Positions 1-64,000 of a DNA stretch of 64,000 bases are shown one piece after another. The stretch spans positions 5,332,001 to 5,396,000 of the forward strand of contig JBHGNT010000004.1 of assembly GCA_043228905.1 (NCBI GenBank), read 5' to 3'. Within the stretch, counting starts at the first letter, position 1. The number at the start of each line of letters is the position of its first letter. The position numbers were made by a program, and so were the translations under genes. The notes under the pieces are model-generated. The model searched no databases. It saw nothing but the letters and a program-made list of their open reading frames with translations, and was not told the origin of the DNA. Source of the stretch: Azolla caroliniana (Eukaryota > Plantae > Polypodiophyta).

Positions 1-2953
1 GTCGATTCGGCTGTGTCTTTGATGAGTCTTTGAGTTCGACGATTGGACTTGTTGCCGATTCGTTGTCGGCAGGGAAGTTGGTAGCTTGTTGGAGTTCGAC
101 TGTTTATTGAGTCTCCAATTCGGCCTGGTGGGTCGGTCCTTCTATGACAGTGCTGTCATCTTCGAAGGATACCTTTTTACCAACTGTTTTCTGTTGGTTC
201 CGCTGAGAGAAGATAGAATCTTCATTGAAGACTACGTCGCTGCTTTGGATCAATTTCCGGTTCTCAAGGTTCCATAGCTGGTAGCTGAAGCTCCCATCGG
301 TTCCATAACTAAGAAATATGCACTTGGTTGCATGGGGTGCCAACTTCGTCCTTTTGTCCTTGGGGATGAACGTGTAGGCTTCACATCCGAATATACGGAG
401 CCTATTGTAGGTCGGCTATTTGCCTGACCATAGTGCCTGTGGCACTTCGAGCCTGATTACTCTTGACGGCGTAAGATTTATCAGGTACACTGCCGTCTGC
501 AATGCCTCGGCCCAGAATTCTAGCTTCAGTTCGGCCTGCTGGAGCATTGCCATCCTGGATCGTCCTGTTGATCTGTTCTGCCACTCCATTTTGCAGGGGT
601 GTGTAGGGAATGGTCTTTTGGTGTCGAATCCCTTTTCTGGACAGGTACTGTTTGAAGGCTCTAGAGGTGTATTCACCTCTGTTGTCGGATCAGAGTGTCT
701 TCACCCTGTATCCCGACTGGTTCTCCACTTCAGATATCCATCGAATGAAGATCTCGAGCGCTTCATCTTTGGACTTGATGGAGTATGCCCAAACTTTCCG
801 CGTATAGTCATCTACGAATGTGATGAAGTAATGGGAGCCTCCTAGTGATCGCTCTGGCATGGGCCCACATATGTCTGTGTGCACGAGCTCTAGGGGCTAT
901 CGTATCATCTCGTAGTGGAGAGAGTGCAAACTTTGGGTCTGTTTCCCATATCGACAATGCTCGCAGAAGTCCGTCTTTGCCTGGAGTTTCGGGATGTAAC
1001 CGACTGACATCAACCGATCAAGTCTGGCTTGAGACATGTAGCCGGTTCGGGTCGGTTTTCTCGGCTACGTTCACGGCCCCTTCAGGGTTGATCGCCATCA
1101 ATGGGTATAGATTATTATACTTGTGCCCATTACCGATTTTGAGGTTTCCTCGGCTGATCACCCATGTCGACTCGTGTAGAGTCGTTCGATACCCGTCTTC
1201 GGCTAACATGCCGATGGAGACCAGACTCCTCTTTAGATCGAGTACGTGCTGAACTCGGTGCAGGGTTATTGTGTTGCCATTTGGCAATCTGATGGGAACC
1301 TCTCCGGTTCCGGCTATCTTGCACTCTTGCTCGTTTCCCAATTAGATAGTGCCGTTGGCGTCGGCTGAATAGTTCGAGAACAATTCTATGTTGGGGGTCA
1401 CGTGAAATGTGGTGCTAGAGTCTAGTAGCCACGTGTGTGCAACTTGTGCATTGTAGAGGACTTCTCCAATCATTGAGTCCTCTAAGGAGAGGATTTCTCA
1501 GGATTGGGTGTCAGCAACATTGATCTGGTTGCCGACTGGAGAATGGTCCGAGTTGGAACGTCCCCGATTTCGCTCGTATCTTCGACCGCTCTCTTTTCTT
1601 TTTAATGACCAACAGTCAGAAACATTGTGGCCAACTTTCATGCAATGTGTGCAATACTCGCTTGATCGGCCCATTTTCGACTTTGACCGCTATCGGTCAC
1701 CCCTTGTTTTTGATCGATTGTAGTGTTGACCGGTTCTGTTGGCTTGTTCTTTCGTTCGACTCTGTGGGTCGAACGACTTGGTTGAGTGATGGGCTTCTAC
1801 TGACTCATCAATGGTTAGTCCCATTGATTTTCACCTGATGTCCTCTGTGAGGACTTGGCTGATTGTTTTGTCCAAGTTTAGGATCGGTTGGCTATTGGCA
1901 TTTGTTGTGCAGAATACCTCCCAACTCGCCGACAAGCTCGATAGGAGGGCAAGGGCTTTCACTTCTTCTTCGAAGTTGATCCCTTGTGACGAGAGCTCAG
2001 ACAACACCCGACTAAAGGGGTTGATGTGGGAGATTTCCGGATCGGTCTCTCTCATCTTCATGTTGAACAGTTGTTTGATCAAAATCAGTTTCGAAGATGA
2101 GGACTTCTTTTCATAAACAACCTGTAGCTTCTCCCACAATGAGAACGTTGTCGTCTCTTTCGCCATGCTGAAATAGATGTTTTCGGCCAGATGCATTCGG
2201 ATGGTGGAGCGTGCGATTTCATCCGTTGATCTTCACTCCTCGGCTGTCATTAAAGCAGGTTTTTCGCTGTGTCGGATGGCTTCGACTTGTCTTCGAATGA
2301 TCAACACATCCTGCATCATCTCCTTCCACAAGGCAAAGTTTTTGCTGTTGAATTTTCTGATTTCAACTCCTGTTCCAGATGTTGAAGCCATATTCTGATT
2401 GTGAACTTGAGATTTCTGACCTGGTTTTTTCTTTCAGCTTCTTCTGTTTGTCTGTTGCCATCGAACAACAAATATTCGCTCTGATACCAGTTGTTGGTAA
2501 CGAGTGCGGTTTGTTGAAACGTGTGTGGATCTGTTGTCGATTCTGAACAACAAACAACATAGACAGAAAAAAGGAATGGGCGTGGAATTACACAATGCAA
2601 GCTCTAATGGAAAGCTTTATTGCTTCTTTCTCACTCTCTCATTGTGATACAATGCACAGACACTTCGTCTCTCTGTCACTCGTCTTCTATACAATGTTAG
2701 GAATTCGCTTATATACTAAGCCCTAACTTATTGACGAGTTCACACTCGGACGGATACAACTTGGAAGGAGTTGGCCTTTTATGCCAACATTATCTTGGTT
2801 GGAGACACACAATCAGACAGTGGATTGGTGTAACCACTCCTAGATCACTTTTCCAGTAAGGCAAATCCATGCTAGGTCACGACACTCTCTTGATTCCGTT
2901 GCGACCGAGTCCGGTTTGCTTGCTGTCGGGGGATGTCATCGTTCTTGTCAACA
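1..2953 (-). mobile_element. Ty1/copia LTR retrotransposon, 5' part (5' LTR, gag, protease, integrase), degenerate; continues beyond window start
   Basis: LTR 2492-2953 with TGTTG..CAACA ends; PBS at 2478-2489. Minus-strand ORF fragments: gag (EIRKFNSKNFALWKE, IKQLFNMKM), protease region, integrase (HTDICGPM..YFITFVDD, FWAEALQTAVYLIN, KCIFLSYG). Many stops and frameshifts. Confidence 0.93.
2478..2489 (-). promoter_or_regulatory. Primer-binding site, tRNA-Met(i) type (TGGTATCAGAGC)
   Basis: GCTCTGATACCA on + strand, 2 nt from the LTR end. Confidence 0.92.
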
Positions 2954-3004
2954 GTTTACCTGTCTGATATAGCGACTTTTTTGACATCTTCTAAAAGCAG
3001 AATG

Positions 3005-3622
3005 CCGATCGGTTACCGGCTCATCGCCCCTACGATTGCCCAATCAAAATCCAAGCTAGTGAGGATCCCCCATTCGGTGCTATCTATGGGTTATCTGAAC
3101 TCGAACTTGAGGCTCTCCACACATATCTGGCTGAGAATCTCGCGAAGGGCTTCATTCAACCCTCCAAATGACCGGTCGGGGCACCAATCTTATTTGTCAA
3201 AAAGAAGCACGGCTCCTTATGCTTATGTGTGGATTATCGGGGTCTCAACAAAGTTACGGTGCGTAATCATTACCCCCATCCCTTAATTGCAACGCTCCTC
3301 AATTGAATCCGAACTGGGCATATCTTATCCAAAATCGACCTTCGGGGCGCCTACAATTTGGTGTGCATCAAGCCTAGGGACGAGTGAAAAACGGCTTTTC
3401 GGGTGCGCTATGGACATTTCGAGTACAAAGTGATGCCATTCGGCCTTACCAATGCTTTGGCTGTCTTCTAGCACGCGATGAACGATATTTTTCGAGAGTA
3501 TCTCAATCATTTCGTGGTCATCTACCTTGACAACATCCTAATTTTTTCTTCCAACTAGGAGGAGCACACACACCACATCCGGTTGGTTCTCACCAAACTA
3601 CGAGAATATGGGCTCTTTGCTT
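3005..3622 (+). pseudogene. Ty3/gypsy reverse transcriptase fragment (chromovirus/Tcn1-like)
   Basis: Manual translation: [75 protein letters not shown]; several in-frame stops; absent from the ORF track. Confidence 0.9.
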
Positions 3623-3669
3623 TAATCCGTAAAGGTACTTCTTCAGTTGGCATACAACCAACGTATTCA

Positions 3670-5027
3670 TTCTGGACTGAAATCTAAGTGGTTGCACCAT
3701 GTATACCTATTCCTCGAGTTCTCCTTGCAGGAACATGTTCTTTACATCCATCTGGTACAAATGCCAACCACTCTTCGTTGTGGTGACTGAAGCAAGACAC
3801 AGACTATCGTCATCTTTGCGACTGACGCGAATGTCTCATCGTAGTCGATGCCGTATTGTTGTGCATAGCCCTTGGCCACTAATCGGGCCTTATACCGGTT
3901 GACAAAGCTGTCGGCGTTGTACTTGATATTGTACACCCACTTGCATTCGATCGGCTTCACGCCCTTGGGGGCATCAACCAAATCCCAAGTCTCATTCTTT
4001 GTTAGCAATTACATCTCTTCCTCCATTGCGGCACGTTAATTCATGTCCTTTGCCGCTTCTGCATAGCTCTCCAGCTCACGCACTTCCGCCACTTTTGTCA
4101 TGTACGCATAATGATGCGCCATGTACTCATTATATCCATATCTCTTGTGGGATTCTTCTAGCGGGTCGCTCAACGTAACTTCTCGTTTGCTGATTTTAGG
4201 GCCCTCTTGGCTGACTCAGACTTTGTTTTTGAAGGTCTGTCTTCGTTCTTTCCGGAGTCGGATTCACTCCGATCCAACTCTCCCTTGTCGGTGCCGTACT
4301 CTGGCATCTTCTTCTTCCCCTTCTCTTTACACATGAACCGTCTCCTCGATTCCTTGCGCACTGAGTGCATAGCCGAGTCCTCACCACTCGTCGGCTCTTC
4401 ATTCGACTGGTTGATCCGACTCAGCCCATCATTCGGCCCACTTAGTCGGAATGAGGTCAGACTCTCTTCTAGAGCTCCGATTTCTTCTTTGTATGGAGGC
4501 ATCTCAGCCTCACTGATCTCATCTTCAGAGATCGGAATGGAGTTGTCGGTTGGAAACGAAGGCAAGTACCATGAAGTTGATTCGTTGAAGACAACATTGC
4601 GGCTTACATGGGTCTTTTTGGTTCGGGGTTTATAACATTTATAACCCTTCTACTCGTCCAAGTAGCCAACCAATATGCACTTCTCAGCTTTGGCATCTAG
4701 CTTCGTCCGCTTCTCCTTCGGCACATGCACGTAGGCGATGCTGTCGAACACTGTCAAGTGTCCAAGATTCAGTTTCTTTTCGAAGTACAACTCATGTGGT
4801 GACACTCCTCCATTTGCAGATGTCCGATTCTGTAGGTAGACGACTGTCTGAACCGCTTCAACCCAATAAAACTTCGACATGTGCTTTTCTTCAAGATTGC
4901 TCGCGTCCGGTTCTTCTATTCGGCCACACCGTTCTACTCTGGTTTGTATCTGCAAGAGAATTCTTGCAGAATTCCTTCCTTTTGCAGATAACTCGTGAAC
5001 TGGCCAGAAAAGTACTCCTTTCGGCAA
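3670..5027 (-). pseudogene. Ty1/copia pol fragment (integrase C-terminus, linker, RT N-terminus)
   Basis: KLDAKAEKCILVGY; [34 protein letters not shown]. Confidence 0.9.
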
Positions 5028-5099
5028 TTGGACCTCCTGGGGGCTTCATTGTCAAAACTTGTATGATAGCACGTGAGTTGAAAAGAGATAATTGAGGAA

Positions 5100-6212
5100 C
5101 TAGGAGGGTAGGCGACTAGATTATCTTACTCAAGAAGAGACAAGAAAGGAAATTTCTAGTTCGAAGCAAAGCATCTGTCGCGCTCATAGAAAAATATGGT
5201 CGCTAGCTTGCAAATTGCAATGCTTTCGATAAAGGTAATGACTCTCAAGGAAGCATCCGTTGAGAGCGTGGAACAGAAGGATGTTCGAAGATTTTGTAAT
5301 AACATTATTGAGGCTCATCAAGCTGGAAAATTTGGTGGAAAGAATGCATTATGGGTTTCTTGACAAATGTTGCACAAAACCTTACTCGAAAGCAACATGG
5401 ACAATGATTTAAACACACATCTAATGCAATTTTTGTCATGATTAAAATGTGGAGTGGACCAAGATTACACGATTTTGTTTCTAAAAATTCAGATGGACCA
5501 TCATTAAGCACTACAAAGAGAGTTGAGAGGAAGGCAACTAAATTCCTTCTAGGGGTCCATGAATATATATTTCAGGATGTGGCTAAGATTTATGAAAATG
5601 AAAAAAGAGTGCATGGCATTATGAAACCATTGTTAGATCCTTTAAAGACGATGTGGTTGGACATTATGCTAGGGTGTTAATCGTGAATTCTCTTCACCCT
5701 AAACTTCCACGATAAGTATTGGTTGTACATTGTACATGTAACTGCTTTGATGTAGATTTTATAAAATGCCAATGGAATGAAGTGGAAACTCTATGGGGAA
5801 AACACCTCTCCACAAGTATTGGGTCAATTTTTGGACATGCATCATATGCAAATAGTAGGAGAAGAAAGATTATGCTTCAAGTTTACTTAACCCAAGCATA
5901 TGCTTAAGATATAAATTGCCTTGGGATGGTTGGATCTTCACAGGTCAAATGCATAATGATATGATAAGTTGTCTTCATGATCAAGATTTCATCCATAATG
6001 GAAAGAAACTTGTGAATGCACTAGATAATCCTTGAAGACAATTAGTAATTAGAGATGTATGGATCATATTGAATCATGTGTCATTGGTATATAATAACAT
6101 TTGTATCGATGCACATGAAGGGAATGTGATATTACGAGAGAAGATAGACAAAATTGGGTTGGATCCCAAAGAATTGCAAGTAAGAATGTTACTTATTGTT
6201 TAAAGATGTTTT
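5100..6212 (+). pseudogene. Decayed cut-and-paste transposase-like gene with DxxH motif (P-element/THAP9-like)
   Basis: Frame-joined translation gives FCNNIIEAHQAGKFGGKNALW..MIKMWSGPRLHDF..GHYARVLIVNSLHPKLPR*VLVVHCTCNCFD..GHASYANSRRRKIML..LHDQDFIHNGKKLVNALDNP..LNHVSLVY..EDRQNWVGSQRIAS. The DxxHxxKxxxN and DRQN..Q segments resemble P-superfamily motifs. Family assignment is inference. Confidence 0.6.
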
Positions 6213-6924
6213 GAATTATATACTTGCATACATGTACATATATAATATATATTAAAGTAACTTAATGTTTATGCCTTTTATTTTAACAGGAAAAGGAGAA
6301 AAGAGTAGAAACCAAATATAAACCTACGGTATTCTAAATATATTTTCTGATTTCTTTAAGGTATTGTTTACTTCCATATATATTAGGTTTTCTTACCTTT
6401 GTTGTTTACTTCCATATATATTAGGTATAATACAAGTCCAACATTGAAGATGGAAAGGATATGAAATTGATAGCCTAAAATCAATTTCTTAGGGTTTTCT
6501 ATTTATATAGTTTGTATTTATGAGGGTAACCTTTATTTTAATAAGTTTTTTAAGTAGACATTGAAATAACAAAATGATTTATTTTATTTCATTTTGATTT
6601 GGGTAAGAATATGTGCATAGATGACATCTTACATTTCAAATGCAAATATAAAATATATTGTCATTTGTTTGATCAATGTGACTAAGAAAAAATAATGTTG
6701 TGGCTTCGTATCAGTCTATCCATCAAACCAAACATAATGTTAATTTGTTAATAATTTCATTATTGATATGCATTTGGATTATTCCATGTGTGCCCTTTGA
6801 GATATATATGTCAAGTTCAAGATTATTTTTTTGTAAATTACATTGTTCTTTATCACTTTATATTCTTCATATATCTCAATAAACTATAAAAATAAAATTA
6901 TATGTGGCTTATATATGTTATACC

Positions 6925-7586
6925 CATAGATTGACACATGCGTGATATTTGTGATATTCTTCATGCTCAATATTCTCAATATTTGAGAATACGAAATGGC
7001 CCCAAGAATATTAAAAAACCATTCGTTTTGCAAAATAAATATAAAATATTTATTTATTTATTTAAATAAATTTATTTTACCAAAAAAAGAACAATTATTC
7101 GTTAATATATTATAGTGTCAAGAGAGTTTATTAAACATATTTTAATTAATCAATCAATTAGTTAATTTTTAAAAAACAAATATTTTTATATTTATTATAT
7201 AACTATGATTAGTATGAACTTTGAGTATATGATTAGTTTGAAGTACTATTTTTAATGTCAAAATAAAAATATCCATAAATTTTGAGGGAATAAAAAGTGA
7301 GAAATTAATGAGCCTTTATTTTATTTTATTTATTTATTAAAATAAAACAAATACCTATAACTTATAAGTTATACATTTATTATAAAAATTTAGTAGTGTC
7401 AAATCCCCAAGTCCCTCTTTTATTATCCCTATTTATTGTCAAGTTCCTTTTTTTTTATCCTAGAAAATTAAAAACGACAAAGTTTTTTTTTTCTTAGAGT
7501 TAAACGAATACTTGACCACCCATTTGTATTCGTATTTGTTTGCATTTGAATGGGAAACCTGACGAATGCGAATATGTAAATCTATG
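6925..7586. mobile_element. Non-autonomous DNA transposon (MITE), TIR CATAGATT(G/T)ACA, 8-bp TSD GTTATACC
   Basis: GTTATACC at 6917-6924 and 7587-7594; starts CATAGATTGACA, ends TGTAAATCTATG; AT-rich interior with GAATACGAA/ATTCGTATT-type subterminal motifs. Confidence 0.88.
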
Positions 7587-8901
7587 GTTATACCTATAGT
7601 GTTTTTGGGTAATGTTTCATAATTGTGTGTGCATTACTTTGTACTTTACACATTGTGTTTTCAATTTATATGGTACTTGATAAAGCATTTCTAGGAATTT
7701 GCATATGATGTTTAATGTTCATTCATAATTTAGCGAGTCATGAATTGTAAAGAGGGTCATTGATCCCTTCTAGGATTGGAAACTATGTGTGCATGTATAT
7801 TTTATATGTAAGGGTATTTAAAATGGGTGGTTATAAAATTTTTTTTGGTAATAAGGGGTATTTTTATTAATCTTTTTTCTACAAATGGGTCACTACAATA
7901 GTAAAAAACATACGTATAAGGAGTTTATAAATGATATCATGAACACACGTGATATAACCTTCTTATATATAGAGGAGTACCTGCGTCAGACCTTACGCAT
8001 TTGATTTTTCTTCCGGTTTCCCTTTTGGCAAGGCTCTTTACCTTTAGGAAACAGGAGAAGACTTCGCTCTTCTTCGCGATCAATGATGCCCAACTGTGCC
8101 GAGTGTAGTTATTGATGAAGGTTACAAAGTAACGGCTTTCTCCAATGCTCACATTCTATGTTGGTCCCCATACATTCGAATGAATTAAGTCAAGCTGATT
8201 CTGGCTCCGACTTCGCTCGTTGGGGAATGGAAGTCAGTGCTACTTCCCTAATTGGCAGGCATTACAGACTTGGCCGTTCCGGCCACTAAATTTCGGTAAT
8301 CCGAAAACAATGTTCCTGGTCTGCATTTCCCAAAGCCGTGGGAAGTTCACAAGACCGAACCGTTTGTGCCATATGTCGATATCCGACTCGACCTTTTGCC
8401 CTTTCACGAACATGGCGGTTCCGACTTCGTTGGTGTCGAGGATGAACGTCCTCCTGTCTTGGTGCCTTGCGCGATGATTTGGCCTTCTTCCTCGATGAAG
8501 CACCTGTGATGTGTAAATCAAACTTGCAACCCCTGATCGACGATCTGCCCGACTGACACCGGGTTCTTTGTGATTGTGAGAACGTGAAGCAAGTTCATAA
8601 GTTTCCCTTTTTGTCCAACATGGCTGAGGGGAACTTCTTCGACATGTTTGATCGGGTGCGGAGTGTCGTCTCTGGTTTCGACCACTCCCGGTTGCTCTGG
8701 CTTCTCTAAGTATGAGAACCATTCTTCATGACTCGTCATGTGATTTGATGCTCCGAAGTCAACGTACCACACCTCATCCGATTGTGAGGTGGTCTTCTTC
8801 ATTGAGTTTGCCTTGTGCTTCATCACAAAGGCTGGCCCTTTTCCGGTCTTTCCGGTTCCAAATCCTTCTAATCCTTCGGCATAGTGCGAGCTTTGACGAT
8901 T

Positions 8902-8933
8902 CCCTAAACCCTAAACCCTAAACCCTAAACCCT
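8902..8933. repeat. Interstitial plant telomere repeat (CCCTAAA)4 + CCCT
   Basis: CCCTAAACCCTAAACCCTAAACCCTAAACCCT read directly. Confidence 0.95.
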
Positions 8934-9086
8934 CTTTGTTGGACATTGCTCAGTTCATATATGAGTAGCAGCTTTCTGGTTGTGGTGCTTGTGGCGAATA
9001 CCTTCTTCAGATTTCCTCAAGCCTCCTTTGGCATTTTGGAGTCCCGGATGTAGCTTAGTAGTTGATCATCGACACTAGATGCTAAG

Positions 9087-9808
9087 TGATGAAGTGAGAG
9101 AGAAAAAAGATAGAGAAGAGAAGAGGAAGAAAAAAGAATACTTCAATATACTATTAAGAAAAGAATACAATCCTCTTAGACACCAAGAGGAACAACCCCA
9201 AATAACTACTTCAATATACTATTACTAAAATAGTCTTTTTGCCTTCTCTCTTTCTTCTACTAATCGTCTTCCCACTTCTTCTAATCTTCTTCTTCTTCCT
9301 CACTTCTTCTTCTTCACTTCTTCTTGTAGATCTTCTATCCTTTCTTGTAGATATTCTATTCTTCCTCCATCCCCCATATTGCTAAGAATACCGCATATTT
9401 ATAGGTTTTTAGTTGCGTTATTCTTGCCTTTTTCTTTTCTTTTCTTTTACATATCCTCGAGTTTGTGTGGTGTGTTTTTCATATAATTATTTCTGTGTTT
9501 TCATCCAATTTTTTCATACAAAAAATCTCTCTTTGTTAGCTTTCTTACGAATCTTTTCTTTTGAAATTTGGATAGAAGATGAAGAACTTATGAGCTTTTT
9601 TCTCTACCTTGCTTTTTTTGCTTAATTTCTTGCGTTTTTCTTCTTTTTCTTCGTTTTCTACTTTTGAAAAACGCCTCTAACTTTATTTCTCTTCAATTTC
9701 ATCTATCGTTTAACTCTTGGACCTTTCATATTGTGTTTTATTCTTCTATACCTTCGCATCCAATGTATTTGTCATGGTCTTTTCCTATGAGCAAAAATTG
9801 ACTTCACA
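9087..9808. mobile_element. Solo LTR inserted in copia gag, TSD CTAAG
   Basis: TGATGAAGT...ACTTCACA ends; CTAAG at 9082-9086 and 9809-9813; removing it restores the gag reading RVLYCLASSVDDQL. Confidence 0.85.
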
Positions 9809-10530
9809 CTAAGCAGTAGAGAACTCTACTTGCCGCTTGTTCCCAGGCCAGAAAATCCTTGTGTGTTGATTCTGGTGCTGCATCATTTGCTCCTTCGACA
9901 TAATTCTAGTACCCATGTCCGAGCATGTACTGGTGCATCTTGTACGACTAGGATGCATAGTTTTTTTTGTCGAGCTCCTCCTCGGAAGCGAGCTTCCCAT
10001 ACCTCTATCCATTTCTCTTCTTGTTTGTTCTTACTGGGTGCTAGGTCTTGGTTTGTGTTGAAAGATCTTGTCAGCAACAAAGGATGTTCAACCCTCATGC
10101 TCTAATACCACGTAAAGATAATTATGTAGAAGCTAAATAGATCTCAACCGGCTCAGTCGGATAGCAATAGAAACCACAAAGAGTGGAATACGCAGAGAAG
10201 GTGAGTGAGAGAGAGAGACAGAGAGAGAAAGACAATAAAAATCTATTTCAAAAGCTCTATAAAACTTTGTACATACAAATTTGCATCATAGCACTTTTTA
10301 CACAAATCCTTAAAGGATTGACAAAAGTATTGAAAAGTACTTCAATGCTTATATTGAGCGACAAATAGTAACTCCCAAAAATATGCCTATGTACTAGGCG
10401 AGGACCGTAGGCCTCTAACGGCCTACCGGTTACACGTTGTTCCAGATACCGATCCGACTCTCTGTTCCAGATACCGTTCCGGCTCTGGCTTATTCAGCCA
10501 ATCCGGATCATGTTGAGCTTGTATCTCAAC

Positions 10531-11950
10531 GATAGGAAACGGACCCAAAGTCCGCACTCTCTCAAATCCGAGACGATACAACAATCTTTAGAGTTGGTTC
10601 ACACCGACATCTGTGGCCCGATGCTTGAGACATCTCTAGGCAACTCCTGGTACTTCATCACATTCGTAGATATGATTGTACACGAAAGGTCTGTGCCTAT
10701 TTGATTAGGTTGAAGGACAAGGTGGTCGAGGTCTTCACTTGGTGGCAACCCGAAGTGGAGAACCCCTCAGGACATAGAGTGAAGACAATCCGATCCGATA
10801 ACGGAGGCGAATACACCTCCCGAACATTCAAACAATACTTGTCTGAAAAAGGAATCCAACATCAGAGAACCGTTCCATACTCTCTCATGTAGAACGACAT
10901 GGCGAAACTCCTGAACTAGACAATCCAGGAGAGAGTGAAGACAATGCTCTAACATTCCGGACTCAAGCTAGAATTCTAGGCCGAGGCACTGCAGACGATC
11001 ATCTACTTGATAAATCTATCGTCGTCGAGAGCAGTGTGGCACAAAGCGCCATAGGCACTATGGTCCGACAAAACGCCAACCTACGATAGACTCCATACAT
11101 TCAGATGCGAAGTGTACACATTCATCCCTAGGGATAAAAGGACTAAGATGGCACCCCATGCACTTAACTGTATATTTCTCGACTACGGCACAGATGGGGA
11201 CCTTGGCTATCGGCTAGATGGGATCCGGAGAATCGGAAATTGATTAGATGTAGTGACGTAGTCTTCAATGAAGACTCAATACCCTCCAACCCGACCTAGT
11301 GAAAGAAATTATGCAAAAAGGTCTCATTTGTCCTTGACAGATTGGTCCTAGAAGGGCCAACCAATCGAGCCGAATCAGAGCTTTGACAACTAGTTGAAAT
11401 AATCGAGCAACGGCCCCCCAACTGAATCCGAATCGGCAAGAGGTCTAGTAGTCGAAATTGAATTTGATTAGAACAAAAGATTGACCAAAGCCGAATAAGC
11501 AAAGATAGTTGAATGGGTCGAAGAAATTTGCTAAAAACAAAGGGAGGTGATCGGCAAGAGCCGAATCGTCCGATCAAGTCAAAGCCAAAAAGAGTAGCAT
11601 CGAAATAGAAAGAGTCGAATCGACCAAATTGTCCAAACAGGCTAGGGTGCTGAAAGGCTGAGCTGAACCAGCCAAGGCACCAAGCCCTCTATCAATCAAT
11701 CTCGAAGAATGGGAGGATGATTCGACATCGCCAAAATCCTATTGCGGGGGTGAATCATCCAAAAGGACTTCTGAAGACAACTCAACCAATGCCGATTGGA
11801 TACCAGAACCAATTGAAGAATTCGACCTGACAAAATTGGCACCCAGGAGATCCAAACGAGTCCGAAGGCCAACAAAGTTTTACCAACCGGGCCTCAACTA
11901 CATCCACTACACGGATGCAGGACCTAGCTCGTATGAGGAAGCTCGTATGA
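10531..11950 (+). pseudogene. Ty1/copia integrase and linker fragment (same family as 1-2953)
   Basis: LELVHTDICGPM, VKTIRSDNGGEYTS, AEALQTIIYLIN; colinear with the reverse complement of 1-950. Confidence 0.9.
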
Positions 11951-11967
11951 AGGACTCACGACCGATT

Positions 11968-12755
11968 GGACCATGGTAATTTAACGTTTAAATACGTATA
12001 GTACCTTCTAATTTGTATAGTACGTACTATATCTCAATGTTGTTTAGTCAAATATCATGTACATTTGAAAAAATGGGTATAATACGTATTTATAAAAAAA
12101 TGTAAGTAAAACCCCAACAAAAAGCGAAAGAAAAATGTTTTTTAGTGAAAAAGAAGCAGAAAGAAGGAAGAAAGAAGAACATAAAGCGATGACAACGACG
12201 AAGAAGGAGAAAAAGAGAGAAAAGAAGACAGAAACCTGTCCTGACTCTGAGTGTGATTATCACAGAAGATAGAAGAAGAAGATGATGATGAATATGAGAG
12301 AAAAGAAGAGAGAAACCTATAATGAGTGTGATAATTGTAGACGATTCCTCAATCTATGCAGGCATAAATTGTAAATAATTACAATTTGAAGTAGAACATC
12401 GTGATACTCACTTACTCTGATTTATAGAACAAGTGAATGTCGACATCCATATGATAAAGTATTTTAGGATGTGAAATTTTCAAATGTCTTATATGCATTT
12501 TAGGATGTAGAACTATAATGTACATCACAAAATTGTGTAAACATAGATGCTTTTTACAATATTACGAATATTTTTTAGAAAGGTAAATAATTTTCAAATT
12601 CTAGAAGTATTTAATGTACTATACGTAAAATACGTATTTTATAAATATTTAACATATTAAAAAATGTATTTAATGTATTTTTAAATTGGGAGGTACTATA
12701 CGCGTATTAATACGTTATATACGTATGGTATCCTTACCGTACCTAACAACCTTGG
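11968..12755. mobile_element. Putative MITE / non-autonomous DNA transposon remnant
   Basis: AT-rich block with subterminal inverted repeat (AATACGTATAGTACCTTCTAATTT ~11991-12014 vs AAATTGGGAGGTACTATACGCGTATT ~12683-12708) and repeated TACGTA; right end reads CAAGGTTGTT on the minus strand; no TSD found. Confidence 0.5.
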
Positions 12756-12779
12756 TCTGCAGTCATTTCAATAAACGGC

Positions 12780-15395
12780 GAGAGTGGAATAACGAGGGCA
12801 CGTTGTCGGCCGTCCCAACTACCGGGAGGATGACATGAGAGGAAATGAGGAGACGGCTCGAGTCAGGCTGAGTTCCATGGGTCAGAGATCAATTTGATGT
12901 ACATGGATTTCTATTAGAAGGGCAAATGGCTAATCAACACGAAACATGGTTGGAAGATACGTGCGGCGACCCACGCTACGTAGGAACTACACGGTGCGTG
13001 CTCGAACGTCCGGGTGAAGGTCGGTGATGTCGAGATCGACCAACCCTTCTTTATTCAGGATACATCTTCCCATCTGGTTATACTCGGCGAACCTTGCATC
13101 ACGGCAGTTCGAATGGAGACTATGTTGGACAACGGTTCAACGTACACAAGAGTGAAGAGCTAGGACGGTCGACACTCCATCCAGTTTTTGATAGTTTGGT
13201 TGAACCATGAGAGGAATCGAGACTCCCTCGGCATTGAGTGCCGTGAGGACTTTTAGAGAGGGCTATCAAGGCGTGGGGCTGCAATAGTAGGTCTAAGCGA
13301 AGACCAAACGATTCCACTCAATTCAATTGAAATGTATGAGGTTATCGAGGAGTTTGAAAGGTCAGTCGGGTTCGGTCGGACTGATTGAGTCAACACGAAA
13401 TACAAGACTGTGAACCAGAAGGTGAGGGCTTTCGTGACCGACCCAAGCTTACGAGATCCGGCCGGCATAGGGCACCAATTCATCGACGAAACACTACAGA
13501 AGTTGAAGATCGGTGGGGGTGGCTTCCTACTGCCAGCGGAGGAGGACTAGTTTCAGAGGATGCTTGAAAGGCACGAGAAAGCCTTCGCATTCTCACCGTG
13601 GGAGATCGGGTGCATCGACCCGACGATAATAAAACCAATGGTGATCTTCACGGTAGATCAGATGTACCGTGGAGCCTCATACTGTTTCCGGTGCCGAAGC
13701 TGATGGAGTTGCTCAAGGAGGAGATCAACATGGGATTCTCAAACCGTAGCCCATACTCGAATCGGTGGTTCACGGTGTGTCGACCGGATGATAATAGAAC
13801 CAAAGGTGATCTTCACGATATCACATGTATCGTGGAGCCTCAAACCGATTCTGGTGCCGAGGGCTCACATTCCGAAGTTGATCGAGCTGCTCAAGGAAAA
13901 TATCAACATAGGGATTCTCGAACCGTCGAGTGCCCCATACTCGAATTGGTGGTTCACGGTTCCAAAGAAGAACAACACAGTACGCTTTATACAAGACTTG
14001 CAGCCGGTCAGCAGAGTGACCATTCGAAATGCAGGAGTTGGGCCGACAATTGATGAATTCGCGAAGGCTTTCGTTGGAAGGTCTATCTACTCAGTTGGCA
14101 ACTTATACTCCGGGTATGACCAGTTCCAACTAGTTGTCGAATGCAAGGATATCACAACGATGCAGACCCCTCTCGACTTAGTTTGGATGTGTACCCTACC
14201 TCAAGGAGGTACTAATTCGGTGGTGCACATGGTGAATGCATTGAACAAGGTACTGAGGGACCGCATCCTAGACATCACCATGCCATTTTTGGACGACATC
14301 CTGATAAAAGGATGTCCAGAGGACGCAAAGGAAGAATCGGTTAGAGAGGATGGATGTTGGAAGTTTGTTGCCGACCACATCACCGACTGCTAGAAGATAT
14401 TGGACTGGCTGAAAGGGGCGCGACTAACCTTCTCCGGAGAGAAGTCGGTTTTCAGGCAGTCGGAGATCGTGGTGGTTGGACACCTATGCAAACCTTATGG
14501 TTAGAAACCATCTCCGACAAAGGTAGCGGCCATTTCGGCCATGAAGGAAGAATGCAGGTCGACCATCGAGGTTCGACGACTCTTTGGGGCATGTGCCTTC
14601 TACCACATCTGAATCCCGCACTACGTGCGCATTGCAGGGCCACTCTACGGCTTGCTAAAGAAGGGGCGGAAGTTCGAGTTGAGAGAAGAGAACTCAGAGT
14701 TGGTTCGAAGATTGAAGGGAATGTTGATGGCGACATCGGCTCTCCAGAAAGCAATGTACAAGGACTCTCCGATATTCGTCACGGTCGACACAAGCCTAAC
14801 TAGAATCAGATGGGTTATTAACCAAGAAGATAAAGTCAGAATGCGGTTTTCCATATGATTTGGTGCGAAAGTGTTAAGTGAGCGACAACGGGGATACGCC
14901 CAAGTCAAGTGGGAGCTGTGGGGTATCGTCTCGGCAGTTAATGCCGACAAAGATTTTCTGATCGGGGCGGAGGTTATTATTGAGGCGGACTGCCTCCCGA
15001 TTCTCAAGATGGTGTCTGGATGCGCTACTCCGGACCTATCACATACATCAAGTCCCTGAATCTGAAGATCCGACACATCTCCGGTTAAGACAATGCCATG
15101 GCTGACATGCTATCGAGAGCGTAGTTCGACGAAGAAGACGAAATGGTGTCGGAAGAGGAAGAAGTCAGTGAGGACTTCTTCGAGTTGGCTCAATTGTCGG
15201 AAAATAGGCAAAGCACTCTGACCATACACGAGTTCAATGAGGACGACTACGACGGGGACTGGCTTCCGATCGGAAATTTCCTAGGGTTGATGACAACGAA
15301 CGCATCAGAGACAAAGGAGGAGGCAAGCCGAATCAGGAAGAAGGCGTACTAGCTCTTCTCGAGGGATGGTAAGATATGGCAGCATTCAAAGTGGC
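12780..15395 (+). pseudogene. Ty3/gypsy pol fragment (protease, RT, RNase H, start of integrase region)
   Basis: EPSSAPYSNWWFTVPKKNNTVRFIQDLQPV..LYSGYDQFQL..LPQGGTNSV..FLDDILIKG; RNase H IFVTVDTS, ERQRGYAQVKWELWG. Confidence 0.9.
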
Positions 15396-15515
15396 AACTT
15401 CTAGTTAGCCACAAGCTCAACAAAACATAAATAGTGAATGCCCTTTGAGAAAAGAGTAAATCCAAACACTGAGCATGAACACGAAGAAGAGGAGCACACG
15501 ACCCCACAAAAACGT

Positions 15516-15970
15516 TGTAAAAGTAAATATGCGGAAGCTAAGACAAAACCGGCTCAGCCGGATAGCAACAAAATACAGACACAAGTTTAATGGAAACCTT
15601 ACACGAGAGAGACAGAGTTAGAGCAGAATAGAGAAACGTGTATAATCCAAAAACACTAAAATGGTCACTCTACATACAATGTGCTCAACAACACTATTTA
15701 TACAAGTCCTTTAAAGGACTAACCGAAGTACTGACAAGTACTTCAATGCTCATACTGAGCTACTAACACTAACTATGAGAACCATAACTACCTACTAGTC
15801 TAGACATGTCAGCCTCTAATGGCCTACCGGTTCATAGGTGAGTCCAGCTCCCCGATCCGACTTCCTGATCCGGCTCTAGGTTTAAGGTACTCTCTAGACA
15901 CCGATTCGGATATGATCCGGCTTGGGCTTATTCAGCCGTTCCAGATCTGGTTGAGCTTGTTCGCTCAACA
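15516..15970 (-). mobile_element. Solo LTR of the copia clade, TSD AACG(T/C)
   Basis: TGTAAAAG...CTCAACA; flanks AACGT / AACGC; similar to 10111-10530 and 28001-28393. Confidence 0.85.
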
Positions 15971-16062
15971 AACGCCGACCCAACAAGTCACAACCATGGC
16001 CTCGACCTCCTTTTATAGGGAAAAAAGGAAGAGGGGTATAAAATGTTTTTAATCACACTACG

Positions 16063-16133
16063 TTGTTAAACTAGATTTGAACCGTGCACGATTAGCTAGG
16101 AGTCAATATGTCTATCCAATAGTCCATTAACTC
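16063..16133 (-). other. Weak tRNA-derived (SINE-head-like) remnant
   Basis: Minus strand shows A-box-like TGGACTATTGG, a CTCCTAG loop and B-box GGTTCAAATC; stems are poor. Confidence 0.3.
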
Positions 16134-16745
16134 CATACTATTTAATATATAATTCTATATCTACAAATCCATAGGTTATCACCTCTCTATTTTTCATCTC
16201 TCCTCTCTCTTACTTTTCGTCTCTCGTCTCTCTTACTTTTCATCTCTCCTATCTGTTATAGATTAGGAACACGGCCTACCCTCTGTCCTTCGAGGTACGC
16301 CTCAAGAAGATCGTGGTACAGAGAATGGACAGTGTAGTGCGTCTAGCCTTAACCTACGAGAATGGGTAGTGCGTTACGAGGGGAAGGCGTAACAGGATAC
16401 GGCTACAACCGAACACCTTCTTACTGTAGGTCGTGGTTTACACAGATACACCACTTACCCTAAGAACAATTACGCTTCCCTATGAACACAGAGTTCAGAT
16501 AATACTCGACATAGAGTTCAGAAAAGACAACACGATTATATTAGACGGATTATACTCCCAAAACTACGGTAGTTGTTTACAATGTTCTTATGCCCTTTAT
16601 ATATGCAAGGCATGGACGGTTACGATTAGTGCGTGAACCGTTGCATGCGCTTTATGCTTTCTAACACTTCCATCATTACAGAATATGCTTATCCACTAGT
16701 TCGCCTTTAATCTTCGTCTCGTTTCTCACTAGGGTGGACAACACC

Positions 16746-16762
16746 TGGCACGCCTGTGGGAC
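16746..16762 (+). promoter_or_regulatory. tRNA-Arg-type PBS-like motif in inverted orientation next to the 3' LTR
   Basis: TGGCACGCCTGTGGGAC, 2 nt after the LTR end at 16743; same TGGCACGC core as the PBS at 39062. Confidence 0.6.
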
Positions 16763-16948
16763 AATGCCATGGCACGTTGGATCCATCCTCCTTCTCTACT
16801 CATTATCCAAAGTATCGAGGATATTTGGTTCTGGGCGCTTGTCATTGTTTATCGTAACAGGCGGTGTCATGACATGGATGGGCTCACCATTTTTTGGCTC
16901 GGCCGGAAGTCCCTGCATCGTGGTTTCTGCATCTGTTGCATCTCCCTC

Positions 16949-18879
16949 CTAATGGTCGACCATCGCATCCTCTTGCAAAGTCTCCACCGGTGGTTCTGTC
17001 TGTAATTCCTCGTCTACGCCTATGGGAGTCTGGTATGGGTCTCTTTGTAGCGGCTCATTTGCCGCGACTACCGGATCATGGGACATAATGATAGGTGCGG
17101 CCAATGTCGTAACCTCCGGAGCTGCATCTTGTTCGTATGGACTCTCGTGTTGTGCCACGGAATCACTATCTGGCAGGATGATGGCCTCCGCCTTTCTTGC
17201 CTCTTCTGCCCTTGGATGTTTGTTGCCGATGTCATTCAGTTGGTGGAATGTGTCGTCTTGGCTTTCATTGAAGTCCTCTAATAGCTTTGCCATTTCTTCG
17301 GTGTGGCGGTTGTCTAAGGACTGGTAATCTTCCGTAAGGTCTTAGCGAATTGTAGCGATGCTCTTTTCGCTTAGCTTGTAAAACCTTTTTCCTTCCTTAT
17401 GCTGATTTTCCCAGTCCGCTCTGTATGTGTGGAGTTCCGCTGCCTGTGCTGCCCATCCAACCCATCCTCTATCTAACACCACTTGTAGTTGGGTCGTAAA
17501 TCATTCTTGTTTTGTTTGGAGGACGATGCGGATATGGTCCGTGTTTAGGCGCGTGCAGGCCTGTACGTCCTCAAGAGCCTTCTTGAGGTTCTCAACTTTC
17601 CCCTTGTTCGCCACCGCTGCTTCTTCATAAAGTATCTTCATTTGTGCCCAAATTTGCGACTCCTTCTTATGGAGCTCCTCTAGCCGGCCCATCTCTTTGT
17701 TGAGGCATAATTCGACATCACACTTGAGTTGGCGCTCGTGCTCGAGCTATTCGTCTAAGCGCCACGATGGTGCTTTCCTTCTTGGTCCCTTCCTCGTGGA
17801 GCTTGTCCCTCTCCGCATTCATTTGGCAATGCATGGCCACTTCCGCGTCGAGCTTTTCCTGAATTGCCTTGACCGCCTTACGTCCTTTTCATTGAATGTC
17901 TACTTCTCTGTCTGAGGACTGACGGAGTTCCGACCTAAGACGATCGATCTCAGATTCGGCTAGCTCAGTAGCCCTTTTTGCTTTAGCTGTTATTGCTTTT
18001 TGAGCCTGTGCCTCCTCTCGTAAGGTCTGTAGGTCGGTCCTCTGGGAGGTAGGAGCGGGAACTGGTTGCGCCGTTGGTGCATTGCTCTCAACCTCCTTAA
18101 TATGCAGTTGTGCTTTATTCAGCAGCTCCTGGTTACTTTCACGGTTTTCCAAATGTTTTTGTTCTTGATTGCCATATCTTTGGCGCCTAGGGTGACCTTT
18201 GCCAACTCCCTATGAACCTTGACTAAGGCCATATTAAGCGGAGGGAGCTTGATCCCTAAGCCGTGAACACCTGCTTTTCTCTTCCTTCCTACCAACGCTA
18301 GTGGGCCTTCATCTTCGCTTTCCGCCGTCTGTTTCAGAGCACGCTCGATCATTTGTTGTTCGGCGTGCTAATCGGCCATTCGCTGGGACACCTTAATCTG
18401 CTCTGTCGCCAGGAACTCCATGAACTCATAAGTTATGCCGAATTGCAAGAGGGCGCCGAACTCATGGGTCATGTCCAGGATGCTTGGGTAGGACAAAACT
18501 TTGCTTTCCGAAGTTAGCACACCCTTACCACGTTGCGATTGTTCGGTTATTATTGGCCGACGTTCGGGAATCAACTCCAATGGTTTAGGGTTCTCAACTC
18601 GTGGGGTTGTATCCTTAACAAGCATGCGACCGTCCTTTCTGTTCAGTCGTCCGCGCTTGGTTTTTGGGCTTCCACGTGCCATCTCTTGCTTGGCTTGGGT
18701 GCGGTTCATTGGTGGTTCGTCTTGTGATGGGGTGGCTTCCGTTTCATGCGGGTTTGCTTCTTCCTCCTATTCTATCTCCACGAGGTCAGCTAGTCTTCAT
18801 TTTGCTGACTGTGGCGTGGGTGTTTGGTGGCTCCTTTCCGGGGTGGGGACGTATGATAGGGTGAAGCTTTTTCCCTTTA
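16949..18879 (-). pseudogene. Accessory 3' ORF (coiled-coil, charged) of the Athila/Tat-like family
   Basis: RGKGVLTSESKVLSYPSILDMTHEFGALLQFGITYEFMEFLATEQIKVSQRMA..MIERALKQTAESEDEGPL, homologous to 53859-54701. Confidence 0.8.
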
Positions 18880-20105
18880 TCACGGTGTGGGCATTGAGTT
18901 GTGTAATGACCTGGCTGTTGATAAATAAAACAGTGGATGCTGAACTCACCTTTTTCAATGACTGGGGTTGCGGTTGTTTCCATCGGTGCCGTATGTTCTA
19001 CCCGGGGTCGCTTGAACAACTTGTTGTTGCGGGGCTTCTAGCGATGTTCACGGCGACTATCCTAGTGTCATTCTTCCTCCGAGCTTTCATCGTGGTTACA
19101 TTGGTTCCATGATTGGCGATTACATCCGTACGAACAGGGTTCCGCCTGTTCGCCGGGATTGTTGGTGGTACGCCAGTTAACATAGCGGCGTCCTCCCCGA
19201 GGATTATAACGGTCATTGCTCGGATACTCCTGTTCATCTTGCTCCTCTTCGTTTGAATAAGGATGGTTGTTGCGATGGAGGTGCTTCGGCCTTCCCGCAC
19301 GCTGATTCCTCTACGTGTTATGGTAGCGCTCCTTGTGTCGGCCTTGGTCGTTGTTACGGTAAGGCCGTTGAGGCTCCATATGACGGACTGACGGTGTGGG
19401 CCTATTCAACATGTTATATTCGCACTGATCCACCGTGTGCACCCATGAATGAAAAATGGGGCAATGGAGCCGCATATTACAATCCACCGCGGAGTGCCCT
19501 GAGTTCAAGCAGATCGTGCATTGAATGGCTTGGCGGAAACGGTATTCCTCATCCCTAGGTAGTGCTTGACGGAGCGATGCCATAGACATCCCATCGTCCT
19601 CCTCTTCTAACTCAAGCTGCAACGCCCATTCTATGACCGCATCCGTCATTTGGCTTGTCAAATTTTGCATATTTAACGTTGTCCAGAGGGGTCGACGTAT
19701 TGCCGCCAAAAATATTTCTTTTGCCTCGTCCTCCGTGGGAGCGCATACTAGCTATCATCATAAACTCTGGAACCGCAAGCTGAAGTCAACCATGGACTCT
19801 TGCAACAACTGTTTGATCCTATAAAATTGGCCGATGATCTCACGTTGGGGAATGCTTCGATGAATGAAGCGTAAAAACGATGATTGGAGCTGGTCGAAGG
19901 AGATGAGCGACGTGATGTTGAGCTAGGAATGCCAGCAGGAAGCTCGCCTATCCAGGGTTAACCCAAACTCTGTGATTTTTGGTGCGTGGGCTTCCATTTC
20001 CGGAAGTTGTTGTGACATAAGGTTCACGTTCCAAACATTGAGGAAGGACCGAGCGTGGCTCTCGGCGTCAGTATCTCTACTGAAGCGAGGGTATGAGAAA
20101 GCCAT
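18880..20105 (-). pseudogene. gag (retrotransposon capsid plus Zn knuckles)
   Basis: MAFSYPRFSRDTDAESHARSFLNVW; CTICLNSGHSAVDC; CFIYQQPGHYTTQC. Confidence 0.85.
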
Positions 20106-21099
20106 TCCGGTCTATAGGCTATCACTTGGGAGTCAGAGTACTGCTGATGTGATGTGAGGTTTTCGGGGAAGTGGTAGTTTCACTATACTGGTCTAGTGGA
20201 GATAGGACCTCTTGACAGTGCCACTCTATTCAGTGAACGTCGATTCTAGGATATACTCTGAGAGAGACGGAACGCAGTCGTTGAGTTGTGGTTTTCGTGT
20301 AGCACGTTCTTCTGCTTTTTGGGTCTAGGACCGGGTTTGCGGTCAATCTTGTCGGGTTGGTTCTCGGTTGCGTCAGTAGCTAGAAATCCATTCCCTGATG
20401 CTCGACTGTGAGAATCACAGACAAAAGTGTTACCGATTAGGAACACGGCCTACCTTCCATCCTTCGGGGTACGGCTCAAGAAGATCGTGGTGCAGAGAAT
20501 GGATAGCGTAGTGCATCTAGCCTTAACCTACGGGAATGGGTAGTGTCTTACTGAGTGACCACGAGGGTAAGGCATAACAGGATACGGCTACAACCGAACG
20601 CCTTCTTACCGTAGGTCGTGGTTTACATAGATACACCACTTACCCTAAGAACAATTACGCTTCCCTATCAACATAGAGTTCAGATAATACTCGACATAGA
20701 GTTCAGAAAAGACAACACGATTATATTAGACGGATTATACTCCCAAAACTACGGTAGCTGTTTACAATGTTCTTATGCCCTTTATATATGCATAGCATAG
20801 ACGGTTACACTTAGTGTGTGAACCGTTACATGCGCTTTATGCTTTCTAACGCTTCCATCATTACAAAATATGCTTATCCACTAGTTTGCCTTTTATCTTC
20901 ACCTCATTTAGCACTAGGGCGGACAATACTCTCTTTTACACGAGTTTCTATACCTCCTTTGCACCCTTCCTTTTCCCTCTTCCTTTGCATGTGCAAAATT
21001 AACTACCTTTGTATACGCACACATTGCACATACACATTTTGACCCCCTTTCACCGTTTTTTTCCCACACTTGGCATGCCACATCACGACACCGTGACAA

Positions 21100-21992
21100 C
21101 GGAGACCTAGATGAAAATATCTACATGTCTCAACTGCCGGCTCGCGGTGATGGGGCAACAAGGTTACCTCGTTTGCAAGTTGAAGAAGAACCTATACGGC
21201 CTCAAGAAAGTTCAATAGCTACATCTAGCATCTTGGCTACATCTAGTTAGATCAAACCCATGTATGTACATCAGACAATTGGCCGACACGTCCCGGATCT
21301 ACCTGATCCTGTATGTCACGATATGCTGATTGCTGGAAGCAATCAAGCCGAAATCGGAAGACTAAAGTGGAGCCTTCATGATAAATTTTGGATGAAGGAA
21401 CTCAGACAAGCCTACCATATCTTGGGCATGAGGATTGAACGAAATTGAATGACGAAGTCTCTCCGGCTCTCCCAATCAGACTATATCCGAAAGGTGCTCA
21501 GAAGGTTTAACATGGAGAATGCTAAGCCGACACGAACTTCGCTTCCTACGTTGACAAGATTAATGGACAAGTACTCTCCTTTGACCGACAGACAGAGAGA
21601 GAAAGAGAGAGAGAGAGAAAGCTCAATGGAAAGATACCCTACGCATCGGCTGTAGGAAGTATCATGTACACAATGATGGTGATCCGACCCGACCTTGCAT
21701 ATGTCGTAGGGGTCGTTAGCTAACACATGTCGAACCCAAGATGGAAGCATTGGGAGGCTGTTAAGCACATCTTCAGGTATCTACGAGGAACCAAAGATGT
21801 ATGGCTAACTTTTGGGTCGGCAAATTCGACCGAAGTCGAAGGCTATATAGACTCCGACTATTCCGGCCATCTGAACAATCAGATGTCGACATTAGGCTAT
21901 ATATTCACCTATGGCGATGACGCCATATCATGGAGGCCGAAATTGCAAGAGTGCACAACCGTGTCGACCATACAGGACGAGTACATAGCCGT
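21100..21992 (+). pseudogene. Ty1/copia RT and RNase H fragment
   Basis: GDLDENIYM, LRLSQSDYIRKVL, MSNPRWKHWEAVKHIFRYLRGT..EGYIDSDYSG; (GA)n expansion near 21590-21620. Confidence 0.88.
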
Positions 21993-22029
21993 GTCTCCCT
22001 CACCGCTTCTACCAACGTCTGATTCTGTT

Positions 22030-25000
22030 GTTCGGTCACACCGTTATACTCTAGCATGTATCTACAAGAAAACTCTCGACGGACTCTCTTGGATTGTAGA
22101 TAACTCGTGAACTAGCCAGAAAAGTACTCTTTCCCACCATTCGATCTCAGACACTTGATCTTTCTTACGGTTTCTCATTCGACATGACTCGTTAAGTCCT
22201 GGATGCACGCGAAGACTGCACTCTTCTTCTCGATTAAATAGATCCAAGTGTGTTGGCTGAAGTTGTCAATGAAGGAGACAAAATATCAACTCCCGCTAAT
22301 GCTCGCATTTTGTGCCGGTCCCCCCACATCCAAAAGGATAACATCGAACCGGTTCCGGCTCTGATTCTTCTCATTGGGGATCAGAAGCCTATGCTGCTTT
22401 CCAAGCTGGCAAGCTTCACAAATTTGGCCCTTCTGGCCACTAAACTTCGGTAGTCTAGAGACCACATGTTTCAATTGCATCTCCTGAAGTTTCCAGAAGT
22501 TGATGTGGCCGATCCACTTATACCATAGGTCGATGTGCAACTCAACCCTCTGTCCTTTTGCAAACATAGTCGTGCCGACATCATTGATTTTGATGATGAA
22601 CATTCTTCCATCCCGACATCCTTGCGCTATTATCTGGCCTCCCTCCTCAATAAAGCACCCGTGATGAGTGAATCAGACCAGCATTCCTTGATCCATGATC
22701 TGGCCGATTGACACCAAGTTCTTGGTGAATGTCGAACATGCATGACGCTTCTCATAATTCCTCTTAGACCGACATGGCACAAAGAGACATCTCCGATATG
22801 CTCGATGGGATGTGGGGTGTCGTCTCCGGTTTTGACCACCCCTGGATTCTCCGGCTTCTCAAGAAAGGAGAACCACTCTTTGCGGTTCGTCATATGATTG
22901 GAAGCTCCGGAGTCCACACACCACACCTCTTCTGACCTTGAGGTGGATACTCCCATCCAGTTGGCCTCATGCTTCATTACGAGGGACTGTCTTGATCCAG
23001 CTTTCTTTGAGCCTTCATCGAAGTGCGATTGGTGACGCCTATCTATGTCTCTCTGGCTCGATCTGGCTTTGTCTAAATCGGCCCTTTTTTTCCAGCATTC
23101 GCTTTCTCTGTGGCCCTTATTGGCACATTCCAACAATCTGTTGCGGCCTTCTCTTGCCATCTCCCGGTGCCACCTTGACTCCTCCTGCTTGTGGAGGATC
23201 CGATACTGTTGTCGACACCATCCTTATGCCTTTGAGTTTGCTCTTGTCGGCCGCCTCCATTGCATGCTGACCCGCCTTGTCCGCAGCGACCATGGGGCCT
23301 CTCCGCCTCCGTGTACAACATCTTGATGTCGGTGTGCGTACTCGTCGATGCACCCGCATGGTTCTTGTGAATGTTAATGTGCGGAAGCGTTAGACAAAAC
23401 CGGCTCAACCGGATAGCAACAGAAAAATGAGATGAAGGTTTAATGGAGAAGCTTCAAACACAGAGGAGACAAAGGAGAAAGAGAGAGCAGAACATAAAAC
23501 TATATTCAAAAATTAACTCTAAAACTCTGTACATACAACGTGCTAAACAACACTATTTATACAAGTCCATAAAGGACTAACAAAAGTGCTGACAAGTACT
23601 TCAATGCTCACACATGCGGTTGACACTAACTACGAGACAATGATTACCTAGTAGTCTAGGCTCCTACTAGGCTTCTGGTTCCCGCTCGAATCCAGCTCTT
23701 CAATCCGGCCAGTTGTTTCCGGATACCATCCGACTCATCCTTCTAGATGCCGATTTGGCTCAGGCTTATTCAGCCGATCCGGATCTGGTTGAACTTGCTT
23801 GCTCAACACTCCCCCTCAACCTCAACTTGAGGTCGGATCGTGGTGTTAGTGTCCACGACAGCCGGTTCTTCTACCCGGCTCCTTCTGGCGTTGCTCCACC
23901 TCGCTCGTGTTCCCCATCCGGTCTGGTCTTGGTTGTCGCGACCCTTCTGGTTCTGTGCACCTGGACCCCTTGGTCGGCTTGTCTGTTCAACATGCCCATT
24001 TCAACTCCCTCGCTGTTGTGACTCTGGCACTTGTCGACCCGTCGGTTCCTTCGTGTTGGCATCGACTTCCGCTGCGTCCGTGTCCGCTTGGCCTTTAGTT
24101 GATCTGGCTTCTCGAAATCTTGAACTGAATCGGTTTCCTTCGATTTGTTCCAGCTCTTGTCTGAGTTGGTGTTCTCCAACTCGTATTCTGGTTTCAAGCC
24201 CTTCACCACACCGGACCACGTCCGGGTCTTGGCCGTTTTCTTTCGGTTGGCTCTGTCCTTCTGGACTCTACCGCCGCTGCCCCTTGTTCCGACCTTTTCA
24301 GATGTGCCGACTACTTCGGTCGGCTCGACTTCCTTTTTCCTCTTGTCTCCCCCTTTGTTGGTTCTTTCTTCCTCTTCAGCTCCTTGTCTGATGCCATCCG
24401 TTCCCATTCCTTTTCCCCCCCTCAAGTGCGGCGAGCGGTTTGGTAAAGATATCGGCAATTTGCCGATCCGTTTGGACATACCGAAGTTCTACTTCACCGC
24501 TCAAAACCCGCTCATGCACAAAGTGATAGTGGACTTCTATGTGCTTCTTCTGAGCATGGAACACGGTGTTATTGGCGAGCTGAATGCTGCTCACGTTGTC
24601 ACAATAGAGCAGGATCGGGGCCGGTACCTCAATCCCCAGGTTTTGCAGTAGTCGCCGAAGCCAGATGGCTTCACAGGTGGCATTGGTAGCACCCCGGTAT
24701 TTAGCCTCAGTGCTCGACAGAGCCACTGTTGGCTGCTTTTTGCTGCTCCACGCAACAGCCGCGCTACCCGGAGAAAACATGTAACCGGAGCTGGATCGGC
24801 GATCCGATGCATCACCGGCCCAGTCGGCATCTCTATATCCAACTAGTTCTTCGGTTATACCATGCTGGTATAACCGTCCCCGGTCCTTCGTGCCTCTCAC
24901 ATACCGGAGTATCCGATGTGCACACTGAAGGTGCTCGACGGTCGGCTTGTGCATGAACAGGTTGATCACTCCGACCGGGTAATTGAGGTCGGGTCGAGTG

Positions 25001-28000
25001 ATTGTCAAGTATATTAGGCTTCCGACGATTTGTCAGAACCGTTGCTCATCGTAAGCCGGTTCAGAGTCGAGACAAAGCTTCTGGTTCCGGTCTAGGGGTG
25101 TGGAGACAAGTCGGCACTCCGTCATACCGAACTTGTATAACATACTCAACACATAGTGTCGTTGTGAGAGCAATATGCTGTCGGGGGTTCGGATCACCTC
25201 GATCCCAAGAAAATAATGAAGGCCCTCCAGGTCCTTCATTTCAAATGCGTCTAACAGTTGGGACTTTACTCGGCCAATTTCATTGAGTTGGGGTCTGGTG
25301 ATGACTAAATCATCAACATAAAGTAGGATGCAAACTGGACCGTCTGGACCTTGCCGGATGAACAACGACGAGTCGGATTTAGAGGTCACAAACCCCATCT
25401 TACGCAACCGGTGCGTGATCTTCGCATTCCAAGCTCGGGGGGCTTGTTTCAGACCGTAAAGCGACTTCTTAAGCCGGCACACCACCGACTTGTTCAACTC
25501 TGACTGAAAACCGGGAGCTTGGATCATATAGACCCGCTCTTCAAGGTCACCTTGAAGAAACACATTCTTCACGTTCATCTGGTGAAGATGCCACCCCCTT
25601 GCCGCAGCAACCGCCAGTACCACGCGAACCGTCGTCATCTTCGCTACCGGGGTGAAGGTCTTGTCGTAATCGATTCCTTGGGTCTATGCATATCCCTTCG
25701 CCACTAACCGGGCCTTGTACTAGTTAACTGAACCATCAACATTGTACTTTACCTTGTACACCCATTTGCAACTGATCAGTTTATAGTGTCGGGGAGGGTC
25801 AACGAGGTCCCGTGTGTCCTTGGCATCTAGTGTCTGCATTTCTTCCTCCATAGCGGCACGCCAATTTGCGTCCTTCGCCGCTTCTGCGTAGCTCTCGGAC
25901 TCACGCACTTCCACCACCTTAGTCATGAACGCATAATGATGCACCATGTACTCATTGTACCCGTACCGCGTAACGGGGTTCTTCAGGCGGGAAGACCGAC
26001 GTAACTTGGTATTACCCGATTTGGGGCCCTTCTTGGCCAGGTCGGACTTCGTTTCGGAAGATCCGCCTTCATCCTTTCTGGAGTCGGATACGCTCTGATC
26101 CGACTCAATGTTGCCAGTTTCGTATTCTGGGATCTTTTTCTTCCCCTTCTCTTTGCACGTTAACCGTCTCCTCGGTTCCTTGCGCGGGTAGAGCACGACA
26201 GAGTCTCCACTACTCGTCGGTTCCTCATCCAATTGGTCATCTCGACTCAGCCGTTCATTCGGTCCACTTAGCCGGAATGAGAGCGGACTCTCTTCTAGAG
26301 TGCCGAAGTCTTCATCTTCTACCTGGACCTCCTCGGGCTCACTAGCCTCATCTTCCGGAATCGGGTCTTCGTCGGGAGTTGGAATCGGTAAGGAGTACCA
26401 TGATGCCATCTCATCAAAGTCAACATCTCGGCTTACTTGGACCTGCTTAGTCCGGGGGTTATAGCACTTATACCCCTTTTGCTCATCTGCTTTATCTTGG
26501 TGGTGTAGTCCGTAACCGACATGTCTCTTTGCCGGATGTTGTTCAACTCTTGCCGGAGCTGCAACATACGAGTTGTGGTACTTGTGGCGAAAATCTTCCG
26601 TAGATTTTCCCAGGTCTCCTTCGGCGTCTTTGCATCCTTGCATCCTTGATGTAGCTGAGCATTTGATCATGCATACCGTACGCGAGACAACATAGTACCC
26701 AACTCGTTCCTTGCTCCCATACTGGGAAGTCTTTGTGTAACGGCTCCGGTGCTACTTCATTTATTCCTTCCACGAAGCTCCAATATCCATGCCCCAACAG
26801 GTACTGGTGCATTTTATATGACCAGGACGTATAGTTGCTCTAGTCGAGCTTCTCTCTTGGAAGTGAACTCGCCATTCCTCTGTCCATATCTTCTCTCTAT
26901 TTGTTGTTACCGGGTTGTAGGGTTTGTCTACGGAAGCAAATGTCAGCTGCAGAGGTTCTCAACCCTCGCGCTTTGATACCATGTGAATGTCAATGTGCGG
27001 AATCATCAGACAGAACCGGCTCAGCCGGATAGTAACAGAAAAATGAGATGAAGGTTTAATGGAGAAGCTTCAAACACAGAGGAGACAGAGGAGACAGAGA
27101 GAACAGAACATAAAACTATATTCAAAAATTAAGTCTAAAACTCTATACATACAACATGCTAAACAACACTATTTATACAAGTCCATAAAGGACCGACAGA
27201 AGTTCTGACAGGTACTTCAATGCTCACACGTGCGACTGACTCTAGCTACAAGACAATGATTACCTAGTAGTCTAGGCTCCTACTAGGCTTCCGGTTGCCG
27301 CTCGAATCCGGCTCTCCGATTTGGCTCCCCGATCCAGCCGGTTGTTTCCGGATACCGATCCGGCTCATCCTTCCGGATGCCGATCCGGATCCGATTGAGC
27401 TTGCTCCCTCAACAGTTCTCCTTTGCAAGGAGCATCAAGTGTAAGTCAAAAAACGAAGGCGTATTCTCCCTCGTGCAAACCATCGTTTGGAATGCCCCAA
27501 ACATATCTCCTTGATTCGGGTTGTGTAGTCAACCATTGACACGTCTTTCTGCCATACATTGCTCAACTTGTGTTTGAGTTTCAACTTCTGGGCCATGGTG
27601 CTTGCAGCGAAAACCCTTTTCAGGTTCCTCCATGCTTCCTTTGGCATCTTGGCATCTTGGATGTGGGCGAGTAGTTGATTACCAACATTGGATGTGAAAT
27701 AGTAGATTACCTTGTTTGCCGCTTGTTCCCAAGCCGGAAAGTACCTGTGTATCGCATCCGGTGCTGCAACATTAGCTCCGTCAACATAACTCCAGCATCC
27801 ATGTCCAAGCAGGTACTGGTGCATCTTATATGTGACCAAGATGGATAATTGCTTTTTTCGAGCTTCTCCATCGGAAGCGAGCTAGCCATTCCTCTATCCA
27901 TTTCTCTTCTTGTCTGTTCTTTTTGGGTGTTAGGTCTTGGTTTGTGTCGAAAGCTCTTGTCGGTAGTAGAGGATGTTCTAACCCTCGTGCTTTGATACCA

Positions 28001-28393
28001 TGTAAAAGTTACGTGCGGAAGTGTAGACACAACCGGCTCAGCCGGATAGCAACAGAAAACAGAATGAAGGTTTAATGGAAGCTTGAGAATACACAGTACA
28101 CGGGAGAGAGAGAGAGAGCAAACATAAACTCAATTTCAAAAAACACTATAGACTCTGTACATACAAATGTGCATCATAGGACTTTTTATACAAGTCCTTA
28201 AAGGACTCACAAAAGTATTGACAAGTACTTCAATGCTCGTACAGAGTGATTGACACTAACTCCTAAAAATATGCCTACATACTAGGCTAGGATCATAGGC
28301 CTCTAACGGCCTATCAGTTACACTGATCCGGATTATGATTCGGCACTAGCTTACTCAGTTGATCCAGATCATGTTGAGCTTGTCCGCTCAACA
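22030..28393 (-). mobile_element. Ty1/copia element, 5' part (5' LTR 28001-28393, PBS 27989-28000, gag, protease, integrase start), interrupted by the nested copia at 23366-27414
   Basis: gag 27420-27900 resumes at 23360; WCVDSGASNHMT; WYKWIGH..CEACQLGKQHR. Confidence 0.88.
23366..27414 (-). mobile_element. Nested Ty1/copia element with both LTRs, internally deleted (most gag, protease and integrase core missing), TSD GTTCT
   Basis: LTRs 23366-23808 and 26982-27414; GTTCT at 23361-23365 and 27415-27419; PBS 26970-26981; PPT 23809-23819; RT (LLYVDDL) and RNase H (DADWAG..SSKKQ..KHIEVHYHF). Confidence 0.94.
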
Positions 28394-28442
28394 ATTCAAC
28401 CTACAATGTATCAAATTGAATGTTATACAATGATGCGTAGAT

Positions 28443-28510
28443 GGATGTAGCGCAGTTGGTAAGGTTGCCCAATGGAGACCATGAGGTCATGGGGTCAACC
28501 CCTATGACAT
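28443..28510 (+). other. tRNA-derived SINE-like head
   Basis: A-box TAGCGCAGTTGG (28448-28459) and B-box-like GGGTCAACCCC (28492-28502) at tRNA spacing; no intact cloverleaf. Confidence 0.45.
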
Positions 28511-28565
28511 GAACATTCACTTGGAAGGTCCTTCTCAGATCGATATCTGATAGTCGCCACTCCTA

Positions 28566-29009
28566 CGGAACAACAATAAATTAAATGAGGGAGATATTCC
28601 TCTCCGTTCAAAGAGGAATATTGGTCCATGAATGACATTGTTTGATTTGTGGCTCCATTGAGCCATGTGTGACAATAACTCCCTCTCACTACTTGTTGTC
28701 CGCCATAAGAGGACAAACGTAAATAACACATAATAAAGAAGCACATTAATTATAATAGAAGCGTTGAAGTAGTCACTGCTCTTGCGGAACAACAACAGAA
28801 ACAATAGACAATAATAAATTAAATGAGGGAAATGTTCCTCTCCGTTCAAATAGGAATATTGGCCCATGAATGGCATTGTTTGATTTGTGGCTCCATTGAG
28901 CCATGTGCGATAATAACTCCCTCTCACCACTTGTTGTCCGCCATAAGAGGACAAATGTAAATAACGCATAATAAAGAAGTGTATTAATTATAATAGAAGC
29001 GTTGAAGTA
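28566..29009. repeat. Tandem duplication of about 205 bp spanning flank plus the first ~78 bp of an LTR
   Basis: Copies at 28566-28771 and 28785-29009; each contains TGTTGTCCGCC (LTR start) at 28694 and 28932. Confidence 0.9.
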
Positions 29010-29274
29010 ACGCGTGTAACGGTGTCGTGTGAATCTTCTCACATTATGTAAAAAAATAAATAATAAAATAAGTACTTTATATTAGCTTAATGATATGTTA
29101 TAGAAAGATGGATGTTTGAGAAGATAGGGAAAATAGAACTATGATTTATCCCACATAGATAGGAAACTTAAGGCTCTGGCTATATAAGCACCTTGAGATC
29201 CCTCATTTTTTATTTGTGCTAAGAACACTTTGGCCACTTTGTCTTGATGGATGATGGTGGCCAAGTTCCCAAAA

Positions 29275-29540
29275 ATCGGAAACCGGCCGGTAAGCAAAAT
29301 CAAAACCGATCGGTAAGCAAAACTGGAACCGGCCGGTAAGCAAAAGCGAAACCAATCGGTAAGCAAAACTAGAACCGGCCGGTAAGCAAAATCGGAAACT
29401 GGGTGGCAAGCAAAACCGAAACCGACCGGTAAGCAAAACCGGAAACCGACCGGTAAGCAAAACCGGAAACCGATCGGTAAGCAAAACCGAAACCGGCTCG
29501 TAAGCAAAACCCGAAACCGGCCGGTAAGCAAATCGGAACC
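29275..29540. repeat. Minisatellite in LTR, ~20-21-bp unit (AAACCGNCCGGTAAGCAA)
   Basis: Roughly a dozen units; shorter array in the 3' LTR at ~32465-32650. Confidence 0.9.
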
Positions 29541-29819
29541 GGCGATCGGACGAGGTTGGACACAAACCGAACGGATAACAAGATCATGTGGTTATTAAAG
29601 TAAAGTAAAGGGAACTAAAGTAAAGGTCATGTGGACGGTCGCATGCAACTAAAAGAAATAGGCATGCAACTAAAAGAAAAAGCTATGCAACTAAAAGTAG
29701 AGGCCATGCAACAAAAAGTGGACATGCTATGATCAACAGAGAACTCCATATATATTCCATTTTTTTTCCTATACTCATCCTCTCTCCCTTATTTTCTTTT
29801 CCTTCTAAGCTCCCTTATC

Positions 29820-30005
29820 TTATGGAAGAAGCCATAATTCTCATAATTCCTAAATTCCCTACGGAAGCCATAACACTAAAAAACCCTAATTTTCCCTACG
29901 GAAGCCATAACACTCAAAAACCCTAATTTTCCTTACGGAAGCCATAGCACTAAAAAACCTTAATTTTCCCTACGGAAGCCATATCTCTCAAAAAACCCTA
30001 ATTTT
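29820..30005. repeat. ~37-bp tandem repeat in LTR (CCTACGGAAGCCATAACACTAAAAAACCCTAATTTT) containing AAACCCTAA
   Basis: 4-5 copies; also present at ~38330-38475. Confidence 0.85.
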
Positions 30006-30216
30006 TCTTTTCTATTAAACTTAGTAAACCTAAACTTCTGAATCCCAATCTTGGGACATATTGTAATTTCTTTCTATTTGTTAATGAAATTTGTCAATCT
30101 TTCTTATTTCCATTAGTTGTTAAAAATATAAACGCACGAATTTGATATCCTTTGGTCAGAGGCCCCGGGGTTTGGCCTCAAGTTCACGTATCCTCATCAT
30201 ATTTTCGCGACATCTT

Positions 30217-30234
30217 TGGTGAACCCGACGTGAA
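30217..30234 (+). promoter_or_regulatory. PBS complementary to plant tRNA-Trp 3' end
   Basis: TGGTGAACCCGACGTGAA, 4 nt after the LTR; identical at 62889-62906. Confidence 0.85.
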
Positions 30235-30299
30235 ACGAGGCGGTGGGAGGATATCTCATGGAGGCATATAAATACAAAGAGCCGAAGAGATGCAAACTA

Positions 30300-32118
30300 T
30301 ACGAGTTCAATCAATGGGTATCATCATTAAAGACCCACCCAAGTGCCTTGCATGCTTTTGTTGCTCGTTCGAGTGTCTCTTTGCATAACTCTCGGAGCGG
30401 GATCAAAGATTGGTGGGGGTGGAAAAAGTCCTAATGTTTGTGAGGTCCATTGATCGGAAGGAAAGGAAGGCCATTGAATTCTGACTTGAGGATGATGATG
30501 GTGCAAATGGCCTCATCGAGGATTGGATGAAAGTGGAAAGAATATGTCAACTGCACGATAAGAGGAAGACAAGATTCTCATCAGCAACAACACAACCCAT
30601 GATGGATGGTGAAAGGAGGATAGGAAGTAACTACAAACTCCCACCTAAAGAAGAAAACTCGAAGACGGAAGGTTCAACAATACTCGACATAGAAGCCTTA
30701 ATGAGAGAAGCATTAGAGAAATTTAAGGTGCAAGTCGAGGCCAAAGAGAATCTTATAATGGAACCAAAACTGATTAAAATGGTTATCAAGGAAGAAGAGA
30801 CCTCCCAACAAAGGTGGAATCATGATATGACCAATACAAAGGCCCAAGTTCGGTACTACAACACCACGGGAGAAGGTGTGGAACAAGACGTTTTCTCGTC
30901 TTGCAAAGAAATAATGATGAAGATTGAAACAAATGAATCGAGGGTGGCGAATGCCACTTCAAGCGAAGGCAAATGTTTCGGAACACACATCGTGTCTGAA
31001 ACATCAAGTGATGAAGGTGCAAGCATGAGCAAAGCTTGCATGATCAAGGGAGAGAAAAAGTGTGAGGCCAACATGATTGAGGATATAGCCACGAAAAATG
31101 ACATCGAGTTAGAGATGGCTATGAACAAGTCAATGGCGGATGGCCATGTCGAGACTTTCTCCACACTTGTTCCGGAGACTTGGGCAGATGTGTCGGAAAG
31201 CAAATGTGAGACCCAAGAGATGGAAGGTGGTGGCGAGGAAGTGAAGGCCGAAGCTAACGCATGCGAAGAAGAGGGAGACGTGAAGATGAAGAGGGTAGAT
31301 GATGATCATGAAGAGACTTTCCCCACAAAATTTCTTGAGACTTGGGCATTAACCGATGTAAGACCCAAGAGAAGGAAGGTGGCGGTGAGAAAACAAAGAT
31401 CAACACCAACATGAACAACCATAAGGTGGAAGTGGCAAAGAGTAGCACGACAAAGGCAATGCCAAACTACAAAATTCCTCCACACTCGTTTGAGAGACTT
31501 GGGCATTAATCAATGTAAGACCCAACGAAGGACGATGGTGGTGAGGAAGCAAGGGTTAAAGCCAATGTGTGCAACAAGGAAGTAAAGCAAAGCAAAATGA
31601 AGAAAGTTCATGAGTGCGACAAAGAGGTTAAGCAAAGCATGAAGACAAAAGCAAATGTGTGCGACAAAGAGACCAAGGAAACCTCAAAAAGCAAAGATGT
31701 GGGCCAAGTGGGCCAAGTGGGCCAAGCGGATACGAAAGATGTGATCACAAAATCTAACAAGGATAATACTAGCGTAGAAGTCATGGTCAATTCCAACACA
31801 AGAGCATACCAAGAAAGTGGAGAAAGTCAGAAACATGAAATGTGTTCACTTAAGGACCTTGAGATGTGCATGTAGTTGAAGAATGAACCACTAAGAGTAC
31901 TCAACAATAGTATTTCGATAAAGCTTGCGAAAGGCATGCATGGAACAAGAAATAATGATAAGAGAAAATTAGATGACCAAGGAGATGGCCGAGATGAAGG
32001 TGGCACATGCATAAGGAGTGAACCACTATGCTTTAGAGGAGCAAAGAGAGCCATGGCAATCGGTCATGGAAATGCAAAGAGTGAACGAAGAATATGGTGG
32101 ATCGAATGGCAATGGTGA
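30300..32118 (+). pseudogene. Gag-derived region followed by an E/K-rich low-complexity ORF (30527-31414)
   Basis: LMFVRSIDRKERKAIEF*LEDDDGANGLIEDWMKVERIC is homologous to gag at 62929+ (LLFVKSVDERDRE..GLTTDWAAVRKVC); three ETWA-containing repeats. Confidence 0.7.
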
Positions 32119-32810
32119 TTCGGGTACATCAATAAAAAAGTAAAGTAATCAAAAGTGCAACCTCACCAAAATTGGCACATACCGGTGGATGTGCAGGTTT
32201 GGTGGGGGTGAATGTCGTGTGAATCTTCTCACACTATATAAAAAAATAAATAATAAAACAAGTACTTTATATTAGCTTAATGATATGCTATAGAAAGATG
32301 GATGTTTGAGAAGATAGGGAAAATAGAACTATGATTTATCCCACATAGATATGAAACTTAAGGCTCTGGCTATATAAGCACCTTGAGATCCCTCATTTTT
32401 TATTTGTGCTAAGAACACTTTGGCCACTTTGTCTTGATGGATGATGGTGGTCAAGTTCCCAAAAATCGGAAATTGGCTGGTAAGCAAAATTGGAACCGGC
32501 CTGTAAGCAAAACTGAAACTGATCGGTAAGCAAAACCAGAACCGATCGGTAAGCAAAACCAGAACCGATTGGTAAGCAAACCGAAACCGGTTGGTAAGCA
32601 AAACCGGAAATTGGCGGGTAAGCAAAACCCGAAATCGGTCGGTAAGCAAATTGGAATCAGCGGCGGAGCCGGCGAGGCGGTGACAATCAGTGACCGGACG
32701 GAACCGGCGACCGGACGAGGGTGGACGCAAACCGAACGGATAACAAGATCATTTGGTTATTAAAGTAAAGTAAAGGGAACTAAAGTAAAGGTCATGTGGA
32801 CGGTCACATG

Positions 32811-35800
32811 TGTAAAGAATCAAGAGATGGATTCTTGTGAAGCGGAAGAGATATGAGTTATGTATGTGTGTAAGAGAGAGAGAGAGAGCGAGAGAGAGAG
32901 TGAAACACAGAGAATACGCAAGGTAAAAGTATATTGACAAAGGAGAAAGACTCAACACTATACAAGGTGGGAGGAGGGTGCTTTATGTAGTCACCCTCTC
33001 TCTTCATTAACTACAAGACTCATGGAGCATGGGGAATGTGAAAGCTCATAAGTTATGTGTCATAGAATATGATTCTATGACTCATACTAAATGCTAGAAT
33101 ACAAAGTGGTGACATAATGGTGACTCTTGACCTTTGGAGTGTCTCTTCACTCTTAAGGTGAGTTCACACACTAGACCAAGTTGAGCTTGATTCTCAACAC
33201 GCCCCCTCAAGTTCAAGTCGGGTCGGTTTAAGACGGTATCTGAAATCCGCTTCAATTCACATTCGGGAGTCCGCGTCGACTCGTTTTATGCGGAGTTGCG
33301 GAATCCATGCTCCAGCTTGCGTTGTGCGTAGTTGCGAAGTCTGTGCTTCGGCTTGCGTCTTTCTTCGTGGCTTTGCACGGTAGATCGGTTCTTCACTGCT
33401 ACATTGCGTGGTTGTGGAATCCACGCGTTATTGCGTAGTGCGTGGTTGCGGAACCTATGCGTTATTGCGTAGTGTCTTCATTACTCCCCCTCAAGCTTAG
33501 CAGGTCAGGAATCGTCAATCCGAGATCGGTCATGAATTGCCATAGCTTGTCGGCTCCTAAGGCTTTAGTGAAGATGTCAACCGTTTGAAGGTTGGTGCTA
33601 ATGTGTTGTAGGTCGACATCGCCAGCCAGAACGCGCTCTCGGATGAAGTGATAGTGCACTTCGATTTGCTTTGTCCGCGCGTGGAACACCAGGTTTCGAG
33701 ACAGATAGATACTGCTCATGTTGTCGTAATAAAGGGAAGTTGGATCCTTGATGGGTACGCCCAGATCCTTCAAAATCCTCTTGAGCCATACGGCTTCACA
33801 TGCAGCTACGGCTGCCCCCCTGTATTCCGCCTCCGTACTCGAAAGAGCGACGGTAGGCTACTTCTTGCTACTCCAGGATATTGCTCCGCTGCCGAGGGAG
33901 AAAACAAATCTGGAGTTTGATCTTCTATCAGCTTTGTAGCCGGCCCAATCGGCATCTGTGTACCCCTCGAGTCGTATTGGCATCGCGGTCTTATAGAGGA
34001 TGTTGCAATCCATTGTGCCGCTCACGTAGCGTAGAACTCGCTTAGCGCAATCCAAGTGAGTATCACACGGTGTTTGCATGAATTAGCTAAGGAGACCGAT
34101 CGGATAACTGAGATCGGGTCGTGTGATTGTGAGGAAGATGAGACTCCCGATGAGTTGCCGATACTAAGTCGGCTCACACGCTTTGGTGCCGGAGTTCGCA
34201 TCTAGTTTGAGATTGCGATCGAGCGGGGTTGCCGCGGATTTGCACTCAGCCATCCCAAACTTGTATAACAAGTTGAGGATGTAGTGCCGTTGAGAGATCA
34301 TGATTCCGGCCGGAGTCCGAATTACCTCGATGCCGAGGAAGTAGTGGAGCTCCTTCATGTCCGTCATCTCGAACTTGTCGGAAAGGAGGGATTTGACTTT
34401 ATTGATTTCGACGAGATGCTCACCTCCAATGACTAGGTCATCCACATATAAAATGATGACGATCGGACTTGCGGAATCGCTTCGTATGTAGAGGGAGTTG
34501 TCCGATTTTGACATACGAAAGCCGATTTGATGAAGATATTGCGTTATCTTCGAATGCCAAGCACACGGTGCTTGCTTGAGGCCGTAGAGTGGCTTCTTGA
34601 GTCGGCAAACCGCTTTTGGATGGGTGCTCGAGTTGAAGCCGGGTGGTTGGATCATGTACACCTCCTCTTCTAATTCGCCTTGTAGAAAGGCGTTCTTGAC
34701 ATCCATTTGATGGAGGTGCCACCCTTTCGCCGCGGCAATCGCAATTACGGTCCGCACCGTCGTCAGCTTTGCCACCGGGGCAAAGGTCTCTTCGTAGTCG
34801 ACGCCATGCGTCTGAGCGTATCCTTTCACTATGAGTCAAGCTTTGTAGCGGTTTACGGAGCCATCAGCGTTATACTTGACCTTGTGGATCCATCTGTATC
34901 CGATCGCCTTTTTGTGTGGTGAGGTGGGAACGAGATCCCACGTCTCGTTCTTCCGTAGTGCCTGCATCTCCTCGTTCATTGCTTCGATCCATCGCGGCTT
35001 CCGAAAGGGTTTCCGGCTCCCGTACTATCGCTACCTTCATCATAAAGGCGTAATGGTACGCCATATAATCGTTGTAGCTGAATCGGCTTACGGGGTTCTT
35101 TTCACGAGTGGATCGGCAGAGCTTTTCATTTGCAGAGATGAGGGCTTTCTTAGCTCTGATTGGTACCTCGAAACCGCCGAACTCACTGTTGAGTGAGTGA
35201 GTCGACTCATCGTCGTTGAAGCGATCGTCTTCGTATTCTGACATTTTCGCCTTGCCTTTGTCCATCTTCATGCTAGCCCGTGATGTGCTTTGATCGCTCA
35301 AAGGCTCTAGTGGTCCGGTCAATCGGGTCGTGATCGGACTTTCTTCGAATATGCGCATAAGGCGATCTTCATCCTCGATCTCTTGTTCGGCGAATTCCGG
35401 GTCGAGCGGTGTCGGAGTCGGAGTTGTCTCTGGTGCATACCAGGATGCGGACTCGTCAAAAACGACGTCTCGAACTCGAGATTTTCGAGTTGAGGGGTTG
35501 TAGCACTTGTACCCCTTTTTCTCCAATGAGTATCCTACGAGGATACATTTCTCCGTCTTTGGGTGAAGCTTTTGACGCTTCTCATTGCGGATGTGCACGT
35601 ACGCTATCGCGCCGAATATCTGGATGTGCGATAAGTCCGGCTTCTTTCCGAAGTATTTTTCGTGCGGAGTGACCTCGTGCACGCCGGATGTTGTGCACCG
35701 GTTCATTAGGTAGATGGCTGTATTTGCAGCTTCAGCCCAATATGACTTGGGCATATGCTTCTCGTTCATCATGGCCCGCGCTACTTTGAGGATGTGCCGA

Positions 35801-38251
35801 TTTTTGCACTCGGCTACTCTGTTTCGGAATTCCTTCCTTTCAGAGATACGCCGTGAAATCGTCCGAGAAGTACTCCTTGCCGCCATCCGATCGAAGGCAT
35901 CGTACATGTTGGCCCGTGGCTTTCTTGACTTCATTCTTGAAATTTTGGAAGTGTCCGAACACTTCACTCATTTGCCGCATCGGGTAGATCCAAGTGTGCC
36001 TAGAGAAGTCGTCGAGGAAGAGCACGTAATATCGGCATCCGCCGAATGTAGCCGTCTACGCCGGTCCCCATACGTCGGAATGGACTACGTCGAGTAGACC
36101 TTTGCTCATGTTCCGCTCTTTCGGGAATGGGTGTCGGTGTTGCTTGCCGAATTGGCATGCTTCGCATACACTTTCAATCTTCTTCTCTTTGAATGTCGGG
36201 AATCCGATGACGACTCCTTTAGATTTCATTGCTTTGAGTTTGTTGAGATTGATGTGGTCGATTCGCTTGTGCCATAGCTCTATGTCGGAGTCGGCTTTCG
36301 TGTTTTTCACGAACATGGCGGATTTCATCTCGCGTGAATTGAGAATGAACATCCAGCCCTCTCTTCGTCCGCGTGTGATGAGTCAACCCTCTTTTTTGAT
36401 GAAGCAACCGCCTTGATTAAATCGAACTTGCATCCCTTGCTCTACAATTTGGTCGATGGAGACCAAATTCTTCTTAATGGTCGGTACATGCAAGACATTT
36501 TTAATGTAATTTTGCTTACCTTCTTTTCCGAACGGAACATTGCCAATGTGCCGAATCGGGTGCGTAGTGTCGTCTCCGGTTTCGACATAGCCGGGTCGGT
36601 CCGGCTCTCGAAGTTCTCGAAACCATTCTTGATGCGATGTCATATGGTTTGAGGCACCGGAATCAACGAACCATATGTCTCCCGGACCGGAGGAACTAGT
36701 TGAGGTAGCGGCCGACATAGAGTTTGCTCTATGTTTCATCATGAACATTCCGCCACGGTTGGAGTTGTGCGCATACATTCCGCCACGATCTTCGTAGTCG
36801 GAGTTGTGCCCCTACATTTCGCCACGGTCGGATTTGTGTGCATACATTCCGCCACGATCTTCGTAGTCGGAGTTGTGTGCGTAATTCGTGAGTTGTCGGC
36901 TTCTAGAAGCCGATTCACGCATCTTCTTTCGGCACTCTTCTTCGTGGTGGCCGAGCTTTCCGCAATATCCGCATTCGGTTGCGTTTTGACGGCTCGGGCC
37001 GGAGTGGAAGCTCCCCCTTCTTGCGAGGGTTCCTCGTTGGCCTCCGTTTTGCGGCCAAAATTGGGAGTTGTTGTCGTAGGTCGGACCTCGTCCACCTTGT
37101 CCTTGGCCGAATCGGCCTCTCGCTCGTCTGCGTCCTCTTCCTCCATTAGAGTGCGTGTAGAGCATGTGGCCTTCCGACTCATTGCTCCTTGTACGCACAT
37201 GGTTTTCTTCGACCAATAGCATTGATTGGAGCTCGAAGAAGGAGGGAGATTTCTCCCGTGCTAGAACGATGGTTCGCATCACGCCAAACCGTGGTGCGAG
37301 GCCGCCAAGGCATATTTGCACCATCTCATCATCATCTATACTTACGCTTATTGAGCCAAGCGAGTCGCAAAGCTCCTTGATCTTCAAGGTGTATGTCGTG
37401 ATGGAAATGTCCCTTTGTTGAATGTTGTTCAACTCTTGGCGGAGTTGAAGCTTCCTCGCGGTTGTGTTGGCGGCGAAAATCTTTTGTAGATTTTCCCACG
37501 CTTCCTTCGGCGTCTTGGCTTCTCGAATGTAACCGAGCATGTGGTCGTGAACACATGTCGCCAAACAATACATCACATGTTTTGCGGCTTGCTCCCATGT
37601 CGCGTATCCGGGAGCCGCTTCGGCGGGTCGGTCTTCATGCGCTCCTTTGATGTAGCTCCAATAGCCTTGTCCGACAAGGTATTGGTGCATCTTGTACTCC
37701 CAAGATGCGAAGTTGTTTCGATCCAACTTCTCGGTAGGGAGAGTGCTCCCCATTTGAGTATTCATTATGTCGATTCTTCTTCTTCTTCTTCTCTCTTCGA
37801 ATGCGAGCTATGTAGCGAAGCTACGATAGCTATGAGCCGGTTCTTGGTCATCAGCGTAGAGCACAACACACGATCACGATGAGGCAAATGGGCTAGATCG
37901 AGCTACCAAATCGCTCTGATACCATGTAAAGAATCAAGAGATGGATTCTTGTGAAGCGGAAGAGATATGAGTTATGTGTGTGTGTAAGAGAGAGAGAGAG
38001 AGCGAGAGAGAGAGTGAAACACAGAGAATACGCAAGGTAAAAGTATATTGACAAAGGAGAAAGACTCAACACTATACAAGGTGAGAGGAGGGTGATTTAT
38101 GTAGTCACCCTCTCTCTTCATTAACTACAAGACTCATGGAGCATGGGGAATGTGAAAGCTCATAAGTTATGTGTCATAGAATATGATTCTATGACTCATA
38201 CTAAATGCTAGAATACAAAGTGGTGACATAATGGTGACTCTTGACCTTTGG
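32811..38251 (-). mobile_element. Near full-length Ty1/copia element nested in the 3' LTR of the Trp-PBS element
   Basis: 3' LTR 32811-33199, PPT 33200-33211, PBS 37913-37924, 5' LTR 37925-38251 (outer end deleted, no TSD); LTRs nearly identical. Confidence 0.95.
33462..37765 (-). pseudogene. Copia gag-pol polyprotein (gag, CCHC, PR, INT, RT, RNase H) with stops and frameshifts
   Basis: CGYCGKLGHHEEEC; WFVDSGASNHM; HSDVWGP; SDGGKEY; HQMDVKNAFL; LYVDDL; YTDADWAG. Confidence 0.93.
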
Positions 38252-39393
38252 TGACTCCATATATATTCCATTTTTTTCCCTATACTCATCCTCTCTCCAT
38301 TATTTTCTTTTCCTTCTTAGCTCCTTTATCTTATGGAAGCCATAACACTAAAAAACCCTAATTTTCCCTACGGAAGCCATAACACTCAAAAACCCTAATT
38401 TTCCTTACGGAAGCCATAACACTAAAAAACCTTAATTTTCCCTACGGAAGCCATATCTCTCAAAAAACCCTAATTTTTCTTTTCTATTAAACTTAGTAAA
38501 CCTAAACTTCTGAATCCCAATCTTGGGACATATTGTAATTTCTTTCTATTTGTTAATGAAATTTGTCAATCTTTCTTATTTCCGTTAATTGTTAAAAATA
38601 TAAATGCATGAATTTGATATCCTCTTGTCGGAGGCCCCGGGGTCCTACCTCAAGTTCACATATCCTCGTCATATTTTTGAGACAACGGTTCACGCAGGAA
38701 GTGTAACTGACTAGGCCCTGTGTATATAAAGGGCATATGAACATTCTAAAGGGTTAGCGCATCTTTGACCATGGTCTTTTAATATAGTTTCTGTCTTCTT
38801 TGATTCCTGTCTCTTGTTTCTTGCCTTTTATCTCTGTGCATGACTGTGTACAAGTAAGCGTAAGGTGAAGTACGGGTGCATATTTACGCACATTAGGAGC
38901 TCGGCTGTTGCCGTCTCCCATTACGCCTTTTGTATACGCTCTACTGCATAAGTCCCTACGTCCTACGTGCTACGCCAACCTCTTCTCCCTTGCACCACGA
39001 TCACTTTGATACCTACCCCGAAGGACTGATGGTAGGCCGTGTTCCTAACCAGTAACACTTTTGGCACGCTTGGTGATATGTGAATCCTCACAGCCGAGCA
39101 GCAAGGAATGGATGTCTAGCCGCCGATGTATCAGAGAACCTACTCGACAAGATCGACCACTGACTAGATCCATCACCCGACATACAGAAGAACGTGCTAC
39201 ATGGAAACCCCGCCTCAACGACCGCGCCCCCTCTCTTCAGGAGTACAAAGTAGACTCTACGCTCACAGAACAGAGTAGCATTGGACAAGAAGTCTTATCG
39301 CACCTAGACCAATATAGTGCGACTAAGCTTCACAGCAGCCCTCACCACGGAAGCATCAACCTTCCCTTGCCTAGCTTCACTATCGCAATCAGA

Positions 39394-42300
39394 ATGGCCT
39401 TTTCATACCCCCGTTTCAGCGTAGAAACCAACACCGAGAGTCACCTACGGTCGTTCCCCAACGTGTGGAACGCCAACCACATGGCACAGAGGTTGCTTGA
39501 GGCGGAAGCCTACGAATCGAAGGTCGCCAAGTTCGGGCTAACCTTGGATGGTCGGGCTACGCGGTGGCACTCCTAGCTTGATCTAACAACATTCGCAACA
39601 TTCGACGCCTTATCAACAATCGTGGATGACCAGCCGGTCCCCGATAGAATGACAGTAATCGCCAGACACAGGAATAACGCCATTACCGGGAGAGTTTAGA
39701 GGACGAACGACACCAAGAGCTTCGCCGGGAGTATCGCTAAAAACACCGTAACCACAAAAGATTTCAGCAGCCACGGAAAGAGTAACATGCACCCTTGGAC
39801 ACCACCACACTGCCAGAAGTAGAGAAAGGCGAATCCAGCGTACATTGCTTTGTGTGCCAACAACCAGGCCACTATGTGACGCAATGTCCACAGCGCAATA
39901 AAGGCAAGGACCTAACCATGAATTCCATCACGGCGAATATCCAAGAAGTGACTACACGCAGTTAGACGAAAAACACAAAATGGACAACACAAGATGACAT
40001 ATGCAAGGCAGCCTAGGCCTGGGTGGAGAAAGAGAATGAAGCAAGAATCGGTGAGCGCCACGACGCTGATTGAACATAAGGCACTATCGCCAGACCTGCT
40101 ATGGCAAGCTCTCGTGGACTGCAAAGTCACGCTGACCATGGATAAGCTCCTACGACTGGTCCCACGATTCCGACATGTGGTAACAAATCATATACGGGGC
40201 ACCGCCGGACTAGAGGTCTCGACCAATTTCACAAAGTCCAATATTGGCCCAACAGTGGTAGATAACCATAACTCGGCCATAAAAGTGGTGCTGTAGGGCC
40301 AAGAAATACGGGGATGCATCGTCGACGGAGGTTCCGGCGTAAATGTCATTAGTAAAACCACGTGTACTCGGTTGGGCATTACGGACTGGGAAACGTGCCC
40401 ATTCTGGCTCCGTATGGCAGACACCCGCTCCGTCAGACCCCTAGGATTAATTCGAAAGCTAGGGATTGTAGTCGGGGGCCATCACTTTGACATTTCTGTG
40501 GTCGTGCTCGCACTGGACGCCCCAGGGGTGTACCCAATTTTGTTAGGTAGACCATAAATGGTTTGCTAATATCAAGCAAAGCTGGCAGCATAATTGTATC
40601 AGTTTCCGACACGGGCGAAGCAAGGTTCGCATACTGACACAGGAAACATCCGCACTGACCAAAGCTATAACACCACTGTACGCGGAGGAAATTAATATGC
40701 TAGAAGGATTGGACGATATAGAGCTAGAAGTGTACCTTGACGAAAACCCGCGAATAATAGCACTATTCAAAATCGACGTTCTCGAAGCCGCTACTGAGTA
40801 CGCCCCAACAAGTACGCTCCAAGAAGAGGAGTACGAACCTGATCCCGAGTCTATTTTGGAGCTAAGCGGAGCACGAGAAGCGTTCGAGAAAGAAATGGAA
40901 ATATCGTAAAGGGTTACCGCGTCAGCATTGGAGGAGATTAATGTCGGAACCGCAGAGGTCCCACGACTACTATCAATCGATAAGGACATGTGGCCAATGG
41001 AGAAAACGGCCATGACGGAGCTGCTCCAAGAGTTTAAAGATGTTTTTGCATGGTCACATGAGGACATGAAAGGCCTAGACCCAAAATTCTATCAACACAA
41101 GATTAACTTGGCCACGGATGTGAAATCGATGCAGTAATGACGCTATGACATGAACCCAAATTACGCGGCCTGCATAAAGGAAGAAATTGACAAGCTCTTG
41201 AAAGTAGGGTTCATCCAACCAGTCAAACAGGCCACATGGTTGAGTCTGATAGTCGTGGTACCAAAGAAAAATGGGAAAATACGTGTGTGTGTTGATTACT
41301 GGAAACTGAACGTCATTACGATTACGAACGCATTTCCCTTACCGTTTACAGATAGCGTACTAGACGCAGTCGTGGGCCATGACATATATAGTTTCTTGGA
41401 TGGCTTTAGCGGATACAATCAAGTACGCATGCACCCGAATGATCAAGAGAAGACTGCGTTCGTCACAGACTGGAGAATGTTCGTCGCTGTAGTAATGATG
41501 TTCCGGCTGAAGACGGCCCCCGCCACCTTCCAACAGACGATTAAGGAGATTTTCAATGAATATATACCTACTTTTATGAAATTTTTTCTTGACAACTTCG
41601 TGGTGTACGAGGCGCGAGGTGAACATTTGGGCCATTTACGGCTCTGTTTGGAATGAGGCTGGACCTCACATCTCAGCCTTAATCCGGCTAAATGCGCATT
41701 GGGGTCACGAGTGGAGCACTTCTCGGTCACATAGTGAGTAAGGAGGGGATATCGATAGATCCCAACAAAATTCGGGCGATTATTGAAGCAAAAACTCCCA
41801 GTAACGCAAAAGCCCTTAGTCACTTCCTCGGGCAAATATGTTGGCACAGCCATATGTTACGATACTTGGCGAATTTTGTACTCCGTTCAAATGGATGGCA
41901 ATAGAAGACAAGGCGTACGAGGCTCTTAAAATAATGTTGACCCAAGTGAAAGAACTACACGCTCCCGATGAACAACGCTAGACCACAGAAAACGGGTAAT
42001 GAACGCATGACACAGTGAAGAGAAGAGTACACAGGATGTTTACGTGGAAAAGCCAAACTAGGGAAAAACCACGGCAACCCATAGATCGCAAACTATCACT
42101 ATATCACAATGTACAATAGTAAAGCACTGAGGCAACGACCTCGAGCTTGCTATCTTCGCCACATGCGGCGGTTACAACAGAGGCAACGACCTCTTCCTCT
42201 CTCTCTCTCTCTCTCTATACACAGTTATGCACTCAAATCTTGCACCAACAAGAATGACTACTTCTTCACTAAGCTTGCTCTAAGTCATATTTATACTAAT

Positions 42301-44175
42301 ATGACTTTTCGGCTATTTACAAATATAGCCCCAAAGGACTCTCAGAAACATATTTACGAATATGTCCCTTCATCCGGTGAGCACTCCTCACTGGGCCTGC
42401 ATCATCCGGATCTTGTTGGGCACTCGTCATCCGGTTCTCACCGGGCCTACACCATCCGAATCTTGTCGGGCACTCGTCATCCGGTTCTCACCGGGCCTAC
42501 ACCATCCGGCTCTTGTCGGGCACTCGTCATCCGGTTCTCACCGGGTCTTCACCATCCGGCTCCTGCCGGGCACTCGTCATCCGGTTCTCACCGGGTCTTC
42601 ACCATCCGGCTCTTGCCAGGCACTCGTCATCCGGTTCTCACCGGGTCTTCCTTGCCGGGTACTCCACATCCGGTTCTCACCGGGTCTTCCGTTGCTGGGT
42701 ACTCCACATCCGGATTCGGCCGAGGCCTATCGACCAAGGCCAAGTTGCTCTTCAACACTGTTCTTCTCACTTCCCATCCAAAGGGACCTGTTTCCTAGCA
42801 CCAAGTGCCCATCGTACAACCCCTAGATTGGACTAGATCATTCCACGTGTTTGTGGATGCCTCGGAAATTGCAATCGGTAGCGTGCTAATGCAGCTTACC
42901 GAGCCCAATTGGTACCGACTGGTCTACTACTTAGTCGTAAATTATCAGATGTAGAGCGGAATTATTCAACGATTGAGCGTGAAGCCTTGGGAATGATCTA
43001 CAACATAAATAAATTCCGACATTACTTACTAGGGTGGAAATTCATATTTCATGTGGACCACGCGACGCTACTCTACTTAGTCGAGAAGCAAGCATTAACG
43101 AGGAAATTGGCCAAATGGATGCTGGTACTCCAGGAATTTGAATTCACGATCCAACATCAGTCGGGCATGCAGCACATCGTAGCCGATTTTCTAAGTAGAA
43201 TAGATAACGGCAACGACGCAATCAAAGAGGGTGATGATTTCCCCGACGCAAATATTCTACGGGTTGCGACTACAACATCATTGGACGAGAATTTTTTTGC
43301 CCGGGTCAATGGCTGATGGAGATGACCTATTTCTTGACAACGGGACTGCCACCACCACATCTACAGATAGACAAAAAGTAAAGACTGACAGTACGGAGTC
43401 GCAATTTCTGCTTGGTGGAGGGAGTGTTATATCATAAAGAAAGCGATGGTATTTGGAGGCGTGGTATACGACAGGATGAGAAGGAGGCAGTGTTACGCAA
43501 AGCTCACTACGGAACGGCAGGACGCCATTACGTAGGAGACGTTACGGCCCCAAAAATGTGGCAAGTTGGTGGCCAACTATGAAAAAAAGACGTGTATAAA
43601 TATTGTAAAGAGTGCAACCTCTCCCAACGTCTAGGCTAGCCAACGGAGCTCGCACGGATGCCTCACCAGCCGGTGCTTCCGCTTGACCCTTTCCAAAAAT
43701 GGGGTCTCGATTTTGTCGGCCCCTTTACTCCGGTAGCGTCACGAACAAGTAATAAATATATCCTAGTCGCCACGGATTATTTCACAAAGTGGGTAGAAAC
43801 GAAAGCGTTACGAGATAATACTGCGGCATCTACGACAAAGTTCCTCTATGAACAAATTTGGTGCCGTTTTTGACTGCCCAATAGAACTCATAAGTGATCA
43901 AGGGAGCCATTTTTTGAATACGGTTATCCACAAGCTCACAAACCATTACGCTGTAGTACATAAGAAGAGTATGCCGTATTACCCTCAGGCGAGTGGATTA
44001 GTGGAATCAACGAATAAGACGTTGTAGACCATCCTAAAAAAGATCGTTAATGAGAATAGAACGGATTGGGATACGAAGCTGCATAGCGCTTTGTGGGCTT
44101 ACCGAACGAGCTATAAAACTAGCATACAATCCACTCCCTTTCGACTAGCGTTGGAGTTGGAAGCCTAATGCCCAT
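39394..44175 (+). pseudogene. Gypsy gag, protease, RT, RNase H and integrase (split by solo LTR; integrase resumes 52219-52660)
   Basis: MAFSYPRFS; IVDGGSGVN; GKIRVCVDY..FLDGFSGYNQ; ERNYSTIEREALG; [24 protein letters not shown]; no archaeal-type extra RNase H seen between RH and INT. Confidence 0.92.
41947..42800 (-). mobile_element. Solo LTR (related to LTRs 48579-49117 and 57723-58390), TSD CCAAG, with CCGG-rich tandem repeats
   Basis: CCAAG at 41942-41946 and 42801-42805; TG..CA ends; ~50-bp repeats at 42400-42715; removal restores MLTQVPIVQP. Confidence 0.92.
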
Positions 44176-47100
44176 TGTTGAGCCGGATCGGTATTCAGAT
44201 ACAACCGGCCGGATCGGGGAGATGGATCAGAGAGCTGGATTCGAGCGGGAACCGGAAGCGTAGTAGTAGCCTAGACTACTAGGTAATCATTGTCTCGTAG
44301 TTTTTGTCAATCGTTCGTATGAGCATTGAACTACTTGTGAGTACTTTTGTCAGTCCTTTATGGACTTTCTATAAATAGTGTTGTTATAGCACATCATATG
44401 TACAGAGTGTTCTTAATATTTTGAATCAACATTTATGTTCTGCTCTCTCTGTCTCTCCTGTGTATACTCCTTGTGTATTAAGCTTTACCATTAAACCTTC
44501 ATCTTATTCTTTGTTCCTATCCGCCTGAGCCGGTTTTGTCTAACGCTTCCGCACATTAACATTCACATGGTATCAAAGTGCGAGGGTTGAGAACCTCTGC
44601 AACCGATACTTGGTTTCGTAGACAAACCCTAGAACCTGGTAACAATAGACAGAAAGAAGATATGGATATCGGAATGGCGAGTTCACTTCCAACAGAGAAG
44701 CTCGACCAGAGCAACTACGCATCTTGGTCATACAAGATGCACCAATACCTGCTAGGGCATGGATATTGGAGCGTCATGGAACGAACGAACAAGGTAGCGC
44801 CGGAGCCGGCACACGAGGACTTCCCGGTATGGGAGCAAGGAGCGAGTCGAGTATTGTACTGCCTCGCGTCATGTGTGCACGATCAGATGCTCGACTACAT
44901 AAAGGATGCAAAAACACCAAAGGAGGCCACTGAATCGGACAACCGGATGTTGTACACGTAGTCGGATCGGCCCCGTGGACGTGGAGGACGAGGTGGGTCG
45001 GCACGCAATAGAGGCAGCCGGCAAGAGCAGGACAGAAGGCACCGAGATAGTGTTGATCGCAGTTTCGGACCCTCCATAAGCAGGGGGAGTCAAAGCGGCA
45101 CTAGGAACCGGCAAGGAAAGGCAGACACGGAATGCTGGTACTGTGGCAAGAAAGGCCATAGGGAAAGCAAGTGCTAGAAGAAGCGTGCCGATTTGGACAA
45201 ATCCGGATCCAGCAAAACCGTTCGGGAAAACCGGCAAAGCTCGCACTACGCAGAAGGATCAGAAGCATCTAGAATTGGGAAGACCGGTAAAGGGTCAACC
45301 TTCGTGATGAAGCACAAGGCTAACTCGATGAAGAAAACTACTTCCAAATCGGAGGAAGTAAGGTATGTTGATTCCAGAGCATCCAACCACATGACGAGCC
45401 ATGAAGAGTGGTTCTCTTTTTTGGAGAAGCCGGAACAACCGGGGATTGTCGAAACTGGAGACAACACCCCTCACCCAATTGTGCATGTCGGAGAAGTCCC
45501 TTTGAGCCATGTTGAATAGAGGAGGTACTCGCATTGCTCCTACTCGGTTCCCTCCCGGACAGCTGGGAGACATTAGTTGTCACGTTGGGCAATGCCGGGC
45601 CAGAAGGAAAATAGTTGTCCCTAGCAAGGGTAAAATCAAGCTTGCTAGATGAAGAAGCTCACCGGAAGGACCGGGAGTCCAGAACTGATCCAAAGGCCTT
45701 GGTCACGAAAGATGACCACAACCGGGAAAGACGCCGGTATCAAAGTCCCCAAAACCGGGACAAGTCGGGGACGAGGTCTAAGTCAAGGGGGAGGCCTACT
45801 TGCTTCTACTGTGGGAAGTCGGGGCAATTCCAAACAAACTGTCGACATTTATGGAAAGAGAAAGAAACCGACACCACCGATTCGAAGAAGAGTTCGGACC
45901 GAAGAGGCCAGGATCGGAAGGGAACGCCGGCGATCGCGACAAGTGAAGAAGAACTGATGCTCATTACCAAAGAGAATGAGTTAAACCTTGTCGACAACGA
46001 AACAACGTGGGTTGTCGATTCCGGAGCGTCGTTCCACCTGACACCGGACCGGAAATGCTTCTCATCCTACACAGCCGGTGATCATGGTTGTGTCCGGATG
46101 GGGAATGAAGGTACATGCCGAATTTTCGGCATAGGAGATGTGTTGTTTATGACATCAACCAGATGCAAGTTGCTACTGAAGGATGTCTGACACGTTCCGG
46201 AGGTTCGACTGAAACTGATATCAGCCGGTGGGCTAGATGATGAAGGCTACATGGGTAGTATTGGGAACAGAGTAATGAAGTTCAACAAAGGGAGTCTAAT
46301 AGTGGCTCGAGTCCGGAAGGTCAACACATTGTACTTGATGCATGCCCGGACATGCCGGGAAGAAGCGAACGTAGCATCCGACACTGCTGGTGAGCTGTAG
46401 CACAAAAGACTGTGTCACATGAGTGAGAAGGGGATGAAGAGGCTTGCCGAAGACAACCTCATTCCGGTGAAGGATGTGCAACTTGAGAAGTGCATAGATT
46501 GCTTGGCTGGCAAGCAAAACCGCACCTCCTACCGGTCAAGACCACCGATGAGATGGAATGCACCACTGGAGCTGGTGCATACCGATGTGTGTCAAGTGGA
46601 CACAAAATCACATGCTGGATCGCAATACTTCATGATGTTCATAGATGACCACAGTCGGAAGCTGTGGGTCTCACCATTGAAGACGAAGGATCAAGTGTTA
46701 TCCATCTTCAAGGAGCTCCATGCAAGAGTGGGAAGAGAAACTGGCCGGAAGCAGAAGGCGGTTTGAGCAGATAATGGAGGAGAATATCGGGGGTAGTTCG
46801 AGGAGTACTGTCAGTCGAAGGGAATCCGGCTTGAGTTTACTATGCCAAAGATGCCAGAACTAAATGGGCTGACCAAAAGGATGAACCAGACCATAATGGA
46901 GAGAGTCCGGAGCATGCTAGCACATGCAAAGTTACCCAAGACATTTTGGGGTTGAGGTGCTAACGATGACAACCTATGTGATAAATAGATCACCCTCAAC
47001 ACGCTTGGAAGGAGACTCACCTCAAAAAGTATGGACCGGTAAAGACGTATCTTACCGACATCTGAAGGTGTTCAAGTGTCTCGCATATGTGCATGTTGCA

Positions 47101-50100
47101 AAGGACAAGAGAGAAAAGTTGGATCCGAAGTCCAGGCCATGCATATTCCTTGGATATGGTGATGATGAGTTCGGTTATCGGGTGTAGGATTTGGTCAACA
47201 AGAAGGTTACCCGGTTGAAAACCAGACACTAGCCGGTAATCAGATGACACTCGACGAACTGGTCAGATACGGACAAGAGACCAAACCGATCGAAGAAGAA
47301 GAAGATGATGATGATGAAGACACCAGAACCGGACAAGATCCTGAATCGAATGAGGATGAGGAACAAACGGAGGAACCGACAGTTAGAAACCAAGGATGGA
47401 GATATCCTCTCCGAGAGAGAAGAGACTCCCGGAGATTTTTGGATGTAGAGCATGTGTTGCTAACCGATGAGGGGGAGCCGGAAAGCTTCGAAGAAGCAAA
47501 GAGAGATACCCACAACCGCAAGTGGTTGAGTGCCATGCAGGATGAGATGGATTCCCTGCATAAGAACCCCACATATGAACTGACAAAGTTGCCAAAAGGG
47601 AAGAGAGCAGTCCGGAATAAGTGGGTGTACAAGTTGAAACCGAGAGATGCCAGAAATCCACCCAGGTATAAGGCCCGAGCAATGGTACCGGAAGTTCAAC
47701 TCCTTCATGACCGACCAAGGCTACCACAAAACGCGAGCAGATCACTGCGTGTTTGTGAAGAAATTTGACAGAGGAGATTTCCTGGTTCAATATGTTGGAG
47801 GCGAAACCGGTCGGATCGACACTTCCGGCAATCTACAAGCTATCCGGAAAACAAATCCTGAGGACAAAGGCAGAGAAGACGGATATGATGAAGATACCAT
47901 ATGCCTCTGCCGTCCGGAGCTTGATGTACGCAATGGTATGTACCCGGCCGGATATCGGATATGCAGTCGGAGTGGTGAGCCGTTTCATGAGCAATCCCGG
48001 CAAAGAGCACTAGAACGCGGTGAAGTGGATACTCCGGTACTTGAAAGGAACCTCGAGTATGTGCCTCCAGTTTGACTCTGGTAATCCCCAACTTGACGGA
48101 TTCACAGATTCAGATATGTCGTCTGATGCGGATACCAGACGGTCTACATCCGGATATTTCATGACTTATGCAAGGGGAGTTGTTTCATGGCAGTCAAGGC
48201 TGCAGAAGATGGTTGCATTGTCAACCACAGAGGTGGAGTACATGGCAGCTGTAGAAGCCGGTAAGGAGATAATCTGGATGAAGGACTTCATCAGAGACCA
48301 AGGAATCCAACAGGAGGAATACCGGCTCTACTGCGACAGTCAAAGTGCCATCCACCTTGCAAAGAACGTGGCCTACCATTCCCAGACGAAACATATCCAG
48401 CGGAGGTACCATTGGATCCGGGAGAGAGTAGAAGATCAAGAGTTCGTGTTGACGAAGGTCCACATGGAGGAGAACGGATCGGACATGTTGACCAAGGTCC
48501 TGACAACCGACAAGTTGGACGCGTGCTGAAAGCGGATCGGGCTAACAAGATAACCCATGCCGAAGTGAAGGGGGAGATTGTTGGGAAATCGGTCTCTCCG
48601 GATGGGATCAAGTGGTGAATAAAGAGGACCCGGTGAGAACCGGAAGAGAGATCTGGAAACCGGAGGAGACCCGGTGAGAACTGGAAGAGAAGACATATTT
48701 GTAAATATGTTTTGAGTAAGCCTATTGAGGCTATATTTGTAAATAGCCCTAAGTTCATATAAGTATAAATATGACTTAGGGCAATCACTTTGTAATGTGG
48801 TTATTATTGTTGTTGTAACTGTAGTACAGAGAGAGCGACAAAGAGAGGGAGAGAGAGATACAAAGCGATACTCCATTGTAACCGCCGGTTAGCGAAGATA
48901 CAAAGCTCGAGGTCGTTGCCTACGAGTCTCTGATTGTACCCCTTCTCTTCATAGTGATAGTTCGGAGTCTGTGGGTTCCCATGGTTTTTCCCTATTAGGG
49001 TTTTCCATGTAAACATCTTGTGTTCACTCTTTAGTTCCCATTTATGTGTTCTCCATTCTCATCGAAGTGTTCAAGTCTCGGTTGTGGCCGAGCAATATCC
49101 CGCGTTATATCTCAACACATCCTAGTCGGTTCCTCGCATGAGCAAAAGGGGTATAAGTGCTATAACCCCCGGACTAAGCCGGTCCGAGTAAGCTGAGATG
49201 TTGAGTTCGACAAGACGGCATCGTGGTACTCTCTACCAACTCCGACTTCCGACTCAGACCCGATTCTGGAAGATGAGGCCAGTGAGCTTGAACCGGTCCA
49301 AATAGAAGATGACGAGCTTGAGACTCTAGAAGAGAGTCCTGAATCGTTTCGGTTGAGTGGACCAACTAGCGATTGGGTCAAAGTGACCAGCCGGATGAAG
49401 AACCGGCAAGTAGTGGAGACTCTATCATGCTCTCCCCGCGCAAGGAACTGAGGAGACGGTTCACGCACAAAGAGAAAGGGAAGCAGAAAATGTCGGAATA
49501 TGAAACCGGCAATGTGGAGTCGGATCGGAGCGAATCCGACTTGGGAAAGGATGAAGGTGCATCTTCGGGACCGAAGTTCGAACCGGCCAAGAAGGGCCCC
49601 AAACCGGGTGGTGACAGGTTACGCCGATCTTCCCGCTAGAAGAACCCCGTTACGTGGTACGGGTACAATGAGTACATGGCGCATCACTATGCGTACATGA
49701 CCAAAGTGGCGGAAGTGCGTGAGCCGGAGAGCTACGCAAAAGCCGGAAAGTATGCAAATTGGCGTGCCGCTATGGAAGAAGAAATGTGGGCACTCAATAC
49801 CAATGACACATGGGACCTTGTTGACCCTTCTCGACATTGTAAACCGATCGGTTGAAAATGGGTATACAAGGTAAAGTACAATGCCGATGGTTTGGTTAAC
49901 TGCTACAAGGCCCGGTTACTGGCGAAGGGATACGCACAGACCCACGGAATCGAGTATGATGAGACCTTCGCTCCTGTAGCGAAGATGACGACAGTGCATG
50001 TCGCACTGGCGGTTGCTGCAGCAAGGGGGTGACATCTTCGCCACATGGACATGAAGAATGTGTTTCTTCAAGGTGACCTTGAAGAATGGGTCTATATGAT

Positions 50101-52213
50101 CCAACCTCCCAGTTTCCAGTCGGAGATGAACAAGTCGGCGGTGTGTCGGCTTAAGAAGTCGCTTTACGGTTTGAAACAAGCCCCCGAGCTTGGAATGCGA
50201 AGATCACGCACCGATTGCATAAGATGGGGTTTGTGACCTCTAAATCTGACTCATCGTTGTTCATTCGGCAAGGTCTGAACGGTCTGGTTTCTATCTTACT
50301 TTATGTAGATGATTTAGTCATTACCGAACCCAGACTCGTTGAAATTGGTCGAGTAAAGTCCCAGTTGTCGGACGCATTTGAAATGAAGGACCTGGGGGAC
50401 CTTCATTATTTCCTTGGGATCGAGGTGATCCGAACCCCCGATGGCATATTTCTTTCACAACGCCATTATGTGTTGAATATGTTGTACAAGTTCGGCATGA
50501 CGGAATGCCGACTGATCTCTACACCCCTAGACCGGAACCTGAAGCTATGTCCCGACTCAAGAGCGGCCTACGATGAGAAACGGTTCTGACAAATTGTCGG
50601 AAGCCTCATATACTTGACAATCCCTCAACTCGACATCAGTTACCCAATCGGAGTGATCAGCCAATTCGTGAAGAAGCCGACCGTCGAGAACCTTCAGTGC
50701 GCACACCGGATACTCCGATATGTTAGCGGTACGAAGGACCGGGGACTGTTATACCGGCATGGTATAATTGGGTTGGTGATGCATCTGATCATCGATGCAC
50801 CTCCGGTTACATGTTTTCTCTTGGTAGCGCGGATGTTGCATGGAGCAGCAAAAAACAGCCAACAGTGGCTCTGTCGAGCACTGAGGTTGAGTATCAGGGC
50901 ACTACCATGGACATCTGTGAAGCCATCTGGCTTCGGCGACTTCTATGTGACATCCAGCTCGAGGTACCAACCCCAATCCTGATCTACTGTGACAACATGA
51001 GTAGCATTCAGCTTGCCAAGAACCCCGTGTTCCATGCTCGGACGAAGCACATCGAAGTCCACTATCACTTCGGTATGTTGAGACGGATCGGCAAATTGCC
51101 GACATCTTCACCAAACCGCTCGGATCAGACAAGTTGCAACACTTCACCGAAATGCTTGGTGTACAACATCTCGACGTGCCACACTTGTGGGGGAGAACAA
51201 GAACGGGCAAAGGCACTAGTGATGGCACCAAACAAGAAGCCAGAGAGGAAGAAAGAACCAAAGGGGGAGATGAGCAGAAAAAGGTAGTCGGGCCGACCGA
51301 AGGAGTCGGCACATCTGAACAAGTCGTAGCAAGCAGCAGCGGCGACAGAGTCAAGAAGGACAGAGCCGACCGGAAGAAAGCCAAGACCCGGACATCGTCT
51401 AATGTGGTGAAGGGCCTAAAAACAGAAGACGAGTTGGAAACTACCAACTCGGACAAGAGCTAGAACGAATCAGAGGAAGCCAATTTGGTTCAAGATTCAG
51501 AGAAGCCGAACTAAAGGCCAACCGGACAAGAAGGCAGCAGATGTCGACACCGACACGGACGAATCGATGGATCGACAAGTGTCGGATTCATAACAGCGAA
51601 GGAGTTGAAATGGGCCTGTTGAGCAGATAAGCCGACCAAGGAGGTCGAGGTGCACAGTACCAGACGGGTTGCGGGAAGCGGAACCGGACCAGACCAGGAG
51701 CGCGAGTAAGGCGGAACGACGCTAGAAGGAGTTGGGTGGAAGGACTGGCTGCCACAGACACTAACACCACGATCCAACCTCAAGTTGAACTTGAGGGGGA
51801 GTGTTGAGCGAGCAAGCTCAACCGGACCCGGTTTGGCTGAATAAGCCAGAGCCGGATCGGTATCCGTATACACCTGGCCGGATCGGAGAGCCAAATTCGA
51901 GTGGGAATTGGAAGCCTAGTAGTAGCCTAAACTACTAGGTAATCATTGTCTCGTAGTTAGTGTTAGTCGCTCATATGAGAATTGAACTACCTGTCAGTAC
52001 TTTTGTTAGTCCTTTATGGACTTTGTATAAATAGTGTTGTTATAGCACATTGTATGTACAGAGTATTTGAATCAACATTTACGTTCTACTATCTCTGTCT
52101 CTCTCATCTATACTCCCTGTGTATTAAGCTTCCTCATTAAACCTTCATCTTATTCTCTGTAGCTATCCGACTGAGCCAGTTCTGTCTAACACTTCCGCAC
52201 GTTAACATTCACA
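44176..52213 (+). mobile_element. Ty1/copia element nested in gypsy integrase, TSD CCCAT; same family as 23366-27414
   Basis: LTRs 44176-44567 and 51802-52213; CCCAT at 44171-44175 and 52214-52218; PBS 44568-44579; PPT 51791-51801; gag/PR 44660-45515; RT/RH 49700-51190. Confidence 0.94.
45518..49117 (+). mobile_element. 5'-truncated Tnt1/Tork-like copia nested within 44176-52213 (3' LTR 48579-49117)
   Basis: CFYCGKSGQFQTNC; WVVDSGASFH; LELVHTDVC; EPESFEEA; GFTDSDM..SWQSRLQ; PPT GAAGGGGGAG before the LTR; RT core internally deleted. Confidence 0.9.
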
Positions 52214-52218
52214 CCCAT

Positions 52219-52660
52219 TGAATTTCAAGTTCCCAGCTTGCGGATTCAAGTACACAAAAGACTGTTGGAGGGACAGTCCGAGCAAATCCTGTTGCAGCAA
52301 TTACTTGAATTAGGCGAAACTCGAGTCCACAGTATGACAATACTAGAGCATGAGCACCAAAGGCGTAAAGCGTTCGTAGATCGGCATCGAGGCATGAGTG
52401 AAAAACACTTCAAAATTGGGAAAGTCATGATAGTCTTCCAAACCCGGATAGGCCAAATGCCGGGGACACTACGATTCTGTTGGATAGGGCCGTATTGGAT
52501 AATAGGAGCAGAAAACGCGACCTTTCAATTAGGCACCCTTGCAGGTAGAATACTATGGCAAAAGCTGAACGGGTTCCGCTTGAAGCCGTATTTGGAACCT
52601 ACACCCCCGAATCCATTTTACGTCGTAAATGATACGGTAGCTGGGTCCCGCACCAACTAG
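52219..52660 (+). pseudogene. Gypsy integrase C-terminus (GPY/F motif)
   Basis: LRFCWIGPYWI..LNGFRLKPY. Confidence 0.85.
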
Positions 52661-53074
52661 TAGTCGGAACCCACTTGTAAGAATGTAACAATAATATTGT
52701 AATTTACCGTTAGAAAAAAGAAAAAAGAAAAAAGAGAGAGAAGATAATCACGACTATTAAAAGGCTTTCATGCATGCACAATTTCCTAGGAAAAGAACAC
52801 GCGTCGGCACAATGATGCATAGGCCCATGAACCTTAAGTCCGAAAAAGAGGAGAACAGACGGTTTTCTACACATTACAGAAAACATTCTCAAGCTCTCTG
52901 CTCTCCTCTTGCTCATCGCTCTCCTTGCTCTCCTCGTGCTCCTCACTCTCCTTGCTCCCCAGCCTATCATAGGTAGCACGGTCTGTGACACTCGCGTGCC
53001 TTAACCCCTAATCACTCCTCACACGATCCTTGCCACGCTAGTATGCCGATCCCTATCTCCTCAGTATTGCATTG

Positions 53075-55158
53075 ATGGCTTCTAGAAAAGGGCTTCGAAG
53101 GTTACATCCAAGTAGCAGAGGTGCCACCGCACCCTGATGCCCAAGAAATCACCAAAAAGCTGAATGTCGACACAATTACGAAGGCTAGCATCAGAAAGAA
53201 GCTAGGTTTGACGGCGACCGGAGAAAAACACTTCAAGATTCCCCCTACAGAGGACTTGGAGAAATATTTCAGAGAGTACTCAACCTCGACCAAGACGAAG
53301 GATATCCCAAATTCTTTTTTCCGGGAGGTAGCGAAGTTCTTGCTAGAAGTCGGTTGTGTCCACATCAATGCCTACGGGATACCAAACTAGAAGGCAGACA
53401 TCATCATCGACACATTCGAGGGAGGCGTCATGGACTGGGGGGTAATCACGGGACCAACGCTAAGGGCGGGCCTGCACACATTTCAAGCCAGGAAGAAGCT
53501 GCGGCCGGTAATACAACAATACTTAACTGTACTATTCCCACGTCGAGGTCTCCCTGACCCGGACATGAGCAGACGTAAGCCTCCACCACGGTCTGCGAAA
53601 CGGCGATTGGTAGATCTCGCAACAATGGAATGGGAGGAAGAGCCGAACCTTTCCACCACTAAAGAAGCACCACGACAAGCAGCGCAACAGGACCATCGCA
53701 TTTATCTCGGGGAAGCGCAAAACACAGCCGGACAGAAGGAACAAGAGCCGAACCGCGGCAGTCCCAGGCCTAAGCGCTGAAGGCTAGATCAGAAGGATGG
53801 TCGCGAACTGGTAAAGGATATAGCCGCACCGATCGAAAAGTCCGCCCCTACGGAACCCATGACCACATTAGAACTCATCCGCGAGCCACAACTAGTCATA
53901 ACGGCACAATTACAACGTGGAAAAGGCGTGCTGACGGCAGAAAGTGAAGTGTTGCACTATCCGGACATTCCGGATACGGCCCATGAGTTTGGCGCGTTGT
54001 TACAATTCGGGACGACATATGAACTCATGGAATTCCTGGCGACACAGCAAATCAAGGTGTCCCAACGAATGGCCGAGGAGCACGCCGAACAGAAGATGAT
54101 TGAGCGTGCACTAGCACAAACGACGGAGAGCGAAGATGAAGGTCCACTAGTGAAAGTGGGCTGGAAACGTAATGCAAGGGTCCGGCAAGTTGGAATTGAA
54201 TTGCCTCCCTTGAATGTTGCCTTAGTGGAGGTTCATCGGGAGTTAGCAAAAGTGAGCCTGGGTGCCAAAGATATGGCAATCAAAAATAAAAATGCTTGGA
54301 AAACATTAAAAATGACCCAAGAACAATTGAACAAGGCGCAGGAGTGCATCACGCAACTAGGGTACAATGCGGCCAATACGCAACCTTCCCCGGCCCTTGC
54401 GCCACACGACGCGGAAGTTCAGACGCTAAGGGAAGTGGTGGAGGCCCAAGCAACACTCATGGCAAAGGAAAAAAGGGATACGAAGCTAGCCGAAACGGAG
54501 ATTGACTGCCTTAGATCGGAGCTCCGCCAATCATCTCACAGAGAAGTAGACATCAGGGTGAAAGGACGCAAGGTTGTCAAAACACTTCAAGTTAAGCTTG
54601 ATGTAGAGGTAGTGGGCATGGCCGAACAAAGGAAGAGAAGAAAAGGTTGTAGGAGGAAGCAAGCAAAAAGGAGGCCGTCATTACAGCGTTACGGGAATTA
54701 GCACAAAGCAAGAACGTGTGGTATGAAGAGTAGCTCGCACATGAGCATGAACAAACCCACCAATCGAAATATGCTTGAATAATGAAATGGACCGGCTCGA
54801 GCAACTGCACTTGAAGGAGTCTGAGATCGGGGCACAGATGAAGACCCGCTATGAAGAGGCGACAACACCTAACAAAAGGAAAATTGAGAATCTGAAGAAG
54901 GCATTGGAGGAGTCACTAGCCAGCTCCCAAATACAGAAGGACTGGATCCGCGTACTCCTCCAAACAAAGCAGGACTAGTTTACGAGCTTTGGACAAGGGT
55001 TGGGTCGGATGGGCAAAACAAGCAGCCAAACTCCACACCTACCTAGCGGACTGGGAAAATCAGGCCAAAGAAGGCAAAGGCTTCTATAAGCTAAATGAAG
55101 AGAGCACGTCGCGGTACGAGAAGACCTAACGCAGGACTATCACGCGTTAACCGACCGG
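53075..55158 (+). pseudogene. Accessory sense ORF downstream of integrase (Athila/Tat additional ORF; N-terminal DWG domain and long coiled-coil)
   Basis: ORF pieces 53121-53390, 53430-53780, 53859-54701, 54775-54978; homologous to 16949-18879. Confidence 0.8.
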
Positions 55159-57722
55159 TGTTAACTCTTAGGGCCGGACAATGGCCTAACACAGGGTGTC
55201 TATGGAAGACACTTCACCAAAGGGTGTTACGGCAACAGGATTAGACTCAACGATTAATCCGACTTAATTAAGTTACTTAGCATGATCGTCTTTCATAATC
55301 ACCCGTGTAAGATATAACAATTCAGGCAGAACGGCAATTAATACAGAGAGATAACAACACTAAGCTTTATTAATTAACCGTTGTTCATTACATTGTATCT
55401 GGGCCTTTAAATAGGTTTCCGGTCTGTATTACAAAACGGTGCCATCCGCACCTGTTCGGGATCGGTCCGGATCCGGAACGGCATACCGATTCCGGTCCGT
55501 CCGTCCACACTCATAGCTTAATTACAACCACATTCCTACTACTTAAATAACTCCCCGTTTCCCACTATGGACTCCTTTGCCGGCCGGTAACAATTCTATC
55601 TAGGTAACTACGAAGTTACATGGTTCACTAACTAACTAAACTAACTTGAGCTTGATCTCTCAACACGCCCCCTCAAGCTCAAGTACAGGGCATCTGATGT
55701 CCGCTTTGGCTTTCGACGTTCGGATCTTCGATTCAATTGAATCGGCTTTGGCTTTTGGATGGCCGGTATTGTTTCTTTCGACGTCGACTTCTTTGTGGCA
55801 GTTTCGGTTCCTCCCCCTCAAGCCTATGATGAAGGCTTGTTGTGCGAAATTGGTCAACTGATTTCACCCATCATGAGTTACAAGCCACTTTTGTAGAACT
55901 CTCGGGCTCTTGTTCGGCCACTACCTTCGTCGCGAAGGCGTAATGATGGGCCATATACTCGTTGTAGCCGAGTCGAGTGACAAGATTCTTCTCTCTAGAA
56001 GAGCATCGAAGTTTTTCGCTCGCCGATGTGAACGCCTTCTTCACTCCAGGTGTACGCATGATGGGTACACCAAACTCACTGCCTGGTGAGGGAGCCAATC
56101 CATCCGAATCATTGACGTCAGGGTGGTCGACTTCGTATCCCGGTATCTTACCTTTGCCTTTGACCAAGTTTGCACTTGGCCGCAACGTGCTTGGGTCTCG
56201 TGGGAGCTCTTGTGGCCCACTAGGCTTTGCCGTAATCCAACTTTCTTCGAACATGTGTTCGAAGCAATCTCCATCTTCTACCTCTTGTTCGGTGGATTCC
56301 GGGTCGAGTGGAGTCGGAGTCGAAGTTGTCTCTGGTGCATACCAGGATGCGAACTCATCGAAGACTACGTCTCAACTTACCCGAGCCGCTCGGGTAGAAG
56401 GGTTGTAGCACTTGTATGCCTTCTTCTCGGACATATATCCTATGAGGATACATGCCTCCGGCTTCGCGTCGGCCTTCTGTCGGCTTTCGTTTGGGAGGCG
56501 TACATTTGCAATGATTCCGAACACCTTGAGGTGCGATAGGATCGACTTCCTTCCGACGAGGAGCTTGTAGGGAGTTAGCTCATGGACTCCATTGGTAGTG
56601 CACCAGTTCATGAGATAGACGATCGTGGATGTCGCTTCGGCCCAATAGAAATTTGGCATGTGCTTCTCATTAATCATGGTGTGTGCTACCTCAAGTATTT
56701 GCCGATTCTTCCTTTCGGCGACTCCATTTTGTTGGGGTGTGTGTCGGCATGAGAATTCTCTACAAATGCCTTCACTTTGGAGGTAGGAGGTGAATTCGTT
56801 GGAGAAGTACTCCTTGCCTCCATCCGATTGTAGGCATCGAATGTGCCGACCGGTTTCTTTCTCGACTTGGCCGTTGAGCTTTTGGAAGTGGGAGCGCACT
56901 TCACTTTTCTTCTTCATCGGGTAGATCCACGCGTAGTGCGAGTAGTCGTCGATGAAGGTTACGTAGTATTGGCATCCGCTGATCGTCGGTGTTTGAGCCG
57001 GTCCCCATACATCCGAGTGTATGATGTCGAGGAGGCCTTTGCTTGCAGAGCTCTCCTTCGGGAATGGGAGTCGATGTTGTTTGCCGAGTTGACACTCTTC
57101 GCATACTCGGTCAACTCGTTTCGACTCGAATGTCGGAAGTCCGATGACGACACCCTTGGTTTGCATCGCTCAAAGCCGTTGGAGGTTTATTTGGCCGATT
57201 CACATGTGCCACAACTTGATGCTTGTCTCGGTTTTGAGACCTTTAGCGTACATTGCCGATTTCACCTCGTTCGAATCAAGGATGAACATTCGACCATCTC
57301 TCCGCCCCTTCGCTATGAGTCGGGCATCTTTCTGAATGAAACATCCTTCTTTGTTGAAGCAAACTTCCATTCCTTGCTCCACGATTTGGCCTACTGAGAC
57401 CAAATTCTTCATTATCGTGGGCACATGTAAGACATTCTTGATGCAATTGTTCTTGCCATCGTTGCTGAATGGAACATTGCCGATGTGCCGAATGAGATGC
57501 GTGGTGTCGTCTCCCATCTCTATGTAGCCAGGTCGATCCAGTGTACGCAAGTCATTGAACCACTCTTTGTGGGATGTCATGTGATGTGAGGCATCGGAAT
57601 CGACGAACCACACGTCTTCTGAATTGGAGGTGCTTGAAGAGTCAGAGGCCGTCATAGAGTTCGCTCTATACCTCATTACGAATAGTTCGTTGTAGTTGTC
57701 GTATTCGGAGTTGGTTGCGTAA
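55159..57722 (-). mobile_element. Ty1/copia element, 3' part (3' LTR 55159-55665, PPT 55666-55677, INT, PR; RT and RH deleted)
   Basis: HSDVWGP..FIDDYS..SDGGKEY..PQQNGVAERKNR; WFVDSDASHHM; the linker jumps directly to the pol tail near 55870. Confidence 0.9.
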
Positions 57723-58194
57723 TGTTGCAAACAGCGCTCGGCCACAACCGAGGAATATGATTAACTCACAGAAAACAGGAAATACAAAATGCACGAAGTA
57801 CAATAGAGAGAAGAGTACACGGGATGTTTTACGTGGAAAACCCTAACTGGGGAAAAACCACAGGAGTCCTCAAACTCCAACTATCACTATAGACAGAGAT
57901 GTACAATGGTGAAGCTACAAGGCAACAACCTTGAGCTCACTGTCTTCGCCACAGGCGGCGGCAGTACACAGAGGCAACGACCTCTTCGTCTCTCTCTCCC
58001 TCTCTCTCTCGGCTACTCACTTTTCTCTCTCTCTCGGCTGAAAACATAAAAATGAGCAACAACATAAACTGTTTGCCCTAAGTCATATTTATACACATAT
58101 GACTTTCGGGCCATTTACAAATATAGCCTCAAGGGCTCTTAGCAAACATATTCACAAATATGTCCCCGCATCCGGATCTCTCTCCGGGTACATT

Positions 58195-58335
58195 CGTCAT
58201 CCGGCTCCGTAACCGGGGTCTTCAGCATCCGGCTCCGTAACCGGGGTCTTCATCATCCGGCTCCGTAACCGGGGTCTTCATCATCCGGCTCCGTAGCCGG
58301 GGTCTTCATCATCCGGCTCCGTAACCGCAACCGGG
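58195..58335. repeat. ~26-bp tandem repeat in LTR (CATCCGGCTCCGTAACCGGGGTCTTCAT)
   Basis: Five near-identical units. Confidence 0.9.
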
Positions 58336-58400
58336 CTTGCCGTCATTTATCTCCGGGGACATTCCATCCGGAGGGACCGAAATCCCAACAAACTCCCCCT

Positions 58401-61400
58401 TCACTTCGGCATGGGATGTCTCTCCAATCCAATCCTCTTCCGGCATGCTTCCAACTTGTCGGGTGTGAGCACTTTGGTCAGCATATCTGAGCCGTTCTCG
58501 TCCGTGTGGATCTTCGTCAGCACGAACTCCTGGTCTTCTATCCTTTCCCGGATCCAGTGATATCTTCGCTGGATGTGCTTCGTCCGGGAGTGATAGGCCG
58601 CGTTCTTCGCAAGGTGGATGGCACTCTGACTGTCACAGTAGAGTCGGTACTCCTCCTGCCGGATACCGAGCTCTCTAATGAAGTCCTTCATCCATATCAT
58701 TTCCTTGCCGGCTTCAACAGCCGCCATGTACTCCGCCTCCGTGGTTGACAACGCAACCGTCTTCTGCAGCCTCGACTGCCACGAAACAGCTCCCCCTGCA
58801 TACGTCATCACATACCCTGATGTGGACCGGCTGGTATCTGCATCAGCCGACATATCCGAATCGGTAAAGCCGTCGAGTTCGGGCTTACCGGAGCCGAATC
58901 GGAGGCATACGTTCGCAGTATCCACTTGACCGCGTACCAGTGTTCTTTGCCGGGATTGCTCATGTACCGGCTCACCACTCCGACTGCATATCCTATGTCC
59001 GGTCTTGTACACACCATTGCGTACATCAAGCTTCCGACGGCAGAGGCATATGGTACTTTCATCATGTCCTCTTTCTCAGCCTTTGTCTTGGGGCTTTGCT
59101 TGCTGGACAGCTTGCAGTTTGCCGGGAGGGTTGATCCGACCGGTCTTGCTTCCGACATGTTGAACCGGTGAAGCACCTTTGTCACGTACTTCTCCTGTGA
59201 CAGCCACAACTGCTTCTTCTTCCGGTCCCGGATGATGTGCATCCCTAGTATTTGCCTCGCCGGACCCAGGTCCTTCATTGAGAAGGTTCGGTGAAGCGCG
59301 TTCTTCAGCATCCGTATCTTGACTTGGTCCCGTCCGACGATCAACATGTCGTCCACGTACAGGAGGAGTATTAGAGAGTCTCCTCCTTCAAACTTCTTCA
59401 CAAACACGCAGTGATCGGACTGCGTTTTGTGGTACCCTTCGTCGGTCATGAAAGAGTCGAACTTCCGGTACCATTGCCGGGGAGCCTGCTTCAGTCCGTA
59501 AAGGCTCTTCTTCAGCCGGCATACCAGGTGCTCCTTCCCTTTCTTCTCGAATCCTTCTGGTTGCTGCATGTAGATCTCTTCTTCGAGGTCACCGTGAAGG
59601 AATGCCGTCTTCACGTCCATCTGTTCTACCTCGAGGTCCATGCTTGCCGCTATGCTCAGCACCGTCCGGATGGAGGTCATCTTCACTACCGGGGCAAATA
59701 TCTCGTCGAAGTCGACGCCCTTCTTCTGCTGAAACCCCTTCACCACGATCCTGGCTTTGTATCTCAGGGGGTTTCCGGCATCTCCCGGTTTCAGCTTGAA
59801 CACCCACTTGTTTCGAAGTGCCCGCTTTCCTTTCGGCAACTCCACAAGTTCATATGTGTGGTTCTCATGCAGGGAATCCATCTCCTCCTGCATGGCACTT
59901 AACCACCTGCGGCTATGGGTATCAAGCTTTGCTTCTTCAGAACTCTCCGGCTCCCCTTCGTCGGTTAGCAAAACGTGCTCTGGTTCCGGAAATCTCCGGG
60001 GGGCCCTTCTCTCTCTTAGAGGATATCTCCGTTCCGGAGCTTCGGTAACCGGCTCCTCCGTTTCCTCTTCATCCGAATCCATTTCGGGATCGGGGCCGGT
60101 TCCGGTATCAGTTTCATCTTCCTCGGCCGGTTCTGTTTCTTCACCGTCTTCGGCCGGATCCTCGAGTGCTAACCGGTCCCTTGCCGGTCGGGACTGCTCT
60201 TCGTAGAGTTGATCCTCACCGGTTGACTTGGAGCTCTTCGTCTTCTTCTCCGACTCCCAGTCGGCGAGTGTCTTGTCCTCCATGAAGATGATATCTCGAC
60301 TCCTGAATATCTTCTTGTCGACCGGGTCCCATACTCGGTAGCCGAACTCGTCGTCGCCGTAACCGAGGAATATGCATGGCCGGGTCTTTGGATCTAACTT
60401 TCCTCTCCGGTCCTTTGCCACATGCACGTATGCGAGACACCCGAACACCTTCAGATGCCGGTAGGACACTTCCTTACCGGTCCACACTCTCTGGGGCGTG
60501 TCTCCGTCCAAAGGTACTGAGGGTGATCTGTTTATCACGTATGTCGCCGTCGACATTGCCTCAGCCCAAAACCCCTTGGGTAGTTTCGCATGCGCCAGCA
60601 TACTCCGGACCCTCTCCATTATGGTCCGGTTCATCCTCTCGGCCAGCCCGTTCAGTTCCGGCGTCCTCGGCACAGTAAACTCGAGCCGGATTCCCATCGA
60701 ACGGCAATACTCCTCGAATTGCCCTCGGTATTCTCCTCCGTTATCCGCTCGTAGTGCTTTCAGCTTCTTGCCGGATTCCCTTTCCACCCTCGCGTGGAGT
60801 TCTTTGAAGACGGACAATACTTGGTCCTTTGTCTTCAACGGTGCCGTCCACAGCTTCCGGCTATGGTCATCTATGAATGTTACAAAGTACTGGGCTCCGC
60901 CATGTGACTTCGTTTCTACCTAACACACGTCAGTGTGCACCAACTCCAATGGTGCGCTACGTCTCGTCGGTGGCCTTGAGTGGAAGGAGGTTCGGTTCTG
61001 CTTACCGGCCAGGCAATCGGTGCACCTCTCCAGGTGCACATGCTTCACTGGAATAAGGTTGTCTTCTGCAAGCCTCTTCATCCCCTTCTCACTCATGTGG
61101 CACAGTCTCTTGTGCCACAGCTCACCGGCAGTGTCGGCTGCCACGTTCAACTCTTCCGGACACAACCAGGCATTCATAAGGTACAGTGTGTTGATCTTCC
61201 GGGCCCGAGCCACTATCAGGCTCCCTTTGCTGAACTTCATGACACCGTTCCGGATGCTACCCGTGTAGCCTTCATCGTCTAGCCTCCCGGCCGAAATCAG
61301 GTTCAATCGAACCTCCGGAACGTGTCGAACATCCTTCAGCAGCATTTTGCATCCGGTCGAGGTTGTCAACCACATATCTCCTATGCCGGCAATCCGGCAC

Positions 61401-62117
61401 GTACCTTCATTTCCCATCCGAACACAGCCATGCTCACCGGCTGTGTAGGATGAGAAGTATTTCTTCTCCGGGGTCAGATGGAACGATGCTCCGGAATCGA
61501 CCACCCAGGTCATCTCCTCACCGGCAAGGTTCAGCTCCGTCTCTTCGGTAATGAGCATTATCTCTTCTTCACTTGCCGCGAGTGCTGTCGTTCCTTTCCG
61601 GTCCTGCCCTCGCCGATCCGGACATCTCCGGTCCGTGGCTCCCCGGTATGCACCGTTTCTCTCCGGTGACTTCTTCGAATCGGTGTCGTCGGCTCCGTTG
61701 TCCTTTCGGTAATGCCGACAATTCTTCCGGAAGTGCCCCGGCTTCCCACAGTGGAAGCATGTGGGTCTTCCTCTTGACTGCGACCGGGTCCCCGACTTCT
61801 CCCGTCTTTGCGGACTCCGGTTCCATTGTCTTCCCCGTTCTGATTCGGTAAGCAGCGCCTTCGAGTCGGAGGCCGGTTCTTTATCTCTCCGACGCGCTTC
61901 TTCATTTAGAATACTTGTCTTTACCGTTTGTAGAGACAAGTTATCTTCGGTGCAGGAGGTGCTGAGAGTCACCACCAAGTTCTCCCAGCTTTCCGGCAAT
62001 GTACACATCAGAATGATGGCTTGCATTGCATCCTCCAACGGGAACTTGATCGCCGCAAGCTGGTTCACGAATCCCATGAACGTGCTCACATGTTCCACCA
62101 TATTCTCGCCGTCCCGG
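58401..62117 (-). pseudogene. Copia gag-pol, nearly intact (one premature TAG at ~60920, one small deletion frameshift at ~58915)
   Basis: CFHCGKPGHFRKNC; WVVDSGASFH; ADNGGEY; QMDVKTAFLHG; LLYVDDML; GFTDSDM. Confidence 0.93.
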
Positions 62118-64000
62118 TGTCGTGAAGAAAACCGTCCATAGGCGGAATCGGCGCACCAAGGCGTGGGAACCGGTTCTTCACGCGCGCGCGCTCCAAGTCG
62201 TACATAGAAGTTAATTGGGAGGATAATCGGCAGGAACGGGCCCTAACTCGAGTGGAGACAAAGACCGCGCGAACAGTCTTTTCGGTCGCGCGCGCGAACT
62301 GTACGAGTCGGCGGCGTGACTACGCGGATGCGTGAAAAACGGAGCGGATCCCTGTCCAAAAGGGACAGGGAATAAAGCTGACATGACGGCCTGCTCGTCG
62401 GGCTATAAAAAGAGGAGGAAAGAGCTGTTGCAGGGATCTCGCGCGGAGAGGAGGAAGTGCTGTCGGACCGTTTCTGGACGCTTCTCTCTCTGTTTTCCTT
62501 CCTTCTCGAGCTCCATAGTTTCTGTGCAGGGTTCCGAGGAGACTCGCGCTGTTTCGAGGAACGCCCGAGTGCTTCCGGCAGCCCCTTTGAGCGTCGAAGT
62601 GAACAGGCATCGGCATCTGTTCGCCGGCCTGTTCGGTTGTAACCAACCTGTGCCCCATCGAGGGTTGTAGTCGTGTTAGCCATTGTGTTAATATACATAT
62701 TTAGTCATTAGCATCTGTCTGTGTCGGTGTCTGTTTGCGTTCTCCGTGCTGAAGGGCCGTGTCCCTGTGCATCCCCGGTCCTGCGTAGCCGGTTCTCTCT
62801 CTTTCTCCTCCCTCGCTTGCTCTTTGGTTCGAGACCCCCGCGGTCCCGCCTCGATTCCTTACGCACTTGCGTAATATCTCGACATCTTTGGTGAACCCGA
62901 CGTGAAAGAGGCGGCAGAAGAGCAGAAGATGAGGGGGTCGGATCTTGCAGAGGCCATGGCTTCGGCCGTGGATCGGATTGTAAACGCGCGCGAGGGCACC
63001 GGTGCCCTCGACAGAGCTATTGAGGCGGTCGTTGGCACGATCGGCCGGTTCGATGGGAAGGATGCCACGAAGTATTTGGCGTCCTACGGTGCAGAGATGC
63101 TGATGCGGGACATTCCGGAAGAAAGGCGTCTTGCCGGATTTCCCCGAGTGGCGATGCCGAGCATCCATGCGGAGGTGCTCGAGGTGCGGACGGAGAGCCG
63201 TACCTGGGAGGAGTTCGAAGGTCGGCTCCTAGAGAAATACGGGCTGGACGACGCGCTCCGGCTTTCGAAGCGAAGGTTCATGGAATGGGTGGAGTCCCCG
63301 GGGAAGGGAAGAAACGCGTCGGCGCTCCTCCGGGAGTTCGAGGAAAACTTTGCGCGCCTTTCGGCGCTCGACCGAACCATCCTGGACACGAGCCGGGTCT
63401 TGCTGTTTGTCAAGTCGGTCGACGAGCGGGATCGGGAGCAAGTGGGCCTCTTGCTGGAAACCGAAGACGGGCTCACTACCGACTGGGCGGCTGTCAGGAA
63501 GGTCTGTGGCCGTTTCGACAAACGGCGAGAATGGGCGGATAACGGGGCGACTGGGTCGGGCTCGGTCGCAGCAAGGAAGCTCGAACCAGCGCCACAGGTG
63601 CGCAAGGAAGAGACCCGGGAGTGGTTGGAAACCGGTTCGGCTTCGACCGGCGTAGTCAGAGGCTCAACCGGGGGAGCGGCGCTGGAGGAATTGACGAAGG
63701 CAATAAAGGACCTCCAAATCGCGCAGGCCCGAAGGGAAGGAGGCGAACCGGCTCGTGACCGACGGCCGGCGGCAGGAAACAGGTGCATGTGGTGCGATGA
63801 AGTCGGCCACATTCGGAAGGACTGCAGCGACTTCGCGGAGGCGCTGAGGGACAGGGTGGTGTACCTGTGGGAAGGACGGGTGCATGCCAGCGACACCCGA
63901 AGGGCCCTGAGCCGAAACGACGGAAGAGGTGGTATGAAAAGGGTGATGGAAGAGGCGGCGGCCCGACACGCGGAAACCGTCCACTACTCGGCGTCGGCCG
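62118..64000 (+). mobile_element. Ty3/gypsy element with tRNA-Trp PBS (5' LTR 62118-62884, PBS 62889-62906); continues beyond window
   Basis: TGTCG..CGACA LTR; TATA-like CTATAAAA near 62403; PBS TGGTGAACCCGACGTGAA. Confidence 0.92.
62929..64000 (+). CDS. Gag polyprotein (open to window end)
   Basis: Manual translation MRGSDLAEAMASAVDRIV..GRFDGKDATKYLASY..TWEEFEGRLLEKY..CMWCDEVGHIRKDC with no stop seen; missing from the ORF track because it is unterminated. Confidence 0.9.
   Translation, partial: MRGSDLAEAMASAVDRIVNAREGTGALDRAIEAVVGTIGRFDGKDATKYLASYGAEMLMRDIPEERRLAGFPRVAMPSIHAEVLEVRTESRTWEEFEGRLLEKYGLDDALRLSKRRFMEWVESPGKGRNASALLREFEENFARLSALDRTILDTSRVLLFVKSVDERDREQVGLLLETEDGLTTDWAAVRKVCGRFDKRREWADNGATGSGSVAARKLEPAPQVRKEETREWLETGSASTGVVRGSTGGAALEELTKAIKDLQIAQARREGGEPARDRRPAAGNRCMWCDEVGHIRKDCSDFAEALRDRVVYLWEGRVHASDTRRALSRNDGRGGMKRVMEEAAARHAETVHYSASA

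What the first reader, a model, noticed from the sequence alone, without database searches (positions are those of the whole stretch)
5100..6212. Fossil P-element-like (DxxH) transposase in a land-plant TE cluster
Seen: this is the only non-retroelement coding remnant in the window. Joining frames gives ..ARVLIVNSLHPKLPR*VLVVHCTCNCFD..GHASYANSRRR..LHDQDFIHNGKKLVN..EDRQNWVGSQRIAS. Established: P, hAT, Mutator and Kolobok transposases share a C/DxxH motif after the second catalytic Asp, and P/THAP9 show DxxHxxKxxRN followed later by a K-M/Q-x-V..AQ segment. Inference: this is a divergent P-related transposase whose second Asp has decayed (ASYAN) and whose first-Asp region is deleted near 5625. 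P-type elements are rarely described in land plants.
Basis: partly seen in the sequence, partly recalled or inferred. Interest (0 to 1): 0.75.

Follow-up and report, generated by a model that had tools for sequence, protein, structure and literature searches.

The report
THAP-less P-type transposon in land plant
This is a dead, internally deleted copy of a multi-copy cut-and-paste jumping gene with inverted ends and 8-base target duplications, whose enzyme is predicted to fold like the fruit-fly P-element transposase, which likely extends that group to ferns and liverworts.

Summary
Confirmed. Window 5036-7985 is one deleted copy of a multi-copy DNA transposon with 17-bp TIRs (CCCGGGGACT…). 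Of 16 insertions, 11 have exact 8-bp TSDs, and no other length from 4 to 12 bp fits any exactly. The longest copy seen is 10.2 kb and encodes about 1,370 aa. A model of a near-intact copy matches Drosophila P transposase (Foldseek E 2.6e-9; VIA Z 25.6, next fold 11.5). D389, D509, H559 and E746 are invariant in 74 of 74 relatives. It has also lost the catalytic Glu, and it sits in a Copia integrase gene. It differs from canonical P: no THAP domain, CC…GG ends, a longer D–D interval and a BAH/Tudor-like C-terminal barrel (Z 7.7, inconclusive). Named relatives come from Adiantum and Riccia. No intact copy was among 41 of 136 candidates scored. Two copies on C3 have swapped TSDs, implying a 15-kb inversion. 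The scan found this family before in this genome (e1-10288302) and P-like elements in other plant genomes. New variant of a known kind.

The parts
5028..5035 (+). left 8-bp target site duplication TTGGACCT
   Evidence: 6 of 8 match to the right copy; both mismatches fit decay of one CpG
5036..5079 (+). 5' terminus: decayed 17-bp TIR (5036-5052) and subterminal TTGTAT...CACGTG motif, followed by an internal deletion of about 6.3 kb
   Evidence: matches bases 1-44 of the 10.2-kb C2 copy at 91%; window 5081 continues at base 6357 of that copy
5081..5622 (+). transposase remnant 1: long helix and HTH region (P0004 residues 206-379), two frame changes
5619..5623 (+). junction of a deletion of about 166 bp (TTAT microhomology) that removes residues 380-433, including catalytic D389
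5620..6211 (+). transposase remnant 2: RNase H strands and start of the helical insertion domain (residues 434-632)
5845..5847 (+). codon of the second catalytic Asp (D509), here TAT (Tyr)
   Evidence: D509 invariant in 74 of 74
5985..5996 (+). DxxH motif (D556-F-I-H559), intact
   Evidence: D in 73 and H in 74 of 74
6203..6211 (+). junction of a deletion of about 1.44 kb (TGTT microhomology) that removes catalytic E746 and the C-terminal barrel; shared with copy L003
6211..6924 (+). end of the inferred last intron, inferred short last exon (6290-6308) and 3' non-coding part
   Evidence: 82-89% to other copies; exon inferred from GT..AG in the C2 copy
6925..7586 (.). nested high-copy MITE with CATAGATTGACA...CTATG ends and 8-bp TSD GTTATACC (6917-6924, 7587-7594)
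   Evidence: 993 candidates, 40 scored at 90-100%; 8-bp TSD in 4 of 4 loci read
7595..7985 (+). 3' terminus with decayed TIR (7969-7985)
   Evidence: 89-92% to other copies
7986..7993 (+). right 8-bp target site duplication TCAGACCT
4170..8910 (-). Copia retrotransposon remnant whose integrase frame (…IKCVRS | RSNCRKEYFSGQF…) is split by the element
   Evidence: Copia label from recalled motifs

Best explanation
The window holds a dead, three-times internally deleted copy of a multi-copy TIR DNA transposon with 8-bp target duplications, whose full-length transposase is predicted to fold like Drosophila P transposase and likely moved it by P-type cut-and-paste. Shown: TIRs, TSDs, dispersed copies, an invariant D/D/E triad with DxxH, and one spliced contig in one public run. 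Predicted: long helix, HTH, split RNase H with a helical insertion domain, C-terminal SH3-like barrel. Inferred mechanism: the HTH reads the 17-bp TIRs; C2H2-like and Cys/His fingers replace THAP in binding subterminal TTGTAT/CACGTG motifs that are spaced differently at the two ends; D389/D509/E746 excise the element and join it to target sites staggered by 8 bp. Interrupted repair of donor sites would give the microhomology-bounded deletion derivatives, which were then moved in trans. This copy landed in a Copia integrase gene, was hit by a MITE and decayed. The plant members likely descend from an old land-plant lineage of a broad THAP-less P branch.
For: Fold: 6p5a and 6pe2 rank first (Foldseek E 2.6e-9, TM 0.69 on target; VIA Z 25.6, 413 aligned, rmsd 5.1, against Transib 11.5, RAG1 10.0, Hermes 8.6, ISCth4 8.2); model pLDDT 87. 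Invariant D389, D509, G510, H559, E746. D at E-3 in 60 of 74, the offset of P's GTP-contact D528 from E531 (PMC7776569, section 8). TSD: 11 exact and 2 one-mismatch of 16 at 8 bp; no exact match at any other length from 4 to 12. Exact TIR matches: 14 left and 49 right ends, reversed-pattern controls 0. The majority sequence of 20 copies is stop-free for 1126 codons. Shared-breakpoint deletion subfamilies. A contig in run X2 skips the predicted 80-nt GT..AG intron, while a contig of run X3 spans it without the skip. Plant clade of 22 rows with Adiantum and Riccia (89/100), G000 next to Adiantum (100/99).
Against: No Pfam P model hits the G000 proteins, and profiles A1, A2 and A3 do not find 6p5a by sequence, so the link rests on one predicted model plus language-model neighbours. 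No THAP. The ends are CC..GG, not the CA..TG recalled for P. The D1-D2 interval is 108-144 residues against 73 (PMC7776569, PMC3698922). No intact copy among 41 of 136 candidates scored. X2 is only guessed to be RNA.
Confidence: 0.9

Rival explanations
1. It works like P but deserves its own superfamily or named branch (THAP-less, CC..GG ends), possibly the same as the divergent P elements catalogued from rust fungi.
For: No sequence-level convergence with 6p5a in three profile searches; 14-15% structural identity; the best language-model neighbours are unannotated Basidiomycota clusters; Repbase fungal P elements are listed for Pucciniales and Allomyces (PMC5751038, table passage).
Against: PF12017 hits over the curated cut-off in P0100, P0117 and P0202, which the family profile retrieves; Z 25.6 is over twice the next fold. 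This rival differs from the best explanation mainly in naming.
Confidence: 0.2
2. It is a hAT, Mutator, Kolobok or Zisupton element that shares C/DxxH or an 8-bp TSD.
For: 8-bp TSDs also occur in hAT and Zisupton, and C/DxxH is shared (recalled); Hermes and ISCth4 appear in the fold lists.
Against: Hermes Z 8.6 and ISCth4 Z 8.2 against 25.6; no hAT, MULE or KDZ Pfam hit in 64 relatives; TSDs are neither TTAA nor 9-11 bp. No Kolobok or Zisupton structure appeared in the lists, so these two were not tested by fold.
Confidence: 0.04
3. The plant copies came by recent horizontal transfer or contamination, not old land-plant descent.
For: Unnamed relatives at 33-43% identity sit near the plant clade, and its sister group is unresolved.
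Against: Copies lie on at least 20 large contigs and inside host retrotransposons, which excludes contamination. Fern and liverwort members are 46-57% identical to P0004 and group together. An old transfer into early land plants is not excluded.
Confidence: 0.1
4. It is a domesticated host gene with pseudogene copies.
For: Several database proteins carry uninterrupted frames of 1014-1153 aa; one spliced contig.
Against: Copies have TIRs and distinct TSDs; all full-length genome copies examined are broken. The intact database proteins may come from collapsed or transcript assemblies.
Confidence: 0.01

Closest known systems
Drosophila melanogaster P element transposase (PDB 6p5a, 6pe2; PMC7776569, passages and section 8 read)
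   Same: Predicted HTH, split RNase H with helical insertion domain, DDE triad, Asp at E-3, 8-bp TSD, asymmetric subterminal motifs, internally deleted non-autonomous copies
   Different: No THAP; about 1,370 aa against 751; 17-bp CC..GG TIRs against 31 bp; D1-D2 interval about 120 against 73; extra N-terminal fingers and C-terminal beta-barrel; 14-15% identity; GTP use untested
P superfamily members Galileo, 1360 and the D. buzzatii P/BuT5 pair (PMC3698922, introduction and passages read)
   Same: DDE with D(2)H; deleted derivatives; exchanged TSDs between opposite copies mark inversions, as seen on C3
   Different: Those carry THAP where examined; Galileo and 1360 make 7-bp TSDs
Fungal P elements in Repbase (Pucciniales, Allomyces; PMC5751038, passages read)
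   Same: Divergent non-animal P; nearest language-model clusters are Basidiomycota
   Different: Not compared directly; no Repbase sequences were available
Sponge and insect THAP9-like clade (P0202 group: Amphimedon, Ceutorhynchus, Sitophilus, Frankliniella)
   Same: hhalign probability 100, E 6e-110 over 844 columns, same motifs in register
   Different: Separate long branch; many carry PHD and some PF02902 domains

Membership tests
P superfamily | RNase H-like DDE core with P-type insertion domain and HTH | tested here: met
   predicted model matches 6p5a 128-565 over model 53-571, Z 25.6
P superfamily | D/D/E triad with D(2)H motif after the second Asp | tested here: met
   D389, D509, E746 and H559 invariant in 74 of 74, D556 in 73; equivalence to D230/D303/E531 inferred from order and strand positions, as no residue-level superposition was printed
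P superfamily | TIRs and 7-8-bp TSD | tested here: met
   17-bp TIR with one mismatch; 8-bp TSD exact in 11 of 16
P superfamily | sequence convergence with known P transposases (Repbase criterion, PMC4455052 passage) | tested here: inconclusive
   no direct Pfam or PDB hit; weak PF12017 hits in 6 of 64 relatives, 3 over cut-off; iterated PSI-BLAST not run
Canonical P/THAP9 family | N-terminal THAP (C2CH) domain | tested here: not met
   no THAP hit in full-length relatives; signature absent in 12 of 12 plant-clade proteins, 7 of them with long N-termini
Canonical P/THAP9 family | CA...TG termini (recalled) | tested here: not met
   ends are CCCGGGG...CCCCGGG
Canonical P/THAP9 family | GTP-contact residues D528, K385, K400, V401, S409, F443, D444, N447 | tested here: inconclusive
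   D at E-3 in 60 of 74. By a recalled motif match, K400 would be N or D (67 of 74) and S409 would be S in 31 of 74; this mapping comes from no call
Canonical P/THAP9 family | GTP requirement and 17-nt staggered donor cleavage | not testable with these tools
   needs biochemistry
hAT | Hermes-type fold and hAT Pfam domains | tested here: not met
   Z 8.6 against 25.6 for P; no hAT Pfam hit
Mutator/IS256 | 9-11-bp TSD (recalled) and MULE domain | tested here: not met
   0 of 16 at 9-11 bp; ISCth4 Z 8.2
Kolobok | TTAA TSD (recalled) | tested here: not met
   TSDs are 8 bp and vary; no strong base preference in 39 flanks
BAH chromatin readers (C-terminal domain) | BAH fold | tested here: inconclusive
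   top five VIA rows are BAH-containing (Z 7.0-7.7, 83-87 aligned, rmsd 2.8-3.3), chromo/Tudor barrels follow at 6-6.8, none reaches 8; Foldseek best E 8e-3
BAH chromatin readers (C-terminal domain) | methyl-lysine binding cage | not tested
   no residue-level comparison made

The most novel reading that the evidence does not exclude
An unrecognised THAP-less branch of the P superfamily has been inherited in land plants since before liverworts and ferns split. It swapped THAP for zinc fingers, may have shed or rewired P's unique GTP requirement, and reads chromatin through a built-in BAH-like domain. It is still able to move and to invert chromosome segments in this genome.
Probability: 0.25. 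Interest if true: 0.78.

Novelty: new variant of a known kind. Interest (0 to 1): 0.55.

Why it matters
The P-element papers I could read list animals, Trichomonas and a few fungi as hosts, not land plants. A recently amplified plant family that Pfam P models miss means such elements probably sit unclassified in bryophyte and fern annotations. It offers a natural test of two P-specific puzzles: whether GTP use is ancestral to the superfamily, and how ends are paired without THAP. It also gives a candidate plant-native P-type transposase, and a candidate transposon-made inversion in a plant.

Tried and rejected
Pfam on six window pieces and four long frames of other copies: nothing significant. 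PDB sequence searches with one protein and three profiles did not find P transposase, so a planned residue-level mapping to 6p5a failed. The Atlas search of the N-terminal 340 aa of P0010 gave only 0.75. Insertion bias towards retrotransposons was not supported: 15 of 39 flanks against 26 of 100 random stretches hit the window's retroelements (p=0.15; GC p=0.19; the library was only this window). A second gene in the 5' half, as reported for relatives in other genomes, was not found: in the C2 copy it is ACAT-rich low-complexity DNA with one GC-rich island. Rfam on 4500-12500: none. Expression: no run was on record as an RNA holder; run X4 laid 0 reads, which is no test. Cluster look-ups of 20 proteins gave no organism names. 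In one search one pair (L050/L035) was mis-picked by my script; it was corrected, where L045 was dropped as a duplicate of L044. Literature: 10 searches found no paper describing P elements in land plants. Yuan and Wessler 2011 and four other reviews I asked for by id were not held, Repbase and Dfam could not be searched, and no supplements were read. Absence from print is therefore not established.

Full report
Observation. Pfam says nothing about them. A DNA search of the own genome (523 Mb; window at G000:C4:5332001-5396000) returned 65 matching pieces from 40 of 94 candidates scored, with the long pieces at 87-95% identity, so the remnant is a repeat.

Boundaries. Comparing 20 fetched 10-kb loci showed a sharp shared 3' end and a shared 5' end. 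The ends are 17-bp inverted repeats with one mismatch, CCCGGGGACT(T/C)CACTAT, followed by a TTGTAT…CACGTG motif spaced differently at the two ends. Exact matches number 14 left and 49 right ends; the reversed-pattern controls gave 0. Of 16 distinct insertions with both ends in hand (L045 dropped as a duplicate of L044), 11 have an exact 8-bp TSD, 2 have one mismatch, the window has 6 of 8 (both at one CpG), and 2 carry each other's TSD. No other length from 4 to 12 bp gives an exact match. The window element is 5036-7985 and splits a Copia integrase frame.

Full-length anatomy. The C2 copy is 10,181 bp. Its first 4.9 kb are ACAT-rich low-complexity DNA with a GC-rich island that may be a promoter or non-coding exon (inferred). 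The gene has a 733-nt first exon, an 80-nt intron, a long second exon and an inferred short last exon, about 1,370 codons in all, with several stops in this copy. One contig in run X2 skips exactly the 80-nt intron, while a contig of X3 spans it; X2 is only guessed to be RNA. No intact copy was found among 41 of 136 candidates scored, but the majority sequence of 20 copies is open for 1126 codons. Copies lie 1.2-4.1% from it and the window copy 5.3%. Several subfamilies share deletion breakpoints, and some lack nearly all coding DNA. The window copy has three deletions of about 6.3 kb, 166 bp and 1.44 kb; the two coding deletions are bounded by 4-bp microhomologies. It lacks D389 and E746 and has Tyr for D509, so it cannot encode an active enzyme.

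What the protein is. P0002 (866 aa, from copy L033) found 105 relatives. The named ones come from Adiantum nelumboides and Riccia sorocarpa; three EukProt rows show no organism, and most are unnamed. The profile found 6,851 cluster representatives. In 74 diverse relatives only D389, D509, G510, H559 and E746 are invariant. The AlphaFold model (pLDDT 87) matches Drosophila P transposase first by Foldseek (E 2.6e-9) and by VIA (Z 25.6, 413 residues; Transib 11.5, RAG1 10.0, Hermes 8.6, ISCth4 8.2). Language-model neighbours at 0.95-0.97 are unannotated Basidiomycota clusters and clusters with PF21787/21788/21789/12017. Against this, no sequence search reached 6p5a, and only 6 of 64 relatives hit PF12017.

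Differences from canonical P. No THAP domain is found. Full-length plant-clade proteins carry C2H2-like fingers (7 of 12) and a C…FRHxxC…CxxC motif (10 of 12). The D1-D2 interval is 108-144 residues against 73 in Drosophila (PMC7776569 section 8; PMC3698922 passage). The Asp three residues before the catalytic Glu, a GTP contact in P, is kept in 60 of 74; other GTP contacts could be mapped only from a recalled motif and look only partly kept. The C-terminal domain, folded alone (pLDDT 86), is an SH3-like barrel whose best matches are BAH domains at Z 7.0-7.7, under the level that excludes a common arrangement. I found no insertion bias to support chromatin targeting.

Phylogeny. In an ML tree of 48 of 154 non-redundant core sequences, 22 rows form a clade (89/100) holding Adiantum, Riccia and the G000 family, which is next to Adiantum (100/99). 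The sister group is unresolved and the root is for drawing only. The host is likely a non-seed plant, probably a fern (inferred). Absence from seed plants was not tested.

Mechanism. Shown: mobility with 8-bp staggered insertion and spread of deleted derivatives. Predicted: P-type catalytic architecture. Inferred: HTH binding to TIRs, finger binding to subterminal motifs, and gap-repair origin of the deletions. Untested: GTP use, 17-nt staggered cleavage, histone reading. Two opposite copies 15 kb apart on C3 have exchanged TSDs, the signature that PMC3698922 (introduction read) uses for inversions made by ectopic recombination; a mis-assembly is not excluded.

Literature and prior findings. 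Read: PMC7776569 (passages, section 8), PMC3698922 (passages, introduction), PMC5751038, PMC4455052, PMC5718144 and PMC7466625 (passages). None of the passages seen lists P in land plants, but key surveys and Repbase were out of reach, and no supplements were read. The scan had already reported what appears to be this family from another piece of the same genome (e1-10288302; its 3,717 bases equal the length of my L093 copy) and P-like elements in other plant genomes. I formed my reading before looking.

Verdict. A real P-superfamily-like transposon, not a member of the canonical P/THAP9 family (THAP and terminal tests not met). The window copy itself is dead. New variant of a known kind; interest 0.55.

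Noticed in passing
G000:C3:1184526-1190606 (L096, minus) and 1205708-1211756 (L097, plus): Two oppositely oriented non-coding copies carry each other's 8-bp TSD (CGTGTGTT and TTGTTTCC), implying inversion of the 15 kb between them by ectopic recombination, or a mis-assembly.
   Followed up: partly
window 6925-7586: High-copy 660-bp MITE with CATAG...CTATG ends and 8-bp TSDs of pattern nTTRTAnn (4 of 4 read); 993 candidates. hAT or canonical P-type; its transposase is unknown.
   Followed up: partly
L105 (G000:C725:4495-4710): The only PF21787 match in the genome is a decayed canonical-type P transposase on a small contig; possibly a contaminant, possibly a second P lineage.
   Followed up: partly
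L044/L064 and L045/L065 (G000:C5 12.97-13.01 Mb): Two 10.8-kb copies with identical flanks and TSD 24 kb apart: a segmental duplicate or an assembly duplicate.
   Followed up: no
C2 copy, element bases 1-4900 (L085): The 5' half is expanded ACAT/AC low-complexity DNA of very variable length among copies, with a GC-rich island at about 3330-3535 ending in a possible splice donor.
   Followed up: partly
P0010 residues 1-75 and element bases 4900-5130 of the C2 copy: A conserved N-terminal domain of about 70 aa in plant-clade transposases looks ubiquitin-like by eye (recalled pattern); the Atlas gave no match.
   Followed up: partly
P0086, P0133, P0130, P0197, P0202 group: Relatives carry different add-on domains (Tudor PF21743, SAP, C1, PHD, PF02902), suggesting repeated capture of chromatin-related modules by this branch.
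   Followed up: no
window 8903-8933: Short run of plant telomere-type CCCTAAA repeats inside the retroelement cluster.
   Followed up: no

Follow-up and report, generated by a model that had tools for sequence, protein, structure and literature searches.

Among LTR retrotransposons and retroviruses, plus-strand synthesis from a polypurine tract (PPT) is taken to be the general rule (PMC5371799), and most elements have a PPT (PMC6317226). Yeast Ty3 primes its plus strand from a 12-nt PPT, and its bipartite primer binding site (PBS) has a 3′ segment that is complementary to the tRNA in the genomic RNA (PMC5371799). The lineage described here resembles Ty3 in its LTRs, 5-bp target duplication, PR-RT-RH-INT order and tRNA-primed minus strand, but an inverted tRNA site replaces the PPT, and the 3′ segment in the genomic RNA is identical to the tRNA, with opposite polarity. 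A PBS core with a separate T-arm-pairing box, as found here, is also a feature of Ty1 (boxes 0 and 1; PMC3592414) and of the HIV-1 primer activation signal (PMC13191261). Those signals act at the 5′ end of the genomic RNA in the priming of the minus strand, whereas the one described here would act on minus-strand DNA at the 3′ LTR.

Among plant Ty3/gypsy elements, the Tat/Ogre/Retand group is defined by an archaeal RNase H and has a tRNA-Arg (or Lys) PBS; Athila elements use PBSs of the Asp, Asn or Ala type; and Phygy and Selgy combine a 4-bp target-site duplication (TSD) and a tRNA-Trp or tRNA-Ala PBS with no extra ORF (PMC6317226). Chromoviruses carry a C-terminal chromodomain in their integrase.

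Results

A dead, pol-less element on the minus strand

The 64-kb stretch of DNA analysed (the window) holds plant LTR retrotransposons nested within one another. The element under study and its full-length relative within the window have the following features.

16249..16253: left TSD (CTATC), 4/5 identical to 20929-20933
16254-20928, minus strand: whole element, an old pol-less Ty3/gypsy derivative with all frames broken
16254..16743, minus strand: 3′ LTR, from LTR alignment and TATA direction
16744..16745, minus strand: 2-nt spacer from LTR end to tRNA site
16746..16762, plus strand: putative inverted primer site TGGCACGCCTGTGGGAC (17 nt), 2 nt inside the 3′ LTR end
16764..16775: small hairpin that interrupts the tRNA match between positions 59 and 58, a perfect 4 bp at 16765-16774 in this copy, with compensatory changes
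16777..16786, plus strand: T-arm box, complementary to tRNA nt 58-49 as read from the sequence
16786..16797, minus strand: 12-nt purine run overlapping the extra-ORF stop
16796..18619, minus strand: extra-ORF remnant (C-terminal, coiled-coil-like part) with stops and frameshifts
18871..20105, minus strand: broken gag remnant with zinc-knuckle region
20422..20427, minus strand: what is left of the 5′ PBS junction, with 13 nt lost after 20421
20428..20928, minus strand: 5′ LTR, from LTR alignment
20929..20933: right TSD (CTCTC)
38626..39057, plus strand: 5′ LTR of the related full-length element
39062..39075, plus strand: its 14-nt 5′ PBS, after a 4-nt spacer, with one difference from the family form
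39394..55158, plus strand: its gag, PR, RT, RH, INT and extra ORF, broken and interrupted by nested copia insertions

Gag (20105-19350) and the extra ORF (18619-16796) are both read from the minus strand, and the plus-strand element at 38626 aligns in reverse with the LTR, TATA box and leader. The left LTR is therefore the 3′ LTR, which agrees with an earlier interpretation made from the DNA letters alone (the sequence-only reading), where the element was also taken to be minus-oriented. The direct LTRs are TG...CA-ended, with one terminal base decayed, and differ by 40 substitutions in 489 aligned columns (K2P 0.088), while the 5-bp target duplication (CTATC/CTCTC) has one mismatch and sits in low-complexity DNA. 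The copy is a dead pol-less derivative which has also lost its 5′ PBS. TR-GAG, LARD and TRIM elements are non-autonomous LTR derivatives with a PBS and a PPT. Like them, the window copy has no pol, while its LTRs, gag and a portion of the extra ORF are retained; but where those classes keep a PBS and a PPT, the derivatives of the present lineage keep a PBS and the inverted tRNA site.

The 3′ LTR of the related plus-strand element was not found within the 64-kb window. The window also holds a broken gypsy-type RT-RH (13794-15118, plus strand), ~21% identical to the lineage, and tandem arrays of 23-28-nt units (plus 25/50-nt units) at 29266-29561, 32456-32633, 42337-42698 and 58165-58332, some of them inside copia LTRs.

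An inverted tRNA site in place of the polypurine tract

The sequence-only reading had placed a tRNA-like motif at 2-nt spacing beside the 3′ LTR, in the position of the PPT, and this was borne out by TGGCACGCCTGTGGGAC, whose match is unique in the window at ≤3 mismatches (chance expectation 0.13). The motif extends ~25 nt further in than had been noted, through the hairpin and the T-arm box. Numbered by tRNA genes that were found by pattern and called by ARAGORN, the element RNA reads tRNA nt 49-58, a 13-14-nt insert, nt 59-76 minus one base, 2 nt and then the LTR. The 3′ site in the element RNA is a copy of the tRNA 3′ end including its CCA, and complementarity to the tRNA is found on the minus-strand cDNA only, where the 17 nt pair with tRNA nt 76-59 with one base missing. 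The base m1A58, which pairs with U54 in the folded T-loop, is unable to form a Watson-Crick pair and marks the limit of the 18-nt PBS (PMC13191261), and it is exactly at this boundary, at nt 59, that the core ends.

No PPT was found at the 3′ LTR: the longest stretch of purines within the final 100 nt averaged 5.7 nt across 70 distinct junctions, against 6.0 in shuffled sequence, and four copia ends in the window, serving as positive controls, show textbook PPTs. The purine tract that had been reported ~40 nt inwards, at 16782-16801, does contain a run, which we place at 16786-16797; it was rejected as a PPT, with a run of ≥10 occurring in 1 of 70 distinct junctions (the window's own subfamily). 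The comparison with other copies, suggested in the same reading, turned up none with a canonical PPT beside its 3′ LTR. The lineage is without a conserved polypurine tract. Nested Ty1/copia elements at 44180-52213, 55646-64000 and 23366-27400 have ordinary PPTs and tRNA-Met-type PBS-like sites.

The inserted hairpin is 4-5 bp long, occurs in seven arm types and at one position shows all four Watson-Crick pairs among 65 distinct junctions. A perfect 4-bp stem was present in 36/65 of these, compared with 13.3 ± 2.8 in 2000 permutations, and covariation was 0.156 versus 0.059, a figure that understates the pairing (one subfamily is off-register by one column); both controls ignore relatedness among junctions. 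Mean identity of the T-arm box was 8.0/10, against 4.3 in control windows, when scored against the first 10 nt of the arm, which are identical in the Arg gene and the neighbouring tRNA-Trp. The window copy has 6/10 identical positions, and all four changes are wobble-compatible. T54 and C56 are kept in 61/65 junctions and A58 in 28/65, or, by LTR-end cluster, in 11/11, 11/11 and 6/11, respectively. G53 is replaced by A in 22/65 junctions, and A there still wobble-pairs with the real tRNA. Over nt 49-57, 67 of 93 changes are wobble-compatible, a count drawn from related rows in which neutral decay yields the same transitions. A D-arm-like word 91-100 nt before the LTR, seen post hoc in three loci from two subfamilies (L026, L047 and L048), may be a further tRNA contact.

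Distribution across the lineage

A metagenome scan with the pattern CA-NN-motif returned 85 stretches, in 82 of which the inverted site adjoins an LTR end (AACA in 79, TACA in two, CACA in one). The other three (L006, L062 and L064) have neither hairpin nor box, look like chance matches and were dropped before all counts. The pattern fixed the core and the 2-nt spacer, so conservation of the core is not measurable from the 82 loci, and at least 77 of them belong to a single accession series and are best regarded as a single source. Eleven LTR-end clusters were distinguished among the 71 loci with enough flank.

Orientation was assigned with intact gag, pol and extra-ORF queries. A coding match inside the site was present in 35 of the 82 loci and was antisense to the site in every case (34 extra ORF, one pol), and thus the site belongs to the 3′ LTR. 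Altogether 44 loci could be oriented, none of them as a 5′ PBS, and coding sequence gave no orientation for the other 38. A short conserved peptide closes the extra ORF, whose stop (window 16796-16798) lies 24-31 nt before the core in 30 loci, deleted derivatives included.

Contigs of public sequencing runs join LTR, motif and interior of the window family (X2 records 9 and 10, X3 records 17 and 18), and the same motif is found joined to numerous unrelated LTR ends; the summed contig depth at the site is ~50-170x that of the window LTR, which is not a copy number. The 3′ inverted site is lineage-wide and conserved across divergent LTR families. One metagenome locus (L066) holds, in order, an intact pol, an intact extra ORF, the site, a complete LTR and unrelated flank, with pol (RT, RH, INT) stop-free over 1067 aa and the extra ORF over 941 aa. 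Beside this dual-site element, at 7738-11391 of L066 on the minus strand, is a stop-free 1217-aa chromovirus pol. Another locus, L055 (1808 nt), is a mini element with ~500 nt between its 5′ PBS and its inverted 3′ site; it keeps the leader and the extra-ORF end only and so outlines the minimal cis signals. In L036, receptor-kinase reading frames, host-like when judged by eye, take the place of element sequence downstream of the site, indicating a truncated copy near a plant gene.

The exact motif was absent from the viral contigs searched, as were RT relatives. When the tRNA end was searched as a loose pattern of 14-15 nt, 120 viral matches resulted, all of them outside tRNA genes, and Rfam returned no relevant match on seven loci.

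The 5′ primer binding site

The sequence-only reading had the normal PBS missing at the 5′ LTR. For the window copy this stands, with 13 nt absent relative to the plus-strand element at 39058; it does not extend to the family, most other members of which keep the PBS. The 5′ junction was checked against contigs of four public runs, from three samples, three studies and two organism labels. At least five contigs cross it and contain a PBS-like insert of 13 nt there, and PBS-carrying loose ends were found in all four runs (at least 6+9, 11, 8 and 4+9 contigs). Among those listed, one contig (X4 record 25, corresponding to window 20290-20530) spans the junction without the 13-nt insert and shows 23 other differences; there may thus be a small PBS-less sub-lineage that is copied in trans. 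On the strand opposite the motif, the 14-nt PBS also occurs in 8 of the 85 metagenome loci, once inside the mini element and seven times across one LTR, where the loci are either tandem elements or products of assembly collapse. Loss of the 5′ PBS is for the most part peculiar to the window copy, and the family has both sites.

Identity of the tRNA

No tRNA gene was found in the 64-kb window. The exact 24-nt arm was present in seven non-host genes (three viral, four prokaryotic), called as Arg(UCU) in three, Arg(CCU) in two and Asp in one, with one uncalled. We take the 3′ end of land-plant tRNA-Arg(UCU) to match the site as well. With five of the seven non-host genes being Arg, and with this plant tRNA, tRNA-Arg is the candidate primer.

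A stand-in tRNA-Arg(UCU) arm co-folded with six loci formed a three-way junction in 6/6. Net energies ranged from -13.4 to -25.2 kcal/mol; the corresponding values were -15.5 when the core was folded by itself and -4.7 to -8.2 with the other strand, all calculated with RNA parameters and only a guide for an RNA:DNA hybrid. Relative to the core by itself, adding the T-box brought a net gain in co-folding stability in five of the six loci and a net loss in the sixth.

Priming of the plus strand

A lineage without a PPT carries an inverted tRNA site two bases from its 3′ LTR, and it is therefore likely (probability roughly 0.6) that a second host tRNA-Arg anneals to the minus-strand cDNA at this site and primes the plus strand. 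Such priming had been one of two options in the sequence-only reading, and it is now the best-supported one, with a mechanism that we infer rather than observe. Minus-strand synthesis would start as usual from tRNA-Arg at the 5′ PBS, and RNase H would clear the genomic RNA from the 3′ site. A second tRNA would then pair through nt 76-59, with one bulge, and through nt 57-49, the hairpin being looped out at m1A58 to give a three-way junction. Since the CCA end of the annealed tRNA would point into U3, at the spacing trimmed by integrase, reverse transcriptase would extend it through the 2-nt spacer into U3, after which RNase H would remove the tRNA and integrase would trim the 2 nt. Against this scheme, RNase H also attacks tRNA:DNA hybrids, and the core has a fixed 1-nt bulge relative to the tRNA. 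Speculatively, the bulge and the junction might shield or position the primer.

Plus-strand priming could instead come from the element's own RNA, if its tRNA-like segment survived RNase H in the way a PPT does and was cut after CCA(NN), with no second tRNA involved. The segment occupies exactly the place expected for a PPT remnant, and the L066 sense RNA is able to form a T-arm-like stem that includes the inner hairpin (-17.4 kcal/mol); for Ty3, cleavage at the PPT is set by local structure and not by purines alone (PMC5371799). The window copy, though, does not fold as such a stem, and the outer stem shows no compensatory change, albeit with its 3′ side fixed by the search. Mimicry of the tRNA is disfavoured because a T-loop mimic would need A58 and a G53-C61 pair; position 58 varies freely and A often stands in for G53, neither of which suits a mimic, while tRNA identity at 54 and 56 would be unneeded. 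The break at 58/59 and the free position 58 appear to fit annealing to a real tRNA better, and we regard an own-RNA primer as the main, though doubtful, alternative.

Improbable, in our view, is that the chief role of the 3′ copy is to pair with the 5′ PBS, circularising the RNA or gating the tRNA in the manner of Ty1 CYC5/CYC3, while the plus strand starts from an unrecognised RNA remnant there. The PBS and the 3′ copy do co-fold (net -15.4 kcal/mol in L025), and 5′-3′ pairing is needed in Ty1 (PMC3592414). Against this, identity with the tRNA is retained in the 3′ site at nt 62-59 and 57-49, positions that have no complement in the 14-nt PBS, and the exact LTR boundary without a PPT would be left unexplained. 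Pairing of the two ends may coexist with priming by a second tRNA.

The other option of the sequence-only reading was replication from an antisense transcript. In such a scheme the 3′ site would be the true minus-strand PBS and the 5′ site would serve the second strand. The 3′ site is the more elaborate of the two and has canonical 2-nt spacing, and both the window copy and the diverged X4 contig are without the same 13 nt of the 5′ PBS. The proposal rested on the missing 5′ PBS, however, and has lost that basis since most relatives retain it; pol-intact elements also carry the 3′ site. The LTR TATA box is directed towards gag, and the other end is likewise without a PPT, which would leave the second strand still dependent on a primer of tRNA type. 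An antisense genome is thus very improbable. That the site is a functionless reverse-transcription accident or chance match, as the old and broken state of the window copy might suggest, is scarcely credible, being contradicted by the same site at the LTR ends of 11 clusters, the covarying hairpin and an element with intact ORFs.

Classification

The relatives carry the PR-RT-RH-INT order (RT-RH-INT by Pfam in L066, and in the plus-strand element of the window), while the window copy has no pol. Pfam gave no archaeal RNase H match at E 0.1 in the L066 pol, where ~110 aa separate RH from the integrase zinc finger. It also found no chromodomain there, which sets the lineage apart from chromoviruses and from the unrelated neighbour in L066, where one is present. 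By identity, the named proteins closest in RT-RH come from Riccia, Marchantia and Adiantum (48-55%), and in a quick tree whose 45 rows included no REXdb references, RT-RH fell among liverwort and fern elements, outside the angiosperm rows; a seed-free plant is the probable host. The Tat/Ogre-type label given in the sequence-only reading was therefore abandoned, as the RNase H that defines that group is absent and RT-RH groups with liverwort and fern elements. The N-terminal part of the extra ORF resembles Transposase_32/ATHILA ORF1 models, below the Atlas's threshold, and has 159 short relatives, of which the 120 listed are all from metagenomes.

The lineage shares 5-bp TSDs and extra ORFs with Tat/Ogre/Retand, where a tRNA-Arg PBS, the candidate type here, is common. 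It is like Athila in having no archaeal RNase H, no chromodomain, a 5-bp TSD and an extra ORF after pol, but differs in its PBS, of Arg type by the non-host arms (5/7 genes), in having no PPT and, in the quick tree, in the liverwort/fern position of its RT-RH. From Phygy and Selgy it differs in its 5-bp TSD and extra ORF. Because TSD, PBS type and extra ORF together fully fit none of Tat, Athila, Phygy or Selgy as these are characterised in PMC6317226, it is best called, on present sequence evidence, an unplaced non-chromovirus Ty3/gypsy lineage.

Discussion

Searching the literature by concept, mostly in non-subscription sources, returned no description of a tRNA-primed plus strand or of an inverted PBS replacing the PPT. 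Searching by sequence gave no match to the motif string, nor did the part of the supplements of PMC6317226 and PMC5389709 that was covered. The replacement of the PPT is real and conserved, and apparently undescribed; how it works we infer from the site. An abundant lineage of plant LTR retrotransposons has probably abandoned the PPT and uses host tRNA-Arg to prime both strands, the second through a three-way junction at m1A58.

A successful lineage without a PPT means that the PPT rule can be broken, and it allows a direct test of how reverse transcriptase and RNase H choose and remove primers. Annotation tools that orient elements by PBS and PPT would likely read such elements backwards or reject them. 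The 3′ site also offers a second target at which tRNA fragments, or the supply of tRNA, could control the element.
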